A DNA stretch of 64,000 bases from contig CBDEFQ010000005.1 of assembly GCA_965237485.1 (NCBI GenBank), forward strand, positions 430 through 64,429, read 5' to 3'. This document shows positions 1-64,000 of this stretch, piece by piece. Origin of the DNA: Candidatus Poriferihabitaceae bacterium. Lineage in GTDB: Bacteria > Pseudomonadota > Gammaproteobacteria > Arenicellales > Poriferihabitantaceae. The notes beneath the pieces were generated by a model that was not told where the DNA came from, did no database searches, and saw nothing but the letters and a program-made list of their open reading frames with translations. Positions within the stretch are counted from its first letter, which is position 1. Every line of letters starts with the position of its first letter. The translations under genes were made by a program, and so were the position numbers.

Positions 1-177
1 CTCACCAAACCCGAGTGTTTCGGTTGCATCATCGCCAATCCAATAGTCAAATAAGTCGCCTAGAATATATAACTCGTCGATTAGTGGTACAGATTTTTCC
101 ATAAAGTCCTTAAACAAGCTCAAAGACGCAGGGCGATCAGCGGATAAATGTAAATCAGAAATGAAAGCGATTGTCAT
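1..177 (-). CDS. lpxH: UDP-2,3-diacylglucosamine diphosphatase, 5' part (runs off window)
   Basis: Manual translation from ATG at 177 gives [12 protein letters not shown]...[15 protein letters not shown], the LpxH metallophosphoesterase motifs; divergent from cysS as in many gammaproteobacteria. Confidence 0.85.
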
Positions 178-277
178 ATTGCGTGGTGCCCACTGCCCAC
201 TGCTATTGGCCAGAGTGATTAGGTATACTCCGCGTCTTATTTAAATCTGTTGGTAGATTCTAACGCAAGGCGTATCA

Positions 278-1714
278 ATGCTACATATTTACAACACACT
301 TTCACGAAAAAAAGAACGCTTTTCTCCGATTAAGCCGAACAAAGTCGGTATGTATGTCTGTGGCATGACGGTTTATGATTACTGCCATTTAGGCCATGCC
401 AGAGTATTGGTGGTATTTGATATGGTTGTCCGCTATCTACGAGAGGCAGGATATGATGTGACTTATGTGCGCAACATAACTGATATTGACGACAAAATAA
501 TCCATCGTGCAATCGAAAATGAAGAGAGCTTTGAAGACTTGACACAACGTTTTATCGATGCATTGCACGAAGATGAAAGAATTCTAAATATCATCGAACC
601 CGACCTAGAGCCCCGCGCCACGGGTCATATCAAAGGTATTATCAGCTTAACGCAGAAATTAATCGATAAAGGCTTTGCTTATCAAGGTGATAATGGGGAT
701 GTATATTACCGTGTTCGTGAATTTGAGGGCTATGGGAAATTATCGGGCAAAGATGTTGAGCAATTACGCGTAGGCGCGCGCGTCGAAAAAAATAGTGACA
801 AAGAAGATCCTTTAGACTTTGTACTGTGGAAAAGCGCTAAGCCAGATGAACCGATTTGGCCTTCTCCTTGGGGTGATGGTCGCCCTGGTTGGCACATCGA
901 GTGCTCAGCTATGTCTACCTCGTGCTTAGGTAATACATTCGATATTCATGCGGGTGGAGTGGATCTGCAATTCCCACATCACGAAAATGAGATCGCCCAG
1001 TCTGAGGGAGCGACTGGCTGTGAGTTTGCAAAGCTATGGATGCACAACGGCCACGTGCAGATAGATAAAGAAAAGATGTCCAAATCGTTGGGCAATTTCT
1101 TCACCATTCGTGAAATCTTAGATCAAGATAGCAATCGAGAACGCATGGGCGAGGAGATTCGCTTTATGGTGTTAGCAAGTCACTATCGTAGCCCTTTAAA
1201 TTACACCGATAAGACTTTAGTAAATGCACGCTCTGCATTAGAGCGTTTATATAAGGTTAAACACCGCGTTAGGGATGTGACACACAACGAAGCCTGCACC
1301 AATCGAAATTATAGAGCGCGTTTTTATGAGGCGATGGACGATGACTTTAATACGCCCGATGCGATATCTGTGGTGTTTGATTTAGCGCGAGAGATCAATA
1401 AAAGCTTGGATAATGGTGTTGATAAAACATTGCTAAGCGCGCTGGTCGCTGAATTTGACCACCTGGGTGGCGTGCTGGGGATCATTAGGCTTGATGCAGA
1501 AAACTTCTTGGGCATAGGTGAGGTGGGCGATACTGAGATCATCTCTGGCGGCTTAACCGCAGTACAAATTACGCAAATGCTTGAACAAAGACAATTAGCT
1601 AAAGACAATAAAGATTGGGCCAAGGCGGATCAAATTCGCAACGAGTTGCTGGCGTTGGATATCGAAATCGAAGACAAAGCGGGCGATGTTTCTAGTTGGC
1701 GTAAAAAAGCTTAA
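278..1714 (+). CDS. cysS: Cysteine--tRNA ligase
   Basis: MYVCGMTVYDYCHLGHAR (HIGH-like), GRPGWHIECSAM and KMSKS motifs. Confidence 0.98.
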   Translation: MLHIYNTLSRKKERFSPIKPNKVGMYVCGMTVYDYCHLGHARVLVVFDMVVRYLREAGYDVTYVRNITDIDDKIIHRAIENEESFEDLTQRFIDALHEDERILNIIEPDLEPRATGHIKGIISLTQKLIDKGFAYQGDNGDVYYRVREFEGYGKLSGKDVEQLRVGARVEKNSDKEDPLDFVLWKSAKPDEPIWPSPWGDGRPGWHIECSAMSTSCLGNTFDIHAGGVDLQFPHHENEIAQSEGATGCEFAKLWMHNGHVQIDKEKMSKSLGNFFTIREILDQDSNRERMGEEIRFMVLASHYRSPLNYTDKTLVNARSALERLYKVKHRVRDVTHNEACTNRNYRARFYEAMDDDFNTPDAISVVFDLAREINKSLDNGVDKTLLSALVAEFDHLGGVLGIIRLDAENFLGIGEVGDTEIISGGLTAVQITQMLEQRQLAKDNKDWAKADQIRNELLALDIEIEDKAGDVSSWRKKA

Positions 1715-1806
1715 ATTCCAATTATATTCGTGCAATTAATAGGCAAAATAATGCCTGTTGTGGTGCAGTCTATTCCAATACAGGAATGATACCGAGAAGT
1801 TGATTG

Positions 1807-2432
1807 TCATTTCTGTTCAAAGATGTTTTTAAAGAGTTTAGTTTTTTCCTCATTGAGTTGTTTTGCTGCCTCATTATCAGTCATCTGATAAACGATATCG
1901 TCAAGCATTGTAAACGAGATGTGAGTTTTAAGATATGACTGTGCATTGGTCAACGATTTGAGTTTTTCATAAGGCGTCATCATGTTTCGATATGGATAGG
2001 TTTTGACTTGTTTTCCTTTGTTGTTAGTGCTGATCTGTGGGAAGAAACAAGGTCGGTGATAATTCAAATAAGGGTTAAGAAAGTCGGTGGCAAATTGATT
2101 AATCTCAGGCGCATATTTTTGCGGGATATGCATGAAGCCAAGATGCTTGCGCACGATGGCCCCATTGTTGCACTCAACTAAGGCATTGTCGTTACGGTGT
2201 CTAGCCCTGGATTTGGTCAACTCGATTAATAGCTTATTCAACAATCGCACCACCGATTGGTTAATGTATTCACTGCCATTATCGGCATGAAAGCCTTTAA
2301 TCACAAAGGGGAATTGCTCTAGCATTTGAGTGAGAATAGGCATCAAGAATGGCTCTGATATTTTCTGTGTAGAAGACACTACTTCAAACGGGGTGATCTC
2401 ATCAACGGCGTTGATATGATAGACCCCTTTAA
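1807..2432 (-). pseudogene. C-terminal fragment of ISNCY-like transposase (rve core)
   Basis: GFHADNGSEY and NDNALVE motifs; near-identical to 7553-8203. Confidence 0.85.
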
Positions 2433-4129
2433 CCTAGAAAAATCAGTTGAACCTCCACTAACGGATGTATTATCGTTGCAATCAATTGAATTAAAAGGAG
2501 AAACACCATGGTCGCCAAAGATAAATCCTTTCACCCAGAGGGTGCGCTAAAACCGGAGGTTTCAAACGCTGTTTCCACCTTATTATCGACTGAAACGTTC
2601 GATGGAAAAATTCACGTTGAATGGGATCCGTCAGCGGCAGTAACGCCCATAGGACCGTTGCCTTTTTTCATTCAATATTTAAAACTTGGTGGTCTGTTTA
2701 AGCCATGGGTGAGCAGTTGCCCATTGGAATATCGAAGCAATAACGCACCTGAGAAGATCAATGTGTTGGGCTCATTTTTGTTGTCTGTTCTCTCGGGTCA
2801 CAATCGCTACGCACACATGGCCAGCTTAATGGGCGATCGTATCAACACCAAAATGCTTGGAATGATCAAAGCGGTTAGCGACGATTCGGCGCGCCGTGCG
2901 CTGAAGAAGATGGATGAGGAACAAGGTATAGCCTGGCTACAAACTCATTTGCAGCGTTGCTACGAGCCCTTGCTCACACAGCCATGGATATTGGATTGTG
3001 ACGTAACGGTTAAACCGCTATACGGTCATCAAGAAGGTGCCAAGGTTGGCTATAATCCACACAAACCTGGCCGGCCCTCGCACACGTATCACACCTATAT
3101 GATTGTCAATCTTCGTCTTGTATTGGATGTTGAGGTCAAGTCTGGCACTGAGGTAGCTGCTAGTCATTCTTCGCCGGGTCTATGGGAGCTGTTGGATCGA
3201 TTGCCACGTTCATCTTGGCCGCACTTTATTCGAGGCGATTGTGACTGGGGTACCCAGGATGTGATGAGCGCTGCAGAACAAAGAGGCGTCAATTACTTGT
3301 GGAAGTCTAAGTACGTTAAGCAACTGATACAGCAGCAGCATAGCGTGTCGGGCTGGGATTATGTTATCGATGGCTGGGAAGCCAAAGAAAGTTGTTTGAA
3401 GTTGGCTGCGTGGAACGATCATCGGCGCGTGGTAATCGTTCGTCGTCGTTTAGCAAAGGACGCGCTGCTGGTATTGGAAGAGAAAAGTCAAGGCCAGCAG
3501 AGCTTTGGTTTTTTGCAAGAAGCGGATGATATTCGCGCGTTTGAATACGCTGTTCTGGTCACCTCATTAGACGATGAGGTGATTAGCATCGTCCAACATT
3601 ATCGAGATCGAGCCGACTGCGAAAACAATTTTGATGAAATCAAGAACCATTGGGGTTGGGGCGGGTTTACTACCGCCGATATCAAGCCCTGTCGCTTTAT
3701 AGCGCGGATCATTGCCTTGATTTATAACGGGTGGAATATATTCACTAGGCTGGCTAACCCAGACAAACATATGGAAGCGATTACTAGTCGACCGCTATTA
3801 CTGAGTTCGGTGGGGCGCGTTACTGAATCGGGGCGGAAAAAGACTATGACGATTACTAGCACGCACGCCAAGGCCGACTTAATTCGCGACACGTTTGACC
3901 AAATACAACACGTCTTTAATTCATTGAAGGCGATTGCGCCGCAGTTGAGCGTGGCGCAAGTTTGGTGCCGCATTCTAAGCGAGGCGATGAAGAAATATCT
4001 TGGTGGAACGATTCTTCAACCGCCAGATGACCGCTGTTTACTTGGCTAAAGTGTCTCGGAGGCAGTAGCGACGATGGAAGGGTTGTTTATGTTGGCCTCA
4101 TTGGAGAGGCTTTAACTGCGTTTTTTAGG
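2433..4129 (+). mobile_element. IS1380-family element
   Basis: Imperfect IRs CCTAGAAAAATCAGTTGAA / TTTAACTGCGTTTTTTAGG; 5-bp DR TTTAA inside the ISNCY transposase. Confidence 0.85.
2508..4049 (+). CDS. IS1380-family transposase
   Basis: ILDCDVTVKPLYGHQEGAKVGYNPHKPGRPSH, IRGDCDWG and YRDRADCENNFDEIKN DDE motifs. Confidence 0.85.
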   Translation: MVAKDKSFHPEGALKPEVSNAVSTLLSTETFDGKIHVEWDPSAAVTPIGPLPFFIQYLKLGGLFKPWVSSCPLEYRSNNAPEKINVLGSFLLSVLSGHNRYAHMASLMGDRINTKMLGMIKAVSDDSARRALKKMDEEQGIAWLQTHLQRCYEPLLTQPWILDCDVTVKPLYGHQEGAKVGYNPHKPGRPSHTYHTYMIVNLRLVLDVEVKSGTEVAASHSSPGLWELLDRLPRSSWPHFIRGDCDWGTQDVMSAAEQRGVNYLWKSKYVKQLIQQQHSVSGWDYVIDGWEAKESCLKLAAWNDHRRVVIVRRRLAKDALLVLEEKSQGQQSFGFLQEADDIRAFEYAVLVTSLDDEVISIVQHYRDRADCENNFDEIKNHWGWGGFTTADIKPCRFIARIIALIYNGWNIFTRLANPDKHMEAITSRPLLLSSVGRVTESGRKKTMTITSTHAKADLIRDTFDQIQHVFNSLKAIAPQLSVAQVWCRILSEAMKKYLGGTILQPPDDRCLLG

Positions 4130-4164
4130 TTTAACCTTGTCCTTATCGCCCTGATGCACTGTAT

Positions 4165-5340
4165 GGGCTCGTCGGTTAATACAATTTCAAACAGGGTTTT
4201 CGCCGAAGTCGCTTTTAGTTTGCTCAGCAACGCGTTTTTTGTGCAATAAACCGTCTATTGGCAGCCATTTTGCCACCAATAGACGGATCTATCCCTAGGC
4301 CGGCACCAATTCAACTCGTTCAACTCCCAATGCCATTAATCGCTTAAGGTTAAAACATAAGCCCCTGATTCCAACTTGGAACTGGACTTTAGCCAACCCT
4401 TTATAACGAACTCGCTTATTGCGATGAGCAAACACTCGCTCATATGGTGAACGAATTTTGCTAATCCAACGGTCTTTGTCTCTATTCTTGCCATGCATAT
4501 TGTTCTTCTTGATTGTTGCATCATGGCAACCGTTGCGCCTGAGCGTGGTTTTGGCCGGGCTCACGCAATAACCCTTGTCCGCATAAACAGCGCCCGACTT
4601 AGGGCAAACATGCTTCAAGCCGCTTGCATCCGTTACCTCAGCCGAGGTGGCCGCTATTTTATTGATCAAGCCACTTTGCATATCCACTGATGCATGCTCT
4701 TTGTAACCATACCAATATTTGCTATTTCCCTTGCACCCAAACCGTGCTTGCTTGTCCGCCGCAACTTTATCAACTGTCTTATTGTTGAACTCCTCTAATC
4801 CCATCTTTATCGCCTTATCTCTATCATCCCAAGTGGTTAGCTTACTGACCAACTGGCTGGCATCGACAAATGTGAATACTTCTCGTACTAAGCCCATTGA
4901 AACTAACCCGCTCCGAACACGGTCAAATAAATTCATCATACCCCTGGTTCCAATGCGTGAGCGAAAATCACCAAAGTAACTATGATCAGGAGTGCTCTGT
5001 TCCAGTCCTGAATCACAAAACCACTTAGCGGCCAGATTCTCTGATAAGTATCGCTCCATTTCTCTATCACTTAAATCTTCCATGAACTGAAGCACCAAGG
5101 CACGTAAGCCGAACTCAACACCTCGGCCTTTAGGGCCACGGGTGGCATATATTTTAGAGAAGGGTTTACTCAATGCACCAAAACATAATAGCTCATCGAG
5201 TTTACGGTAGGGATGTTCAGAGCTAACCAGAGAATCTAAGGTTAGGAACAGTTGGCTTTGATGACGTTTGCTCAAAATTGCAGGCTGACTAGAATCAGCC
5301 CATATTATCTCACGTATTCTATTAATTATCCGACAAGCCC
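4165..5340 (-). mobile_element. IS5-family element, copy 1 (1176 bp)
   Basis: IRs GGGCTCGTCGGTTAAT / ATTATCCGACAAGCCC; 5-bp DR TGTAT. Confidence 0.88.
4295..5275 (-). CDS. IS5-family transposase (probable TTG start)
   Basis: LSDREMERYL, TPDHS, FVDAS, YADKGY and RSPYERVF motifs; the ORF-track start lies outside the element. Confidence 0.82.
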   Translation of the reverse strand: MSKRHQSQLFLTLDSLVSSEHPYRKLDELLCFGALSKPFSKIYATRGPKGRGVEFGLRALVLQFMEDLSDREMERYLSENLAAKWFCDSGLEQSTPDHSYFGDFRSRIGTRGMMNLFDRVRSGLVSMGLVREVFTFVDASQLVSKLTTWDDRDKAIKMGLEEFNNKTVDKVAADKQARFGCKGNSKYWYGYKEHASVDMQSGLINKIAATSAEVTDASGLKHVCPKSGAVYADKGYCVSPAKTTLRRNGCHDATIKKNNMHGKNRDKDRWISKIRSPYERVFAHRNKRVRYKGLAKVQFQVGIRGLCFNLKRLMALGVERVELVPA

Positions 5341-5942
5341 TGTATCTACACGGATATAGCCAGGTGCGTATTTTTACAACCGTGGCCACCGAATTTTACG
5401 AAGCGTGGCCACTTGCACCAAGCCTTCAAACGGTCAAGTGATTTTAACGTAAAGTGGCTACACTTTGCTCTGTTGTGACTGGATTTTTCTCATCGATTCC
5501 CCCTCTAATTGTATTTTGTGCGCGTTGTGTAATAAGCGATCCAGAATCGCATCAGCCAAAGTGGCTTCACCAATCGCATCATGCCAATGTTGTGTGGGCA
5601 ATTGACTGGTGATTAAGGTGGCACCATTACCGTGGCGATCTTCTATTATTTCTAATCGGTCATTACGGTTTTGCTGAGTCAGTGTATCCAAGCCCCAGTC
5701 ATCGATAATCAATAGTTTGATTTTTGCTATTTGTGCCAGTAGCTTGGTGTAACTGCCATCACCATGGCTCAAGGTCATTGCTTCAAATAAGCGGCTAGCA
5801 CGAATATATTTTGTGCTAATGCCGTGCTCACAAGCCGCTTGTCCTAACACACAGGCCAAGAAGGTTTTGCCGGTGCCTGTAGGGCCTTGGATGATGACAT
5901 TGCGGCTTTTGTTTAGGGAATTATATACTTCAGTATGCAAAA

Positions 5943-6092
5943 TTACTTCCTTTCCAGCTTCCATCGTCTGTTTAATTCCTCTTTTGTTGGTTTGCGATTC
6001 TCATAGATTGTCTGTGAAGGGCGTTTCGCTCCCAAAACTTCTTTTGCTGCTATCTTAAAATCATTTTCTGTTAGGTTGTCGTATTTCACCAC
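5943..6092 (-). CDS. Small basic 49-aa hypothetical protein, last gene in the IS1595 element
   Basis: Manual translation MVKYDNLTENDFKIAAKEVLGAKRPSQTIYENRKPTKEELNRRWKLERK; GTG start 5 bp after the REase stop, stop adjacent to the IR. Confidence 0.5.
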   Translation of the reverse strand: MVKYDNLTENDFKIAAKEVLGAKRPSQTIYENRKPTKEELNRRWKLERK

Positions 6093-6097
6093 TTTAT

Positions 6098-6832
6098 TCA
6101 TTTTTTACTCCGTTTTTTATCAACATAGTTAACCCAATTAACCCAGTCAATCTCTCCTTGTTGGGATATTCCCGATTCAATAAGGAATTGAGTAACCGCG
6201 CCTTTTGCTAATGTTTTTGATTCCATTAATCCGTTTTGAGCGTGCGCAACGAATATACTCAGCAAAGCAATGTGAGTATCTTCCCAACCGCTTACTTCCT
6301 CCCAGAAGTCCGATCCTATGTAAGTGTAGTAGCTGCCTCTACTCCGGTTACTCGCAGGGCCATAACATACGCCCTCAATGCATCTTACATGCACGTTATT
6401 TCCCTGCTGCAAGATTACGAGTGGCTTTATTGAAGTAGTCAGACAGTTTTTCCTTTGTGAAGAGTTTCCCCAATTCTTTCCCGATTTTACTTGTATTATT
6501 GTTCTGGTTTCATTTTCAACATATTCTATATCTATACCTTCTGCTGTGGATTTCATCCCATTTTTCGCAGACTGGCATATAACAACTGCGCATTGTTCCG
6601 CCAACGTGCCAAACATAGTTTCTTCACTGGAAGACAGAAAGGCATCTAAGACCGAGGCCGCAAAACCATCAGTTTTGTTGGTGGCCCTTAAACAGAAAAG
6701 GTAAGGATTCTTTCTCCTTATAAGTTCCTCTGGCTTTAGCGTTTCCAGCTTACTTTTAATCCTGACTGCGAAGTCTGCGACATTCGCATTCAGTCTGTTT
6801 TCTGCTTTTTCCCACCATTCAGGGTAAATCAA
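6098..6832 (-). CDS. Type II restriction endonuclease, PmeII-like PD-(D/E)xK family (possibly damaged)
   Basis: RRKNPYLF, LSSSEETMFG, GIDIE and QVKSGKNWGNSSQ motifs; TTG start overlaps the MTase TGA. Confidence 0.75.
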   Translation of the reverse strand: MIYPEWWEKAENRLNANVADFAVRIKSKLETLKPEELIRRKNPYLFCLRATNKTDGFAASVLDAFLSSSEETMFGTLAEQCAVVICQSAKNGMKSTAEGIDIEYVENETRTIIQVKSGKNWGNSSQRKNCLTTSIKPLVILQQGNNVHVRCIEGVCYGPASNRSRGSYYTYIGSDFWEEVSGWEDTHIALLSIFVAHAQNGLMESKTLAKGAVTQFLIESGISQQGEIDWVNWVNYVDKKRSKK

Positions 6833-9039
6833 AACGATCTTACCCTTTGTCGCATCAAAGCACAATACTCAGTCTTGTCCAACATGAAATGATACTGAGA
6901 GAAGGGACTGATTCTAATCGGAAATGATACCGAACTAATCTAATTTCTGTTCATGATGGTGAATGAATACCATTATGAATGACCACCATATAGATACCCT
7001 TGATAAGGCACGCTTGTTGCTACAAGGCACTGATGAAATCGATCTGGCAATCGACGGTAAACGCAATCGCTATGATTTCATCAAACGCACCTTAATGCGT
7101 TTCAAATACAGCAAACCGGGTCGAGCCGATAAGGGTCTTGTGCTGCGTTATATCACACGCATCAGCGGTTACTCTTATGTGCAAGTGAAACGCCTGGCTG
7201 CCAGCTATCTCAAGCACGGTAGAATCCAGTGGCGACATCGTGCCACAAGGGGCTTTGCTAGACGCTATAGCAATCAAGACATTAAGCTTCTAGCAGATAT
7301 GGATGAACTCCACGGTACGTTATCAGGCCATGCCACTAGGAAACTCTGTGAGCGCGCCTTGGTTGTCTATGAGCAAACTGAGTATGCCAACCTGGCACGT
7401 ATCCCGGTTTCTCATCTATACAATCTACGCCGATCTAAACCCTACCAGAACAATCGCCGTCACTTTGAAAGACACATTCCAAGCCTTCTTCTATCGGCCA
7501 AAGACGTAAGCCACAGCCAGAAGGTCAACCTGGCTATAGCCGTGTAGATACAGTGCATCAGGGCGATAAGGACAAGGTTAAAGGGGTCTATCATATCAAC
7601 GCCGTTGATGAGATCACCCCGTTTGAAGTCGTGTCTTCTACACAGAAAATATCAGAGCCATTCTTGATGCCTATTCTCACTCAAATGCTAGAGCAGTTCC
7701 CCTTTGTGATTAAAGGCTTTCATGCCGATAATGGCAGTGAATACATTAACCAATCGGTGGTGCGATTGTTGAATAAGCTATTAATCGAGTTGACCAAATC
7801 CAGGGCTAGACACCGTAACGACCATGCCTTAGTTGAGTGCAACAATGGGGCCATCGTGCGCAAGCATCTTGGCTTCATGCATATCCCGCAAAAATATGCG
7901 CCTGATATTAATCAATTTGCCACCGACTTTCTTAACCCTTATTTGAATTATCACCGACCTTGTTTCTTCCCACAGACCAGCACTAACAACAAAGGAAAAC
8001 AAGTCAAAACCTATCCATATCGAAACATGATGACGCCTTATGAAAAACTCAAATCGTTGACCAATGCACAGTCATATCTTAAAACTCACATCTCGTTTAC
8101 AATGCTTGACGATATCGTTTATCAGATGACTGATAATGAGGCAGCAAAACAACTCAATGAGGAAAAAACTAAACTCTTTAAAAACATCTTTGAACAGAAA
8201 TGACAATCAACTTCTCGGTATCATTCCTGTATTGGAATAGACTTACTCACTAGATACGTCAATGCCTATATGATGCTCGGTGTAATTTATGTGCTGCGGC
8301 TAGCGTAGTTCCAGACCCAGCGAATGGGTCAAGAACCACGTCGCCGTGATCTGTAAATAGCCGGATAAACCAGTTGGGTAGTTGCTCAGGGAAAGTCGCT
8401 GGGTGCCCTGAATTGTTACATTGAGTAGCCATGTGCAAAACGTTCGTTGGGTATGCCATATCGCGCCCTTCCCAGTTCGCAACACGCTTACCAAATCCGT
8501 TACCATGGGCACTCTCATCACGAGTTTTGTCTGTATCAGACAAGTTTTTCAGCCGTGCTTTTTTCCAATCACCCATAGGTACACGCACAGAATCCTGGTT
8601 CATTTTAAAGTTTTTGTTTTTGGTGAAATGCAATAAACGCTCCCATGAGTCCCTGAACCGATTAGGCCACTTGCCCGGGTATGAATTCTTCTTATGCCAG
8701 CAATATTCTTCTACCCAGAGCCAGCCCTGACTGCGCATTCCTTGTATTAGCTCAAGAACATAAGTGTGCCTTTCCCCGTTAATCGCTCTTTCCTTATATA
8801 TTTAGAATAAAAGAACCTGTCGGCCTTAAGCAATTATGCAACTGTTCAGCACGGGGTAAAAACCATTCTACATATTTGTCAGCACTTACCCCTCCGTAGT
8901 TGTCTTTTCTTTGGTCAGCATAAGGAGGTGAAGTAACTATTAAATCGACTGACTCATCGGGTATCTTTTTCGAGATTACCTTCAAACAGTCTCCACGAAA
9001 GACTGTTGATGTGTGGACTCTTTCAAGAACCGCGCTCAT
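6829..9039 (-). pseudogene. N4-cytosine/N6-adenine DNA methyltransferase (beta class); two +1 frameshifts and an IS insertion
   Basis: [22 protein letters not shown] and [11 protein letters not shown] motifs; frameshifts near 8796 and 8270; last codons EYCALMRQRVRSF lie beyond the IS at 6829-6870. Confidence 0.88.
6871..8243 (+). mobile_element. ISNCY/IS481-like IS, copy 2 (1373 bp), transposase frameshifted
   Basis: AGTCT...AGACT termini; 5-bp DR TACTC; transposase split between ORFs 6963-7547 and 7553-8203. Confidence 0.88.
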
Positions 9040-9963
9040 GCCACCAACTCCTTGAATGTCAGTCGCTTCCCGCTCATTCCTTTACATAGTGCTGACATTC
9101 TATCCAGCGTATCTACACTACAATTACCCTCGTTCAGTCGAAACGTGAACTCATCGACATATCGCTGGCAGTGCTTAGCACTCCAGTTGTGGTAAATGCC
9201 GTTGTAGCCACGTTTCAGGACCGCCCAGACGCTCTCAATGCCGTTTGTATGCGCCATGCCGTTCACGTACTCCTTGGCACTGTGCTTGACCGTGCCGTGC
9301 TGGTAGGCGGCTCCTAGCTCGTTGTAACCCTTGTGTTCATCCGTGTAGACCGTAGAGCCGGCCTTAACCGTGCTTTTAATAAAGCCTTTCAGTGTTGCGC
9401 CATCTGTTTTGGTTATTACCTTGGCTTGAACGTTGCCGCCGCGCTCTTTGGCACCAATAACCGCTTGCTTGCCTACCACTCCACGTCCAGCTTTTAACTT
9501 CTTGTGTTCGTGCTTGTTCTTCTCCTTGCCGCCCAAATAGGTTTCGTCAATTTCCACGATACCCAGCAGTTTGCCGCTATCGCCAGAACAAGCCTCTCGA
9601 ATTCTCTGTAGCATGAACCACGCTGATTTCTGGGTAATGCCCAGCTCTTTGGAAAGCTGCGAGGATGAGACACCTTTGCGGGCCGTTAACATGCAATACA
9701 TAGCAACCGCCCAACACTGCAAAGACAAAGGCGATCCGTGCATTACGGGTATCTGTCTTGACATTAAATACCTTACGGCAAGGATTACAATAATAGTTGT
9801 GTAACCTTGGCTTGTATTCTTTGATCTTATCCGTGCCTTGGCATTTCGGGCAAACAGGCTTTTCACCCCACAATGTGTATTCCATCCATTTTGCTGATTT
9901 TGCATCTGATGAAAATCTTGTGATCAATTCGACTAGACTAATTGTCTTTGCTGATTTTTTCAT
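9036..9963 (-). pseudogene. IS1595-family transposase with a +1 frameshift near 9748
   Basis: Zn ribbon CPKC...CNPC (9577-9963 frame) and EIDETYLGGK, VYTDEH, HTNGIESVW, YVDEFTFRLN (9036-9905 frame). Confidence 0.9.
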
Positions 9964-10925
9964 TTTTGCCTTATCCTCTATATTTGCATACTACAATACC
10001 ATGTTATTAACTACATGTACAGACAAATAAACGGTGTGTCTTGGTTTGAAATTATGCAATATTGACAATATTCACTAAAAGACCCTTTGCATACTGAAGT
10101 ATATAATTCCCTTTGTTTACCCCGTCTAGGGCCAGTAACTGCGCTACCGTGTCTTTGTGTAAACCTCGTCTAGTTCGGTAATCGATGTCGTCTGCTTGGG
10201 CGCGATATCGTAACTTCGCTTGCTTGAGTAAACGCGTGACTTTGCGGTTATCCCGCACGGTGGCCTCGTGGTTTACGAGCAAACTGAGTCGTTCGATAAA
10301 GCCCAGCTCATCATAAGTGTTAGGTGGGTCGAACTGATAGCACAGTTGCTCGGCCATGCCCGTTAGGCGTAATTCATTCAGTTGGGTAAGGGTTTGTTGT
10401 GGAGTCATAGTATTTTCCTGTTGGTTATAGATGAAATGGTTTGGGTTAATGGTAGTAATCGGCTCCGCGCACATTGGCATGGGTGCTTGGCAAAGTCTGT
10501 TGCTTATCGGGTTCGGTAGGTAGCTTGTCGAGACGGGTTTGTAGTATTGATGCAAGGTGTTTGTAATGCAGGCCGCCAATCTTCTCTGCGCGTAAACAGG
10601 CATTCTCTAAACGCGTCTTGCCGTATTTCTTGGCAAGGTTAAGAATGCCCAAACAAGCACGATAACCATGTTCTGGATGGGGGCGATTTTCTAATTGATA
10701 ACGCACCACGCGCTCTGTCGCCGCACCGACCTGACTTGCCCAATTAAGAAACCGATCAGGCGTCCACTCTTGGTGTTTAGCATGAGCTTTAGGCATGTGA
10801 GCGACATGGGTTGTGTGTCCGCCTTGGCCCATTGCTCGCGGATGTTGCGCGACACCCTTGCCTTGGTAGAACACATCAATACAGTGCTCGCCCACGTGTA
10901 ACATTACTTCCTCGCCGCGCAATTG

Positions 10926-12101
10926 GGGCTCGTCGGTTAATACAATTTCAAACAGGGTTTTCGCCGAAGTCGCTTTTAGTTTGCTCAGCAACGCGTTTTT
11001 TGTGCAATAAACCGTCTATTAGCAGCCATTTTGCCACCAATAGACGGATCTATCCCTAGGCCGGCACCAATTCAACTCGTTCAACTCCCAATGCCATTAA
11101 TCGCTTAAGGTTAAAACATAAGCCCCTGATTCCAACTTGGAACTGGACTTTAGCCAACCCTTTATAACGAACTCGCTTATTGCGATGAGCAAACACTCGC
11201 TCATATGGTGAACGAATTTTGCTAATCCAACGGTCTTTGTCTCTATTCTTGCCATGCATATTGTTCTTCTTGATTGTTGCATCATGGCAACCGTTGCGCC
11301 TGAGCGTGGTTTTGGCCGGGCTCACGCAATAACCCTTGTCCGCATAAACAGCACCCGACTTAGGGCAAACATGCTTCAAGCCGCTTGCATCCGTTACCTC
11401 AGCCGAGGTGGCCGCTATTTTATTGATCAAGCCACTTTGCATATCCACTGATGCATGCTCTTTGTAACCATACCAATATTTGCTATTTCCCTTGCACCCA
11501 AACCGTGCTTGCTTGTCCGCCGCAACTTTATCAACTGTCTTATTGTTGAACTCCTCTAATCCCATCTTTATCGCCTTATCTCTATCATCCCAAGTGGTTA
11601 GCTTACTGACCAACTGGCTGGCATCGACAAATGTGAATACTTCTCGTACTAAGCCCATTGAAACTAACCCGCTCCGAACACGGTCAAATAAATTCATCAT
11701 ACCCCTGGTTCCAATGCGTGAGCGAAAATCACCAAAGTAACTATGATCAGGAGTGCTCTGTTCTAGTCCTGAATCACAAAACCACTTAGCGGCCAGATTC
11801 TCTGATAAGTATCGCTCCATTTCTCTATCACTTAAATCTTCCATGAACTGAAGCACCAAGGCACGTAAGCCGAACTCAACACCTCGGCCTTTAGGGCCAC
11901 GGGTGGCATATATTTTAGAGAAGGGTTTACTCAATGCACCAAAACATAATAGCTCATCGAGTTTACGGTAGGGATGTTCAGAGCTAACCAGAGAATCTAA
12001 GGTTAGGAACAGTTGGCTTTGATGACGTTTGCTCAAAATTGCAGGCTGACTAGAATCAGCCCATATTATCTCACGTATTCTATTAATTATCCGACAAGCC
12101 C
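10926..12101 (-). mobile_element. IS5-family element, copy 2 (transposase ~11056-12036)
   Basis: Near-identical to 4165-5340; 5-bp DR AATTG in istA. Confidence 0.88.
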
Positions 12102-12891
12102 AATTGATAGGGAACCGAGTAATGATGTCCATCATAGCTAACGTGATAATCGATGTGCGCCCGTGCTTTTACTACATGGCGATAGCTATAAGGCGTGCCA
12201 GGCAATGATTTAAGAGCAGGCTTATCAATTGATTCAAACTGTGAGCGGCGAGAACCCGGGCGTTGTTTAAAGGGGCGATTGTTTAGATCATCTAGCAATC
12301 CTCGAATAGCTTGATTAGCCTCATCCAAACTAAACAATTGCAGCTTGCGCAGCCGCATCATGATCCAGCGTTCGACAATCTGTACGCCCACCTCGGCTTT
12401 AGATTTATCCTTAGGCTTATAAGGTCTGGCAGGCATCACCGCCACACCGTAATAGGCGGCTAATTGTGCATAGCTGGGGTTGAGTTCGGGGTCATAACGA
12501 CCGGCTTTAGAAACAGCACTCTTGAGGTTATCGGGCACCACTGTTTGAGTAACACCGCCATAAAATTCAAAGGCGCGAACGTGTGAGCCTATCCAGTCAG
12601 GCAAGCTCTGTGTCCATGTGGCCTCGGCGTAGGTATAGGAACTGACTCCGAGCACTGAAACGAATACTTGGGCAGGGCGTGCTTCACCCGTACGAGCATC
12701 AATAATACCTAAGGTTAAACCAGCATAATCAACAAACAGTTTATCTCCAGCAATATGAGTCTGGCGCATCGAGATTCTTTGCTTCTTGCGCCACTGACCG
12801 AACAACACCGTGAAGCGAGAATAGCTGTAATGGTTGACTGGATGATGCTCGGCGTATTCTTCCCACAGTAATTGGCGAGTCATCCCTTTAC

Positions 12892-13054
12892 CCTAGATAA
12901 ATCAGTTAAAACACGAAAGTCCATGCAAGCTCTTGATGCACCTGGCAAAATCAAAAAAAACCTTATCACCAATAAGGTGACCGCGACTTTTTTGATTTCA
13001 CTATGCACTTCAATTGCTTACATGTCTTTTCCGCGTTTAACTGATTTATCTAGG
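12892..13054. mobile_element. 163-bp MITE (subfamily A) in istA
   Basis: IR CCTAGATAAATCAGTTAAA; 5-bp DR TTTAC; no transposase. Confidence 0.9.
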
Positions 13055-13529
13055 TTTACGAGACAGTTCAACTGATATTTGTGCAAAGTCTGGCTCACAC
13101 AATAAAGCAGTGGCAGGGCCTCTGCATTTGGGCGGCTTTAATATCGCCTGCAGCTGTTGTTCATCCATGCCTGCTGGCAGGGGCCAGCTTAATTGGGCAT
13201 TTGTTGCTCTGACGAGATATTTGGATACGGCACTGCGTGACAGGTTTAAGCTGAGCGCGATTTTACGGGAGGATAGTTGCGCCTCATAGTGCAAGCGCAG
13301 AATGTCTTTGAGTTTTAACATAGTGACCTTCTTGGGTTTCATAGCTGTTCCAATACAAATAAAAGAACGGCAGGTTAACGGTTATAGTGTTAACCGCAAG
13401 AAGGCTGTGGAGGAATTTTACGGAAGCGAAAAAGTGTCCGCGCTTCGATAAAAATCAGTGGCCACGGTTGGTAAAATTAGGTGGCCTCGCTACGTAAAAT
13501 TAACTGGCCACGGTTGGTAAAAATATGCA

Positions 13530-14102
13530 GCCAGGTTGACCTTCTGGCTGTGGCTTACGTCTTTGGCCGATAGAAGAAGGCTTAGAATGTGTCTTTTCAA
13601 AGTGACGGAGATTGTTCTGGTAGGGTTTAGATCGGCGTAGATTGTATAGATGAGAAACCGAGATAGGTGCCAGGTTGGCATACTCAGTTTGCTCATAGAC
13701 AACTAAGGCGCGCTCACAGAGTTTCTTAGTGGCATGGCCTGATAACGTACCGTGGAGTTCATCCATATCTGCTAGAAGCTTAATGTCTTGATTGCTATAG
13801 CGTCTAGCAAAGCCCCTTGTGGCACGATGTCGCCACTGGATTCTACCGTGCTTGAGATAGCTGGCAGCCAGGCGTTTCACTTGCACATAAGAGTAACCGC
13901 TGATGCGTGTGATATAACGCAGCACAAGACCCTTATCGGCTCGACCCAGTTTGCTGTATTTGAAACGCATTAAGGTGCGTTTGATGAAATCATAGCGATT
14001 GCGTTTACCGTCGATTGCCAGATCGATTTCATCAGTGCCTTGTAGCAACAAGCGTGCCTTATCAAGGGTATCTATATGGTGGTCATTCATAATGGTATTC
14101 AT
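13530..14102 (-). pseudogene. N-terminal fragment of ISNCY-like transposase
   Basis: Near-identical to the start of 6963-7547; cut by the IS21 end. Confidence 0.85.
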
Positions 14103-14214
14103 TCACCATCATGAACAGAAATTAGATTAGTTCGGTATCATTTCCGATTAGAATCAGTCCCTTCGCTCAGTATCATTTCATGTTGGACAAGACTGGTACT
14201 AGGCAATATTCTTT

Positions 14215-14242
14215 ACTTTACATAATATACATTATGCGCAGT
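14215..14242 (-). other. dif: dif-like XerCD recombination site
   Basis: Minus strand ACTGCGCATAA-TGTATA-TTATGTAAAGT versus E. coli dif GGTGCGCATAA-TGTATA-TTATGTTAAAT. Confidence 0.88.
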
Positions 14243-14559
14243 TACCAAAATAGCTCAATGTCGGCATTTCCAGCAGACCGCCAGAAAATAAACGATAAAT
14301 CGATCTAGATAAATGGTATTACTGAGATTAGCAAGCCGTAAATCCGCGCCTCGATGCTAGAAATACCTGTTTAAGTTCATTCAAAAAGGAATAGCCGAGT
14401 TTCTGCGGATAACAAAAAATAGCCAGCAAAAAAGGATATAAGAGGGCCCTTTAACGACAAGACAAATTTAGGCTTGTCAAGATCACAACAAGCAACTAAC
14501 AGAAACTAACTTTATTTATTTAAAAGTTACAATTAGTAAGCGTAGATCCCCCACGACCG

Positions 14560-15953
14560 GAGTTATGCCTGAAAGTGGTGTATGGAGTAGTTGACTAAAA
14601 GCGGCGTATCGGGATGAGTTGAGTTTACAACAACTTAAACTTCCACAGACATACGCCACTATGAAACAGAATAAAATTATTTCCTTTGAAAAGCCAGAGC
14701 AAAGCATCGATCCGCTGCAAGAATTGATTCGCAATGGCGCCAGGCAACTCATTCAAACCGCGGTCGAGAGTGAGTTATCTGAACTGCTGTATCGCAATTG
14801 TGACAAAGTCTCAGATTCAGGACACGCTGGTGTCGTTCGTAACGGCTATTTGCCAGAACGTGAACTGCAAACCGGGATCGGCCCAGTCAAAGTACGTATC
14901 CCCAAGGTGCGCTCCCGCACTGGAGTACCGATCACCTTTCGGTCTGCTTTAGTGCCGCCGTATGTGCGTAAAACGAGAACACTGGAAGCGGCCTTGCCTT
15001 GGCTGTATCTCAAGGGTGTCAGCACTGGAGAAATGGGGGATGCACTGAGCGTGCTAGTGGGTCAATCAGCGACTGGGTTATCATCAAGCACAGTGAGTAA
15101 GCTCAAAGCAACGTGGTCTCAGGAGTACAAGGATTGGAATAGAGAAGGTTTAGATCGAGATCGATGGGTTTATCTATGGGCGGACGGGATACACAGCGGC
15201 CTGCGCGGCGATGAGGGCCGGCTCTGTGCCTTAGTTGTCATCGGAGTGAATGAGCGCGGTCACAAGAAATTACTGGCGATTGAAGACGGTGAGCGAGAGT
15301 CTACGCAGAGTTGGCGAGAGGTGTTGTTGGCACTCAAGGAGCGAGGCCTGAATCAACCAGAGCTGGGCATCGGTGATGGTGCTTTAGGCTTTTGGAATGC
15401 CCTGGAAGAAGTCTATCCTGGCACTAAACATCAACGGTGCCGGGTGCATAAAACGGCCAACGTGCTGAACAAGCTGCCTAAATCGGTGCAGCCCAAAGCA
15501 AAAGCAGCTCTGCATAACATTTGGCAGGAAGAAACCAAAGAAGCGGCGCAAAGCACCTATCAATTATTCATTAAAACCTGTCAAGACAAGTATCCAAAAG
15601 CCACGCAGTGCTTGGAAAAAGATCGCGAAGAGTTAATGACGTTCTACTCGTTCCCTGCCAAGCACTGGATGAGCATACGTACTACGAATCCAATTGAATC
15701 AACATTCGCGACTATCCGACACCGTACCAAACGATGCAAGGGATGTCTTAGCCGTGATGGCATGTTAAGTATGATGTTCAAGCTGGGTCAGTGCGCAGAG
15801 AAAAAGTGGAACCGAATACGCGGGTTCGCCTATCTAGCAAAAGTGATTCAAGGGGTTCCATTTAAAGATGGAATAGAGCAAACTAATGACTACTCAGATC
15901 AAACCGAGGCCGCTTGAAGAAAATGCCTCATACACCAGATTCGGGCATAACTC
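14560..15953 (+). mobile_element. IS256-family element, copy 1 (1394 bp)
   Basis: IRs GAGTTATGCCTGAAAGTGGTGTATG / CATACACCAGATTCGGGCATAACTC; 9-bp DR CCACGACCG. Confidence 0.92.
14661..15917 (+). CDS. IS256-family transposase
   Basis: RNGYLPER, YLWADG, IGDGALGFW and IRTTNPIES motifs; QRCWVH changed to QRCRVH in this copy. Confidence 0.92.
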   Translation: MKQNKIISFEKPEQSIDPLQELIRNGARQLIQTAVESELSELLYRNCDKVSDSGHAGVVRNGYLPERELQTGIGPVKVRIPKVRSRTGVPITFRSALVPPYVRKTRTLEAALPWLYLKGVSTGEMGDALSVLVGQSATGLSSSTVSKLKATWSQEYKDWNREGLDRDRWVYLWADGIHSGLRGDEGRLCALVVIGVNERGHKKLLAIEDGERESTQSWREVLLALKERGLNQPELGIGDGALGFWNALEEVYPGTKHQRCRVHKTANVLNKLPKSVQPKAKAALHNIWQEETKEAAQSTYQLFIKTCQDKYPKATQCLEKDREELMTFYSFPAKHWMSIRTTNPIESTFATIRHRTKRCKGCLSRDGMLSMMFKLGQCAEKKWNRIRGFAYLAKVIQGVPFKDGIEQTNDYSDQTEAA

Positions 15954-15983
15954 CCACGACCGCGAATGAGCGACTTATTCAAA

Positions 15984-16220
15984 TTACCCTATATTCGATT
16001 TAGTTAATAATTCGACATGATTATCCATATCTGCCCTGGTTAATTTTCCCTTCGTTAACAAATGTTGATAAGTTTCCATATCTTCATCAATGATCTCAGT
16101 ACCCAAAGATGCAATATTAAATATCAAGTCTGATCTGCTCCAATTGCAAGCCCTTCTAAACCGTTCTACAGCCTGATAGTAAATTCGATCTGGTTCTGTG
16201 ATATAAACTTTCTTAACCAT
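15984..16220 (-). CDS. Putative ribbon-helix-helix DNA-binding protein (satellite copy 1)
   Basis: MVKKVYI beta strand followed by helix and SRSDLI, a CopG-like pattern; GAGG RBS upstream; identical to 25407-25643. Confidence 0.5.
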   Translation of the reverse strand: MVKKVYITEPDRIYYQAVERFRRACNWSRSDLIFNIASLGTEIIDEDMETYQHLLTKGKLTRADMDNHVELLTKSNIG

Positions 16221-16251
16221 GATTTAACCCTCATATGGTTGGTTGTGGTTA

Positions 16252-16285
16252 GCACTTGAAGGTAATGTCAATTACCGACAAGTGC
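16252..16285. other. Intergenic stem-loop in satellite (also at 25675-25708)
   Basis: GCACTTG..GGTAAT-gtca-ATTACC..CAAGTGC. Confidence 0.5.
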
Positions 16286-16291
16286 GATTAA

Positions 16292-16618
16292 TTAAAACTT
16301 ATAGTCGCGCCAAAATGGATAGATTTTATGACCTTCATAGAATAATGGATTTTGGTCATGCTCGAAGATCATGTAATACATATCAAAACGAACTTCAGCT
16401 GCTTGGTTCAGCTGTTGATTGAAGATAAAGTACATCTCATTCCACATATTTAAGCGTATATCATCGCTATGATTAAGCTGTAATTCACGCCAATAAGACA
16501 TGAAATGTTCCGTTATATATTGCATATAAAGAATGGCACAGCGGCCATGTTTACAGCGCGCGTTTTGCTCAATCTTTTCAAGCGGAAGAATATATTTAAC
16601 AAGCCTAGGATGAGCCAT
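16292..16618 (-). CDS. Hypothetical protein (108 aa, satellite copy 1)
   Basis: ATG MAHPRL preceded by AAGGA; identical to 25715-26041. Confidence 0.6.
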   Translation of the reverse strand: MAHPRLVKYILPLEKIEQNARCKHGRCAILYMQYITEHFMSYWRELQLNHSDDIRLNMWNEMYFIFNQQLNQAAEVRFDMYYMIFEHDQNPLFYEGHKIYPFWRDYKF

Positions 16619-16623
16619 ATTCC

Positions 16624-18594
16624 TTAATCTATAGGCGATATTCTTGCATCTTTTGGCATAAAGCAACTTAAAAAAGCACCATTACGGCCACCTGCCCTAG
16701 CCCTAAATACGACAGGAACTTTAACTAATTTTCCGTCTAAGTCATTGATGCTATTTTTAATGTAATCGACATCTTGTGATTCCCCAGACGTCAGGGTAGT
16801 TGCACACATTTTAATTCACAAGGGGCGGCGGAGAAATACTCATGCCGAAATATAGCGTAGAACGAAGAGAAGCTGTTTTATCTAAATTATTATCATCAAA
16901 TAGTCAGTCCTTCGCAGAAATATCTAGAGAAGAAGGAATCAGTGTTCAAACCTTGTATGATTGGCGAAATAAAGCCAGACGATCAGGAGTTTTAATGCCT
17001 AATAGTGATTCATCTAATCAGTGGGATTGCCAAACTAAGTTCACCGTAGTTCTTGAAACTGCTGCGATGAATGAACAAGAATTATCTGCGTATTGCCGAG
17101 AGAAAGGCCTATACCCTACTCAAATAACGCAATGGCGAGAAGCTTGTATTAATGGTGTTGATGAGGCTCTCATTAGCCCTAAAGTTGCGCGCGATGAAAT
17201 ACGTGCGTTAAAAAAAGACAAGAAGAAGCTAGAAACCCAGCTGCGCCGCAAAGATAAAGCCTTGGCTGAAACGGCCGCATTATTAGTATTACAAAAAAAG
17301 TTTCAGGCGCTTTGGGAGGACGAGGAAGTATGATTACGACTCAGACGCGCATTAAAGTAATCAATGATGTTAATGAAGCAGTAGACGCAGGTTCAAAGCG
17401 TTCAAGTGCTTGTGAGTTGGTTGGCCTTGCCGAGTCTACGCTTAGACGTTGGAAGCCAAAAGGAGAAGATAGTATCCGCAGTGATCAACGTCCTTTGGTA
17501 GAAAAGCCAGTCCCTGGCAATAAACTAAGCGAGCAAGAGCAGCAACACATTTTATCGATATGTAATGAATCGGCATACAATCATTTGCCGCCGTCGCAAA
17601 TAGTACCGCAGTTGGCTGACAAAGGTATTTATGTGGCCAGCGAGTCTAGCTTTTATCGAGTTCTCAAGGCGCATGGGCAATTGAAGCACCGCGGCCGCGC
17701 CAAACAAAAGCAGTCCCGAACACCCGATACTCATATAGCACTAAAACCTAATGCTGTGTGGATGTGGGATATCACCTATTTGGCGACGCGTACTATTGGC
17801 AAGCATTATTACCTGTACATGGTAGAAGACCTTTACAGTCGCTATGGCGTTCACTGGGAAGTACATCCTGTTGAAAGCGGTGAATTAGGTGCGCAGTTGA
17901 TGTCTCAGGCGGCTCTAAAAGTGGCCAGCTGCGATGGCATGCCCGTCTTACACAGTGATAATGGCAGCCCAATGAAATCGTTCACAATGAGAGCGAAGTT
18001 AGAAGCATTAGGAATAAAGCCCTCTTACTCAAGGCCAAGAGTAAGCAATGACAACGCTTATATTGAATCCATGTTTAGAACGGTAAAGTATTGCCCTGCG
18101 TGGCCTTCTCAAGGCTTCGATAGCTTAGAGGCCGCCCGCCAATGGGTGGGTAAGTTTATGCAATGGTATAACGAAGAACATCGTCACAGTGCTATACGCT
18201 ACGTTACACCTGGCCAGCGTTATCGCGGTGAAGATAGTGCCCTATTAGCAAAACGAGAAGTTGTTTATCAGGAAGCTAAAGCAGCAAAACCTAATCGGTG
18301 GTCTGGCCAAACCCGAAATTGGCGGCCTTGTGGTGCGGTTGCGCTGAACCCACAAAAAGAAGTATTATTGGCTGCGTAGGAAAATGTGCAACTACCCTGA
18401 AAATTGCCGGATTGAATATCAACCAGCTGTACATTGGACCCAACTTGCCCAAAGCTTGTCTCATATTCACTAGTCTTAATGCCAATTCGGCGGTTATATT
18501 TGGTTGCATCATTTGCCCAGGCCTTTTCCTCGTAGCCAAGAAAGTGGCCAACAACATAAGTACCTGAAAGTAAATTTGTTTGAGGTTTAGTCAT
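16624..18594 (-). pseudogene. ssDNA-binding-like gene interrupted by an IS3-family element
   Basis: Halves match intact 26047-26385; IS at 16782-18409. Confidence 0.85.
16782..18409 (+). mobile_element. IS3-family element type A, copy 1 (1628 bp; orfA 16842-17333, orfB to 18379)
   Basis: Subterminal IR TCAGGGTAGTTGCACA; 4-bp DR GATT; A-AAA-AAG slippery site near 17294; WMWDITY, HSDNGS and DNAYIESMF motifs. Confidence 0.92.
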
Positions 18595-18609
18595 GAGTTA
18601 TTTCCGTTG

Positions 18610-18882
18610 TTAATTTTTTGAGAGCCCGGTCGCATGTTTTGCAGTGAGAGAAGTTATAGATGGTTGAAAGCTGACTTCTTCGGGATCGATTAAATCTTTC
18701 GTAATAAATAAACGATTACATAAGCTAGGAGAGAAGTCGGACTGTTGAATAATGTAATGGAGGGTTTTCGATGAGAAAGAACTAAGCCATGAAGCCTCAT
18801 CTACATGAGACTCAAACATAAGCTTAATGTAATCTTTTTTGGAGATAGACAGTCCATCTGCACTTATTAGAATTTCTGACAT
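18610..18882 (-). CDS. Hypothetical protein (90 aa, satellite copy 1)
   Basis: Immediately after the rep stop; identical to 26401-26673. Confidence 0.55.
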   Translation of the reverse strand: MSEILISADGLSISKKDYIKLMFESHVDEASWLSSFSSKTLHYIIQQSDFSPSLCNRLFITKDLIDPEEVSFQPSITSLTAKHATGLSKN

Positions 18883-19116
18883 ATCAAGCCGCCAATCTAA
18901 GCTTAGTAACTGGCTGCTGATACCAATGAGGAACTGGCAAATCAGATATAGTTATCTTCCTGATTTCTTTAACAGTAACAGGACTAAAGCGAGATATATC
19001 ACATGGTAATCCAATATCAATTCCTATCTTCCTTAATCTGGCTCTGTGTGTTTGCACCTGCTTCTTAGATAAATCCATATTAACCCCATGCATCCACTGA
19101 ATGGCGTACATAGCAG

Positions 19117-20383
19117 TGAAGTGGACCCCATGATTAGGACAGGTTGAAGGCCAAAATAAGGAGTTATTTTCTGTTTTATAATTGTTCAAAACGAGGAACA
19201 GAAAATGAGTAAAAAGCGTAGAAACCATGCCCCACCATTCAAAGCCAAAGTTGCTCTTGCAGCAATCAAAGGTGATGAAACATTAAGCAATCTTGCTAGT
19301 CGTTATGACATCAATGCAAATCTTATCGTCAAGTGGAAGAAACAATTGCTCGATAGCTCAGCTGAAGTCTTTGCATCAGGCACAGGCTTATCTCCAAACC
19401 GAGAATCAGAGATTAAATCATTACAGGCAAAGATCGGTGAAATCACCATGGAAAACGATTTTTTATCAAAAGCGCTCGGTCGTTAAACAGACCTGAGCGC
19501 AAAACTATGATTAATAAAAGCAATAAACTATCGTTAGTTCGTCAGTGTAAATTGTTGAAGATTCATCGTTCCCATGTTTATTACAAAACCTCACCTGCTA
19601 ATGAGGATGACTTGGAACTGATGCATCTGATTGATCGCATTCACCTCAATCGGCCCTTTCTTGGCAGTAGACGCATTCGTGATGTGTTGCAAGATGTAGG
19701 CCACCGAGTTGACCGTAAACATGTGCGACGCTTAATGCGTAAGATGGGCATTAAAGCCATCTATCCTAGGCCTAACACCAGCAAGAAGAAGGCGGGGCAC
19801 AAGATTTATCCTTATCTGCTAGGTGGGTTGGCCATCAATCAACCCAATCAAGCTTGGTGTACCGATATAACTTATATCCCGATGCCTAAGGGCTTTGCTT
19901 ATCTTACCGTTGTGATGGATTGGTATTCTCGTAAAGTGCTGTCATGGCGGCTTAGCAACAGCATGGATAGCGCATTCTGCGTAGATGCTTTGGAAGAGGC
20001 ACTGCATTACTACGGCAAGCCTGATATCTTTAACAGCGATCAAGGTGCGCAATTTACCAGTGAGGCGTTTACCGGTGTACTCAAAGACAATGGTATTCGC
20101 ATCAGCATGGATGGCAAAGGTGCTTGGCGTGACAATGTATTTGTTGAGCGCTTATGGCGCAGCGTGAAATATGAGGAAGTCTATTTGCAAGCCTACCAAT
20201 CGATGAAAGAGGCAAAAGACGGCATTGGCTCCTGGATAAACTATTACAACCAAGAGCGTAAACATCAAACATTGGGCATGGTCCCTGACATGATGTATGA
20301 TCCATGTCGCGGCCTGAAATTGGCTGCTTAATCAGCTGAAAATAACTCCTAAGCCATCTGTCCTAAAAAGCGGGTCCACTTCT
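19117..20383 (+). mobile_element. IS3-family element type B, copy 1 (1267 bp; orfA 19205-19486, orfB to 20331)
   Basis: IRs TGAAGTGGACCC / GGGTCCACTTCT; 3-bp DR CAG; WCTDITY, NSDQGAQF and DNVFVERLW motifs. Confidence 0.92.
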
Positions 20384-20591
20384 CAGTGCAATTGGCGGAT
20401 AGTGTGCTTCTGCAAATGTTGTTATTAATCAATTGCTCAGATATGTTTTCTAGCTTCATAGCGTTCACCTTTAAACGTTGGTCAATGTGTAAAAACTCTT
20501 TATGTAATGTCTCCAATTGAGAGAAATCTATTAATCCGTAAAAGGATAAATTATGGCGCCTCAGATACTCTGATTTAACTTTCTGCTCAAA

Positions 20592-22219
20592 CCCCAGACG
20601 TCAGGGTAGTTGCACACATTTTAATTCACAAGGGGCGGCGGAGAAATACTCATGCCGAAATATAGCGTAGAACGAAGAGAAGCTGTTTTATCTAAATTAT
20701 TATCATCAAATAGTCAGTCCTTCGCAGAAATATCTAGAGAAGAAGGAATCAGTGTTCAAACCTTGTATGATTGGCGAAATAAAGCCAGACGATCAGGAGT
20801 TTTAATGCCTAATAGTGATTCATCTAATCAGTGGGATTGCCAAACTAAGTTCACCGTAGTTCTTGAAATTGCTGCGATGAATGAACAAGAATTATCTGCG
20901 TATTGCCGAGAGAAAGGCCTATACCCTACTCAAATAACGCAATGGCGAGAAGCTTGTATTAATGGTGTTGATGAGGCTCTCATTAGCCCTAAAGTTGCGC
21001 GCGATGAAATACGTGCGTTAAAAAAAGACAAGAAGAAGCTAGAAACCCAGCTGCGCCGCAAAGATAAAGCCTTGGCTGAAACGGCCGCATTATTAGTATT
21101 ACAAAAAAAGTTTCAGGTGCTTTGGGAGGACGAGGAAGTATGATTACGACTCAGACGCGCATTAAAGTAATCAATGATGTTAATGAAGCAGTAGACGCAG
21201 GTTCAAAGCGTTCAAGTGCTTGTGAGTTGGTTGGCCTTGCCGAGTCTACGCTTAGACGTTGGAAGCCAAAAGGAGAAGATAGTATCCGCAGTGATCAACG
21301 TCCTTTGGTAGAAAAGCCAGTCCCTGGCAATAAACTAAGCGAGCAAGAGCAGCAACACATTTTATCGATATGTAATGAATCGGCATACAATCATTTGCCG
21401 CCGTCGCAAATAGTACCGCAGTTGGCTGACAAAGGTATTTATGTGGCCAGCGAGTCTAGCTTTTATCGAGTTCTCAAGGCGCATGGGCAATTGAAGCACC
21501 GCGGCCGCGCCAAACAAAAGCAGTCCCGAACACCCGATACTCATATAGCGCTAAAACCTAATGCTGTGTGGATGTGGGATATCACCTATTTGGCGACGCG
21601 TACTATTGGCAAGCATTATTACCTGTACATGGTAGAAGACCTTTACAGTCGCTATGGCGTTCACTGGGAAGTACATCCTGTTGAAAGCGGTGAATTAGGT
21701 GCGCAGTTGATGTCTCAGGCGGCTCTAAAAGTGGCCAGCTGCGATGGCATGCCCGTCTTACACAGTGATAATGGCAGCCCAATGAAATCGTTCACAATGA
21801 GAGCGAAGTTAGAAGCATTAGGAATAAAGCCCTCTTACTCAAGGCCAAGAGTAAGCAATGACAACGCTTATATTGAATCCATGTTTAGAACGGTAAAGTA
21901 TTGCCCTGCGTGGCCTTCTCAAGGCTTCGATAGCTTAGAGGCCGCCCGCCAATGGGTGGGTAAGTTTATGCAATGGTATAACGAAGAACATCGTCACAGT
22001 GCTATACGCTACGTTACACCTGGCCAGCGTTATCGCGGTGAAGATAGTGCCCTATTAGCAAAACGAGAAGTTGTTTATCAGGAAGCTAAAGCAGCAAAAC
22101 CTAATCGGTGGTCTGGCCAAACCCGAAATTGGCGGCCTTGTGGTGCGGTTGCGCTGAACCCACAAAAAGAAGTATTATTGGCTGCGTAGGAAAATGTGCA
22201 ACTACCCTGAAAATTGCCG
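20592..22219 (+). mobile_element. IS3-family element type A, copy 2 (orfA 20652-21143, orfB to 22189)
   Basis: Near-identical to 16782-18409; 4-bp DR CAAA. Confidence 0.92.
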
Positions 22220-23021
22220 CAAAGCGCACTACGCCATTAGTAGCGCAATAGTCATGGACTTTCTTGATGTAAATATATTCGCTTGAGTGAGAGCCGTATT
22301 GACGTTTTATCTTTGGAAATCCATGTAACGATATCTCATTCGCTTTATCATAAATGGTTGGATATATAAGCTTGGCTTTATTAAGTTTGCTACGCCAATC
22401 AACGGAACAGCCATTCGAATGCAAATGAGGTATTGAGTTACGATACTTCTGAGTGGATAAACCCTTAATGTAAGCAGATTGATTGCCCTTCCCTGCCATC
22501 CTGTTGGTCGTTAAATGAACCTCTTGAATGATAGCGCCATCTGAAACTTTATGAGACTTCTTGCCGTCTTTACTTTGGCGATACCAAACCTTAGTGGCCT
22601 TAGTGAAAACTGGCAATCCTTTCTCAGAAAGTATGGAATTAAAAACGGATACACACTGATCTAAATTAGTATATCCAAATAGATTATCGAGTCGATTAAT
22701 TCTAGATGGATTGCCATCAACTTCAATCCTTCCTGACCTGACTCGTATTCCTAATGAGGTGCTATGAGAGCCTTCATATCTAAGATAATGACTGCGCTCT
22801 TGCGTTTCATCAGTGATTCTTCCTGTTTCCATATCAACTTTGACATAACACTCACGATACTCATTAGGTATCTGATCAAAATCAAAGTCCTGAGAAACCT
22901 TTAGCCCATCGATAAACATATCAAAAGCTATCGATAAACAAAGTGACCGTATCGAGAGAAATCACTCTCGAATAGATATATGCATTGATTGCTGTCAAGA
23001 CCACCATATGCTGAATTTAAC

Positions 23022-23035
23022 ACCCTTATAAGGGT
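23022..23035. promoter_or_regulatory. Putative repressor operator (perfect palindrome; also at 27911-27924)
   Basis: ACCCTTATAAGGGT between divergent rep and XRE genes; degenerate copies near 23053-23087. Confidence 0.5.
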
Positions 23036-23146
23036 AATTACAACAGAGAGTGGAGTTATAGGGTGTAATATTTGCCCCTATAAGAGTATTAAATTGTGTA
23101 TATTGAGAAAATACACTCCTTGTTAACCACTAATTACCTTCTAATA

Positions 23147-23629
23147 ATGGAAATCGGTCAAAGAATAAAAGCGATTAGAATTAAAAAAAGATTCACAGCA
23201 AAACAATTGTCTGAGCTAAGTAAAATACCTGAAAAGAGTATCTATAAAATTGAAGCAGGAGGAGTTAAAGACCCACGCATATCTAGCGTGGCAGCAATTG
23301 CAAAAGGACTAGATTGCGGGATTGACGAACTACTAAATGACCAAAAAGGAAACGATATATTGCACCAAGCGATCGAGTTCATTCACGAATACGATGCCGA
23401 AAATGAAATAGAAAAAAACTATGCAATTTACCTACTAGAAAAGTATCGAAGCAAAGAAGAATATTACCAATCAATGGCAGATCAAGACTTAGACCCAGAT
23501 GTGGCTGATGACTTAATGTTGCTAAGTAAGCTTGAAGATAAGCCACATAAAACATACGACGATTACATGCACATAAAACAAATAAAAAGTACGCTAAATA
23601 TCACGGTAGTAAACAAGGAAGAAAGTTAA
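23147..23629 (+). CDS. XRE/Cro-C1 HTH repressor, divergent from rep (RstR-like position)
   Basis: IGQRIKAIRIKKRFTAKQLSELSKIPEKSIYKIEAGGVKDPRISSVAAIAKGL. Confidence 0.85.
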   Translation: MEIGQRIKAIRIKKRFTAKQLSELSKIPEKSIYKIEAGGVKDPRISSVAAIAKGLDCGIDELLNDQKGNDILHQAIEFIHEYDAENEIEKNYAIYLLEKYRSKEEYYQSMADQDLDPDVADDLMLLSKLEDKPHKTYDDYMHIKQIKSTLNITVVNKEES

Positions 23630-23982
23630 TAAAAACCGTTGAGGTCCACGGTAAAGTGGGAGTGTCACCAAAATAGCTCAATGTCGGCATTTCCAGCAGA
23701 CCGCCAGAAAATAAACGATAAATCGATCTAGATAAATGGTATTACTGAGATTAGCAAGCCGTAAATCCGCGCCTCGATGCTAGAAATACCTGTTTAAGTT
23801 CATTCAAAAAGGAATAGCCGAGTTTCTGCGGATAACAAAAAATAGCCAGCAAAAAAGGATATAAGAGGGCCCTTTAACGACAAGACAAATTTAGGCTTGT
23901 CAAGATCACAACAAGCAACTAACAGAAACTAACTTTATTTATTTAAAAGTTACAGTTAGTAAGCGTAGATCCCCCACGACCG

Positions 23983-25376
23983 GAGTTATGCCTGAAAGTG
24001 GTGTATGGAGTAGTTGACTAAAAGCGGCGTATCGGGATGAGTTGAGTTTACAACAACTTAAACTTCCACAGACATACGCCACTATGAAACAGAATAAAAT
24101 TATTTCCTTTGAAAAGCCAGAGCAAAGCATCGATCCGCTGCAAGAATTGATTCGCAATGGCGCCAGGCAACTCATTCAAACCGCGGTCGAGAGTGAGTTA
24201 TCTGAACTGCTGTATCGCAATTGTGACAAAGTCTCAGATTCAGGACACGCTGGTGTCGTTCGTAACGGCTATTTGCCAGAACGTGAACTGCAAACCGGGA
24301 TCGGCCCAGTCAAAGTACGTATCCCCAAGGTGCGCTCCCGCACTGGAGTACCGATCACCTTTCGGTCTGCTTTAGTGCCGCCGTATGTGCGTAAAACGAG
24401 AACACTGGAAGCGGCCTTGCCTTGGCTGTATCTCAAGGGTGTCAGCACTGGAGAAATGGGGGATGCACTGAGCGTGCTAGTGGGTCAATCAGCGACTGGG
24501 TTATCATCAAGCACAGTGAGTAAGCTCAAAGCAACGTGGTCTCAGGAGTACAAGGATTGGAATAGAGAAGGTTTAGATCGAGATCGATGGGTTTATCTAT
24601 GGGCGGACGGGATACACAGCGGCCTGCGCGGCGATGAGGGCCGACTCTGTGCCTTAGTTGTCATCGGAGTGAATGAGCGCGGTCACAAGAAATTACTGGC
24701 GATTGAAGACGGTGAGCGAGAGTCTACGCAGAGTTGGCGAGAGGTGTTGTTGGCACTCAAGGAGCGAGGCCTGAATCAACCAGAGCTGGGCATCGGTGAT
24801 GGTGCTTTAGGCTTTTGGAATGCCCTGGAAGAAGTCTATCCTGGCACTAAACATCAACGGTGTTGGGTGCATAAAACGGCCAACGTGCTGAACAAGCTGC
24901 CTAAATCGGTGCAGCCCAAAGCAAAAGCAGCTCTGCATAACATTTGGCAGGAAGAAACCAAAGAAGCGGCGCAAAGCGCCTATCAATTATTCATTAAAAC
25001 CTGTCAAGACAAGTATCCAAAAGCCACGCAGTGCTTGGAAAAAGATCGCGAAGAGTTAATGACGTTCTACTCGTTCCCTGCCAAGCACTGGATGAGCATA
25101 CGTACTACGAATCCAATTGAATCAACATTCGCGACTATCCGACACCGTACCAAACGATGCAAGGGATGTCTTAGCCGTGATGGCATGTTAAGTATGATGT
25201 TCAAGCTGGGTCAGTGCGCAGAGAAAAAGTGGAACCGAATACGCGGGTTCGCCTATCTAGCAAAAGTGATTCAAGGGGTTCCATTTAAAGATGGAATAGA
25301 GCAAACTAATGACTACTCAGATCAAACCGAGGCCGCTTGAAGAAAATGCCTCATACACCAGATTCGGGCATAACTC
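23983..25376 (+). mobile_element. IS256-family element, copy 2 (transposase 24084-25340)
   Basis: Same IRs and same DR CCACGACCG as copy 1. Confidence 0.92.
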
Positions 25377-25406
25377 CCACGACCGCGAATGAGCGACTTA
25401 TTCAAA

Positions 25407-25643
25407 TTACCCTATATTCGATTTAGTTAATAATTCGACATGATTATCCATATCTGCCCTGGTTAATTTTCCCTTCGTTAACAAATGTTGATAAGTTTCC
25501 ATATCTTCATCAATGATCTCAGTACCCAAAGATGCAATATTAAATATCAAGTCTGATCTGCTCCAATTGCAAGCCCTTCTAAACCGTTCTACAGCCTGAT
25601 AGTAAATTCGATCTGGTTCTGTGATATAAACTTTCTTAACCAT
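25407..25643 (-). CDS. Putative ribbon-helix-helix protein (satellite copy 2)
   Basis: Identical to 15984-16220. Confidence 0.5.
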   Translation of the reverse strand: MVKKVYITEPDRIYYQAVERFRRACNWSRSDLIFNIASLGTEIIDEDMETYQHLLTKGKLTRADMDNHVELLTKSNIG

Positions 25644-25714
25644 GATTTAACCCTCATATGGTTGGTTGTGGTTAGCACTTGAAGGTAATGTCAATTACCG
25701 ACAAGTGCGATTAA

Positions 25715-26041
25715 TTAAAACTTATAGTCGCGCCAAAATGGATAGATTTTATGACCTTCATAGAATAATGGATTTTGGTCATGCTCGAAGATCATGTAAT
25801 ACATATCAAAACGAACTTCAGCTGCTTGGTTCAGCTGTTGATTGAAGATAAAGTACATCTCATTCCACATATTTAAGCGTATATCATCGCTATGATTAAG
25901 CTGTAATTCACGCCAATAAGACATGAAATGTTCCGTTATATATTGCATATAAAGAATGGCACAGCGGCCATGTTTACAGCGCGCGTTTTGCTCAATCTTT
26001 TCAAGCGGAAGAATATATTTAACAAGCCTAGGATGAGCCAT
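25715..26041 (-). CDS. Hypothetical protein (108 aa, satellite copy 2)
   Basis: Identical to 16292-16618. Confidence 0.6.
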   Translation of the reverse strand: MAHPRLVKYILPLEKIEQNARCKHGRCAILYMQYITEHFMSYWRELQLNHSDDIRLNMWNEMYFIFNQQLNQAAEVRFDMYYMIFEHDQNPLFYEGHKIYPFWRDYKF

Positions 26042-26046
26042 ATTCC

Positions 26047-26385
26047 TTAATCTATAGGCGATATTCTTGCATCTTTTGGCATAAAGCAACTTAAAAAAGC
26101 ACCATTACGGCCACCTGCCCTAGCCCTAAATACGACAGGAACTTTAACTAATTTTCCGTCTAAGTCATTGATGCTATTTTTAATGTAATCGACATCTTGT
26201 GATTGAATATCAACCAGCTGTACATTGGACCCAACTTGCCCAAAGCTTGTCTCATATTCACTAGTCTTAATGCCAATTCGGCGGTTATATTTGGTTGCAT
26301 CATTTGCCCAGGCCTTTTCCTCGTAGCCAAGAAAGTGGCCAACAACATAAGTACCTGAAAGTAAATTTGTTTGAGGTTTAGTCAT
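26047..26385 (-). CDS. Putative single-stranded DNA-binding protein (inovirus gpV/RstB-like)
   Basis: 112 aa, beta-rich, ends LDGKLVKVPVVFRA; lies downstream of rep as gpV/RstB does. Confidence 0.6.
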   Translation of the reverse strand: MTKPQTNLLSGTYVVGHFLGYEEKAWANDATKYNRRIGIKTSEYETSFGQVGSNVQLVDIQSQDVDYIKNSINDLDGKLVKVPVVFRARAGGRNGAFLSCFMPKDARISPID

Positions 26386-26400
26386 GAGTTATTTCCGTTG

Positions 26401-26673
26401 TTAATTTTTTGAGAGCCCGGTCGCATGTTTTGCAGTGAGAGAAGTTATAGATGGTTGAAAGCTGACTTCTTCGGGATCGATTAAATCTTTCGTAATAAAT
26501 AAACGATTACATAAGCTAGGAGAGAAGTCGGACTGTTGAATAATGTAATGGAGGGTTTTCGATGAGAAAGAACTAAGCCATGAAGCCTCATCTACATGAG
26601 ACTCAAACATAAGCTTAATGTAATCTTTTTTGGAGATAGACAGTCCATCTGCACTTATTAGAATTTCTGACAT
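26401..26673 (-). CDS. Hypothetical protein (90 aa, satellite copy 2)
   Basis: Operon position between rep and ssb. Confidence 0.55.
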   Translation of the reverse strand: MSEILISADGLSISKKDYIKLMFESHVDEASWLSSFSSKTLHYIIQQSDFSPSLCNRLFITKDLIDPEEVSFQPSITSLTAKHATGLSKN

Positions 26674-26674
26674 A

Positions 26675-27808
26675 TCAAGCCGCCAATCTAAGCTTAGTAA
26701 CTGGCTGCTGATACCAATGAGGAACTGGCAAATCAGATATAGTTATCTTCCTGATTTCTTTAACAGTAACAGGACTAAAGCGAGATATATCACATGGTAA
26801 TCCAATATCAATTCCTATCTTCCTTAATCTGGCTCTGTGTGTTTGCACCTGCTTCTTAGATAAATCCATATTAACCCCATGCATCCACTGAATGGCGTAC
26901 ATAGCAGTGCAATTGGCGGATAGTGTGCTTCTGCAAATGTTGTTATTAATCAATTGCTCAGATATGTTTTCTAGCTTCATAGCGTTCACCTTTAAACGTT
27001 GGTCAATGTGTAAAAACTCTTTATGTAATGTCTCCAATTGAGAGAAATCTATTAATCCGTAAAAGGATAAATTATGGCGCCTCAGATACTCTGATTTAAC
27101 TTTCTGCTCAAAGCGCACTACGCCATTAGTAGCGCAATAGTCATGGACTTTCTTGATGTAAATATATTCGCTTGAGTGAGAGCCGTATTGACGTTTTATC
27201 TTTGGAAATCCATGTAACGATATCTCATTCGCTTTATCATAAATGGTTGGATATATAAGCTTGGCTTTATTAAGTTTGCTACGCCAATCAACGGAACAGC
27301 CATTCGAATGCAAATGAGGTATTGAGTTACGATACTTCTGAGTGGATAAACCCTTAATGTAAGCAGATTGATTGCCCTTCCCTGCCATCCTGTTGGTCGT
27401 TAAATGAACCTCTTGAATGATAGCGCCATCTGAAACTTTATGAGACTTCTTGCCGTCTTTACTTTGGCGATACCAAACCTTAGTGGCCTTAGTGAAAACT
27501 GGCAATCCTTTCTCAGAAAGTATGGAATTAAAAACGGATACACACTGATCTAAATTAGTATATCCAAATAGATTATCGAGTCGATTAATTCTAGATGGAT
27601 TGCCATCAACTTCAATCCTTCCTGACCTGACTCGTATTCCTAATGAGGTGCTATGAGAGCCTTCATATCTAAGATAATGACTGCGCTCTTGCGTTTCATC
27701 AGTGATTCTTCCTGTTTCCATATCAACTTTGACATAACACTCACGATACTCATTAGGTATCTGATCAAAATCAAAGTCCTGAGAAACCTTTAGCCCATCG
27801 ATAAACAT
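26675..27808 (-). CDS. Phage/plasmid rolling-circle replication protein, gene II/X family
   Basis: MFIDGL, EGSHSTS, DGNPSRINRLDNLFG, YDKANE, GVVRFEQK and HRARLRKIGIDI are characteristic of Phage_CRI/Phage_X Reps. Confidence 0.85.
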   Translation of the reverse strand: MFIDGLKVSQDFDFDQIPNEYRECYVKVDMETGRITDETQERSHYLRYEGSHSTSLGIRVRSGRIEVDGNPSRINRLDNLFGYTNLDQCVSVFNSILSEKGLPVFTKATKVWYRQSKDGKKSHKVSDGAIIQEVHLTTNRMAGKGNQSAYIKGLSTQKYRNSIPHLHSNGCSVDWRSKLNKAKLIYPTIYDKANEISLHGFPKIKRQYGSHSSEYIYIKKVHDYCATNGVVRFEQKVKSEYLRRHNLSFYGLIDFSQLETLHKEFLHIDQRLKVNAMKLENISEQLINNNICRSTLSANCTAMYAIQWMHGVNMDLSKKQVQTHRARLRKIGIDIGLPCDISRFSPVTVKEIRKITISDLPVPHWYQQPVTKLRLAA

Positions 27809-28216
27809 ATCAAAAGCTATCGATAAACAAAGTGACCGTATCGAGAGAAATCACTCTCGAATAGATATATGCATTGATTGCTGTCAAGACCACCATATGC
27901 TGAATTTAACACCCTTATAAGGGTAATTACAACAGAGAGTAAGCGTGCGTCTTCCTTCGTCGCCGCCCGCGTCCTCGCCCTGCTTCTCCACAAAAGTTTG
28001 TCTTTTTGGAATCAAAAAGGCAAAGGAAAATGAATATAATGAATTAATCTAAAATTCTCATATTACATATCAAAGTCTCATATATGAGACAAAGGTGCAG
28101 TAATACTTGTACCGCACACTGTACTTTGACTAATTTAGCTTATTGTCAAGAAATGGATGTATACAGCTAATAATCATAAAAATGTAACTGAAGGGCATTG
28201 ACTGCAAAGCCGTCAA

Positions 28217-28326
28217 GCACCGCATAATGTGTCCTATGTGAAGCTAAAGCCACTCCGAGCGGAGCATCGTTTAAATAGCTTAGCACCGCTCTCCGTTCGT
28301 CACATAAGAGCGTCATTATGCGCATA
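28217..28326. other. Inverted pair of dif-like sites (CTX-type attP/attR hairpin)
   Basis: Plus GCACCGCATAA-TGTGTC-CTATGTGAAGC (28217-28244) and minus TATGCGCATAA-TGACGCTC-TTATGTGACGA (28297-28326), with an internal GAGCGG/CCGCTC stem. Confidence 0.75.
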
Positions 28327-28610
28327 TCAATATGTAATTACTCGATCGAGTGGTTTTAGATCTAAATGCTGGCATTTGATAAATGTAAATTCCCCGGGAA
28401 GTTAAACGGTAAATCGATTTAGATAAATGGTCGTCCTGAGATTAGCAAGCCGTGGATCGACGCGTTGATGCTTGGCAATACCTGTTTTAGAATGTTGAAG
28501 ATCTTGAACTACTTTATTTGCGTACGACCCAAAAGATAGTCTGCAAAAGGAAGGTTTTATTGTTGAATAAGTCCGCAACCCTCGCGCATGCGCAAGGAAC
28601 GTGGACTTAT

Positions 28611-28952
28611 TCAACAATAGGCTTGATACAATTCGCCTAAATATTCAAACTTAAGATAACAGCCAGTATTTTCTAATATGATAGCTTCCTGCTTCAACTG
28701 TGAATAAGTCAATGAGCCTAAGCCAGCGCCTTGAATAAAAGCCTCTGTAAGAACATCACCAGAGTAGATCGTGCCAGTAATAGTTAAATCATTACGTATA
28801 TGACGCATACCAATGTAATCAATACCTTCCTCATCATATAAGCCGTAACCAACCTGCTTCATATATGACTTGATGAATTCTCGAACATCCTTGCCCTTAG
28901 TTATATAAAACGTAAACCTCCTTTCATCAGAAATTACATTCGGGTGAAGCAT
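28611..28952 (-). CDS. Hypothetical protein in remnant of a second, diverged dif-associated element
   Basis: 113-aa ATG ORF, AT-rich; adjacent non-coding DNA resembles the satellite left end. Confidence 0.55.
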   Translation of the reverse strand: MLHPNVISDERRFTFYITKGKDVREFIKSYMKQVGYGLYDEEGIDYIGMRHIRNDLTITGTIYSGDVLTEAFIQGAGLGSLTYSQLKQEAIILENTGCYLKFEYLGELYQAYC

Positions 28953-28974
28953 GTACGACTTTTCTAATATTTGC

Positions 28975-30005
28975 GAGTTATGCCTGAAAGTGGTGTATGG
29001 AGTAGTTGACTAAAAGCGGCGTATCGGGATGAGTTGAGTTTACAACAACTTAAACTTCCACAGACATACGCCACTATGAAACAGAATAAAATTATTTCCT
29101 TTGAAAAGCCAGAGCAAAGCATCGATCCGCTGCAAGAATTGATTCGCAATGGCGCCAGGCAACTCATTCAAACCGCGGTCGAGAGTGAGTTATCTGAACG
29201 GCTGTATCGCAATTGTGACAAAGTCTCAGATTCAGGACACGCTGGTGTCGTTCGTAACGGCTATTTGCCAGAACGTGAACTGCAAACCGGGATCGGCCCA
29301 GTCAAAGTACGTATCCCCAAGGTGCGCTCCCGCACTGGAGTACCGATCACCTTTCGGTCTGCTTTAGTGCCGCCGTATGTGCGTAAAACGAGAACACTGG
29401 AAGCGGCCTTGCCTTGGCTGTATCTCAAGGGTGTCAGCACTGGAGAAATGGGGGATGCACTGAGCGTGCTAGTGGGTCAATCAGCGACTGGGTTATCATC
29501 AAGCACAGTGAGTAAGCTCAAAGCAACGTGGTCTCAGGAGTACAAGGATTGGAATAGAGAAGGTTTAGATCGAGATCGATGGGTTTATCTATGGGCGGAC
29601 GGGATACACAGCGGCCTGCGCGGCGATGAGGGCCGGCTCTGTGCCTTAGTTGTCATCGGAGTGAATGAGCGCGGTCACAAGAAATTACTGGCGATTGAAG
29701 ACGGTGAGCGAGAGTCTACGCAGAGTTGGCGAGAGGTGTTGTTGGCACTCAAGGAGCGAGGCCTGAATCAACCAGAGCTGGGCATCGGTGATGGTGCTTT
29801 AGGCTTTTGGAATGCCCTGGAAGAAGTCTATCCTGGCACTAAACATCAACGGTGTTGGGTGCATAAAACGGCCAACGTGCTGAACAAGCTGCCTAAATCG
29901 GTGCAGCCCAAAGCAAAAGCAGCTCTGCATAACATTTGGCAGGAAGAAACCAAAGAAGCGGCGCAAAGCGCCTATCAATTATTCATTAAAACCTATCAAG
30001 ACAAG
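28975..30005 (+). mobile_element. IS256-family element, copy 3, 3'-truncated
   Basis: Left IR present; sequence stops at the IS3 type B end at 30006. Confidence 0.9.
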
Positions 30006-31272
30006 AGAAGTGGACCCGCTTTTTAGGACAGATGGCTTAGGAGTTATTTTCAGCTGATTAAGCAGCCAATTTCAGGTCGCGACATGGATCATACATCATG
30101 TCAGGGACCATGCCCAATGTTTGATGTTTACGCTCTTGGTTGTAATAGTTTATCCAGGAGCCAATGCCGTCTTTTGCCTCTTTCATCGATTGGTAGGCTT
30201 GCAAATAGACTTCCTCATATTTCACGCTGCGCCATAAGCACTCAACAAATACATTGTCACGCCAAGCACCTTTGCCATCCATGCTGATGCGAATACCATT
30301 GTCTTTGAGTACACCGGTAAACGCCTCACTGGTAAATTGCGCACCTTGATCGCTGTTAAAGATATCAGGCTTGCCGTAGTAATGCAGTGCCTCTTCCAAA
30401 GCATCTACGCAGAATGCGCTATCCATGCTGTTGCTAAGCCGCCATGACAGCACTTTACGAGAATACCAATCCATCACAACGGTAAGATAAGCAAAGCCCT
30501 TAGGCATCGGGATATAAGTTATATCGGTACACCAAGCTTGATTGGGTTGATTGATGGCCAACCCACCTAGCAGATAAGGATAAATCTTGTGCCCCGCCTT
30601 CTTCTTGCTGGTGTTAGGCCTAGGATAGATGGCTTTAATGCCCATCTTACGCATTAAGCGTCGCACATGCTTACGGTCAACTCGGTGGCCTACATCTTGC
30701 AACACATCACGAATGCGTCTACTGCCAAGAAAGGGCCGATTGAGGTGAATGCGATCAATCAGATGCATCAGTTCCAAGTCATCCTCATTAGCAGGTGAGG
30801 TTTTGTAATAAACATGGGAACGATGAATCTTCAACAATTTACACTGACGAACTAACGATAGTTTATTGCTTTTATTAATCATAGTTTTGCGCTCAGGTCT
30901 GTTTAACGACCGAGCGCTTTTGATAAAAAATCGTTTTCCATGGTGATTTCACTGATCTTTGCCTGTAATGATTTAATCTCTGATTCTCGGTTTGGAGATA
31001 AGCCTGTGCCTGATGCAAAGACTTCAGCTGAGCTATCGAGCAATTGTTTCTTCCACTTGACGATAAGATTTGCATTGATGTCATAACGACTAGCAAGATT
31101 GCTTAATGTTTCATCACCTTTGATTGCTGCAAGAGCAACTTTGGCTTTGAATTGTGGGGCATGGTTTCTACGCTTTTTACTCATTTTCTGTTCCTCGTTT
31201 TGAACAATTATAAAACAGAAAATAACTCCTTATTTTGGCCTTCAACCTGTCCTAATCATGGGGTCCACTTCA
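30006..31272 (-). mobile_element. IS3-family element type B, copy 2 (orfA 30903-31184, orfB 30058-30882)
   Basis: Near-identical to 19117-20383; flanks AAG/GTG differ (no DR). Confidence 0.92.
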
Positions 31273-31349
31273 GTGGGCACACCGCCTATTAGCTGTCCTC
31301 TCGGCAGCGAACGTGACCCGCTATGACCAGCTGTGCGCGGAGGTGAGCC

Positions 31350-33284
31350 ATGCTTGAACTTGTTGATGATCTTAAAGCCCTTAAACTACACGGTATGGCA
31401 CAATGCTTACCTGAGTTGATAGATTCGCCTCGTTCTAAAGTAACGTTGCAATCTGGGTTAATTAAATTGATGGATGCCGAGCGAACGGACCGAGAAGTGA
31501 GGCGGCTTAACTACCAAATGAAGGTGGCTAAATTCCCTCATCACCGTGATTTACAGCAATTTGACTTTACCCAGAGCGAAGTTGAACCCGCGCTCATCGA
31601 GGATTTGTCTCAGGCTGACTATATGGACAGAGCCCATAACCTCATCTTTGTCGGTGGCACTGGAACAGGCAAAACCCATTTAGCTACGGCCTTAGGCATT
31701 AAAGCCATTCATTCAGGTCATCGGGTTCGGTTTTACAATGTGGTGGACCTGGTTAATCTGCTGATCAAAGAACAGCAGGATGAGAAGCAGGGGCGGCTAG
31801 CACGAATTATGCAACCGTTAGATGCGGTGATATTCGATGAGCTGGGATATTTACCCTTCCCCGCATCGGGTGGCGCACTATTATTCCACCTGATCAGCAA
31901 GCTATACGAGGGGCTCGTCGGTTAATACAATTTCAAACAGGGTTTTCGCCGAAGTCGCTTTTAGTTTGCTCAGCAACGCGTTTTTTGTGCAATAAACCGT
32001 CTATTAGCAGCCATTTTGCCACCAATAGACGGATCTATCCCTAGGCCGGCACCAATTCAACTCGTTCAACTCCCAATGCCATTAATCGCTTAAGGTTAAA
32101 ACATAAGCCCCTGATTCCAACTTGGAACTGGACTTTAGCCAACCCTTTATAACGAACTCGCTTATTGCGATGAGCAAACACTCGCTCATAATGGTGAACG
32201 AATTTTGCTAATCCAACGGTCTTTGTCTCTATTCTTGCCATGCATATTGTTCTTCTTGATTGTTGCATCATGGCAACCGTTGCGCCTGAGCGTGGTTTTG
32301 GCCGGGCTCACGCAATAACCCTTGTCCGCATAAACAGCGCCCGACTTAGGGCAAACATGCTTCAAGCCGCTTGCATCCGTTACCTCAGCCGAGGTGGCCG
32401 CTATTTTATTGATCAAGCCACTTTGCATATCCACTGATGCATGCTCTTTGTAACCATACCAATATTTGCTATTTCCCTTGCACCCAAACCGTGCTTGCTT
32501 GTCCGCCGCAACTTTATCAACTGTCTTATTGTTGAACTCCTCTAATCCCATCTTTATCGCCTTATCTCTATCATCCCAAGTGGTTAGCTTACTGACCAAC
32601 TGGCTGGCATCGACAAATGTGAATACTTCTCGTACTAAGCCCATTGAAACTAACCCGCTCCGAACACGGTCAAATAAATTCATCATACCCCTGGTTCCAA
32701 TGCGTGAGCGAAAATCACCAAAGTAACTATGATCAGGAGTGCTCTGTTCCAGTCCTGAATCACAAAACCACTTAGCGGCCAGATTCTCTGATAAGTATCG
32801 CTCCATTTCTCTATCACTTAAATCTTCCATGAACTGAAGCACCAAGGCACGTAAGCCGAACTCAACACCTCGGCCTTTAGGGCCACGGGTGGCATATATT
32901 TTAGAGAAGGGTTTACTCAATGCACCAAAACATAATAGCTCATCGAGTTTACGGTAGGGATGTTCAGAGCTAACCAGAGAATCTAAGGTTAGGAACAGTT
33001 GGCTTTGATGACGTTTGCTCAAAATTGCAGGCTGACTAGAATTAGCCCATATTATCTCACGTATTCTATTAATTATCCGACAAGCCCACGAGAAAACCTC
33101 CATCGTGTTTACCACCAAGCTTAATTTCAGTGAATGGGTGCAGGTATTTGGCGACGAGAAAATGACCACGGCTTTGCTCGACAGAGTGACTCATCATTGC
33201 TCAATTATTGAAACGGGTAACGACTCATATCGATTCAAGCAGTCTAGCACTAAAGCAAAGCTCAAGACTGTCACTAAAAAATAA
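31350..33284 (+). pseudogene. istB: IstB ATPase interrupted by IS5
   Basis: GGTGTGKTHLA and IFDELGY motifs; continues EKTSIVFTT...[11 protein letters not shown] after 33087. Confidence 0.88.
31911..33087 (-). mobile_element. IS5-family element, copy 3 (transposase 32041-33022, +1 frameshift near 32190)
   Basis: Same IRs as copies 1 and 2; 5-bp DR ACGAG. Confidence 0.88.
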
Positions 33285-33428
33285 CATCGCAAGAAAGCAG
33301 GATTGATTCATCAACTCAAGTTTCGCTACGCTTCACTTGAGTTGATGATAAAGAAATATTATTGTATTTAATTGTTCAGTTTTACTCGCTGACAGGTGTC
33401 CAGTTTTAAACGCTGATTGACACTTAGA

Positions 33429-34109
33429 ATGAATAATTTGCCAGATAACGAAAATCTAGTGCTGCGTGTAGTTATCGCCGATGACCATGCTCTGGTACGC
33501 GGGGGTATGGCATTACTTGTTCAAACAGTTGAAGAAAACGTCGAGATCTATGAAGCGAGCGATCTACCTAACGTAATTTCTATTCTTTCCCAAGACATCA
33601 CAATAGATCTTATGCTGTTAGATTTATCGATGCCTGGAATAGGTGGCTTAGCTGGTATTAAAGACATCGTTGATACTTGGCCCGATGTGCCCATTATTAT
33701 CGTGTCGGTAACAGAAGATATTGATGTGATAGAGGATGCACTATCGATTGGGGTCATGGGTTATATCCCAAAATCCTCTACTCCAGATATTACCAATAGC
33801 GCAATAAAACTCGTTCTGTCAGGAGGAATTTATATACCGCCGCATGTCTTAAGATTGTCCATGCCTACGCCAAGATCACTCAACGACACCAATCCGTCTA
33901 AGCTAAGAATTCCCGCTTCAATAAAATTAACAACTCGACAAATGGAAGTATTGGAGTTAGTTTCTCAAGGAATGTCGAACAGAGCAATTGGTGATGATTT
34001 GGGACTGTCTGAAAATACGATTAAAATGCACATATCAAAACTATTCAAAATTTTAAAGGTAGAAAATAGAACAGAAGCAGTAGCAAAATATTCTGGCAAT
34101 CTCTTATAA
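33429..34109 (+). CDS. NarL/LuxR-family response regulator
   Basis: VIADDHALVR, LLDLSMPG and LTTRQMEVLELVSQGMSNRAIG...TIKMH motifs. Confidence 0.92.
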   Translation: MNNLPDNENLVLRVVIADDHALVRGGMALLVQTVEENVEIYEASDLPNVISILSQDITIDLMLLDLSMPGIGGLAGIKDIVDTWPDVPIIIVSVTEDIDVIEDALSIGVMGYIPKSSTPDITNSAIKLVLSGGIYIPPHVLRLSMPTPRSLNDTNPSKLRIPASIKLTTRQMEVLELVSQGMSNRAIGDDLGLSENTIKMHISKLFKILKVENRTEAVAKYSGNLL

Positions 34110-34410
34110 AATCTGACCTAATATTTTCTTCACAATTACTACAGGATTCGCTGTCTCAGAGTAGCCGCAGTAAACTTGACTAACAAAGTGCTCTTCGTAA
34201 AAACGGAATTCGCTGACCGCACCCACGCATGCCCGCAAATCGGCACTCACAGGCTCAACATATATACTATCGAGTATCAGAGATTTCCACTTAGTCTAGA
34301 ATTGAGGAGGTCTCTCAATGAAGAAGAAACCATATGCCGAAAATATTTCATCGACTTTCGCTAGATACTGTCTTTATGGTGCAGCTTATCAAAGCTCGCA
34401 AAGGAAAATT

Positions 34411-35448
34411 TTAAGGCACTAATGCAGGCAAGTCTAAGCCACTAGTCTCACCCAAGCCAAACAAAATATTCATGTTCTGAATAGCCTGCCCTGCCGCCCC
34501 TTTAACCAAGTTATCTTCTACCGATAATACTAAAGCTTGATTACTGGCTTTTAGATGGTACACCGCAATACAGCACATATTGGTGCCGCGAACAGATTTA
34601 GTATCTGGGTGTGAGCCTGCCGGCATTACATCCACAAAAGGTTCGTCTGCGTAGTGCGCTTCATATAGCACCTGTAGATCGACGTTGTCGCTCTTCAATT
34701 TAGCGTATAGGGTAGCGTGAATACCGCGAATCATCGGCATCAGGTGCGGCACAAAAGTCATGCTGACCATCTCGCCTGCCATTCGGCTTAGGCCTTGTTC
34801 GATCTCGGGTTGATGGCGATGCCCAGCAGCGGCATACGCTTTAACTGATTCACTGACTTCACTGAATAAATTATTCACCGATGCACCGCGGCCTGCGCCC
34901 GATACGCCAGATTTACAATCAGCGATCAGCGAATTGGTCTCAATCAATCCATTTACTAATAATGGCGCGTAGCCCAGTTGCACCGCAGTCGGGTAGCAAC
35001 CTGGATTCGCCACGATATTCGCTTGTTTTATTTCATCACGGTTAAATTCTGGCAAGCCATACACTGCCTCCGATAACAGTTCTGGGCAAGCATGTTGCAT
35101 GCCATACCATTTACTCCAAGTTGCTTCGTCTGAAATGCGAAAATCGGCGGAAAAATCAATAAGTTTTACATTGTCCTTTAGTAATTGCTTAGCGTAATTC
35201 ATGGCAACCCCATTGGGGGTGGCTGCAAAAACCACGTCACAGTGTGCGAAGCTGTCCTTTGTTGGCTCACTATACGCGAGATCATAATGTCCACGTAAAC
35301 TGGGATATAGTTCGCTAACTAGTTTATCGTTTTCACTGCGCGAAGTTATACAGAGCACCTCGGACTTAGGGTGCTGCGCTAGTAAACGCAGTAGTTCAAC
35401 TCCAGTGTATCCTGTGCCGCCGATAATACCGACTTTTAGTTTTTTCAT
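34411..35448 (-). CDS. argC: N-acetyl-gamma-glutamyl-phosphate reductase
   Basis: [16 protein letters not shown] and [11 protein letters not shown] motifs. Confidence 0.97.
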
Positions 35449-35536
35449 AGCTTTGAGAAAATATAATTGTAGATCAATATTCGATAAGCGATTGTGTCAT
35501 TTACCCTTACTTAAATAAAGCACTTAAACAAAGTAA

Positions 35537-37156
35537 CAGCAATTCCCGCTATCGCCTAAAAGGCCAGTGAAATCAGAATCTCTCATAAAAATGCTTGTGT
35601 TGGCTTTGTTACGGGGAATCGGGTTTCTCCTGCTAGCGTGAGGCTTGCTAATTTGGCTTGGTTTACCCTGAATAAACACTCACTCTAAACTGCTTCCGTC
35701 ACGGCCTCACTAAGAAGTATTATAAGCAATCGGCCCATTCGCTTTTATCCCATACGCCATCGCGCATAATATCGCCTCCCAATGTGGAATCAAGTGATTT
35801 AGAAATAGTCCGCGCAACGATTCCCACAAATTACGTTTACTTTGTTTGCTCTGTTGCGCTTGTCGAAACAGCGGACAACAGCGTTGTTGAATCTGATCAA
35901 TCATAAAAGCAAGCAACATCAACGACGCGAATACCGTCGACAAATGCTTATGGCCGTGACCGAAGTTGTGTTCAAAGTGATAGCCTTGGGTTTTCAGGGT
36001 GTTAAAGGTTCCGTTTTCAATCTTCCAGCGCGCTCGGGCTGCGCGCATAATCTGAGTCAGATTGTCATCCGACAATGGGATGTCAGTTACCCAGCTAAAG
36101 TGTCGTGTTTTGCCATTTGTTGTGGTTTCCCAGACTTCTAGGAAATTAGCTTCCAACTCAAAATGGCTATCATTCAATGGTACGCCGTTGGCGTAACGAA
36201 AACGCCGATGAACCCCTGCTTCATCTGTTTGTTCAACGCATTGTGTTTCTTTGGTGTGCTCAACCCAGTCAAATAGAAAACCATGATCGGATTCTTTAGC
36301 TCCGATAATAAAACGATGATTCAATGACTTAAGCAGTTTAATATGAGGTCCGTTAGACGCTAAACCATCCTCGATAACGATCAATTTCAAATGCGGATGC
36401 TCCCGCTTTAATGCGCTCAAAAAACGTTTCGAGGCATTACGCTCACAATCATTCTTATTGCTCCCATCCGCCTGCATGATCGGCTCTGGCGCAAACGGAA
36501 ATACTTCACGATGATCAGGATGCACCAACACCCCGCAAAGCATCTGATGATAATACGTCACCCGCCCATCGCGGTGATGCTTTTCACAACAGTTGGCGCA
36601 ATGAACCTTTGAGGAGGAAAAATAGCCCGTGCCATCAATTGATAATAGATAGTGACCCGCCAAATAATCGAATCCCTCTAAACCTTTGCCGCGTTGAAGG
36701 TTGGCAAATAATTTAGTAAACGCTTTACGTAACGAGACTGGGTCAACCTCGTCCAATCTTTGGCGCAACCAGCTATCGCTAGGAGCCTGCTTAATTCCAT
36801 ATAGTGCACGCAGGTTCTTACGGACTAATTCTTCTTTATCTTGAGGCTGATCAAATTGGAGTAATGATGGGTATTTTAATGAAAACACCGCAACACCAGA
36901 CATAAGACAATCAACAAGAGGTAAAGCTCGGCTCGCTTTAGTATCCTTTATCGAATCAAAACAGTGACGAACGGCGCTAAGTAACCCGGGGGCACTCAAC
37001 TGTTTACGCAGTGACGGTTGGGGCATCAGTCTTACTTATTTTATGAAATAGTGCTGATATCTTACTAAAAGCAGACGAAAGGTTACGAAATAATAATTGT
37101 AGAGCCTCCGTAGAACCGCTCATTTACTCAGTTTTTAGATCTAGCGGGAATTGCTG
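35537..37156 (-). mobile_element. IS4-like/ISNCY DDE element (1620 bp; transposase 35710-37026)
   Basis: Perfect IR CAGCAATTCCCGCTA; 9-bp DR ACAAAGTAA; LSIDGTGY, IEDGL and RARWKIEN motifs. Confidence 0.88.
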
Positions 37157-37355
37157 ACAAAGTAATTTCGTTGGTAAGCGATCTTAAAAACTGCAAATAT
37201 ACGATGCCCATCGACTGAAATTGACGAATTGAACCGTTTGAGCCTAAGACCAGCAAACAGGCCGCTTGACGACTATAATTTGCTTGACTTTAATCTACAA
37301 AACGCCCATATTCGCGCGCCTGAATATTTAAGTGATTCACCTTAGAGGAAGCAAA

Positions 37356-37619
37356 TTGGCTAATTCACCGCAAACACGCAAGCGCGCTCGTCAAAACGAC
37401 AAAGTACGTTTACACAATCGTAGTTATCGTTCAAGTGTGCGCACTTGCATTAAAGCGTTCTTAAAACTGGTGCAGTCCGCAGATAAAGACGGCGCTACAT
37501 CCGCATTTAAAACAGCGGGCTCTGCAATCGATAAAAGTGCAGGCAAAGGCTTAATGCACAAAAACCGTGCATCACGCTTAAAAAGCAGATTAAATGCACG
37601 ATTACGCGCAATCGCATAA
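37356..37619 (+). CDS. rpsT: 30S ribosomal protein S20 (TTG start)
   Basis: ANSPQTRKRARQ...HKNRASRLKSRL; GAGG RBS. Confidence 0.97.
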   Translation: MANSPQTRKRARQNDKVRLHNRSYRSSVRTCIKAFLKLVQSADKDGATSAFKTAGSAIDKSAGKGLMHKNRASRLKSRLNARLRAIA

Positions 37620-37661
37620 TCAATATTAAATAAGCTAAGCTACACCGCTCAGCGAATAACG

Positions 37662-37687
37662 AAAAGCAGCCATCGGCTGCTTTTTTT
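37662..37687 (+). terminator. Intrinsic (probably bidirectional) terminator between rpsT and proB
   Basis: AAAAGCAGCC-atc-GGCTGC-TTTTTTT. Confidence 0.75.
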
Positions 37688-37717
37688 ATATCTACGTTTT
37701 CAGCGTAAAAACTAAAG

Positions 37718-39912
<2,195 letters not shown>

Positions 39913-39948
39913 CTACTTATCGCTTGATTGATACTATAAGAACTCATT

Positions 39949-39981
39949 AAAAAAGCCCCGCTCTTACGAGACGAGGCTTTA
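39949..39981 (-). terminator. Intrinsic terminator after rpmA
   Basis: AAAGCCTCG-loop-CGGGGCTTTTTT on the minus strand. Confidence 0.65.
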
Positions 39982-40004
39982 CTAATTTCGGAACTTAAAA
40001 AATC

Positions 40005-40262
40005 CTACGCAGCGATTACGCTCACAAATTGACGGTTTTTTGGTCCCTTAACTTCAAATTTAACCTGACCTTCAGCCAAGGCAAATAACGTATCGTCTTT
40101 TCCACGACCTACATTCTGGCCCGGATGCACTTTAGTGCCGCGTTGACGAATAAGAATATTACCCGCTAATACGGCTTCGCCGCCAAATTTCTTCACGCCT
40201 AGACGTTTCGACTCAGAATCGCGACCGTTTCTGGAACTACCGCCTGCTTTTTTATGTGCCAT
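40005..40262 (-). CDS. rpmA: 50S ribosomal protein L27
   Basis: [16 protein letters not shown]. Confidence 0.98.
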
Positions 40263-40299
40263 TTTAGATTATCTCAATTATTTACGACGTCTATCGCGT

Positions 40300-40902
40300 T
40301 TAAGCCAGTTTCTTAGCCTGCTCAATCCACTCTTCGCGCTCAATTCGCCCTTTAAAACTTAGCTTACCATTAACTTCTTCTACTTGCTCTGGCGTAAACG
40401 CAGCGACTTGCGCGAAGGTGGTGATGCCTAAATCATTTAGCTTGCCTTCAATTACCGGGCCGATGCCGTTAATCGTAGTCAACTTATCTGCAGCTGAATC
40501 GCTTTTCGCCATAGCCTTAGCCGGAGCGATTTCTTCCGCCTTAGGTTCAGCCTTCTTCTTTGCAACTGCTTTCTTCTTCGCTGGTGTCTTAACCTCGCCA
40601 ATAGCCGTAATTTCTAGTTCAGTGAAGCTCTGGCGATGGCCTTGTAGGCGGCGGTATTTTTTACGTCGCTTGAATTTAACTACACGAATTTTCTCGCCTC
40701 GACCTTGACCAAGAACAGTTGCAGCAACGGATGTACCAACGACATGCGGCTCTCCGAGGGTTAATTTACCATCGTCGTTTACCATCAATACTTTATCTAG
40801 CTGCAAAGAAGCACCTTCTTCAGCATCAAGCTTTTCTACTTTAAGCTTGTCACCTACACTTACTCGATACTGCTTTTCACCTGTTTCTACTACCGCGTAC
40901 AT
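40300..40902 (-). CDS. rplU: 50S ribosomal protein L21 with C-terminal HhH-like extension
   Basis: L21 core to GHRQSFT, then an Ala/Lys linker and [21 protein letters not shown]. Confidence 0.95.
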
Positions 40903-41012
40903 CGTCTGAGACTCCAGAAATTGTTAGTTAGATTTGACCCTTAAAAGGCTAAAAATCAAGGCACTGGATTGTATGCACCTACTGGGTTTTAGTCAATGAT
41001 ATAAGTGGTTAT

Positions 41013-42399
41013 TGTTACGAGTAAATTATCTGTCCTGATAATTAGCAAATAAACTGTCCGGATTTATCCTCCTCCCTTTTGGGAAGTGAGATGAGCCAGA
41101 TAGTATTTCTAAATAAGGTAAAACAGATGAGATTTGAAGAAGCGTATGAAGCTTATCAAGCTAAACGACTATCACCAGCGGATGCTGCCACAATACTGGG
41201 TGTTTGTGATCGAAGTTTTCGTAGGTACATTAATAAGTACGAAGAATCAGGATTGGATGGGCTGTTAGATCAGCGACTCAATCAGCCCTCACACAGGCGG
41301 GCACCCGTAGACGAAATGATCAAGCTACAAGACCTATACTCAACACGCTATCAAGGCTGGAATGTGCGCCACTTCCATACATGGTATCAACGCGAGCACC
41401 AAGGTAAGCGTAGCTACAGTTGGGTTAAGAATAAGCTACAAAGCGCAGACCTGGTGCGTAAATCTAAAACACGCGGCCCTCACCGCATTAAACGTCTACC
41501 TGGCGCCTTGCCAGGTAGGATGATTCACCAGGATGGCAGTACTCACCAATGGGTACCTGATGTGTCTTGGGACTTAATCGTCACCCTGGATGATGCCACC
41601 AATAAGCATTATTCCATGCGCTTTGTCGAAGAGGAAGGCACGCACAGCAGCTTGCTTGGGGTTAAAGATGTACTTAAGGTGAAGGGGCTATTCTGTTCGT
41701 TTTACTCTGACCGAGGCAGCCACTATTGGCATACGCCTGAGGCTGGCGGCAAGGTGGATAAGAATGGCCCAACTCAATTTGGGTTGGCGATGAAGAGATT
41801 AGGCATTGGCATGATAGCGGCTTATTCTCCTGAAGCCAGAGGCCGTTCCGAACGTGCGTTTGGCACACACCAAGGGCGATTACCGAACGAGCTTGCGTTG
41901 ATGGGTATCACTGGCATGCAAGCGGCTAATAAATACCTTAGAGATCATTATATGCCCAGACACAATAAAGAATTCAGTCATCCAGCTAGAGAGCAAGGCA
42001 GCGCCTTTGTGCCGCTTGCGGGCATCGATCTTGACGATTATCTATGCGAACAGTACGAGCGTGTGGTGGGTAAAGACAACAGCGTACAGTTTGAGACGCT
42101 GTCTCTGCAGCTACCTAAAGATCAACACCGCTATCATTACGTCAAAGCTAAAGTAAAAGTATCGCGCCACCTTGATGGCTCATTGTCGATTGATCATGGC
42201 CCAAGGCGATTAGGCCGATACACAGCCGATGGAATACTGGTGCAACAAAAACAGATTAAGAGCAAAGTTGCGTAACTGGGCTTCGCAATTTGCCGCCGAT
42301 GAATTCATTACGGGCTACGCCCTTCACTCATTCATCGGCAATAACTAAAGCGGACAGACTATGTGTTAATAATCCGGACAGTTCTATTTACTTCTAACA
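41013..42399 (+). mobile_element. IS1202-family (ISNCY/IS481-like) element, copy 1 (1387 bp; transposase ends 42275)
   Basis: TGT...ACA ends with repeated CTGTCC boxes; 16-bp DR TGATATAAGTGGTTAT; HQDGS, YSDRGS and ARGRSER motifs. Confidence 0.87.
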
Positions 42400-42536
42400 T
42401 GATATAAGTGGTTATTTTTAAGCAAGTTAGGTAGCGCAATTTCAACTTATTACTATGGTCGATGGATAAGATGGAGAAGATGGAGAAACCCATATTTCAA
42501 CGGCTTGCATAGCGACTAAAGCAACAACTCTTTCAA

Positions 42537-44612
42537 CCTAGATAAATCAGTTAAACGCGGAAAAGAGTAACTTCTCAATAACCCGTGGCAGGTAAAATAA
42601 AACAAAATATTTCTTGACAGGGTTTTACGCTAAAAGGAAGGTAATTCAACGTGGTCGAGTGACTCGATTTAGGTTGAGTTCCAGGGTGGTTGTAGGCCCC
42701 TTTACGCTAATAACAAAGATCGCTTAAGGACGTTCAGGGGTGTCTTCTTAACGTTCGTTGTGGCGCAGTTGAGAAGGCAAAATTGGACTTTCAAAACCGA
42801 TGGTACACTAAGGTCTATCCAGTTAACGGACGTTTAAGACCTTGAGTAAGCTACCCTCTATTCCCGACATTCCTGAACAAGAACAAACCCCCGCAGTAAA
42901 AATGTTGCGGGTGCTAGTGGAGCAGCTGTTGGTGCGAGTTCAACAACAGGACGAAGAAATAGCATTGCTTAAAGATGAAATCAATATCCTTAAGGGGCAG
43001 AAGAGGCGGCCTACTGTTAAGGGCGGTAATATGGATAAGAAAACAGAGCCAAAACGTTCATCTTCTAGCGACAAACCTAAGCAGCGAGCTGGGTCGAACA
43101 AGGCAAAGAAAACACCAAGGCTGTCAATTGACCTAAATCTGGTTATTGAACCAGCGAAGTCCGTGCCCGAAGGTTCTCGCTTTAAAGGCTATCGGGATTT
43201 TGTAGTGCAAGATTTGCTTATCAAGGTTCATACCACCCGCTATCGTTTAGCGCATTGGGTAACGCCAGACAATAAAAAGCTCAAAGGCCAGTTACCGACA
43301 TCCGTGGCAGGGCGACATTATGGGCCTCGTCTGGTCAGTTATATTCTCTATCAATATCATCATTGTCAAACCACGCAACCACTCTTGTTGGAACAGTTGC
43401 GAGAGTGGGGAATTGATATTTCTTCGGGACAAATTAACCCAATACTGATCCGCGCTAAAGAGCCCTTTCATGCTGAGAAAGAGGCGTTACTAAGCGTTGC
43501 TCTGAGCGCATCGTCTTACGTGACCGTGGACGATAGTGGTGCTCGCCATCAGGGCAAAAATGGCTATGTAACGCACATTGGTAATGACTTGTTTGCGTGG
43601 TTTAAAAGTACTCAATCAAAAAGTCGAATTAACTTCCTACCGCTATTAAGGGCTGGCAATACGGATTATCGTTTGAGTCAAAGTGCGTTGAATTATAGGC
43701 AACAACATGGATTGCCAAAGCAAGCCTTAGCCGCTGTAACTGAGCACCGGGAACGCCGTATTGCCAACGAGGATGACTGGCTTGAAATGCTCGATAGCCT
43801 GTTGATCATTAAGGCACGTCACCGACGTATCACCACCGAAGGGGCATTACTTGGTAGTATTTTGCATCATGGTCTGTGTGATGACATCGCTGTCGTCAGT
43901 GATGATGCAGGGCAATTTAACATTTTGGCTCATGCCTTGTGTTGGATGCACACCGAGCGCTTAATCCATAAGTTGATACCGCTGAACGAGGGACACCGGC
44001 AGGGCATTGCTAAAATACGCGACCAAGTCTGGTGCTTTTATCGGGCGTTAAAAGAGTATAAAACCCAGCCTTGCGAGAACCAACGTAAAATACTTGAGCA
44101 GCGTTTCGATGAAATCTTCACTCAACAGACATGCTACCAAACATTAAATCAGACGCTCAAACGAATCCATGCGAATAAAGCAGAATTACTGTTGGTGCTA
44201 GATCGACCAGATATTCCGTTACACACCAATGGCAGTGAAACAGACATTCGCGATTACGTGAAAAAACGAAAAGTGAGTGGCTCCACCCGCAGCGATGCTG
44301 GCCAGCAGTGTCGGGACACGTTTGCCAGTTTGAAAAAGACCTGCCGAAAACTGGATATATCGTTCTGGCACTACCTGACCCATCGACTTGGTATCGGTGA
44401 GCAACATATTGATCCTCTGCCAGATATCATTATGGAACGCGCCAGCTTTGCCACGGGTTATTGAGAAGTTACGGAAAAGACATGTAAGCAATTGAAGTGC
44501 ATAGTGAAATCAAAAAAGTCGCGGTCACCTTATCGGTGATAAGACCTTTTTGATTTTGCTAGGTGCATTAAGAGCTTGCATGGGCTTTCGTGTTTTAACT
44601 GATTTATCTAGG
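42537..44612. mobile_element. MITE subfamily A (162 bp when empty), split by an IS66-family element
   Basis: CCTAGATAAATCAGTTAAA IRs at 42537 and 44612; 5-bp DR TTCAA. Confidence 0.88.
42567..44472 (+). mobile_element. IS66-family single-ORF (ISBst12-like) element, copy 1 (transposase 42842-44464)
   Basis: Perfect 24-bp IR GTAACTTCTCAATAACCCGTGGCA; 8-bp DR GGAAAAGA; VDDSG, SDDAGQF and HTNGSETDIR motifs. Confidence 0.87.
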
Positions 44613-44673
44613 TTCAAGCAAAAGAGACTATTAATTCCCCCCACAGAAATGTAGGCAGTAATTGTGTGGCATG

Positions 44674-44693
44674 ATATAACAATCTCTTTATAT
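44674..44693. promoter_or_regulatory. Putative autoregulatory operator of the SahR-like regulator
   Basis: ATATAA-caatctct-TTATAT dyad 26 bp upstream of the ATG, resembling SahR/SamR boxes. Confidence 0.5.
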
Positions 44694-44719
44694 GCCAATA
44701 GGGCGAACAACATAAGCTG

Positions 44720-45652
44720 ATGGAATTACTCATTAAAACACTCAAAGCAATGGGAGAACCCACGCGATTGCGCATACTCGCAGTATTATCGCATTTTGAG
44801 CTCACCGTCACTGAGCTGGTCTTTATTCTGCAGCAAAGCCAGCCGCGAATTAGCCGGCATTTAAAGCTGCTAGTCGATGCAGGTCTACTAAAACGTTATC
44901 AAGAAGGCTCGTGGGTTTTCCACCGCCTTAATGACCAAAACACGCAGACACTAAAATTATGTGAGCTTATCGATCAGCACGATCCCATTTTGCTAGAAGA
45001 TAAAACCAAGTTAGAAGCGATTAAGCAACGCAATGCCGAGCTTGCTCAGACCTACTTTAGAGAACAAGCAAAAGACTGGGACACGATTCGTCAACTTATA
45101 GGTTCGGATGAAAGTATCGAGCAGTCTATGCTGGATTCTGTCAATAAAAATGAAATCGATTTCATGGCCGACCTAGGCACAGGGACAGGACGCATTTTAG
45201 AAATTTTTGCGCCAAAACTGAAAAACGGTGTCGGCTTCGACCTTAATCACGCAATGCTAAATGTCGCTCGTGCCAACTTGGAGAAAAGCAAAATCAATCA
45301 CTGCCAAGTTAGGCAAAGTGACATCCGAGCCTTACCGCTAGAAAGCACATCAGTTGATTTAGTTACACTGCATCAAGTTTTGCATTATTTACATAACCCT
45401 ATCGCTGTAATTCAAGAGGCCGCTCGCATTCTAAAACCGAATGGGGAGATACTGATCGTTGACTATGCCAAGCATCAACACGAATTTTTACGCTCGGAGC
45501 ACGCTCACCGACGCTTGGGGTTTTCCAATTCAGAAGTTAAATTTTGGTGCGAAAATAATGACTTAGATGTAAAGGGCTGTAAAACAGTTAGTCGAAACAA
45601 CGCCGAACAAGGTTTAAACGTTATGTTATGGCATTTAGTAAAATTACCCTAG
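44720..45652 (+). CDS. ArsR HTH plus SAM-binding methyltransferase-domain regulator (SahR-like)
   Basis: GEPTRLRIL...QSQPRISRHLKLL, DLGTGTG and HQVLHY motifs. Confidence 0.88.
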   Translation: MELLIKTLKAMGEPTRLRILAVLSHFELTVTELVFILQQSQPRISRHLKLLVDAGLLKRYQEGSWVFHRLNDQNTQTLKLCELIDQHDPILLEDKTKLEAIKQRNAELAQTYFREQAKDWDTIRQLIGSDESIEQSMLDSVNKNEIDFMADLGTGTGRILEIFAPKLKNGVGFDLNHAMLNVARANLEKSKINHCQVRQSDIRALPLESTSVDLVTLHQVLHYLHNPIAVIQEAARILKPNGEILIVDYAKHQHEFLRSEHAHRRLGFSNSEVKFWCENNDLDVKGCKTVSRNNAEQGLNVMLWHLVKLP

Positions 45653-45655
45653 TTT

Positions 45656-46231
45656 TTATTTATTTAGCGCCGAGTGACGGAAACATTTTACGGTGTGGTC
45701 ATTAACCATTCCAATGCCCTGCATATAGGCATAGCAAACGGTCGGGCCAACAAACTTAAAACCGCGTTTTTTCATGTCCTTGCTCATTAACGCAGAAATA
45801 ATAGTCTTGCTAGGCACCTCATCGACTGATCGCCAATAACTTTGGATAACGTCATTGTGAGAAAAGGACCACACATAAGCAGCAAAGCTACCCCATTCTT
45901 TTTGTATATCAAGAAAAATTTTTGCGTTGCTAAATACTGAATCTAATTTGGGTCTATAGCGCACCAAGCCCTTGTTGTGCATCAAGCCGTCACGACGTTT
46001 TTGCCTAATTCGGGTAATTTTAAGTGCGTCAAAATCACTAAATGCCTTCTTGTAAGCCGCGCGCTTACTTAGGACCGTATTCCAACTAAGCCCTGATTGA
46101 GCGCCCTCAAGCGTTAGCATTTCAAATAGCAAACGGTCGTCATGAACCGGAGTGCCCCATTCTTCGTCGTGATATTGTAGCTCCAGTTTTGAAGCTCCAA
46201 CCCACGCGCATCTTTCCTTCGTTTTTTCCAT
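45656..46231 (-). CDS. tag: DNA-3-methyladenine glycosylase I
   Basis: RCAW, YHDEEWG, LEGAQSGLSW, GFKFVGPT and NDH motifs. Confidence 0.95.
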   Translation of the reverse strand: MEKTKERCAWVGASKLELQYHDEEWGTPVHDDRLLFEMLTLEGAQSGLSWNTVLSKRAAYKKAFSDFDALKITRIRQKRRDGLMHNKGLVRYRPKLDSVFSNAKIFLDIQKEWGSFAAYVWSFSHNDVIQSYWRSVDEVPSKTIISALMSKDMKKRGFKFVGPTVCYAYMQGIGMVNDHTVKCFRHSALNK

Positions 46232-46495
46232 AGCGATACTAGTTCAAGGACTGTGAGTTAACTGCCAGCAGTTTACGTGAAAACGCGCTCCAAATAAACT
46301 CCTGTAATGCCTTAGCCAACTTTATGATGTGCTATGCATTAAGTTGTTAAACCGCAAAGGATGATTAAGGCACGAGCCTGAGCTGCTAATATAAGGAACA
46401 ATACCAGACCGACAATTCTTGAAACGAGAAGCGCATTGCACTCAATGTAACTACAGCCTAACGAATCAGCAGTGCTGTTAGATTACTCAACTTCG

Positions 46496-47392
46496 CTAAG
46501 CCGCTTGTTGATGAGTATGGATCCCGCATTCACGTTGTATGCCGAAAAAACGTGTTTCCTCTTCGAGCATTCCAGTGGTTAAAGGCATTGAGGTATGCGT
46601 GTCCCCAACGGAAACATACCCTCGTTCCCATAATCCTAGAAAACTCAGTTGAACGCAAAAAAGATGTGCAACTAATTGATATGAATAAGGAAGTCAGAAA
46701 ATACGAGGTCACCTTATTGGTGATGAGTGCTTTTCTGGGTTTCTTAGGCATATTAAAGAGTTGTGCAGACATTTGTGTTTCAACTGAGTTTTCTAGGATT
46801 ATGGGTGATACGGTAACTTGTGCTTTTTTAAATACCAATGTAACTCTTTGTTACTCCATTCAAGTATGGGTAGAACCTTATACCGACCACCCTGCTTTTC
46901 TAACGGTGACAGCCCTTGCCTTGATTTAGATTGCTGCGCACGCAGGCCTGAAAACCAAGTTTGAGCACCTGTTTCTTTCAAGGCACGTTGCATCGGTTCC
47001 ACCTTGGCAATTTGGTTATAGCGCTCTAGCCCTTCCTTACCCTCTAGCCAAAGTTTCCCGTATAAGTCTTCTATTTCAGTAGGGTTTAAACGTAGTTTAT
47101 AAATTTTGAGATTTAGTGATAAGTACTGTGTGAGCGACTCGATGAACTGGTGCGTTTCATCGAATAAGTACCCAGTATCAACACATATAACAGGCATATT
47201 CGGGTGAACACTCGTCACCATATGTAACATGACGGCACTCTGTATGCCAAAGCTAGAGCTGAGTACATGCGTTCTTGGCAGCTGGTCAATTGCCCACGCT
47301 ACCCGCTCTTGGGCGGGTACGTTTCTCAACTGCACATTGATCTCGTTAAAGTCTTGACCAGAATCAACTAACTGAGTTGCTGAATATTTCAT
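46496..47392 (-). pseudogene. cysH: PAPS reductase interrupted by a MITE
   Basis: SSSFGIQS, DTGY and LPYHP before the MITE; [11 protein letters not shown]...RECGIH after it; premature stop at the insertion. Confidence 0.9.
46635..46797. mobile_element. 163-bp MITE, diverged subfamily B
   Basis: IR CCTAGAAAACTCAGTTGAA; DR ATAAT/ATTAT; colinear with subfamily A. Confidence 0.88.
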
Positions 47393-47488
47393 TTTCTATA
47401 AAACCTGTTCACAAATAGATGCTTAAGCACCGAATAGGTCCGCATATTAAGAAAGTTTATTTTATTGGTCAATAAAATAAACTAATGA

Positions 47489-48875
47489 TGTTACGAGTAA
47501 ATTATCTGTCCTGATAATTAGCAAATAAACTGTCCGGATTTATCCTCCTCCCTTTTGGTAAGTGAGATGAGCCAGATAGTATTTCTAAATAAGGTAAAAC
47601 AGATGAGATTTGAAGAAGCATATGAAGGTTATCAAGCTAAACGACTATCACAAGCGGATGCTGCCACAATACTGGGTGTTTGTGATCGAAGTTTTCGTAG
47701 GTACATTAATAAGTACGAAGAATCAGGATTGGATGGGCTGTTAGATCAGCGACTCAATCAGCCCTCACACAGGCGGGCACCCGTAGACGAAATGATCAAG
47801 CTACAAGACCTATACTCAACACGCTATCAAGGCTGGAATGTGCGCCACTTCCATACATGGTATCAACGCGAGCACCAAGGTAAGCGTAGCTACAGTTGGG
47901 TTAAGAATAAGCTACAAAGCGCAGACCTGGTGCGTAAATCTAAAACACGCGGCCCTCACCGCATTAAACGTCTACCTGGTGCCTTGCCAGGTATGATGAT
48001 TCACCAGGATGGCAGTACTCACCAATGGGTACCTGATGTGTCTTGGGACTTAATCGTCACCCTGGATGATGCCACCAATAAGCATTATTCCATGCGCTTT
48101 GTCGAAGAGGAAGGCACGCACAGCAGCTTGCTTGGGGTTAAAGATGTACTTAAGGTGAAGGGGCTATTCTGTTCGTTTTACTCTGACCGAGGCAGCCACT
48201 ATTGGCATACGCCTGAGGCTGGCGGCAAGGTGGATAAGAATGGCCCAACTCAATTTGGGTTGGCGATGAAGAGATTAGGCATTGGCATGATAGCGGCTTA
48301 TTCTCCTGAAGCCAGAGGCCGTTCCGAACGTGCGTTTGGCACACACCAAGGGCGATTACCGAACGAGCTTGCGTTGATGGGTATCACTGGCATGCAAGCG
48401 GCTAATAAATACCTTAGAGATCATTATATGCCCAGACACAATAAAGAATTCAGTCATCCAGCTAGAGAGCAAGGCAGCGCCTTTGTGCCGCTTGCGGGCA
48501 TCGATCTTGACGATTATCTATGCGAACAGTACGAGCGTGTGGTGGGTAAAGACAACAGCGTACAGTTTGAGACGCTGTCTCTGCAGCTACCTAAAGATCA
48601 ACACCGCTATCATTACGTCAAAGCTAAAGTAAAAGTATCGCGCCACCTTGATGGCTCATTGTCGATTGATCATGGCCCAAGGCGATTAGGCCGATACACA
48701 GCCGATGGAATACTGGTGCAACAAAAACAGATTAAGAGCAAAGTTGCGTAACTGGGCTTCGCAATTTGCCGCCGATGAATTCATTACGGGCTACGCCCTT
48801 CACTCATTCATCGGCAATAACTAAAGCGGACAGACTATGTGTTAATAATCCGGACAGTTCTATTTACTTCTAACA
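47489..48875 (+). mobile_element. IS1202-family element, copy 2 (transposase ends 48751)
   Basis: Near-identical to 41013-42399; 16-bp DR TAAAATAAACTAATGA. Confidence 0.87.
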
Positions 48876-49246
48876 TAAAATAAACTAATGAGCAAGAAGA
48901 AAAGGAGGCGTTGCTTCAAAGGCGAGTAATAAGAGAGGTTTTTATTAGTTCCATTGTAGTAAGTAGAATGTGTTTCTATCGATAGCTTAACGGGTATTTA
49001 TGTAAGTAACTTTATCGCCCAAAGGACTCGCCCGTTGAGCAGACCCGCTATAAGCGCAGGAAAATAGTTAGCGTAGCACTAAGCCTTATGCTTCTGATTT
49101 GCCGCTGACGCTAAGTGCTATTTGACATGCAACAACAAGATTTACCCAGGTTGATATTAAAACTCCAATCACCTAAAGTCTTGCCCCTATAGAAGAAGCC
49201 ACAATTTTATATTTGTCTGTACGCAAATTACACCGAAAAAGATTCA

Positions 49247-49702
49247 ATGGAAAAATTCAAGAAAACCCCAATTTTGAACGAAAAACTCCATCAGTTTTCT
49301 GACTCATTCGGTAATTTTCTGGTTGACCTATTCCACTACATAGCCTTATTTGCGATTGGCGCTTCGGTCGTATGGTCGGCCTCAGTCGCATTTATTGAGA
49401 TGGGTTCAAAAGGTCACGCATCAATTGAGGATATTTTGCTTCTCTTTATTTATCTTGAGCTCGGCGCAATGATCGGCATATACTTCAAAACGAATCGTAT
49501 GCCAGTTCGATTTCTAATTTATGTTGCAATCACTGCCTTGACCAGGATGCTGATTGGCGACATACAGGCGAATCATGAGCCAGATTTGGGAATCGTTTAT
49601 ATCTCGGGGTCGATTTTACTCTTGGCTTTAGCAAACTTGGTGGTTAGGTACGGCTCTTTCAAGTTTTCTACCTCAACGACGGACAGGGATAGTATCGAGT
49701 AA
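49247..49702 (+). CDS. PsiE-family membrane protein
   Basis: DILLLFIYLELGAMIGIYFKTNRMPVRFLIYVAITALTR. Confidence 0.85.
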   Translation: MEKFKKTPILNEKLHQFSDSFGNFLVDLFHYIALFAIGASVVWSASVAFIEMGSKGHASIEDILLLFIYLELGAMIGIYFKTNRMPVRFLIYVAITALTRMLIGDIQANHEPDLGIVYISGSILLLALANLVVRYGSFKFSTSTTDRDSIE

Positions 49703-50005
49703 AGAAGGGCATATATTAATTTTCGAGCGGCATGCAAGCGCGGCAATGAGCACAAATTAGCCATGTCGGCCTAATTCTATCCATGATCCACGAGCTTTCT
49801 GAATGGGAGGGATACAGTGATGAAGTTGAACAAATCAAGGGCTAGTCTCGAGTTGTGGAGCGATATATGAATTTCCCTGTTAGCCTATGCTCCATTTTAC
49901 TGGTGTAATAAATCATCTTTCAAGTTGATAAAGATCATCAATACAAGGGTTTCCACACGCTAATTTCAGGAGTAAACTCGCGAAAAATAGGCTTGAGGAA
50001 GTCTT

Positions 50006-51217
50006 ATGTTTCAGCGCCGTATTCCAGATTTATTGCGTCATGCACCTGTCCCCGGTGTTAAGTCATTCGCTGTATTAGCTGGTATAGAAAGTGTAGCTCG
50101 CGCCATCATGGTATCGGTATTTCCGATCGCGATGTACCACACCTTCAAAGATCCGGAAAAGATTTCTGAAATCTATCTCCTTATAGGCATACTTTCATTT
50201 ATTGCTTCGCTTTTTATACCCTGGGCTTCGCGCTTTTTGCCCAGACGTAAGCTTTATACCATTGGTATTATTTGCTTAATTGCAGGAACTTTTACCGCGC
50301 TTATCGGCGGGAAGATTATGTTACCCCTTGGGCTAACAATAATTGCTATAGCGGTAGTCACTATTACCATTTGCCTTAACGCTTACGTTATGGATTTTGT
50401 CGCTCGCGCGACGCTTGATGAAGCAGAAACAAAACGCCTTCAATATAGTGGTGCAGCTTGGACCTTAGGTCCATTTTTGGGTATCTGGCTGTATGAGTGG
50501 TGGAGACCTGCACCATTTATAATTTCCCTACTGGCTGCCATATCTCTACTAGTGGTTTTCTGGATATATCGCCTAGGTGACGGCAAGACAATCGTCAGGG
50601 CGACGACCAAGCACGCAAACCCTCTGGCGTTTCTTCCCAGTTTTTTCCATCAACCCAGATTAATCATAGGCTGGGTTTTCGCCGTAGTTCGTTCATGTGG
50701 TTGGTGGGTGTATGTTGTCTACCTACCGATTTACGCGGTAGAAAATGGTTTGAGTGAAAAGAGTGGTGGCTTATTTTTATCGCTAAGTAACGCGCTACTA
50801 TTCCTTGTGCCGTTTATGTTACGTTGGCTAAATGGCCGGGTACGCTATGGCGTGGTCATCGGATTTACCTTTAGCGGGCTCGCGTTCTTATGCGCTACGG
50901 TATTGGCGAACTACGATGTCAACCTTACCCTTTGGACGCTATTTATTGGCTCAGCGTTCTTAATTCTCTTGGATATGTGCGGCGGGCTCCCATTTCTGAT
51001 GGCAGTTAAGCCATCCGAGCGCACTGAAATGTCGGCTGTTTATTCCACATTTCGTGACGTGTCTAATGTTCTCGGCCCGGGTATTGCGCGAATTACGTTG
51101 GTATTCCTGCCCCTAACCGCTGTGTTTGCCGTTTTTGGTGCTGGCTTGCTATTCACTTCTTTATTGGCTAAAACCTTGCACCCTAGATTAGGGAAGAAGA
51201 AAACCAAAGCAACTTAA
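50006..51217 (+). CDS. MFS transporter
   Basis: About 12 hydrophobic segments in 403 aa. Confidence 0.8.
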   Translation: MFQRRIPDLLRHAPVPGVKSFAVLAGIESVARAIMVSVFPIAMYHTFKDPEKISEIYLLIGILSFIASLFIPWASRFLPRRKLYTIGIICLIAGTFTALIGGKIMLPLGLTIIAIAVVTITICLNAYVMDFVARATLDEAETKRLQYSGAAWTLGPFLGIWLYEWWRPAPFIISLLAAISLLVVFWIYRLGDGKTIVRATTKHANPLAFLPSFFHQPRLIIGWVFAVVRSCGWWVYVVYLPIYAVENGLSEKSGGLFLSLSNALLFLVPFMLRWLNGRVRYGVVIGFTFSGLAFLCATVLANYDVNLTLWTLFIGSAFLILLDMCGGLPFLMAVKPSERTEMSAVYSTFRDVSNVLGPGIARITLVFLPLTAVFAVFGAGLLFTSLLAKTLHPRLGKKKTKAT

Positions 51218-52077
51218 AAACCGTGACGCCCACCGTAAGTGCTGCGACTCGGTGATCGCCAACCCGTTAAGGCTTGTGAGCTGGGTTTATAAATCTCCAC
51301 CAGTAACGGATAGCATTTTGTGGCGTCATCGGAATGGCTGCTCCCGCAATCCCCGCCTGGGCACGCAGAAAGTGCGCCGAGTAAATCAATTTCAGCAAAA
51401 AACTCGATGTAATCACCGGGCCGAACCGGGCTAGCCTTCATAAAATACTGCTGGGTGTCCTTGGTAAACCCAGTGCACATAAATACATTCATTACATCAT
51501 GCACATGCAACTCGGCTTCGGTAAGGTTGATGTTTTTAGTTCTAGCCAAAGCCCGCGTTAGGTTTGAGTGACAACAATAATCGTAATCCACTTCTTTTAA
51601 CATGCGATTGGTATAAGGGTCACAGCGCGTGCCTATCACATCGTGCACTCTGCCGCCAAATTCATCGTACCCATACCACTCCAGCGTATCGTGAGTAATG
51701 GTTGCCATTGGTCGTAAATTCGGCAAGGTACTCCACAGCCTATCGCCGCGAGTTACATGGCTTGCTTGTAGCTGACGCGTTTTTCCACTATAGAAGTGCT
51801 CACTTAAATCATCGGCATTCCATAAGTTTAAGTCTCCTACTTGTGGCCCCTCCACGCTGACAATCCTAAACACGTGCCCTGCTGGCACTTCAAAGGTAGC
51901 TGCATCGCGCGGCGGTATTAATACCTGCGACACTTTTTGCATATTATTTCTAAGCCCATTGTAAAACTTAAGGTCAAAAGCGGGAAGGTCATCGACCGAA
52001 TAACAAACTAACGGCTTAACCGCCTTACGGCTGCCAGCATCATCTGGGCGAGATACAGAGTTTGAGTTGTTAGGCAT
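51214..52077 (-). CDS. DUF1989 / urea-carboxylase-associated family protein
   Basis: EGPQVGDLNLWN, HDVIGTRCD and LSACPGGD motifs. Confidence 0.82.
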   Translation of the reverse strand: MPNNSNSVSRPDDAGSRKAVKPLVCYSVDDLPAFDLKFYNGLRNNMQKVSQVLIPPRDAATFEVPAGHVFRIVSVEGPQVGDLNLWNADDLSEHFYSGKTRQLQASHVTRGDRLWSTLPNLRPMATITHDTLEWYGYDEFGGRVHDVIGTRCDPYTNRMLKEVDYDYCCHSNLTRALARTKNINLTEAELHVHDVMNVFMCTGFTKDTQQYFMKASPVRPGDYIEFFAEIDLLGALSACPGGDCGSSHSDDATKCYPLLVEIYKPSSQALTGWRSPSRSTYGGRHGF

Positions 52078-52088
52078 AATAATCTCCT

Positions 52089-52754
52089 TTAATGGAATGA
52101 AGCTATTTCAGACAATGAACGCTTTTCAATATCGGGCACCATCGCGCTCTGTGACGGGTAGCCTACCACAACAACCATAACTGGCCTTTCTTCATCCGGT
52201 CTATCCAGCAACTTGTTAAAGAATCGCATTGGGCTAGGCGTATGCGTTAACGTAGCTAAGCCAGACAAATGCAAAGCTGACAATAACAAGCCTGATGCAA
52301 TACCTACAGACTCAGGTGTATAGTAGCTTTTCTTCCGCTTGCCGTGCGCATCGAGAGTGAATTTTTTTTGAAACACCACTATCAAACATGGGGCTACTTC
52401 AAGAAACGACTTATTTTCGTCAGTGCCCAAATGCTCGAGTGCTTCCAGCCATTTATCTGAGGCCCTGTGTTCATAAAACGCTCGCTCCTCTTCTTCTGCC
52501 GCTTCTCGAATGCGTGATTTCATCGCCGCATCGCTTACCACTGCAAAATGCCAAGGCTGTTGATTAGCGCCGCTAGGGGCTGTGCCAGCCGCCATTACCG
52601 CGTTATCTATAACTTCCATTGGAATGGCTTGGTCAGAGAAGTCTCGAACCGTACGCCGCTTTTTAATGTCAGCGTAGAATTTTCTAGAAGCGGCTAACAT
52701 GTCTGCTTCAGATTTACGGGTAAAGTCGAGCTTAGAAAACTTAGGTTTAACCAT
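52089..52754 (-). CDS. Nitroreductase family, iodotyrosine deiodinase-like
   Basis: RRTVRDFS, APSGANQQPW, EEEERAFY and LTHTPSPM motifs. Confidence 0.82.
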   Translation of the reverse strand: MVKPKFSKLDFTRKSEADMLAASRKFYADIKKRRTVRDFSDQAIPMEVIDNAVMAAGTAPSGANQQPWHFAVVSDAAMKSRIREAAEEEERAFYEHRASDKWLEALEHLGTDENKSFLEVAPCLIVVFQKKFTLDAHGKRKKSYYTPESVGIASGLLLSALHLSGLATLTHTPSPMRFFNKLLDRPDEERPVMVVVVGYPSQSAMVPDIEKRSLSEIASFH

Positions 52755-52894
52755 TTATGCCTAATGCTGTTTTTAGTAGGTTCAAATTTAACCTCACCAG
52801 CTTCACCTCTCAATGGTTTTGTTAAGTCTATTGAGATTATTAGCCTGCAAGTGCTAAATTAGTGCTTCAGAATTGAACCATCTTTATCCTCAAT

Positions 52895-53695
52895 ATGCCT
52901 AGTGAAACGTCGTCCATAATCATTACCGAAATCCAAGATCATGTTGCGATAGTAACGTTAAATCGGCCAGAGGCCCGTAATAGCCTTTCATTAGAGTTAA
53001 TCGACTTACTTACTCAAAAGATAAACGAATTAGGCCAAGCAGCTGACGTATTCGCAATCATTTTAGCCGCTGAAGGCCCTGCATTTTGCGGCGGACACGA
53101 TCTTAAAGAATTAACTGCAGCGCGAAAGATTAAAGACAAAGGCAAAGCGTTCTTTAAGCTAACCATGGGTAACTGTTCCAAACTCATACAAAGTATTGTT
53201 CGTTGCCCAAAACCGGTTATTGCCGCGGTGCAGGGTACGGCCACTGCTGCTGGTTGCCAGTTAGTCGCCAGTTGTGATTTAGCTGTCGCATCACAAAACG
53301 CTCAGTTTGCGACACCAGGGGTCAATATTGGGCTTTTTTGCTCTACCCCTATGGTCGCCTTGTCACGCAATATCTCACACAAACACGCAATGGAAATGCT
53401 GCTACTCGGCGAACTAGTTAATGCAGAGCAAGCCTTGCAATGGGGTCTTATAAACCGAATAAGCACACAAGAAGATGTGTTGACTGAAGCCCAAAGCATG
53501 GCCAATACAATTGCTTCAAAGTCCCCCGCTACCGTAGCGGTTGGCAAAGCCGCTTTCTATCAACAATTGGAAATGGGGTTAAGCGAGGCCTACGACTACG
53601 CGTCGAATGTGATGACTGAAAACATGCTTACTATTGATGCCGAGGAAGGTATTGGCGCCTTTATAGAAAAACGCACCCCTAAGTGGTCGAGTTAA
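52895..53695 (+). CDS. Enoyl-CoA hydratase/isomerase family protein
   Basis: FCGGHDLKE, ATAAGCQLVASCD and TPGVNIGLFCSTP motifs. Confidence 0.9.
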   Translation: MPSETSSIIITEIQDHVAIVTLNRPEARNSLSLELIDLLTQKINELGQAADVFAIILAAEGPAFCGGHDLKELTAARKIKDKGKAFFKLTMGNCSKLIQSIVRCPKPVIAAVQGTATAAGCQLVASCDLAVASQNAQFATPGVNIGLFCSTPMVALSRNISHKHAMEMLLLGELVNAEQALQWGLINRISTQEDVLTEAQSMANTIASKSPATVAVGKAAFYQQLEMGLSEAYDYASNVMTENMLTIDAEEGIGAFIEKRTPKWSS

Positions 53696-53700
53696 GATAA

Positions 53701-54582
53701 ATGAAACACCATCTAGAAAAAATACAAGGGTTAGCTTGCTGGAACGAAGAAGTTGATGTATCTCCATTAAGCGGTGGAATGACGAACTTTAATTACAAAG
53801 TTACGCATCTTGGAAATAATTACGTAGTGCGCTTGGGCGACGATATTCCAGAACATCTAGTGTGGCGAGACAACGAAGGTGCAAGCTCAATAGTGGCTGC
53901 CAAGTGTGGGTTTTCGCCCGCTGTTTCCCATCGCGAAACCGGCGTATTGGTTATTGAGTTTATAGAAGGTAAGGTTTTCAATGAAGATGACGTAAAAGAC
54001 GCAAACAACTTAAGCCGCATAATTCTCTTATTGCAAGACTTCCATCATAAAATGCCGCAGCAATTTGATAGTTACCCTGCCTTATTTTGGGTATTTCAGG
54101 TGCTGCGACATTACAATAATAAGCTAGCTGACAAAAATAGCCTGCATATGACCAAAATGGCTGAGTATATGCAGATATCTAAACAGCTAGAAGCTGCTGT
54201 CGGCCAGGTATCCCTGGTGTTTGGACACAATGATTTGTTAGCCGCCAACTTTATTGACGATGGTAAGAAAATTTGGCTGATCGATTTTGATTACGCTGGC
54301 TTTAATAGCCCTTTGTTTGATCTTGCCAACCTCGCTTCAAACAGCGAATTGCCGGTAGTGGATGAGCAAAGCATACTGGAACAGTATTTCAACCAAGCCG
54401 TCAGCGATCAGGTTTGGCACCAATATAACGCCATGAAGTGCGCGTCCTTGTTGCGTGAAACGGTGTGGTCAATGGTGTCGGAGCACTATTCAAAGCTCGA
54501 TTTTGACTTTACCCATTACACCACGGAAAACTGCGCTAGATTTGAACGCGCTTTCCTCAATTATCAAGCAGAATTTGGTTAA
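53701..54582 (+). CDS. Choline/ethanolamine kinase-family phosphotransferase
   Basis: LSGGMTN, HNDLLAAN and LIDFDYAG motifs. Confidence 0.85.
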   Translation: MKHHLEKIQGLACWNEEVDVSPLSGGMTNFNYKVTHLGNNYVVRLGDDIPEHLVWRDNEGASSIVAAKCGFSPAVSHRETGVLVIEFIEGKVFNEDDVKDANNLSRIILLLQDFHHKMPQQFDSYPALFWVFQVLRHYNNKLADKNSLHMTKMAEYMQISKQLEAAVGQVSLVFGHNDLLAANFIDDGKKIWLIDFDYAGFNSPLFDLANLASNSELPVVDEQSILEQYFNQAVSDQVWHQYNAMKCASLLRETVWSMVSEHYSKLDFDFTHYTTENCARFERAFLNYQAEFG

Positions 54583-56739
54583 TGGATAACTCTCGTCCTT
54601 CTCAAGCCCAAATAATAGTAATTGACGGTGGAATCATCGGCTGCTCTACCGCTTACCACTTAGCTAAAAATCACAATGCGGATGTCTTGTTATTAGAGCA
54701 AGGCACCCTAACCTGCGGTACCACCTTCCACGCAGCGGGCTTGGTAGGGCAATTACGCTCAAGCGCTTCTATAACCCGCTTGCTAAAGTACAGCGTAGAG
54801 CTATATGAAAATCTAGAAAAGGAAACCGGACTGGCCACCGGATGGAAACAAAATGGGGGCTTGCGTCTTGCCAATAACCAAGAGCGTTGGACAGAAATAA
54901 AACGCCAAGCCACCACTGCGCACTCGTTCGGTTTGGAAATGAATCTATTAAGCCCGAAAGAAGCACAAGAACTATGGCTGATTATGGATATATCCGACTT
55001 AGTCGGCGCAGCCATGTTGCCCACCGACGGGCAAGCAAATCCTTCTGATATTACACTCTCCTTAGCCAAAGGTGCACGTATGCACGGTGCCAAAATTATC
55101 GAGAACATTCACGTTAAAGATGTATTAACCACCAATGGTCAAATTACTGGGATTGAAACCGATCAAGGCACGATAAAGTGTGAGAAAGTGGTCAATTGCG
55201 CTGGCCAGTGGGCTAAGCAACTAGGCTTGAAAAGTGCTGTCAATGTACCGCTTCAGTCGATGCAGCATCAATATCTAATCACCGAAACGATGGCTGATGT
55301 ACCCAAGGGGTTACCGACTTTACGCGACCCTGATCGCATGACTTATTTTAAAGAAGAAGTAGGCGGCTTAGTGATGGGCGGCTACGAACCCAACCCGATG
55401 CCATGGAATGTTATGCCTGTACCCGATACTTTTTCATTTTCATTACTAGACGAAGACTGGGGTCACTTTGAACAGCTTATGGAACAAGCCATCATTCGAG
55501 TCCCGAGTTTGGCCTCGGCGGGCGTAAAAAGCATGATAAACGGCCCAGAGTCTTTTACGCCCGACGGGAATTTCATCTTAGGCGAGGCGCCTGAAGTACA
55601 AAATTACTTTGTGGGCGCCGGGTTTAATGCCTTTGGTATCGCCTCTGCGGGCGGCGCGGGTTACGCCTTAGCGGATTGGATAGTTAATGGAGAACAACCC
55701 GTGGACTTATGGGCTGCGGATATTAAACGCTTTAGCACTGTGCACCACGATCATAAGTGGGTGAAAACACGCACTATCGAAGCCTGCTCGCGCCACTACA
55801 CCATGGCGTGGCCGTTTGAAGAGTTCCACAGTTGCCGGCCTACTCTTAGCTCCCCGTTGTATGAACAATTAAAAGACCAAGGCGCCTGTTTCGGTTCAAA
55901 ATTGGGTTGGGAACGTCCCAATTGGTTTGCACCAGAAGGCGCCCAAGCAGTGGATACACAGTCATTTGGGCGTGCGAACTGGTTTACCCATGTTGGAGAA
56001 GAACACCGCGCCTGTCGGGAACGGGTAGTATTAATTGACCAAAGCTCGTTCGCGAAGCTTGAAGTGACTGGCCCTGATGCTTGTAGTGGGCTAAATTGGC
56101 TATGTGCCAATAATATTGACGCTGCAATTGGTAGTGTTATATATACCCAAATGCTTAATCAAAGAGGCGGAATTGAGTGTGACTTAACCGTAACCCGATT
56201 AGGCGAGCAACATTTTTATATTGTTATCGGTACTGGTTTTCGCAGCCACGACATAGCTTGGATCAAAGACAATTTACCAGACAATGCCAACGTCGACCTT
56301 ACCGACATAACTGAACACTGGGGTGCGCTGTCTCTAATGGGGCCACGATCACGCGAAGTGCTTGCGCAATTAACACCCGCTAATTTATCGGCTAAAGCCT
56401 TTGTGTTTGGCACTGTGCAAGCGCTTAAAATCGGTGGCCAAGAAATAAGAGCCCTGCGCATGTCCTATGTAGGGGAATTGGGTTGGGAGTTGCACGTTCC
56501 CATTGAGTCCTTACTCAACGTGTATTCGGCATTGATGCGTGCAGGAAAAAGTTTTGGTATTCGAAACGCTGGTTATCGCGCCATTGAAAGCCTGCGTTTA
56601 GAAAAGGGCTATTTAGCCTGGAGCACCGATATCACCCCAAATGACTCCCCTATTGAAGCAAGTCTGGGTTGGGCAGTGAAGCTCAATACAGATATTCCGT
56701 TCCTAGGGAGGGAAGCGGTATACCAAGTGGCTAACTCAC
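54582..56739 (+). pseudogene. GcvT-family FAD oxidoreductase (sarcosine/dimethylglycine dehydrogenase-like), 3'-truncated by IS66
   Basis: GTTFHAAG, NGPESFTPD and SLRLEKGY motifs; GxG loop reads IDGG; ORF runs into the IS at 56740. Confidence 0.87.
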
Positions 56740-58802
56740 GTAACTTCTCAATAACCCGTGGCAAAGCTGGCGCGTTCCATAATGATATCTGGCAGAGGAT
56801 CAATATGTTGCTCACCGATACCAAGTCGATGGGTCAGGTAGTGCCAGAACGATATATCCAGTTTTCGGCAGGTCTTTTTCAAACTGGCAAACGTGTCCCG
56901 ACACTGCTGGCCAGCATCGCTGCGGGTGGAGCCACTCACTTTTCGTTTTTTCACGTAATCGCGAATGTCTGTTTCACTGCCATTGGTGTGTAACGGAATA
57001 TCTGGTCGATCTAGCACCAACAGTAATTCTGCTTTATTCGCATGGATTCGTTTGAGCGTCTGATTTAACCTAGATAAATCAGTTAAAACACGAAAGTCCA
57101 TGCAAGCTCTTGATGCACCTAGCAAAATCAAAAAAAACCTTATCACCAATAAGGTGACCGCGACTTTTTTGATTTCACTATGCACTTCAATTGCTTACAT
57201 GTCTTTTCCGCGTTTAACTGATTTATCTAGGTTTAATGTTTGGTAGCATGTCTGTTGAGTGAAGATTTCATCGAAACGCTGCTCAAGTATTTTACGTTGG
57301 TTCTCGCAAGGCTGGGTTTTATACTCTTTAACGCCCGATAAAAGCACCAGACTTGGTCGCGTATTTTAGCCATGCCCTGCCGGTGTCCCTCGTTCAGCGG
57401 TATCAACTTATGGATTAAGCGCTCGGTGTGTATCCAACACAAGGCATGAGCCAAAATGTTAAATTGCCCTGCATCATCACTGACGACAACGATGTCATCA
57501 CACAGACCATGATGCAAAATACTACCAAGTAATGCCCCTTCGGTGGTGATACGTCGGTGACGTGCCTTAATGATCAACAGGCTATCGAGCATTTCAAGCC
57601 AGTCATCCTCGTTGGCAATACGGCGTTCCCGGTGCTCAGTTACAGCGGCTAAGGCTTGCTTTGGCAATCCATGTTGTTGCCTATAATTCAACGCACTTTG
57701 ACTCAAACGATAATCCGTATTGCCAGCCCTTAATAGCGGTAGGAAGTTAATTCGACTTTTTGATTGAGTACTTTTAAACCACGCAAACAAGTCATTGCCA
57801 ATGTGCGTTACATAGCCATTTTTGCCCTGATGGCGAGCACCACTATCGTCCACGGTCACGTAAGACGATGCGCTCAGAGCAACGCCTCTTTCTCAGCATG
57901 AAAGGGCTCTTTAGTGCTGATCAGTATTGGGTTAATTTGTCCCGAAGAAATATCAATTCCCCACTCTCGCAACTGTTCCAACAAGAGTGGTTGCGTGGTT
58001 TGACAATGATGATATTGATAGAGAATATAACTGACCAGACGAGGCCCATAATGTCGCCCTGCCACGGATGTCGGTAACTGGCCTTTGAGCTTTTTATTGT
58101 CTGGCGTTACCCAATGCGCTAAACGATAGCGGGTGGTATGAACCTTGATAAGCAAATCTTGCACTACAAAATCCCGATAGCCTTTAAAGCGAGAACCTTC
58201 GGGCACGGACTTCGCTGGTTCAATAACCCGATTTAGGTCAATTGACAGCCTTGGTGTTTTCTTTGCCTTGTTCGACCCAGCTCGCTGCTTAGGTTTGTCG
58301 CTAGAAGATGAACGTTTTGGCTCTGTTTTCTTATCCATATTACCGCCCTTAAAAGTAGGCCGCCTCTTCTGCCCCTTAAGGATATTGATTTCATCTTTAA
58401 GCAATGCTATTTCTTCGTCCTGTTGTTGAACTCGCACCAACAGCTGCTCCACTAGCACCCGCAACATTTTTACTGCGGGGGTTTGTTCTTGTTCAGGAAT
58501 GTCGGGAATAGAGGGTAGCTTACTCAAGGTCTTAAACGTCCGTTAACTGGATAGACCTTAGTGTACCATCGGTTTTGAAAGTCCAATTTTGCCTTCTCAA
58601 CTGCGCCACAACGAACGTTAAGAAGACACCCCTGAACGTCCTTAAGCGATCTTTGTTATTAGCGTAAAGGGGCCTACAACCACCCTGGAACTCAACCTAA
58701 ATCGAGTCACTCGACCACGTTGAATTACCTTCCTTTTATCGTAAAACCCTGTCAAGAAATATTTTGTTTTATTTTACCTGCCACGGGTTATTGAGAAGTT
58801 AC
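56740..58802 (-). mobile_element. IS66-family element, copy 2 (frameshifted, MITE inserted)
   Basis: Same 24-bp IRs; transposase in pieces 57874-58527, 57233-57859 and 56748-57068; flanks not duplicated. Confidence 0.88.
57069..57231. mobile_element. 163-bp MITE subfamily A in the IS66 transposase
   Basis: Near-identical to 12892-13054; 5-bp DR TTTAA. Confidence 0.9.
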
Positions 58803-58933
58803 GCGGCATGTTCGAAACCATGGCGGTTACGATTTTCTTCGGGCTACTATTTGGATCAGTCATTACCCTAATCATCGTGCCCGCTTTGTATGCGATTTTC
58901 TTTAGAGTGCCAACCCCGATTAAAACTGCTTAA
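58803..58933 (+). pseudogene. C-terminal remnant of an RND (AcrB-family) efflux permease
   Basis: Manual translation GMFETMAVTIFFGLLFGSVITLIIVPALYAIFFRVPTPIKTA*, resembling the last TM helix of RND pumps. Confidence 0.7.
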
Positions 58934-58958
58934 TTGGTGGCTAAATAGCTAATTCGGG

Positions 58959-59438
58959 CTAGGCCAAGGGATGAATGAGATGAAGAATAATGTTAGCAAA
59001 AATGCCAGCAACCACATCATCTATCATAATGCCGAAGCCGCCAGCCACGCGACGGTCCAAATATGCTATTGGCCAAGGCTTTAGAATATCGAACAATCTA
59101 AACAAAATGAAGCCGAGCACCAAGGTCTGTAGGGAAATAGGGATCCATAACATGGTTAACCACATACCAACAAATTCGTCCCATACAATACCGCCGTGGT
59201 CGTGTTCTCCGAGTGCCTCTGAAGCTTTGTCACATATATAAATGCCAGCAGCAAAGCTAAATATACACAATATTAAGTAAGTAACAGATTGTGTTTGGGT
59301 GTAAAAAACGAACGGTGCTAGCGACGCTAAGGTGCCCGCCGTGCCCGGTGCTTTGGGAGATAAGCCAGTGCCAAAACCCGTTGCTAATAGCACCCACGGG
59401 TTCTTTAACTCACTTATATTGATGATGCGTTTAGGCAC
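58959..59438 (-). CDS. pgpA: Phosphatidylglycerophosphatase A
   Basis: GTGLSPKAPGT, IVWDEFVG and FRLFDILKPWPI motifs. Confidence 0.96.
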   Translation of the reverse strand: MPKRIINISELKNPWVLLATGFGTGLSPKAPGTAGTLASLAPFVFYTQTQSVTYLILCIFSFAAGIYICDKASEALGEHDHGGIVWDEFVGMWLTMLWIPISLQTLVLGFILFRLFDILKPWPIAYLDRRVAGGFGIMIDDVVAGIFANIILHLIHPLA

Positions 59439-59444
59439 CCTTAA

Positions 59445-59858
59445 CTACGTGATAGCTCGGGATTTAACAATGCTATCCAACACGCCATTAACGTACTTAT
59501 AACCTTGCTCAGAACAAAACAGTTTTGAAATTTCGATTCCCTCGTTTAAAACAACGCTATGCGGGATATCAGTTTCATAGATAAGTTCGTAGGCGCCCAC
59601 CCTAAGAATAGCCTTCTCTAAAGGGTCGATATTCATAATGGGGCGATCAAGATGCGTGCCGACCAGTGCGTCGATTTCTTTGATGTTGCTGGTAATTCCT
59701 TTTAGCATTTTGCCAAAGTATTCTAAGTATCGACCGGTAAGGCGATCATCAAATATAAAGCTTCTGCGAATGCTGTCAGCATCTTGCTTGGTGATGTCCC
59801 ACTGATATAAGGCTTGCACGACATTACGTCGTGCTAGATGTCGGCCGCTAGTTGCCAT
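59445..59858 (-). CDS. nusB: Transcription antitermination factor NusB
   Basis: ARRNVVQALYQW, EKAILR and YVNGVLD motifs. Confidence 0.95.
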   Translation of the reverse strand: MATSGRHLARRNVVQALYQWDITKQDADSIRRSFIFDDRLTGRYLEYFGKMLKGITSNIKEIDALVGTHLDRPIMNIDPLEKAILRVGAYELIYETDIPHSVVLNEGIEISKLFCSEQGYKYVNGVLDSIVKSRAIT

Positions 59859-59917
59859 TACAAGCTCGCATTGTTAAAGAACCTATTATCGAACGCAGAC
59901 ACTCAGCCTGCACCAGC

Positions 59918-60391
59918 TTAGGAAGACTGCTTGATCTCGTCCAGTACGTTAATCATTTCAAGTGCAGCAATCGCAGCCTCTGTACCTTTGTTACCGGCTT
60001 TAGTACCCGCTCGCTCAATCGCTTGCTCGATAGTATCTACCGTTAGTACGCCAAAAATTACAGGAATTGAATACGCAGTTGCTAAATGGGCTACGCCGCC
60101 TGCGCATTCACCTGCGACGATATCAAAGTGGGGCGTCGCACCGCGAATTACCGCGCCTAAAGTAATGATGGCGTCGTAACGCTCGGTTTCGATCATCGCC
60201 TTAGCTGCCGTTGGAATTTCAAACGCACCTGGCACCCACGCGCAGTGGATGTTGTCTGAGTTCACACCGTGGCGAACCAATAAGTCTTGTGCACCCTTTA
60301 GTAAACCGTCGGTAATAAACTCGTTAAACCTGCCCGCGACAATACCGAATTTAACGTCGCCCGCAACCAGTGAACCTTTAATTTCTTTCAT
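59918..60391 (-). CDS. ribH: 6,7-dimethyl-8-ribityllumazine synthase
   Basis: VPGAFEIP and [11 protein letters not shown] motifs; start at MKEIKG. Confidence 0.96.
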
Positions 60392-61556
60392 TTTGTTTCC
60401 ACTTTTCATAACTTTCATACTCTGGGAGATACTCACTGATCTCCAAACCGAAACCAGATAATGCATAAGCCTTTCTCTCTCGCCCCAATACAGCGAGTTT
60501 ACCCACGCCCTGATCTGCCAATATTTGCCCACCCGCGCCTAACATACGTAGAGATTTATTTAGTTCACCGTTTTTATTGCTGGTTTTTGGGACATCTCCG
60601 CTACGTGCATCTGAGCGTTCATGGTTTTGCATACGGGATACCAGCTCATCTTTATGCTCATTATACGCTAATAAGGTTAATACGCCCTGCCCCGATTCGG
60701 CGATCGCTTTCATGCTGTCATCTATGCTCCAAGTAGATCGGTTTTCTGGGGTGACGACCATATCAAATAACCCGCGATGTACGTGAACACGTACCAAACT
60801 AGTGGAGTCTGCTCGTACATCTCCATAACTAAGCGCCATGTGGACATCGCCTTCTACTTGGTCTTCGTACACGGTTGCAGTAAATTCACCATATGCAGTA
60901 TTTAGCTTAGACTGTTCGACTCGCGCCACAGTTGGGTCGTTCTTCATGCGGTATTCGATTAAATCTGCAATCGTGCCAACTTTAAGACCATGCTCTTTCG
61001 CGTAGGGTATTAAGTCAGATAGCCGAGCCATGGTGCCATCAGGTTTCAGAATTTCACATATCACGCTCGCCGGCTCATAACCCGCAAGCCGCGCCATATC
61101 TACGCCCGCCTCTGTGTGCCCGGCTCTGGTCAAAACACCACCGGGGCGCGCTTTGATTGGAAATATATGCCCCGGCATGACGATATCGGCGGGTACAGCA
61201 TTGCGCTTAACTGCCGCGCGAATGGTCGTAGCTCTGTCTCCGGCTGAAATGCCTGTCGTGACGCCTTCTGCAGCTTCTATGGAAATTGTGAATGCGGTCG
61301 AAAATCGTGCATTATTCATGCTAACCATCAACGGCAAATCAAGCTGTTGGCTGCGTTCTTCGGTGATCGTCAAGCAAATTAAGCCGCGGCCATGTGTGGC
61401 CATAAAGTTAATAGCATCGTCAGTCACACAATCTGCAGCAATGAGCAAGTCACCCTCGTTTTCACGGTCTTCATCATCAACTAACACCACCATTTTACCT
61501 TGCCGATAGTCGGCTAGGATGTCTTTTATTGGGTCGATTTTAAGTTGTTCAGACAT
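60378..61556 (-). CDS. ribB: DHBP synthase with a degenerate GTP cyclohydrolase II-like domain (RibBA/RibBX)
   Basis: [10 protein letters not shown] and RAGHTEA motifs; C-domain has VRVH but lacks the Zn-binding Cys residues. Confidence 0.92.
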
Positions 61557-61580
61557 AGTACAAATTAGTCATAAAAAGAG

Positions 61581-62201
61581 CTAACTATTACGAGTTTCGT
61601 AGGTGCGCATTCTATCAAGATATCGCGCGATTACATCAATTTCTATGTGCGCTTCACAGCCTATTTGCAAGGCACCTAATGAGGTAACTTGGAGTGTGTG
61701 AGGAACCAATGTGACCGATATAATGCTGTGGTCAGCATCATCGCTTACAATACGGTTAGTGGTTAAGCTGACTCCATTAATGCAAATGGAGCCTTTATTA
61801 GCGACAAACTTCGCCAGCGCAGCAGGTACGCGAAAATGCATTTCGGTTGCATCACCTTGATCAATTACGTCAACAACTTGGCCTAATCCATCTACGTGAC
61901 CCGTTACTAAATGACCACCTAGCGGTGTTGATAAATTCAATGCGAGTTCTAAATTGACATCTTGCCCTTCTTCCCAAGCGCCGATATTGGTTTTGGTCAA
62001 GCTTTCCAAAGAAACATCGAAACTACCTAAACCCGCGTTATTTTCTACAACCGTTAAACACGCACCGTTAACCGCCACACTGTCGCCAATTTGGATGTTT
62101 TCGATCTCCAAAGAAGATAAATCTATCACTAAGCGACAACCTTGTTCATCGATGCGATGCTGTTTAATAGTGCCAAGCGCTTGAACGATTCCGGTGAACA
62201 T
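61581..62201 (-). CDS. ribE: Riboflavin synthase alpha chain
   Basis: MFTGIV, NGACLTV and GGHLVTGHVDG motifs. Confidence 0.95.
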   Translation of the reverse strand: MFTGIVQALGTIKQHRIDEQGCRLVIDLSSLEIENIQIGDSVAVNGACLTVVENNAGLGSFDVSLESLTKTNIGAWEEGQDVNLELALNLSTPLGGHLVTGHVDGLGQVVDVIDQGDATEMHFRVPAALAKFVANKGSICINGVSLTTNRIVSDDADHSIISVTLVPHTLQVTSLGALQIGCEAHIEIDVIARYLDRMRTYETRNS

Positions 62202-62208
62202 TGATTTT

Positions 62209-63324
62209 TCAGGCTAAGGTCAGCTTTAAATCGCGGCCTATCATCCGCGTGTCTTTGATTTCAAATGATAGTTTATCAGCCATCGCTAACAACCCAGTGG
62301 TTTTAAATGCGTTACGTGCATCGCTACCCAGAATATCCGGCGCCATATAAACAATAATCTCATCGACTAAACCTTGTTGTATAAACGCACCTGACAACGT
62401 CGCCCCTGCCTCCACCAACAGTTGGTTAATTTCGCGTTTTGCCAATTCAGTAAGTGCGGCAAATAAATCAATTTTGTTATTTTCGCAAAGTGGTGCTTCA
62501 AATACTTCGACTGACGTCGCTGCTCGGTTTTGATTCCCCGTAGCAGGGCCTTGAGCTTGCATAATCAAGGTGCGGCCTACTTCGTTTAACATCTTCGCAC
62601 TAGAAGGCATTCTCCCTTGGGTATCCAAGACCACTCGCAATGGCTGGCGCTTTACCTCATCAATACGTGCTGTCATTTTCGGGTCATCCGCTAAAACGGT
62701 ATCAATGCCCGTTAGCACCGCACCGGCTTCTAACCGAAGACGATGAACATCCTCTCGAGCTTGTTGTGAAGTAATCCACTGGCTTTCACCATTTGCCATC
62801 GCTGTATGGCCATCTAGGCTCATGGCTATTTTTAACTGTACAAAGGGCCGATTGGTGCGCATACGGTGAAAAAATGCCCGATTCATTTGCAGTGCCTCGG
62901 CCTCACCCACACCGACCTGAACTTCAATACCTGCCTGCTTGAGCGCTTTAATACCGTTTCCCGCGACTAGTGGATTGGCATCCAAGGTTGCCACCACAAC
63001 CCGCGTTGGCGCTGCATTAATTAATGCTTCTGTACAGGGGCCAGTTCTACCCGTGTGGCAACAAGGCTCTAAGCTCACGTATACCGTGGCACCGCGAACT
63101 TCACCTACAGTATTGAGCGCATTAATTTCCGCATGTGGACCACCTGCAGGAGAAGTAAATCCTTCGCCAACAATTTGCTGATCTTTGACAATTACACAGC
63201 CTACATGAGGGTTTGGTTGACTATCGTAGCGCCCGTGCTTAGCCAAATTAAGTGCATGGGCCATATACTTGGCATCAACAATAGATTGTTGTTTACCGGA
63301 ATCGGCAGCTTCAATGACCGTCAT
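62209..63324 (-). CDS. ribD: Riboflavin biosynthesis deaminase/reductase
   Basis: PNPHVGC, HAE, LEPCCHTGRTGPC and SLDG motifs. Confidence 0.96.
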   Translation of the reverse strand: MTVIEAADSGKQQSIVDAKYMAHALNLAKHGRYDSQPNPHVGCVIVKDQQIVGEGFTSPAGGPHAEINALNTVGEVRGATVYVSLEPCCHTGRTGPCTEALINAAPTRVVVATLDANPLVAGNGIKALKQAGIEVQVGVGEAEALQMNRAFFHRMRTNRPFVQLKIAMSLDGHTAMANGESQWITSQQAREDVHRLRLEAGAVLTGIDTVLADDPKMTARIDEVKRQPLRVVLDTQGRMPSSAKMLNEVGRTLIMQAQGPATGNQNRAATSVEVFEAPLCENNKIDLFAALTELAKREINQLLVEAGATLSGAFIQQGLVDEIIVYMAPDILGSDARNAFKTTGLLAMADKLSFEIKDTRMIGRDLKLTLA

Positions 63325-63346
63325 CAGTAGGCAATTTAATGAAAGT

Positions 63347-63865
63347 CTAAGCCCGCTTAGGTCGTGGCTTTGGAATAATTTTTAATTCAGCCGAGACGCT
63401 AGGTTCTGCGGGCAATACATCTTTGAGTTTTTGCACCAATTCGTTGAATTCATCTAAATCCTGGAAGCGTCGATATACGGAAGCGAAGCGCACATAGGCC
63501 ACCTCATCCAACTCACGCAGTTCATCCATCACGATTGCGCCAATTTCTTGGGTGCGAATTTCATCTTCTCCCGAAAACGAAAATTTACGTAACAAGCGTT
63601 GGATAGCTGATTTGATTTGTTCTTGATTGATGGGCCGCTTTTGAAGAGCGATAGAGAAGCCATCACGCAGCTTTTGTTCGCTAAATTTTTCATGTTTACC
63701 GTCAGATTTAATCACCTGGGGCAAGTGCAGTTCAACGCGCTCGTAGGTTGTGTATCGCTCAGAACAATCTTGGCAAACACGACGCCTACGTACGGTTTCA
63801 CCAGAATCACTTTCACGTGAATCAATCACTCGGGTATCTTCAGACTGGCAAAATGGGCAGCGCAT
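63347..63865 (-). CDS. nrdR: Transcriptional repressor NrdR
   Basis: MRCPFC, RRRRVC and VAYVRFASVY motifs. Confidence 0.97.
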   Translation of the reverse strand: MRCPFCQSEDTRVIDSRESDSGETVRRRRVCQDCSERYTTYERVELHLPQVIKSDGKHEKFSEQKLRDGFSIALQKRPINQEQIKSAIQRLLRKFSFSGEDEIRTQEIGAIVMDELRELDEVAYVRFASVYRRFQDLDEFNELVQKLKDVLPAEPSVSAELKIIPKPRPKRA

Positions 63866-63901
63866 AGTTCGAGATTAACTCAAAATGCTTTAAAAAGTGC
63901 T

Positions 63902-64000
63902 TTAGACTAGTGCCTTTACGTCATCTTCCTCTTTTTCAGCTGGCATCATGTGTTCGCGCTGAATGCCTAGTGCCAATACAGACGGACTGGCTACATAAAT
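63902..64000 (-). CDS. secF: Probable SecF C-terminus (runs off window)
   Basis: Manual translation IYVASPSVLALGIQREHMMPAEKEEDDVKALV*. Confidence 0.6.
   Translation of the reverse strand: MYVASPSVLALGIQREHMMPAEKEEDDVKALV

Follow-up and report, generated by a model that had tools for sequence, protein, structure and literature searches.

The window, a 64,000-nucleotide stretch of the genome of Candidatus Poriferihabitaceae bacterium, carries an IS1595-family transporter IS (tIS) with a type II methyltransferase (M) and endonuclease (R) as cargo. An earlier note on this DNA had proposed as much, and the identification is borne out by profile matches, eight genomic copies, target-site duplications and gene overlaps that are kept in an intact relative. 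We put at roughly 85% the probability that the element was acquired horizontally, that its cargo decayed before it spread to eight copies, and that the transposase frame of the window copy was lost later; the anatomy, copy number, differing duplications, lesions and intact relatives on which we base this history are directly observed. Although the mobility of restriction-modification (R-M) systems is established, what carries them is seldom observed. Members of the family described here hold a whole type II R-M operon inside an IS with a single transposase, with clean duplications and many copies per genome, which offers a concrete route by which R-M systems can spread inside a genome and from one genome to another. 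The window appears to capture the end of the life cycle, in which the endonuclease is crippled and the methylase destroyed while the element, together with an extra IS, has still proliferated.

Boundaries and gene content of the element

The element and its target comprise the following features (window coordinates; strand, where there is one; description).

5458..5915; minus; IS21 istB, C-terminal part (target), PF01695 profile positions 90-237, E 1.2e-50
5908..5915; target-site duplication TTTGTTTA, 8 bp, left copy, an 8-mer that is single in uninterrupted istB copies
5916..10111; genes on minus; element, 4196 bp including the nested IS
5916..5941; terminal inverted repeat (IR), cargo end, perfect match to 10086-10111, inward reading GGGAATTATATACTTCAGTATGCAAA
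5943..6101; minus; small ORF, 52 aa, ATG overlapping the endonuclease TGA, no family
6098..6832; minus; type II restriction endonuclease, PmeII/EcoO109I family, 244 aa, TTG start at 6832, open but internally scrambled
6422..6454; minus; endonuclease residues 127-137, out of frame (compensated double frameshift)
6829..6865; minus; methyltransferase tail, last 11 codons and stop (CALMRQRVRSF*), severed by the nested IS
6866-6871 and 8244-8249; 6-bp duplication TACTCA flanking the nested IS
6872..8243; plus; nested IS, ~1372 bp (boundary uncertain by 1 nt), rve-type transposase
8245..9039; minus; N4/N6 DNA methyltransferase (beta class, SPPY motif), PF01555 on both pieces, frameshifts near 8797 and 8270
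9036..9963; minus; IS1595-family transposase (putative Zn ribbon and DDE), extra base at 9747 in the window copy
10086..10111; terminal IR, transposase end, perfect pair to 5916-5941
10112..10119; target-site duplication TTTGTTTA, 8 bp, right copy, partner of the left one
10112..10603; minus; IS21 istB, N-terminal part (target), PF01695 profile positions 1-93, E 2.6e-13

Arm and profile searches confirmed most of the architecture that the earlier note had described, namely 26-bp perfect IRs and an 8-bp direct repeat around co-oriented transposase, methyltransferase, endonuclease and small ORF genes. The inverted arms (5915-5941 and 10086-10112) span 27 nt and are 100% complementary, but because their outermost pair is part of the duplication, the IR length is 26 bp. 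The claimed clean split of istB by the duplication is equally apparent: the flanks are two halves of one istB (profile positions 1-93 and 90-237), TTTGTTTA occurs once in each of 25 istB copies of the genome that lack the insertion, and public contigs of runs X1 and X3 contain the empty site, with position 5907 joined to 10112 and eight letters shared. Without the nested IS and its extra duplication the element measures 4196 - 1372 - 6 = 2818 bp, in agreement with the estimate of about 2.8 kb. GC content was rejected as a distinguishing mark, the values for the element (43.8%) and the genome (45.2%) being too close.

On the minus strand the genes run in the order IS1595 transposase, N4/N6 methyltransferase, PmeII/EcoO109I-type endonuclease, small ORF. 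Stop and start codons overlap by 4 nt at the two junctions already pointed out (ATGA at 9036-9039 and TTGA at 6829-6832) and at a third (ATGA at 6098-6101), and the small ORF, previously given as 49 aa, is 52 aa long (5943-6101). These overlaps suggest that the transposase and R-M genes may have been co-transcribed and translationally coupled. A promoter and terminator scan of the element found nine promoter-like sites against 8.2 expected in shuffles, which is no excess, so the codon overlaps are the sole footing of the operon model. Such coupling would not be general in the family, since two relatives (L030 and L033) have the transposase convergent to M-R.

The transposase belongs to the IS1595 family. 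Although divided between two frames in the window (9577-9963 and 9036-9905), it matches PF12762, the DDE transposase domain of ISXO2/IS1595 type (E 3e-46, 157.6 bits, cut-off 27), and NF033547 (E 3.5e-59, 200 bits, cut-off 75); the zinc ribbon PF12760 (E 3.1e-5) scores 24.3 bits, slightly below its gathering score of 25.4, and a CPKC...CNPC pattern is visible in the sequence. Family membership is also indicated by the 26-bp perfect IRs, by 8-bp duplications at five independent sites and by the empty sites, and transporter status by the passengers M, R and small ORF, joined even by the nested IS, which are present in all eight copies at different sites. In a plasmid collection the best transposase match was 44% identical and had no R-M neighbour; its PGAP name is 'IS1595 family transposase' only, without a subgroup. 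The ISNwi1 subgroup in ISfinder has ends reading ggnnatTAT and passenger-carrying members of 1.75-4.75 kb. The IR start GGGAATTAT appears to fit this end consensus. Transporter ISs of the IS1595 family, as defined by ISfinder/TnCentral, were reportedly described by Siguier, Gagnevin and Chandler in 2009. Like these, the window element has one DDE transposase (with a candidate zinc ribbon), terminal IRs, an 8-bp duplication and passengers inside the IRs; it differs in carrying an entire type II M-R operon with 4-nt overlaps, in that this cargo appears dead in the genome, and in that a nested IS was co-transposed.

Decay of the cargo

The earlier note had left it open to refutation that the protein at 6098-6832 is a nuclease, and a family match was found. 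It matches PF14511 (RE_EcoO109I) with E 3.6e-46 and has homologs of 240-246 aa at 57-63% identity. Its AF2 model (pLDDT 89) gave EcoO109I structures 1wte/1wtd as the best Foldseek matches (E 9e-9, TM 0.67-0.69). A direct phmmer search of the PDB returned no match to the endonuclease; EcoO109I was reached there by the endonuclease profile (E 3.7e-6) and the fold search only. Homologs are named 'PmeII family' by NCBI, and in keeping with PmeII/EcoO109I systems generally the enzyme combines PF14511 with the EcoO109I fold, while its identity is about 15% to EcoO109I and 36-39% to plasmid-borne PmeII-family enzymes. The preprint bioRxiv 10.1101/2021.02.10.430591 gives the PmeII site as GGWCC and matches an m5C methylation in P. 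mendocina to PmeII, whereas the partner methylase in the window is of the N4/N6 type.

Both R-M genes carry lesions common to the genomic copies. Within the endonuclease, the ORF frame at 6422..6454 reads NCLTTSIKPLV, and the neighbouring frame reads KLSDYFNKATR, matching the family consensus KMEDYFSKARR and recovering F134 and A137, residues conserved in at least 90% of family sequences. The scrambled stretch is identical in all eight copies and occurs also in contigs of X1 and X3. Predicted confidence at residues 121-140 falls from a pLDDT of 94-95 in an intact relative to 58-65 in the window enzyme, modelled with the same 32 sequences. With 11 residues of a conserved helix out of frame, the endonuclease is probably inactive.

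The methyltransferase is split over three frames in the window copy and additionally interrupted by the nested IS. Alignment with the intact relative's M, a protein of 277 aa, shows where the pieces join; the tail at 6829..6865 aligns with the C-terminus of that protein. The first frameshift, present in eight of eight copies, falls after residue 81 of 277, so that the SPPY and SAM-binding FAGSG motifs are separated. The second is present in 7/8, the copy on contig C6 being without that base, and both are also found in contigs of runs X1 and X3. Since the first frameshift and the IS affect all eight copies, no copy encodes an intact cognate methyltransferase, and judged by its reading frames the gene appears dead throughout the genome. 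Nor did we find a close second copy of M in the genome, where the other N6_N4 methylases (four loci) are 25-36% identical to it.

We consider it very improbable that the R-M cargo still works, which would require that the scrambled helix be tolerated and that protection come from a methyltransferase of the same specificity or from frameshift read-through of M. The 244-codon endonuclease frame is indeed open in 8/8 copies with every invariant family residue kept, its second frameshift restores the frame, and the genome offers, besides the four methylase loci, a second IS1595 element that carries a type II MTase (PADLOC MTase_II, E 2e-62). However, the copies are nearly identical, and an open frame may reflect no more than their recent origin; the out-of-frame stretch displaces residues that at least 90% of the family share, with the loss of model confidence noted above; and M would have to overcome two frameshifts, the separation of its motifs and removal of its tail by the IS, with only distantly similar methylases to stand in. 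Decay of the cargo remains our preferred reading. The label 'complete', which the R-M operon had been given, does not suit a window copy with a split transposase, a methyltransferase in three frames and cut by an IS, and an endonuclease with an out-of-frame stretch. The idea of a working defence or addiction cassette likewise finds no support in this genome, where M is dead and the endonuclease helix scrambled in every copy and the lesions recur in independent contigs. When the genome is annotated, its eight ORFs named 'PmeII family endonuclease' should probably not be counted as active defence genes.

GGWCC avoidance was considered as a trace of past activity and rejected. GGACC/GGTCC is the most under-represented 5-mer in the genome (O/E 0.63, rank 1 of 1024), but avoidance is equally strong in 400-kb samples of the metagenome-assembled genome (MAG) with intact copies (O/E 0.65, rank 1) and of a same-genus genome where R was not found (O/E 0.62, rank 1), and is thus uninformative about the element.

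Multiplication and origin of the composite

A search of the genome placed the transposase-plus-M part in eight places and the R part in eight places, each at ~100% identity. Six copies are full-length, and three of these have perfect, different duplications in situ (TTTGTTTA, ATAATTTA and TAATTTTT). Two further 8-mers, TAAATTAA and ATAACTAA, are matched across recombined copies, which brings the total to five different duplications. Recombination between copies could explain all three full-length copies that are without in-situ duplications, and is demonstrated for these two 8-mers only. The nested IS, of which the genome holds more than 60 copies or fragments, occupies the identical position in all copies of the transporter IS; its transposase is frameshifted in the window and intact at 413 aa in the copy on contig C7, with weak rve and IS481 matches. 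The whole 4.2-kb composite, nested IS included, has transposed repeatedly. Movement as one piece, which had been suggested from the window alone, is therefore confirmed by eight copies with five different matched 8-bp duplications. Copies at other loci with different duplications, for which the note had advised a search, do exist, but none has an intact M.

An origin of the copies without transposition, through segmental duplication, recombination or an artefact of assembly, is scarcely credible. Half of the full-length copies do have no in-situ duplication, and the right flank ATAACTAA with its downstream sequence lies on two contigs, C6 and C7. Against this, five different 8-mers are matched at element ends whose flanks are otherwise unrelated, empty sites exist, the element is reproduced in independent contigs of other runs, and the relative in the MAG has perfect, different duplications at 9/13 copies. 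Repeated transposition is the reading we retain. The M and R lesions common to the copies are found also in Logan contigs of two studies. No public contig contained a join across the site of the nested IS; contigs drop rare forms, and an un-nested form may still exist.

The proposed history begins with a DDE transposase, with a putative N-terminal zinc ribbon, that would act on 26-bp IRs starting GGGAATTATATAC and insert the element into AT-rich targets, duplicating 8 bp. In its ancestral form the element would have been one operon with 4-nt overlaps, the transposase followed by a beta-class methyltransferase, a PmeII/EcoO109I-type endonuclease and the small ORF, so that each transposition would carry a whole type II R-M system. 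Entry into the genome was probably by horizontal transfer, because R was found in none of 8 same-genus genomes and in only one of 24 same-family genomes, that one at 33% identity. The endonuclease would then have gained its compensated double frameshift, and the methyltransferase two frameshifts and the IS insertion; only after this decay would the 4.2-kb composite have multiplied to eight copies.

The burst was most likely powered by the element's own transposase, still intact at the time. The gene is open (308 aa) in 7/8 copies, and the extra base at 9747 occurs in the window copy alone, is missing from contigs of X1, X3 and X5 and is present in a contig of X6. The window copy would have lost this frame later. 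It is unlikely that the composite was non-autonomous and was driven in trans by a related IS1595 transposase (L009/L010 type). That element has three copies in the genome with an open 308-aa transposase, 62% identical, and its L010 copy has a similar IR start, GGGAWTTAYATAC. Yet the likeness of its IR to that of the composite is demonstrated for the first 13 nt only, and with an open transposase in seven copies of the composite the simplest reading requires no helper. We infer that the element's own transposase, rather than the related one, drove the burst.

Intact relatives and known systems

In a Nitrosomonadaceae MAG, an element of 2,753 bp is present in 15 full-length copies; its IRs are perfect over 51 bp, and it has the layout Tnp308-M277-R242-orf59, with overlaps ATGA/GTGA/ATGA. 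Its gene order and first 15 IR nucleotides are the same as in the window element. Among the 13 parsable copies, nine have perfect, different 8-bp duplications, R is open in all and M in seven. Its 59-aa ORF lies in the position equivalent to the small ORF of the window, to which it has no BLASTP similarity; the small ORF itself matched no Pfam, NCBIfam or PADLOC family, and no conserved ORF follows R in other (non-IS) loci. In two Chloroflexota MAGs (L030 and L033), M-R and a convergent transposase lie inside similar IRs. In 76 of 80 loci the gene immediately upstream of R is M, which marks the predicted pair as a conserved module.

Furuta, Abe and Kobayashi 2010 (PMC2853133; NAR 38:2428) describe R-M units, identified as single-copy by genome comparison, that lie between terminal IRs of 65 bp (X. 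oryzae) or 26 bp (N. gonorrhoeae) and were inserted with an 8-bp duplication; the unit of N. gonorrhoeae includes in addition a gene resembling a transposase (COG3677), and whether a transposase or the R-M genes had moved the units was left open by the authors. The present family resembles these units in having IR-bounded R-M genes with an 8-bp duplication and differs in its intact transposase, its multiple copies (8 here, 15 in the MAG) and its PmeII/EcoO109I-type pair. In the literature searched, apart from the passenger list of Siguier 2009, no paper besides Furuta 2010 was found to describe a type II M-R operon inside an IS1595 tIS. The suggestion that the layout was undescribed is weakened by public assemblies, where naturally intact elements with this layout occur, and by earlier publications on IS1595 transporter ISs and on transposon-like R-M units with 8-bp duplications. 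The window element is a new, decayed example of a known element type.

IR-bounded metagenomic elements of the same transposase clade carried cargo in 25 of 26 cases. Recognisable DNA-modification or restriction genes were present in 10 of the 26 screened, a pattern that deserves systematic survey, and 14 had cargo without any family match. The clade's cargos include EcoO109I-type and Eco29kI-type type II pairs, C5 and N4/N6 methylases, type IIG-plus-S units, Mom and an SspD-like gene. Cargo ORFs showed no BLASTP similarity to one another, so no shared passenger family can be defined. We advance only tentatively, and with more doubt than confidence, the idea that the IS1595 clade with the IR start GGGAATTATATAC is a widespread, dedicated vehicle for R-M and other DNA-modification modules, with unrelated cargos exchanged behind the transposase gene; in the literature searched, apart from Siguier 2009, we found no systematic link of this kind. 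If true, whole R-M systems would be amplified within a genome, as in the 15 full-length MAG copies, and moved between phyla, and after the death of its cargo an element would persist as an ordinary IS, as in the window. The second IS1595 element in the window's genome, which bears a type II methylase, was counted toward this reading of the clade.

Anatomy of the transporter insertion sequence and its target

The IS1595-family transporter insertion sequence (tIS) at 5916-10111 belongs to a family with intact members elsewhere and is itself decayed. A repeat finder returned inverted arms of 27 nt at 5915-5941 and 10086-10112 that are 100% complementary. Reading of the sequence places the outermost nucleotide pair of these arms within an 8-bp direct repeat, and with that pair so assigned the terminal inverted repeats (IRs) measure 26 bp. 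The perfect 26-bp IRs, the 8-bp duplication and the gene overlaps at 9036-9039 and 6829-6832 are as the earlier note had described them, and the anatomy it gave is right.

Features of the tIS
5908-5915 and 10112-10119: 8-bp direct repeat, TTTGTTTA
5916-5941 and 10086-10111: IR proper, 26 bp
Minus strand: IS1595 transposase (PF12762, E 3e-46; NF033547, E 3.5e-59)
Minus strand: N6_N4 DNA methyltransferase (PF01555)
Minus strand: endonuclease (Pfam RE_EcoO109I, E 3.6e-46)
9036-9039, 6829-6832 and 6098-6101: stop/start overlaps, ATGA, TTGA and ATGA respectively
~6872-8243, strand opposite to the tIS genes: nested IS of 1372 bp with an rve-type transposase

The zinc ribbon of the transposase matched its profile just below threshold, and a domain profile search found no family match for a 52-aa ORF, also on the minus strand. 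A 6-bp duplication brackets the nested IS, which separates the methylase from its last 11 codons and stop.

The two flanks of the tIS are halves of one IS21 istB gene, covering positions 1-93 and 90-237 of the Pfam profile IstB_IS21. In the same genome 25 copies of this istB are uninterrupted, each with the 8-mer once, and in contigs of two public runs position 5907 is joined directly to 10112 across 8 shared letters. Together these observations demonstrate insertion of the tIS into istB with target duplication.

The start of the window IR, GGGAATTAT, fits ISfinder's end consensus for ISNwi1. The ISNwi1 group includes passenger-carrying members of 1.75-4.75 kb.

Furuta et al. 2010 (PMC2853133) report restriction-modification (R-M) units that are bounded by IRs and had inserted with duplication of 8 bp; one unit includes a transposase-like gene. 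Among reports of IS-associated R-M or solitary methylase genes they cite a 2009 IS1595 paper. The window tIS resembles those units in being an IR-bounded R-M unit with an 8-bp duplication. We found no description of a transposase-methylase-endonuclease (Tnp-M-R) operon of the window type in the literature searched, which did not extend to the 2009 paper, ISfinder or REBASE.

Cargo decay and spread of the element within the genome

The R-M operon had been described as complete, yet in the window its transposase, methylase and endonuclease genes are all damaged. The transposase reading frame is in two pieces, and the methylase, besides carrying the nested IS, has frame breaks at ~8797 (…GSFILNI* / …KERAINGER…) and ~8270, its pieces aligning colinearly with an intact 277-aa relative. 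The endonuclease frame is open over 244 codons, a length equal to that of homologs 57-63% identical to it, but at residues 127-137 the family sequence KMEDYFSKARR is replaced by NCLTTSIKPLV. Since the adjacent frame over this stretch codes KLSDYFNKATR, the gene bears two frameshifts, the second compensating the first. The AlphaFold model of this protein has the fold of EcoO109I (Foldseek E 9e-9, TM 0.67-0.69), and a profile search matches 1wtd (E 3.7e-6). Its pLDDT is 58-65 over residues 121-140, 76 over 141-150, low in the last four residues and above 88 nearly throughout the remainder; over residues 121-140 an intact relative's endonuclease, modelled with the same 32 sequences, reaches 94-95.

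Across the 4.17-Mb genome (11 contigs), the Tnp+M part and the R part each occur in eight places at ~100% identity, six copies being full length, one further interrupted and one divided over two contigs. The nested IS sits at the identical position in every copy, and all share the scrambled endonuclease stretch and the methylase's first frameshift; its second is in seven of the eight. In this genome the tIS is most likely not the working defence or addiction cassette that the earlier note had proposed. The transposase frame is broken in the window copy only, by an additional base at 9747; the other seven copies encode an open 308-aa protein. Logan contigs from runs of two studies reproduce the R and M+Tnp regions with a sole indel, at 9747, so the lesions are not artefacts of this assembly; the base at 9747 is present in a contig from a third study.

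That the unit is mobile was correctly proposed: three full-length copies have perfect, differing 8-bp duplications in situ (TTTGTTTA, ATAATTTA and TAATTTTT). Two further 8-mers, TAAATTAA and ATAACTAA, are matched, but across the ends of different copies, as expected of recombination between copies, and five copy ends lack a partner 8-mer. Because the copies share their lesions and differ in their duplications, the 4.2-kb composite of tIS and nested IS has transposed repeatedly after the cargo was damaged.

The nested IS, whose 413-aa transposase is only weakly IS481-like and which makes a 6-bp duplication, occurs more than 60 times in the genome, as full or partial copies. Copies of the tIS differ from each other mostly within it, which suggests gene conversion among nested IS copies. 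In one sub-lineage the nested IS is itself broken by ~3 kb (C4:494222-497214), namely another IS with its transposase ORF interrupted in turn by an IS4-like element (DUF4372 + DDE_Tnp_1). With the IS21 target counted, this gives five levels of nesting. The junctions of this 7-kb form recur at C6:5255 and C10:373099; identical junctions on three contigs suggest further transposition or recombination. In the window, two direct-orientation copies of an IS1182/IS5-like element (4295-5389 and 11056-12135) flank the IS21 that holds the tIS, and 29 nt at 5337-5365, an inverted 93% match to nested IS positions 7528-7556, are probably a remnant of another nested-IS copy cut by the IS1182-like element.

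Origin and intact relatives

The endonuclease was found in none of eight same-genus genomes and, at 33% identity, in one of 24 same-family genomes (41 genomes searched). This near-absence points to horizontal acquisition of the tIS. No second methylase close to that of the tIS exists in this genome. Among 80 loci from species-representative genomes encoding a relative of the endonuclease, this methylase lies directly upstream in 76; M and R make up a conserved module, present on small plasmids too, with the endonuclease there annotated by NCBI as 'PmeII family'. A preprint (bioRxiv 10.1101/2021.02.10.430591) matches PmeII to GGWCC.

Ten of the 80 loci, from six different records, have an IS1595 transposase no more than 6 kb away. 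The clearest example, the element of a Nitrosomonadaceae MAG, is 2,753 bp long with 51-bp perfect IRs, the first 15 nt of which equal those of the window IR, and encodes in order a 308-aa Tnp, a 277-aa M, a 242-aa R and an ORF of 59 aa, the overlaps being ATGA/GTGA/ATGA. This MAG holds 15 full-length copies; among 13 parsed, nine have perfect, differing 8-bp duplications, all have an open R and seven an open M. What is documented is a life cycle from an intact multi-copy R-M tIS to one with dead cargo that still proliferates. Two other elements, that of a Caldilineaceae MAG (4,055 bp, with duplication TTATTTTT) and that of a Dehalococcoidia MAG (2,986 bp, no duplication), have M-R first and then a convergent transposase, all within similar IRs.

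In six of the 13 parsed copies of the Nitrosomonadaceae MAG (loci L106-L108, L110, L111 and L114) the M frame is broken by single-base length differences, which may be real or long-read homopolymer errors. A further IS1595 transposase, 43-58% identical, stands beside an N6_N4 methylase-like stretch in the same MAG (L021 10187-11805, L023 7389-8969, L025 7665-9245), suggesting another methylase-carrying tIS there.

We also ranked 5-mers under a third-order Markov model in the whole of this genome and in samples of the Nitrosomonadaceae MAG and of a same-genus genome. GGACC/GGTCC is the most under-represented (rank 1 of 1024, O/E 0.60-0.65), equally so in the same-genus genome without the endonuclease; CCWGG ranks second or third in this genome and the Nitrosomonadaceae MAG.

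Cargo of the wider transposase clade

The transposase clade of the tIS is apparently specialised on DNA-modification cargo. An alignment of five tIS-type transposases, run against metagenome contigs, gave 80 loci at 48-61% identity, and a script found IR pairs in 26. One of these elements (1,199 bp) lacks cargo and 25 span 1,687-4,039 bp; they start mostly with GGGAATTATATAC, and at least nine have 8-bp duplications. Cargo was screened in the 25 cargo-carrying elements plus one M-R locus for which no IR was found.

Cargo of the 26 screened elements
Recognisable DNA-modification or restriction genes: 10
 N6_N4 methylase + EcoO109I-type enzyme: 1
 Eco29kI-type enzyme: 1
 C5 methylases: 2
 N6_N4 methylase alone: 1
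 Type IIG-like N6_Mtase/HSDR_N/S units: 3
 Mom: 1
 SspD-like protein: 1
Something else or unclear: 2
ORFs without a family hit: 14

Compared by BLASTP, the unassigned cargo ORFs, two with weak assignments and the methylase from a second IS1595-family element in the window's own genome show no mutual similarity. This second element lies at C9:1161101-1164746 (L009) and C9:1022350-1025995 (L010), with a third copy near C3:26158; its far IR was not found. Its open 308-aa transposase is 62% identical to that of the tIS, and the stop codon overlaps (ATGA) a 315-aa ORF that is followed by one of 81 aa. PADLOC assigns the 315-aa product to the type II methyltransferases (E 2e-62); in the ESM Atlas it falls among SAM-dependent methyltransferases.

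Follow-up and report, generated by a model that had tools for sequence, protein, structure and literature searches.

A 163-bp MITE family, very probably mobilised by an IS1380-type insertion sequence, with copies that can be read through in frame by host genes

The element at positions 12892..13054 of the 64,000-nucleotide stretch of DNA analysed here (the window) raises the question of what a short mobile repeat does to the genes that it enters when its length and the target duplication together amount to a whole number of codons. The first-pass annotation had reported four copies of this repeat, each framed by 5-bp AT-rich direct repeats, and had likened the family to the Rickettsia palindromic elements (RPEs). 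All four copies exist, as evident by a search of the window with a 20-nt end motif, which gives nine matches at no more than three mismatches versus zero expected. Eight of the nine matches mark the two ends of each of the four short elements, and the ninth is the left end of an IS at 2433. However, one copy is not the plain element that had been described, and only three of the four carry perfect duplications.

The copy at 12892..13054 (subfamily A, plus strand, 163 bp) has the TSD TTTAC (12887-12891, 13055-13059). Its host is an IS21-family transposase gene, which it enters antisense and out of register; the ORFs of this gene, at 12083-12883 and 13046-13342, match Pfam rve and Mu-transpos_C_2 and the NCBIfam IS21 model (E 2e-73), and the same insertion is found again in four copies of this host IS. 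A second subfamily A copy (42537..44612, minus strand, TSD TTCAA) ends at 44612 and is split into parts at 42537-42566 and 44473-44612 by a nested IS66-family element (42567..44472, plus strand, 1906 bp). The nested element has an 8-bp TSD, GGAAAAGA, terminal inverted repeats GTAACTTCTCAATAACCCGTGGC, and a transposase ORF at 42842-44464 that matches Pfam DDE_Tnp_IS66 and the NCBIfam IS66 model (E 1e-31).

Subfamily B is represented by the copy at 46635..46797 (plus strand, 163 bp), whose flanks ATAAT and ATTAT are identical at four of five positions only. Its host is the 3′ part of cysH (PAPS reductase), identified by PF01507 on 46799-47392, in which it lies antisense in phase 2. Several stops break this gene, yet its frame is restored after 168 bp (LPYHP, stop, S, stop, K, and later ECGIH). 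Within the cysH region (46504-47392, minus strand), a base change in the upstream copy of the duplication places a TAA just before the B element, and the same change makes the eight bases on each side of the copy inverted complements. The remaining subfamily A copy (57069..57231, plus strand, 163 bp, TSD TTTAA) is antisense and in phase 0 in an IS66-family transposase gene, and its insertion is found again in 11 copies of that host IS. As had been noted at first reading, the host frame both enters and rejoins in register here (QTLN followed by LDKSVKRGKDM and a stop, then TDLSR followed by LNQTLKR), and the sole break is a single TAA. The net insertion is 168 bp (163 + 5) for the copies at 12892, 46635 and 57069, also in agreement with the annotation.

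Other features of the window were recorded as well. It carries transposase genes of at least six kinds, several in duplicate, including those of the IS21-type, IS66-type and IS1380-type ISs; there are IS5/DUF772-type genes at 4295-5389 and 11056-12135, Mutator/IS256-type genes at 14619-15917 and 24042-25340, and HTH-type 398-aa ORFs at 41079-42275 and 47555-48751. An Rfam scan of the window matched zero families. In a promoter and terminator scan over the 57069 copy, nothing resembled a promoter, and the minus strand gave a single weak terminator-like hairpin, which is within the expectation from shuffled sequence.

A BLAST census of the whole genome yields 135 loci. Full-length copies account for 115 of them (99 A, 16 B); the other 20 are fragments, among them several half-elements produced where another IS has split a copy. 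After extension to full ends, 92 of the 115 copies are 163 bp long, with 19 copies of 162 bp, three of 164 bp and one of 161 bp. The lengths therefore do not vary freely, which the annotation had named as an outcome that would speak against its proposal. Perfect 5-bp AT-rich TSDs flank 96 of the 115; the commonest are TTTAA, TTAAA, ATAAT, TTAAT and ATTAT, corresponding to a target of the type WTNAW. The copies are 98-100% identical to one another and thus reflect a recent burst. Many share flanks because they are carried inside other ISs that have 20-90 copies each, and clustering by flanks leaves approximately 68 independent sites. Several IS families in this genome reach 20-90 copies each. 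We also considered whether the element prefers to nest in other mobile elements, and this was ruled out: both flanks are repeated at 19 of the 68 sites (p=0.6), compared with a genome in which 25-mers occurring at least three times make up about 29%.

The element has inverted repeats of approximately 20 bp at its ends, and its entire length is an imperfect palindrome that folds as one long imperfect hairpin (RNA fold of −60 kcal/mol, z = −11). It has no capacity to encode a transposase, and its only open register specifies a 54-residue peptide from end to end. With its short length, lack of a transposase, terminal inverted repeats, TSDs, multiple copies and empty sites in relatives, the element is certainly a MITE.

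A candidate for the autonomous parent resides in the same window. This putative parent IS (2433..4129, plus strand, 1697 bp, TSD TTTAA) has the left end CCTAGAAAAATCAGTTGAAC and the right end CCTAAAAAACGCAGTTAAAG, which begin CCTAG and CCTAA, and it contains a single transposase ORF at 2508-4049 (513 aa). The product matches Pfam DDE_Tnp_1_4 (PF13701) with E 1e-18 and 67 bits, versus a cut-off of 34.7. Its best NCBIfam model is that of the IS1380 family (NF033539, E 9e-36), which is matched over positions 47-417 of 419 with 123 bits; this score is below NCBI's 180-bit cut-off, and the parent IS is therefore probably a distant member of the family. IS1380-family elements are typically single-ORF ISs of about 1.6-2 kb with ends starting CC and duplications of 4-5 bp, and the parent IS fits this description in its size, its single ORF, its CC-starting ends and its 5-bp duplication (TTTAA). 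The genome holds 20 full-length copies of the parent IS, and the flanks of all of them are AT-rich WTNAW sequences of the same type as the MITE TSDs. The flanks match each other in only five of the 20 copies, which suggests frequent recombination between copies.

The ends of the MITE are identical to the left end of the parent IS at 17-19 of 20 positions (19 for B, 17-18 for A), such that the annotated match to the IS at 2433 holds for both subfamilies. A comparable pairing occurs in a second genome, G063, where a 57%-identical transposase lies within a 1691-bp IS (TSD ATCAA) whose ends have the form CCTAnAnnnnnCAGTTAnA and resemble that genome's own MITEs. For four of the five other MITE-bearing genomes, no homolog of the parent transposase was found at E ≤ 1e-10; three of these four are MAGs. 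IS copies are often left unassembled in MAGs. From the agreement in ends and in 5-bp AT-rich target with a co-resident IS that encodes an IS1380-type transposase, we conclude that the MITE is very probably a passenger of an IS1380-type IS, much as its annotated IS1380-type ends had implied. ISEcp1 is known for CCTAG ends and 5-bp duplications. The parent IS resembles such elements in a transposase that matches the family model over nearly its full length, in a size of about 1.7 kb with a single ORF, in ends that begin CCTA and in duplicating 5 bp of target, but by its score it is probably a distant member, as described above. Passages of the papers on ISEcp1 and IS1380 place ISEcp1 in the IS1380 family. 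Our literature search retrieved no paper on any MITE derived from the IS1380 family.

Which reading registers of the MITE could a host ribosome pass through? No stop interrupts register +1 in A(+), B(+) or B(−); in A(−) a single TAA does so, at a codon that is CAA in B. These stop counts agree with those given by the first-pass annotation. The single TAA of A(−), at codon 12 of register −1, is also in the family consensus. The other two registers, 0 and 2, run into TAG and TAA in the terminal repeats. When the interior is shuffled, register +1 stays open with a probability of 0.15 in A, and B is open in both orientations with a probability of 0.009-0.02.

Consistent with this architecture, four single-copy ORFs read through a sense, phase-0 copy and remain unbroken with 56 extra codons. 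These encode a YdjM-like membrane protein (397 aa) that is otherwise full length, an acyltransferase (400 aa, G000:C10:326277-327476), an AraC/GyrI-like regulator (348 aa) with the insert about 12 residues short of the C-terminus, and a 190-aa protein. In sister species, the orthologs of the YdjM-like, acyltransferase and 190-aa proteins run on across the site, and what they lack there is precisely the inserted block. The AraC/GyrI-like gene has no ortholog among eight sister genomes at E ≤ 1e-33, and hence no empty site is shown for it. Intact genes with in-frame copies, whose absence would have told against the annotated idea, are thus present in four single-copy cases, three of them with empty orthologs. 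The acyltransferase ORF also lacks about 110 C-terminal residues that are present in its orthologs; this indicates that a second event truncated the gene, which may therefore be dead in any case.

Contigs from other samples bear on the YdjM-like site. Those from two samples (X1 and X3, from two studies) run approximately 24 bases into the MITE from both sides. Contigs from four public runs break inside the MITE repeat; no contig among them spans the element or joins the two flanks as an empty site would. The public runs listed as containing the sequence include no RNA run. The YdjM-like protein was also modelled, insert included, with AlphaFold; the model, based on a five-sequence alignment, has a mean pLDDT of 48 and is too poor to place the insert, and within it the insert itself has pLDDT values of 27-42.

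Two IS transposase genes likewise read through in-frame MITE copies. One is an IS66-like transposase gene (G000:C4:615259-616785) in which an in-frame B copy leaves a 509-aa open frame. This B insertion is present in six of about 35 copies of the IS66-like element, which indicates that the carrier IS either still transposes or is moved in trans.

The annotation had proposed that insertions into intact genes be examined for a bias of frame and orientation, and none is clear. If insertions simply followed the phases in which the used target 5-mers occur in long ORFs, a share of 0.21 would be sense and phase 0. For subfamily A sites in single-copy genes, most of whose 13 host ORFs are confirmed by Pfam, the observed share is 5/13 (p=0.11); leaving aside the two hosts that lack Pfam support gives 5/11 (p ~0.06, hand calculation). 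One of these five sites holds a 162-bp copy near the end of cas1, where the frame is not kept. Only one of 16 IS-hosted A sites is sense phase 0, and this proportion differs from that of single-copy sites with a Fisher p=0.047. Taken over all genic A sites, 6/29 are sense phase 0, equal to the expectation of 0.21. Any survivorship signal inside the genome is thus weak.

We used 29 representatives that are less than 88% identical (mean pairwise identity 68%) to look for selection on the register; these sequences are related and not phylogenetically independent, and the p-values obtained from them therefore overstate the evidence. Variability at the three codon positions is 1.01, 0.86 and 0.96 bits (p=0.40). 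This lack of periodicity indicates that the MITE peptide is not constrained as a protein, and a role for the peptide as a functional module was rejected on these grounds. Stops are rarer in register +1 than independent columns predict (15 observed vs 22 expected, p=0.013). For changes from the consensus that create stops, the ratio of observed to expected is 0.56 in +1 (p=0.002) and 0.71 in −1 (not significant), compared with 0.99-1.42 in the four control frames. When each variant is counted once, the odds ratio is 0.36 for +1 (p=0.04) and 0.29 for −1 (p=0.053), and the four control frames are not significant. Bases that could create a stop occur 24 times and yield real stops only eight times, the codon context usually being different. 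From these sequence comparisons, the modest deficit of stops in both registers that join the duplication in frame suggests, on mixed evidence, that translatability is maintained by survivorship.

The family extends well beyond this genome. A profile of the +1 peptide, searched against 1.84 billion protein representatives at E ≤ 1e-3, matched 231 protein clusters, mostly ORFs of 60-180 aa. Among the 150 clusters listed, 91 have the full 54 residues together with flanks encoded by a phase-0 duplication (FN, LN, II, IN). Dozens of the short database ‘proteins’ consist of a MITE and its flanks only. The public metagenome protein P0001 (145 aa) carries two tandem copies of the peptide, implying that two adjacent elements are read through in one frame. 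Scanning 14 long matches revealed three internal insertions, in an IS110 transposase, a GNAT protein and an epimerase, and three more matches that are N-terminal fusions or extensions; the search of unrelated proteins that the annotation had recommended thus does recover the peptide inside them. The peptides diverge to about 35-45% identity and have no conserved residues outside the ends and the centre.

A search that is blind to reading frame gives a complementary view. The DNA pattern CCTAG, 60-78 nt, the exact 15-nt centre, 60-78 nt and CTAGG finds at least 80 loci in at least 43 assemblies from several phyla; those listed come from Gamma- and Zetaproteobacteria, Magnetococcales, Delta/Desulfuromonadales and Gemmatimonadales MAGs and from one Paraglaciecola isolate. 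Of the 80 loci listed, 54 are 163 bp long, 22 are 162 bp, two are 161 bp and two are 164 bp, and 52 have arms of 74+74, giving a 74+15+74 architecture. Eleven of the listed 162-bp copies reside in a single outside assembly. Perfect TSDs flank 53 of 78 listed outside loci. Register +1 is open in 33 and register −1 in seven of the 54 listed outside elements of 163 bp. The mean number of stops per frame among the outside loci listed is 4.1, 0.9 (+1) and 4.3 on the plus strand and 3.4, 1.9 (−1) and 6.0 on the minus strand. Only three of 76 listed outside loci look intragenic, and read-through of a host gene is seen in none of these 76. Sister species have one or two MITE copies each, of 162, 162 and 164 bp, all with stops. 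With 162-bp lineages thriving, phase use at the level of chance and locations that are almost always intergenic among the loci listed elsewhere, frame preservation is neither required nor strong.

A strongly conserved part of the family is its 15-nt centre, TCACCAATAAGGTGA, a 5-bp stem with an AATAA loop that can be seen, for example, at 57143-57157 of the window. At no more than one mismatch it occurs 116 times genome-wide, every time inside a MITE, and it is absent from the partner IS. Diverged relatives of the MITE in sister species keep this centre nearly unchanged; in the outside sample the exact centre was required by design, and its conservation there is thus partly circular. The invariant LITNKVT of register +1 is the translation of this DNA, and the opposite orientation reads VTLLV. 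The centre is equally conserved in both orientations, indicating that the constraint is on DNA and not on protein. It might be a recognition site. Tentatively, we can picture a cross-phylum superfamily with 74+15+74 architecture and CCTAG ends, in which the invariant TCACCAATAAGGTGA loop would serve as the recognition site for mobilisation and in which selection would have favoured translatability, in both orientations, of the one register that joins the 5-bp duplication in frame.

Taken together, we consider it rather probable that this family is a hairpin MITE mobilised by an IS1380-type IS, that its stop-free register has been kept by survivorship, and that the inserted 54-residue peptide has no selected function of its own. 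By this mechanism, the 163-bp non-autonomous hairpin would most likely be moved in trans by the transposase of the 1697-bp IS, and with its duplication it would add 168 bp, or 56 codons, with a stop-free register +1. A sense hit whose target starts a codon then leaves the ORF unbroken and 56 residues longer, because both the length and the register permit it. Judging from the target motif, this outcome would be expected in about one-fifth of genic hits, and the other registers would break the gene. Hosts would purge disruptive copies, such that lineages with stop-free master copies may leave more survivors. An alternative that we take to be possible, if on the unlikely side, is that the element is an ordinary MITE whose stop-free register is an ancestral accident under the DNA-level constraints of terminal repeats, hairpin and centre, and that the unbroken genes are just the one in five genic hits expected by chance in a genome that is rich in repeats and under relaxed selection. 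This account is consistent with the 6/29 sense phase-0 sites at the expected 0.21, with the chance of 0.15 that a single sequence is open in +1, and with variability that shows no codon periodicity. Position-specific composition already predicts few +1 stops (22 expected against 15 observed in the 29 sequences), 162-bp subfamilies that break the frame proliferate (23 of 115 copies here and 26 of the 80 listed outside are not 163 bp), the genome is 29% repeats with MITE sites in repeats in proportion (19/68, p=0.6), and the outside loci listed are almost all intergenic. However, an accident does not readily explain why stop-creating variants are scarce in +1 and −1 only and not in the four control frames, why just eight real stops arise from 24 occurrences of stop-creating bases, or why 33 of the 54 listed 163-bp elements are still open in +1 among lineages that average 68% pairwise identity. 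The greater frequency of phase-0 sense sites in single-copy genes than in IS hosts (Fisher p=0.047) also counts against an accident.

Two further explanations concern the peptide and the mover. The 54-residue peptide could be a selected protein module, for example one that spans a membrane or is exposed at the surface, a role once proposed for RPEs. Such a role fits a peptide that is hydrophilic in one half and then turns hydrophobic, that has a LITNKVT core invariant across the family, and that is present inside real proteins. We nevertheless regard it as very improbable, since third codon positions have no excess variability, LITNKVT merely translates a 15-nt centre that is conserved equally when read as VTLLV, peptides diverge to about 35-45% identity with nothing conserved beyond ends and centre, and AlphaFold gives the insert a pLDDT of 27-42 in a model that is poor overall. 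It is also improbable, to a somewhat lesser degree, that the mover is something other than an IS1380-type transposase, with the shared ends being convergent or ancient and the centre being read on the hairpin by another enzyme or a host factor. Such a mover would account for a TCACCAATAAGGTGA centre that is found 116 times in MITEs and never in the IS, for its conservation across phyla and for the four of five other MITE-bearing genomes with no detectable transposase homolog. But the outside sample required the exact centre, making that conservation partly circular, and three of the four genomes are MAGs, in which IS copies often go unassembled. The ends that agree at 17-19 of 20 positions, the identical duplication length and target type of MITE and IS, and the recurrence of the pairing in G063 argue instead for mobilisation by the IS1380-type partner.

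The family joins a short list of bacterial elements able to sit in genes as in-frame peptides. It is very widespread, being present in Gamma- and Zetaproteobacteria, Magnetococcales and other MAG lineages. With a clear partner IS, a strict length, two registers with a measurable deficit of stops and natural pairs of filled and empty genes, it is well suited to studying whether selection acts on selfish DNA to keep it translatable. If such selection has indeed shaped the family, genic hits would be survivable, and a ‘read-through’ strategy of selfish DNA may be general well beyond Rickettsia. There are practical consequences as well: public protein sets contain hundreds of short ‘proteins’ and N-terminal extensions that are artefacts of the MITE, and assemblies break at its copies.

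In-frame insertion by MITEs is itself already known from RPEs, ERIC and QMITE1, and the present family is apparently undescribed, as evident by a literature search that found no paper on it. Intragenic ERIC, QMITE1 and other ORF-carrying MITEs were reportedly treated by Delihas in 2007 and by Wachter et al. in 2018. In the relevant passages of a 2024 review (PMC10969869), in-frame MITE fusions are called ‘not unusual’, RPEs are the extreme case, and intragenic ERIC elements and QMITE1 of Coxiella burnetii are given as MITEs with ORFs that fuse in frame. The family described here is like ERIC and QMITE1, as those passages portray them, in having open frames that at times fuse in frame with those of hosts. 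It differs from them in sequence family, parent IS and hosts, and the fixed 74+15+74 architecture over several phyla belongs to the present MITE.

The closest comparison is with RPEs, and it rests on their description, as no sequence relation to the MITE is expected. RPEs are summarised in the same review as mobile palindromic repeats of about 150 bp that place peptides in frame within genes (Ogata et al., 2000, via PMC10969869). By that summary, the great majority of genic RPE insertions keep the frame and the RPE peptide is conserved, whereas the MITE is sense phase 0 in 6/29 genic sites, which is chance, and its peptide is under no protein-level constraint. Most MITE copies outside this genome are intergenic among the loci listed, and, unlike RPEs as the review presents them, the MITE is flanked by TSDs and can be paired with a clear autonomous IS. 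Therefore, of the analogy drawn in the first-pass annotation, the capacity for in-frame insertion stands, as evident by the four genes, but an excess of in-frame insertions is absent (6/29 vs 0.21). What the two families share, on the review's account, is that both are palindromic mobile repeats of about 150 bp with a stop-free register, and that both occur in the coding sequences of unrelated genes, where they add a peptide in frame and the ORF stays open.

Follow-up and report, generated by a model that had tools for sequence, protein, structure and literature searches.

Nearly all that has been established about filamentous phage satellites comes, to our knowledge, from Vibrio cholerae, the cases being RS1 and TLCφ. 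In that host they shape phage entry at dif and the spread of the toxin phage. Of these, TLCφ is already recognized as a satellite at dif, and PMC4439123 describes its initiator as combining pfam05144 and pfam05155. For CTX integration, the footprint given in PMC3089051 is a dif that still functions on the XerD side, with a pair of dead dif-like sites at the opposite end, and arrays are described as gaining a new dif at their XerD-side end (10.64898/2026.06.12.731946). An inverted pair of XerCD sites has been reported for the inoviruses Ypfφ and CUS-1 (PMC3089051, PMC4266046), and Ypfφ is described as forming tandem arrays, 2-4 copies long, in which homologous recombination brings about rearrangements (PMC4266046). 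The interval analysed here, part of a 64-kb stretch of DNA (the window), is probably an array of filamentous-phage elements at dif of the IMEX kind (integrative mobile elements exploiting Xer), made up of the scrap of one phage (E3) and a coat-less element, and now most likely an inert relic.

Results

The chromosomal dif (14215-14242) reads XerC arm, TGTATA, XerD arm on the minus strand, i.e., XerD arm, central TATACA, XerC arm on the plus strand. The XerC arm (14232-14242) directly adjoins the array and is its left boundary. In the 4.17-Mb genome, which is 99.6% complete, this is the sole dif-like 28-mer when 6-7 mismatches are allowed. The right boundary is formed by a convergent (inverted) pair of dif-like sites, attP-a (28217-28245, plus strand; GCACCGCATAA / TGTGTCC / TATGTGAAGCT) and attP-b (28298-28327, minus strand; TATGCGCATAA / TGACGCTC / TTATGTGACGA on that strand). 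The pattern CGCATAA-N5-9-TATGT has three matches in the window, which are exactly dif, attP-a, and attP-b; shuffled sequences gave 0.07 matches on average, and three were reached in 0 of 100. Both boundaries proposed in the first-pass annotation are thus borne out. On the minus strand, the attP pair is predicted to form a hairpin of -20.3 kcal/mol (z -3.4, equalled by 0 of 200 shuffles), with central regions of 7 and 8 nt unpaired except for the first TG. The fold appears to be a CTX-type attP, as had been suggested. From the CTX model (PMC3089051; 10.64898/2026.06.12.731946) we infer that the XerC arm of attP-b came from the older element E3, and the remainder of this site from the incoming element.

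Elsewhere the genome encodes XerD (370.8 bits, above cut-off) and a XerC-like paralogue (284.5 bits), and no integrase family of Pfam or NCBIfam was found in the unit ORFs. Three features of a single-strand, CTX-type IMEX are present, namely a host dif at the XerD-side end, inverted pairing sites, and host XerC/XerD in place of a recombinase of its own, and the footprint of the array is exactly that of CTX-type integration. A unique spacer (27941-28216), with no further copy anywhere in the genome, separates the attP pair from the promoter region of E2 rep and occupies the place of ori and repressor in relatives. The distance from the pair to rep is 412 bp in E2; in relatives, measured at 32 places, it ranges over 537-1868 bp, with a median of 1162.

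The interval had been taken for a single module. It was found to contain two copies of a unit, with the XRE gene present once: E1 on the left (14243-23051) and E2 on the right (23664-27940), both on the minus strand and 99.8-100% identical in self-BLAST. Without insertion sequences the unit measures 2874 bp (~2.87 kb), and its gene content is Rep, ORF90, a G5P-like SSB, ORF124, and ORF78. E1 has the same gene set as E2 and is broken by four simple insertions, IS256 (14560-15953), two copies of IS3-type a (16782-18409 and 20592-22219), and IS3-type b (~19114-20384); its rep is in three pieces. E2 is intact except for IS256 (23983-25376), and holds the only intact rep. The IS256 site is identical in E1 and E2, and a perfect 9-bp target duplication (CCACGACCG in E2) surrounds both copies; since this duplication is intact, the missing genes were not deleted by IS256. 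The three further IS3-family insertions, found in E1 only, carry target duplications (GATT, CAAA, and CAG(TG)), and therefore deleted no adjacent DNA. Past the stop codon of ORF78, the sequence continues without a break through the end region to dif. IS256 has more than 100 matches in the genome.

The two units are joined by segment X (23052-23663), a single-copy sequence with the repressor gene, operator-like palindromes (23022-23035, 23052-23065, and 23074-23087), and an ori(+) remnant. The joint between unit and X was seen in contigs of all four sequencing runs, which come from three studies, and the joint between unit and attP in contigs of two of the four. No run contig joined the unit end to the attP pair in the manner of a circle, and no IS256-free form was present among the contigs. 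Circle joints, which the earlier reading had proposed to look for, were not seen in these contigs; the excess coverage named with them appeared, as a hint, in run X1 only. There, contig depth, a weak measure, was 10.5 for X, 12.6-13.6 for the unit, and 4.6 for attP/E3, which hints at extra copies of unit plus X, and the element could perhaps be not wholly inert. Run X2 gave equal depths for X (684) and attP/E3 (655), and about twice this depth for the unit.

The rep gene of E2 (26675-27808, minus strand) encodes a 377-aa rolling-circle initiator of the gene II/X type, with PF05144 in the N-terminal part (4e-8, 33.7 bits, cut-off 21.7) and PF05155 in the C-terminal part (5e-21, 75.4 bits, cut-off 25), both above the gathering score. 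The protein matches phrog_702 across residues 1-374 (2e-92), and is 44-57% identical to Rep of complete inoviruses. The G5P-like single-stranded-DNA-binding protein (26047-26385, minus strand, 112 aa) matches PF17426 (8.9e-9, 35.9 bits, cut-off 25) and phrog_1547. The repressor gene (23096-23629, plus strand), which lies between the unit copies, belongs to Pfam HTH_3/HTH_26 (HTH_XRE); its best NCBIfam match, phage_RstR, scored 33.5 bits, under the cut-off of 80. For these three genes the original assignments were confirmed.

ORF90 (26401-26673, minus strand) found only itself among 5.8 billion proteins, and had no match in Pfam, PHROG, NCBIfam, or PADLOC and no usable lead in the Atlas; the pLDDT of its AF2 model is 59. 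It is doubtful that ORF124 (25715-26089, minus strand), whose inner ATG had been taken as the start of an ORF108, is a gene: it found only itself (as 69 aa in the source's call), had no Pfam, PHROG, NCBIfam, or PADLOC match, and its Atlas recognition score is low. ORF78 (25407-25643, minus strand) is predicted to be a small helical protein with three helices (AF2, pLDDT 80), and has two remote homologues, one of 64 aa with 53% identity and one of 67 aa with 46%. An earlier reading of ORF78 as RHH-like agrees with the top Foldseek rows, RHH antitoxins and CopG, but all matches are weak (E above 1); the model is possibly that of a ribbon-helix-helix protein. Homologues of ORF90, ORF124, and ORF78 were absent from all 102 related loci, and PADLOC, family, and Atlas searches lent no support to the roles in helper hijacking, antirepression, or defence that had been envisaged for three small ORFs.

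As first noted, the module has no integrase, zot/pI ATPase, or coat genes. Pfam, PHROG, tblastn, and an ORF scan found neither such genes nor pseudogene fragments of coat or Zot genes in the unit, and none of the small ORFs on the coding strand is membrane-spanning. When ORFs of at least 60 aa from the relatives were compared, the only matches were Rep, a weak G5P, and the pIV fragment.

A two-hairpin ori motif is conserved in 56 of 102 related loci, where it precedes rep by 350-500 nt, and the order in relatives is inverted pair, ori, rep. The motif occurs once in the window, as a remnant in segment X (~23636-23666, minus strand). This copy is without hairpin 1, and folds with -5.5 kcal/mol (z -0.6), compared with -19.5 kcal/mol (z -4.4) in a relative. 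The intact rep is that of E2, and the sole ori copy lies upstream of the broken E1. With one hairpin arm of this ori missing, the array is probably inert.

To the right of the attP pair lies E3 (28328-28974, minus strand), the tail end of an older inovirus as judged from pIV tblastn, phrog_1012, and alignment. Its ORF113 (28611-28952) contains an N-terminal fragment of the pIV secretin: it matches phrog_1012 (2.9e-4), and tblastn with pIV of six relatives covered residues ~42-96 of ~400, reaching the IS256 edge. In place of the remainder of E3 (28975-31275) there is an incomplete IS256 (28975-30005), which an IS3-type b copy in inverted orientation interrupts (30005-31275). A block in E3 (28345-28490) is ~83% like unit positions 14262-14390 and 23685-23813, and lies where Ff phages keep the packaging signal and (-) origin. 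E3 appears to be the last scrap of a complete inovirus, comprising a pIV fragment, an end region, and a XerC arm.

An inverted dif-like pair was found in 32 of 103 Rep relatives, and in 2 of 515 controls made by shuffling. Such a pair is therefore common alongside this class of Rep, although the combination with a CTX-type attP was at first presented as new. The relatives with such a pair include an E. coli prophage adjoining hipA (L109) and the Alteromonas phage φAFP1. A Zot-like gene was present in 92 of the 92 relatives with enough DNA, and the other 11 lie on contigs that end early, with coat genes or the start of Zot already visible; none of the 103 loci lacks morphogenesis genes where the DNA extends far enough. 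The objection anticipated earlier, that the closest relatives are complete inoviruses, thus holds, but its second part, gene loss at the IS256 site, fails, that insertion being simple. The unit appears to have no known sister lineage among the related loci. The element is present in one of nine genomes of the genus, with no Rep match in the eight others, and across 243 genomes of the order a Rep relative of any kind occurs in 2. A genome-wide search for the Zot family gave no match, and no other inovirus genes or helper phage were found on any contig; a helper inovirus with pI/zot, which was to be looked for, was thus not found in this genome.

Discussion

TLCφ resembles the array in lying at dif, in using host XerCD, in lacking coat and morphogenesis genes, and in having its own pfam05144 plus pfam05155 initiator, a repressor, and a few small ORFs, as described in PMC4439123, PMC4246890, PMC3545932, and PMC6744903. 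A satellite with a Rep of this type is not new, as was once supposed, because TLCφ has such an initiator according to PMC4439123. The integration of TLCφ differs: aided by XafT (HTH plus DUF3653), the phage inserts in double-stranded form at one attP, whereas the array has an inverted pair, and DUF3653 is absent from all ORFs in a Pfam scan to E 0.1. The small ORFs of TLCφ are unrelated to those of the array, whose host belongs to another order. RS1 and the RS2 part of CTXφ share with the array a repressor divergent from rep, an SSB-type gene, a folded attP of CTX type, the lack of coat genes, and occurrence in arrays with a complete phage. They differ in that RstA is placed in pfam02486 by PMC4439123, in that the RstR match of the array repressor is below cut-off, and in that no RstC homologue was found in the array and its small ORFs have no family match. 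Inoviruses of the CUS-1/Ypfφ and If1 types and φAFP1 belong to the same Rep clade (membership of Ypfφ and identity of L109 with CUS-1 being putative). They have the same order of inverted pair, ori hairpins, small regulator, rep, and SSB, and lie at dif, often in tandem; they carry coat, pIII-like, pVI, Zot/pI, and often pIV genes, whereas the unit carries none. Judged by its sequence, the array probably derives from a CUS-1/If1-type inovirus as a coat-less element resembling TLC and RS1, which may have evolved as a satellite or be a one-off deletion derivative. The unit appears to be a counterpart of TLCφ and RS1 in content rather than a new kind of element.

The following history may be proposed. 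E3 would be the oldest element, beside which a small coat-less element of ~3.9 kb then integrated. Its most likely native order, in the sense of rep, is attP pair, spacer, ori(+), divergent XRE/RstR-like repressor, rep, ORF90, G5P-like SSB, ORF124, ORF78, end region, and XerC arm. As in the CTX model, the (+) single strand would fold so that the inverted dif-like sites pair, XerC would exchange one strand with dif, and replication would complete the insertion, so that one end keeps a dif that works and the opposite end has two dead sites. IS256 would later have entered the unit, and duplication and rearrangement, possibly by recombination of tandem copies or re-insertion of a circular unit plus XRE, would have produced the order attP - unit - (ori+XRE) - unit - dif, after which three more IS copies entered the left unit. 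To spread, the element would have had to borrow its coat and assembly proteins from an inovirus with the full gene set, as E3 once was. With one intact rep, one repressor, a damaged ori, and no helper in the genome, the array is now most likely an inert relic. This history has its difficulties: the passage from native to observed order requires two deletions or an unproven circular intermediate, and junction microhomology is only weak. The native order is modelled on relatives with Rep identity of at most 57% over most of the protein, and three of the small ORFs have no homologues in those loci.

That the element is instead an active, evolved helper-dependent satellite, replicating from its ori and packaged by an incoming helper inovirus, with ORF90, ORF124, and ORF78 serving hijacking, antirepression, or defence, we consider distinctly unlikely. 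Intact rep, SSB, and repressor genes, a compact gene order, the small real family of ORF78, the 83% block common only to the neighbouring complete-phage remnant, and the excess depth of unit plus X in one run agree with it, as does the lack of coat genes, which predates IS256 because that insertion is simple. Against it stand the ori, which lacks one hairpin arm, is followed by the IS-broken copy, and lacks a second ori at which replication rounds could terminate, the genome without a helper, the rarity of the element in genus and order, an architecture found in 0 of 103 related loci, small ORFs devoid of defence or antirepressor signal, and run contigs devoid of circle joints. A fuller version, in which a true satellite of CUS-1/If1-type inoviruses kept the attP style of its helper and a shared end block serving as packaging signal or (-) origin, swapped the morphogenesis block for private genes (ORF124, ORF78, and ORF90) acting on the helper, and still amplifies unit plus XRE as tandems or circles in some populations, is doubtful.

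It is very improbable that a complete prophage lost its morphogenesis genes to IS256/IS3 decay. All relatives of sufficient length are complete inoviruses, IS256 abounds in the genome, and neighbouring E3 is truncated by IS256 and IS3; yet the perfect duplication at IS256 in both copies, the IS3 duplications, the unbroken sequence from ORF78 to dif, and a unit free of coat or Zot pseudogene fragments all oppose it. IS-driven loss in the two unit copies is contradicted by the target duplications, and applies to E3 only. Equally little credit can be given to the idea that the tandem unit - X - unit is an assembly artefact, a chromosomal copy mixed with a free circular replicon of unit plus X. 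Such a replicon is brought to mind by a 4893-base contig of run X4 that closes on itself over the 4889-bp period of unit plus X, and by the lack of attP/E3 cover in runs X4 and X5. However, this contig stops where IS3 is inserted, which is what a repeat break in the chromosomal arrangement would produce, the depth of X4 and X5 is just 2-3, the three extra insertions of the left copy have junctions seen in reads, and in run X2 X is as deep as attP/E3 and the unit about double. The reading of the interval as a most likely inert array at dif is the one we retain.

The array is a decaying relic within an IS-swamped genome. Its presence, as a coat-less element of the enterobacterial-type inovirus clade, in a different order of Gammaproteobacteria suggests that parasites or deletion derivatives of this sort arise elsewhere; should it prove a true evolved satellite, TLC/RS1-like filamentous satellites would have their first case outside Vibrio. 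The folded CTX-type attP is widespread in gene-II-type inoviruses, and together with the ori motif the attP pair could aid in the curation of prophage borders.

Layout and Borders of the Array

Self-comparison of the 14–32 kb part of the window showed that the interval 14243–28326, described as a single module in the first-pass annotation, holds two direct copies of one unit. The left copy, E1, occupies 14243–23051, and the right copy, E2, occupies 23664–27940; their aligned parts are 99.8–100% identical. E2 is whole save for an IS256-family element (23983–25376), and an identical element occupies the identical insertion site in E1, which also carries two copies of an IS3-family element (16782–18409 and 20592–22219) and one copy of another IS3 type (about 19114–20384). 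Target duplications were found at every element: CCACGACCG for IS256, GATT and CAAA for the two copies of the first IS3 element, and a short CAG-type repeat for the other. Each insertion was therefore simple, and no DNA was removed. The unit measures 2874 bp when IS256 is subtracted. Since both units contain the same IS256, the duplication would have followed IS256 entry and occurred in this host lineage. The copies are separated by segment X (23052–23663), a 612-bp stretch that occurs once, and E2 is followed by another single-occurrence segment of 387 bp (27941–28327). The spacer adjoining E2 starts with a GC-rich 50-nt stretch (within 27941–28000) in AT-rich surroundings, and no second copy of this start was found in the genome. 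The idea that the module borders are Rep nick sites was rejected; the likely nick position is about 14 nt away from them. An Rfam search of 13000–33500 (E up to 0.1) gave no match. The genome at large is swamped with insertion sequences: one IS256-family element alone yields 116 BLAST pieces across contigs, and the window contains IS256, two IS3 types, and IS21, IS5/IS1182 and IS66-like transposase genes.

On the left, the array is bounded by dif (14215–14242; XerC arm, TGTATA and XerD arm in minus-strand order); no other site of this kind exists in the genome, which is 99.6% complete. On the right, it ends in an inverted pair of dif-like sites (the attP pair; 28217–28245, plus strand, and 28298–28327, minus strand), which are convergent and have central regions of 7 and 8 nt. 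A core dif pattern matched three times in 64 kb, exactly at these three sites, while shuffled sequences gave a mean of 0.07 and reached three in 0 of 100 cases. The minus strand has the sense of rep, which makes it the presumed (+) phage strand. On it, a fold of −20.3 kcal/mol is predicted for the attP region (z −3.4; none of 200 shuffles as good), with the arms paired and the centre open save for the first TG; the central region of dif likewise begins with TG. Elsewhere, the genome carries XerD (370.8 bits) and a XerC-like gene (284.5 bits). CTXphi is described as having two inverted sites that form a forked hairpin, with exchange by XerC only; judged by layout and predicted fold, the arrangement found here appears to be exactly the one described for that phage.

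A new dif is reported to arise always at the XerD-side end of an array (10.64898/2026.06.12.731946), so that position tells the order of arrival. The XerC arm at 28317–28327 would then be part of the previous dif; the incoming element would comprise the remainder of the 28298–28327 site together with the partner site and all DNA to the left, and its own XerC arm would now lie within dif, at 14232–14242. With the arms assigned according to the CTX model, the limits 14243–28326 drawn in the first-pass annotation are the true borders of one CTX-type insertion. GC skew of the 106-kb contig gave no information on the terminus. The 200 bp immediately to the left of dif (14000–14198), which include the start of a 200-aa ORF with no family match (13500–14102), are repeated in inverted orientation 7 kb away (6866–7065) at 99% identity; the XerD-side DNA is thus also repeat or mobile DNA.

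Genes of the Unit and Segment X

All five unit genes of E2 are on the minus strand. The rep product (377 aa) matches PF05155 (5e-21), PF05144 (4e-8) and, across its whole length, phrog_702 (2e-92), which bears out its initial assignment as a gene II/X-type Rep. A G5P-like single-strand-binding protein was recognized by PF17426 (35.9 bits, cut-off 25). ORF90 has no family match, and both ORF90 and ORF124 (annotated as 69 aa in the source) retrieved only themselves among 5.8 billion proteins and had no usable match in the ESM Atlas. The AF2 model of ORF90 has a pLDDT of 59; the recognition score of ORF124 is low, and a search of viral contigs revealed no genomic context for it. ORF78 likewise retrieved only itself among the 5.8 billion proteins; a full HMMER search returned two remote homologues (64 and 67 aa) and two doubtful matches in giant proteins, and no genomic context for this family was found in metagenome and viral contigs. 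Its AF2 model consists of three helices (pLDDT 80). Foldseek against the PDB gave nothing at E 0.001 or better, and in its weak list (E above 1) RHH antitoxins and CopG rank top, so that an RHH-type fold for ORF78 may serve as a lead and is not a finding.

Segment X encodes a 177-aa HTH_XRE protein on the plus strand; in NCBIfam, this protein scores best against the family of RstR phage repressors (33.5 bits, below the cut-off of 80). Sequence inspection revealed three operator-like palindromes between this gene and rep. PADLOC gave generic HTH hits for the repressor and nothing more.

A membrane-like hydrophobic stretch is absent from all coding-strand ORFs of at least 25 aa, and ORFs of at least 60 aa from the relatives of Rep matched nothing in the unit beyond Rep and a weak G5P hit. 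The unit thus lacks coat, pIII, pVI, Zot/pI, pIV and integrase genes, and the original observation that integrase, zot/pI and coat genes are missing stands.

Relatives of Rep

Relatives of Rep are 44–57% identical to it (62% over one 134-residue piece). They are encoded by genomes of Lelliottia, Kluyvera, Pectobacterium, Marinobacterium, Aeromonas and Pseudomonas, by phages phiAFP1 and If1, and on numerous viral and metagenomic contigs. In collections of genomes, viruses, metagenomes and phages, no relative exceeding about 57% over most of the protein was found. Within the order of the host, Rep matches were found in 2 of 243 genomes, the source genome included, and in 0 of 8 other genomes of the genus. 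That the order is so small speaks against Vibrio as the host. A Zot-like gene is present in 92 of 103 related loci; the remaining 11 have at most 3.3 kb of DNA downstream of rep, and all seven of these that were inspected have coat genes or the start of Zot. The coat-less architecture was seen in no relative among the 103 loci. The possibility of a prophage that had lost its morphogenesis genes at the IS256 position is therefore upheld in one part, the relatives with enough DNA downstream of rep being complete inoviruses, but not in the other, because the simple insertion of IS256 removed no genes. ORF90, ORF124, ORF78 and the XRE protein had no match in 102 loci beyond a 24-residue, chance-level ORF90 hit.

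A scan with a relaxed pattern detected a convergent dif-like pair in 32 of the 103 loci and in 2 of 515 shuffled loci. An earlier, strict pattern allowed only short central regions and therefore missed the pairs (0 of 76 loci, later 0 of 102), a false negative. At all 32 places with a measurable downstream rep, the pair precedes this gene, and a pair is also present at each junction of tandem prophages. Among the pair-bearing loci are phiAFP1 (L017) and a prophage next to hipA in E. coli (L109), where the pair is predicted to fold at −37.5 kcal/mol (z −9); CUS-1 and Ypfphi are likewise described as having an inverted pair (PMC3089051, PMC4266046). The inverted pair is normal for this Rep clade, and the combination of a gene II/X Rep with a folded attP, at first considered novel, is already the rule there. 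Past the complete prophage of L109, at 15600–16100 of that locus, another inverted dif-like pair and a 450-bp repeat are followed by a dif with the central region GACATA; this looks like the remnant of a further array element.

A two-hairpin motif, located on the sense strand 350–500 nt upstream of rep, between the dif-like pair and a small regulator, is common to 56 of 102 loci. It resembles the nick-site context of Ff phages, and from its position, form and likeness to Ff it is considered the putative (+) origin. Its single copy in the window marks the outer end of segment X (23644–23659) and has lost the left arm of the first hairpin at the junction with E2; the predicted fold is −5.5 kcal/mol, compared to −19.5 kcal/mol in a relative. 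Since it contains both the ori motif and the XRE gene, segment X is the native origin-plus-repressor module. E2 has no ori or repressor of its own, and its pair-to-rep distance is 412 bp, below all 32 measured in relatives (537–1868 bp).

History of the Array

The native order would have been attP pair, spacer, ori, XRE, unit and XerC arm, about 3.9 kb in all. The order observed is attP pair, spacer, unit, ori remnant with XRE, unit and dif. It could have arisen from a tandem dimer through two subsequent deletions, each ending in the ori hairpin. Alternatively, a circular form consisting of the unit and segment X could have been re-inserted, Campbell-type, into a resident unit that was already without segment X. 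In Ypfphi, tandem copy number is reported to change through homologous recombination (PMC4266046). In Logan contigs of four public sequencing runs, the joint between unit and segment X was present in all four (three studies) and the joint between unit and spacer in two, while neither an IS256-free unit nor the joint of a unit end with the attP pair, the circular junction proposed at the outset as a check, was found.

Excess coverage, also suggested as a check, was seen in one run and not in another. In run X2, the depths of segment X (684) and of attP/E3 (655; E3 is the older inovirus remnant to the right of the attP pair) are equal, that of the unit is 1540–1910, and the values agree with the assembly. 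In run X1, segment X (10.5) and the unit (12.6–13.6) are at 2.3–2.9 times the contig depth of attP/E3 (4.6), contig depth being a weak measure; this may reflect extra copies of the unit with segment X. The number of unit-plus-XRE repeats may differ between populations. Runs X4 and X5 (depth 2–3) leave 28002–28975 uncovered, and this was not counted as evidence.

Search for a Helper Phage

E3 contains ORF113 (28611–28952, minus strand; phrog_1012, 2.9e-4), a fragment of a pIV secretin. In six relatives, the pIV secretin is roughly 400 aa long; the fragment corresponds to its residues 42–96, approximately, and the similarity continues right up to a truncated IS256. Downstream of ORF113, a block ~76 nt from the XerC arm is ~83% identical to a unit block ~46 nt from dif; apart from this block, nothing aligns between E3 and the units. 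A hairpin in the conserved block was considered and is unsupported (z −0.6 and +0.5). In our reading, E3 is the tail end of a complete inovirus that arrived earlier and lost its main part to IS256, IS3 and other IS elements. A helper inovirus with pI/zot was looked for in the genome, as had been suggested: the Zot family had no match, and no other inovirus genes were found on any contig. Long secretin-like matches on contigs C2 and C6 are taken to be host secretins. A 300-aa tyrosine-recombinase gene is present in eleven copies on contigs C4, C6 and C9 (e.g., C9:252103-252879), with scores of 141–142 bits for the XerD model that are identical in nine copies; it is probably part of another repeated mobile element.

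Relation to Known Satellites

By analogy, the element would work like the two known filamentous-phage satellites, TLCphi and RS1. Its gene content and Rep class are like those of TLCphi, whose initiator is described as pfam05144+pfam05155 (PMC4439123) and which is reported to be without morphogenesis genes and to rely on a helper (PMC4246890, PMC3545932). The attachment site found here is like that of RS1 and CTXphi. However, unlike TLCphi it has no XafT/DUF3653, and unlike RS1 it has no pfam02486 initiator, and thus it belongs to neither family. The proposed analogy with RS1 holds for the attachment site and the lack of a coat, but not for the novelty of the Rep and folded attP. In a literature search that was not exhaustive, we found no filamentous satellites outside Vibrio, and their absence is not claimed. 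The truncated origin, one broken copy, the lack of a helper, and IS elements throughout speak for a relic in the present state. The description that fits the element best is that of a coat-less derivative of the CUS-1/If1-type inovirus clade, for which the ori motif and the convergent pair may provide border markers.
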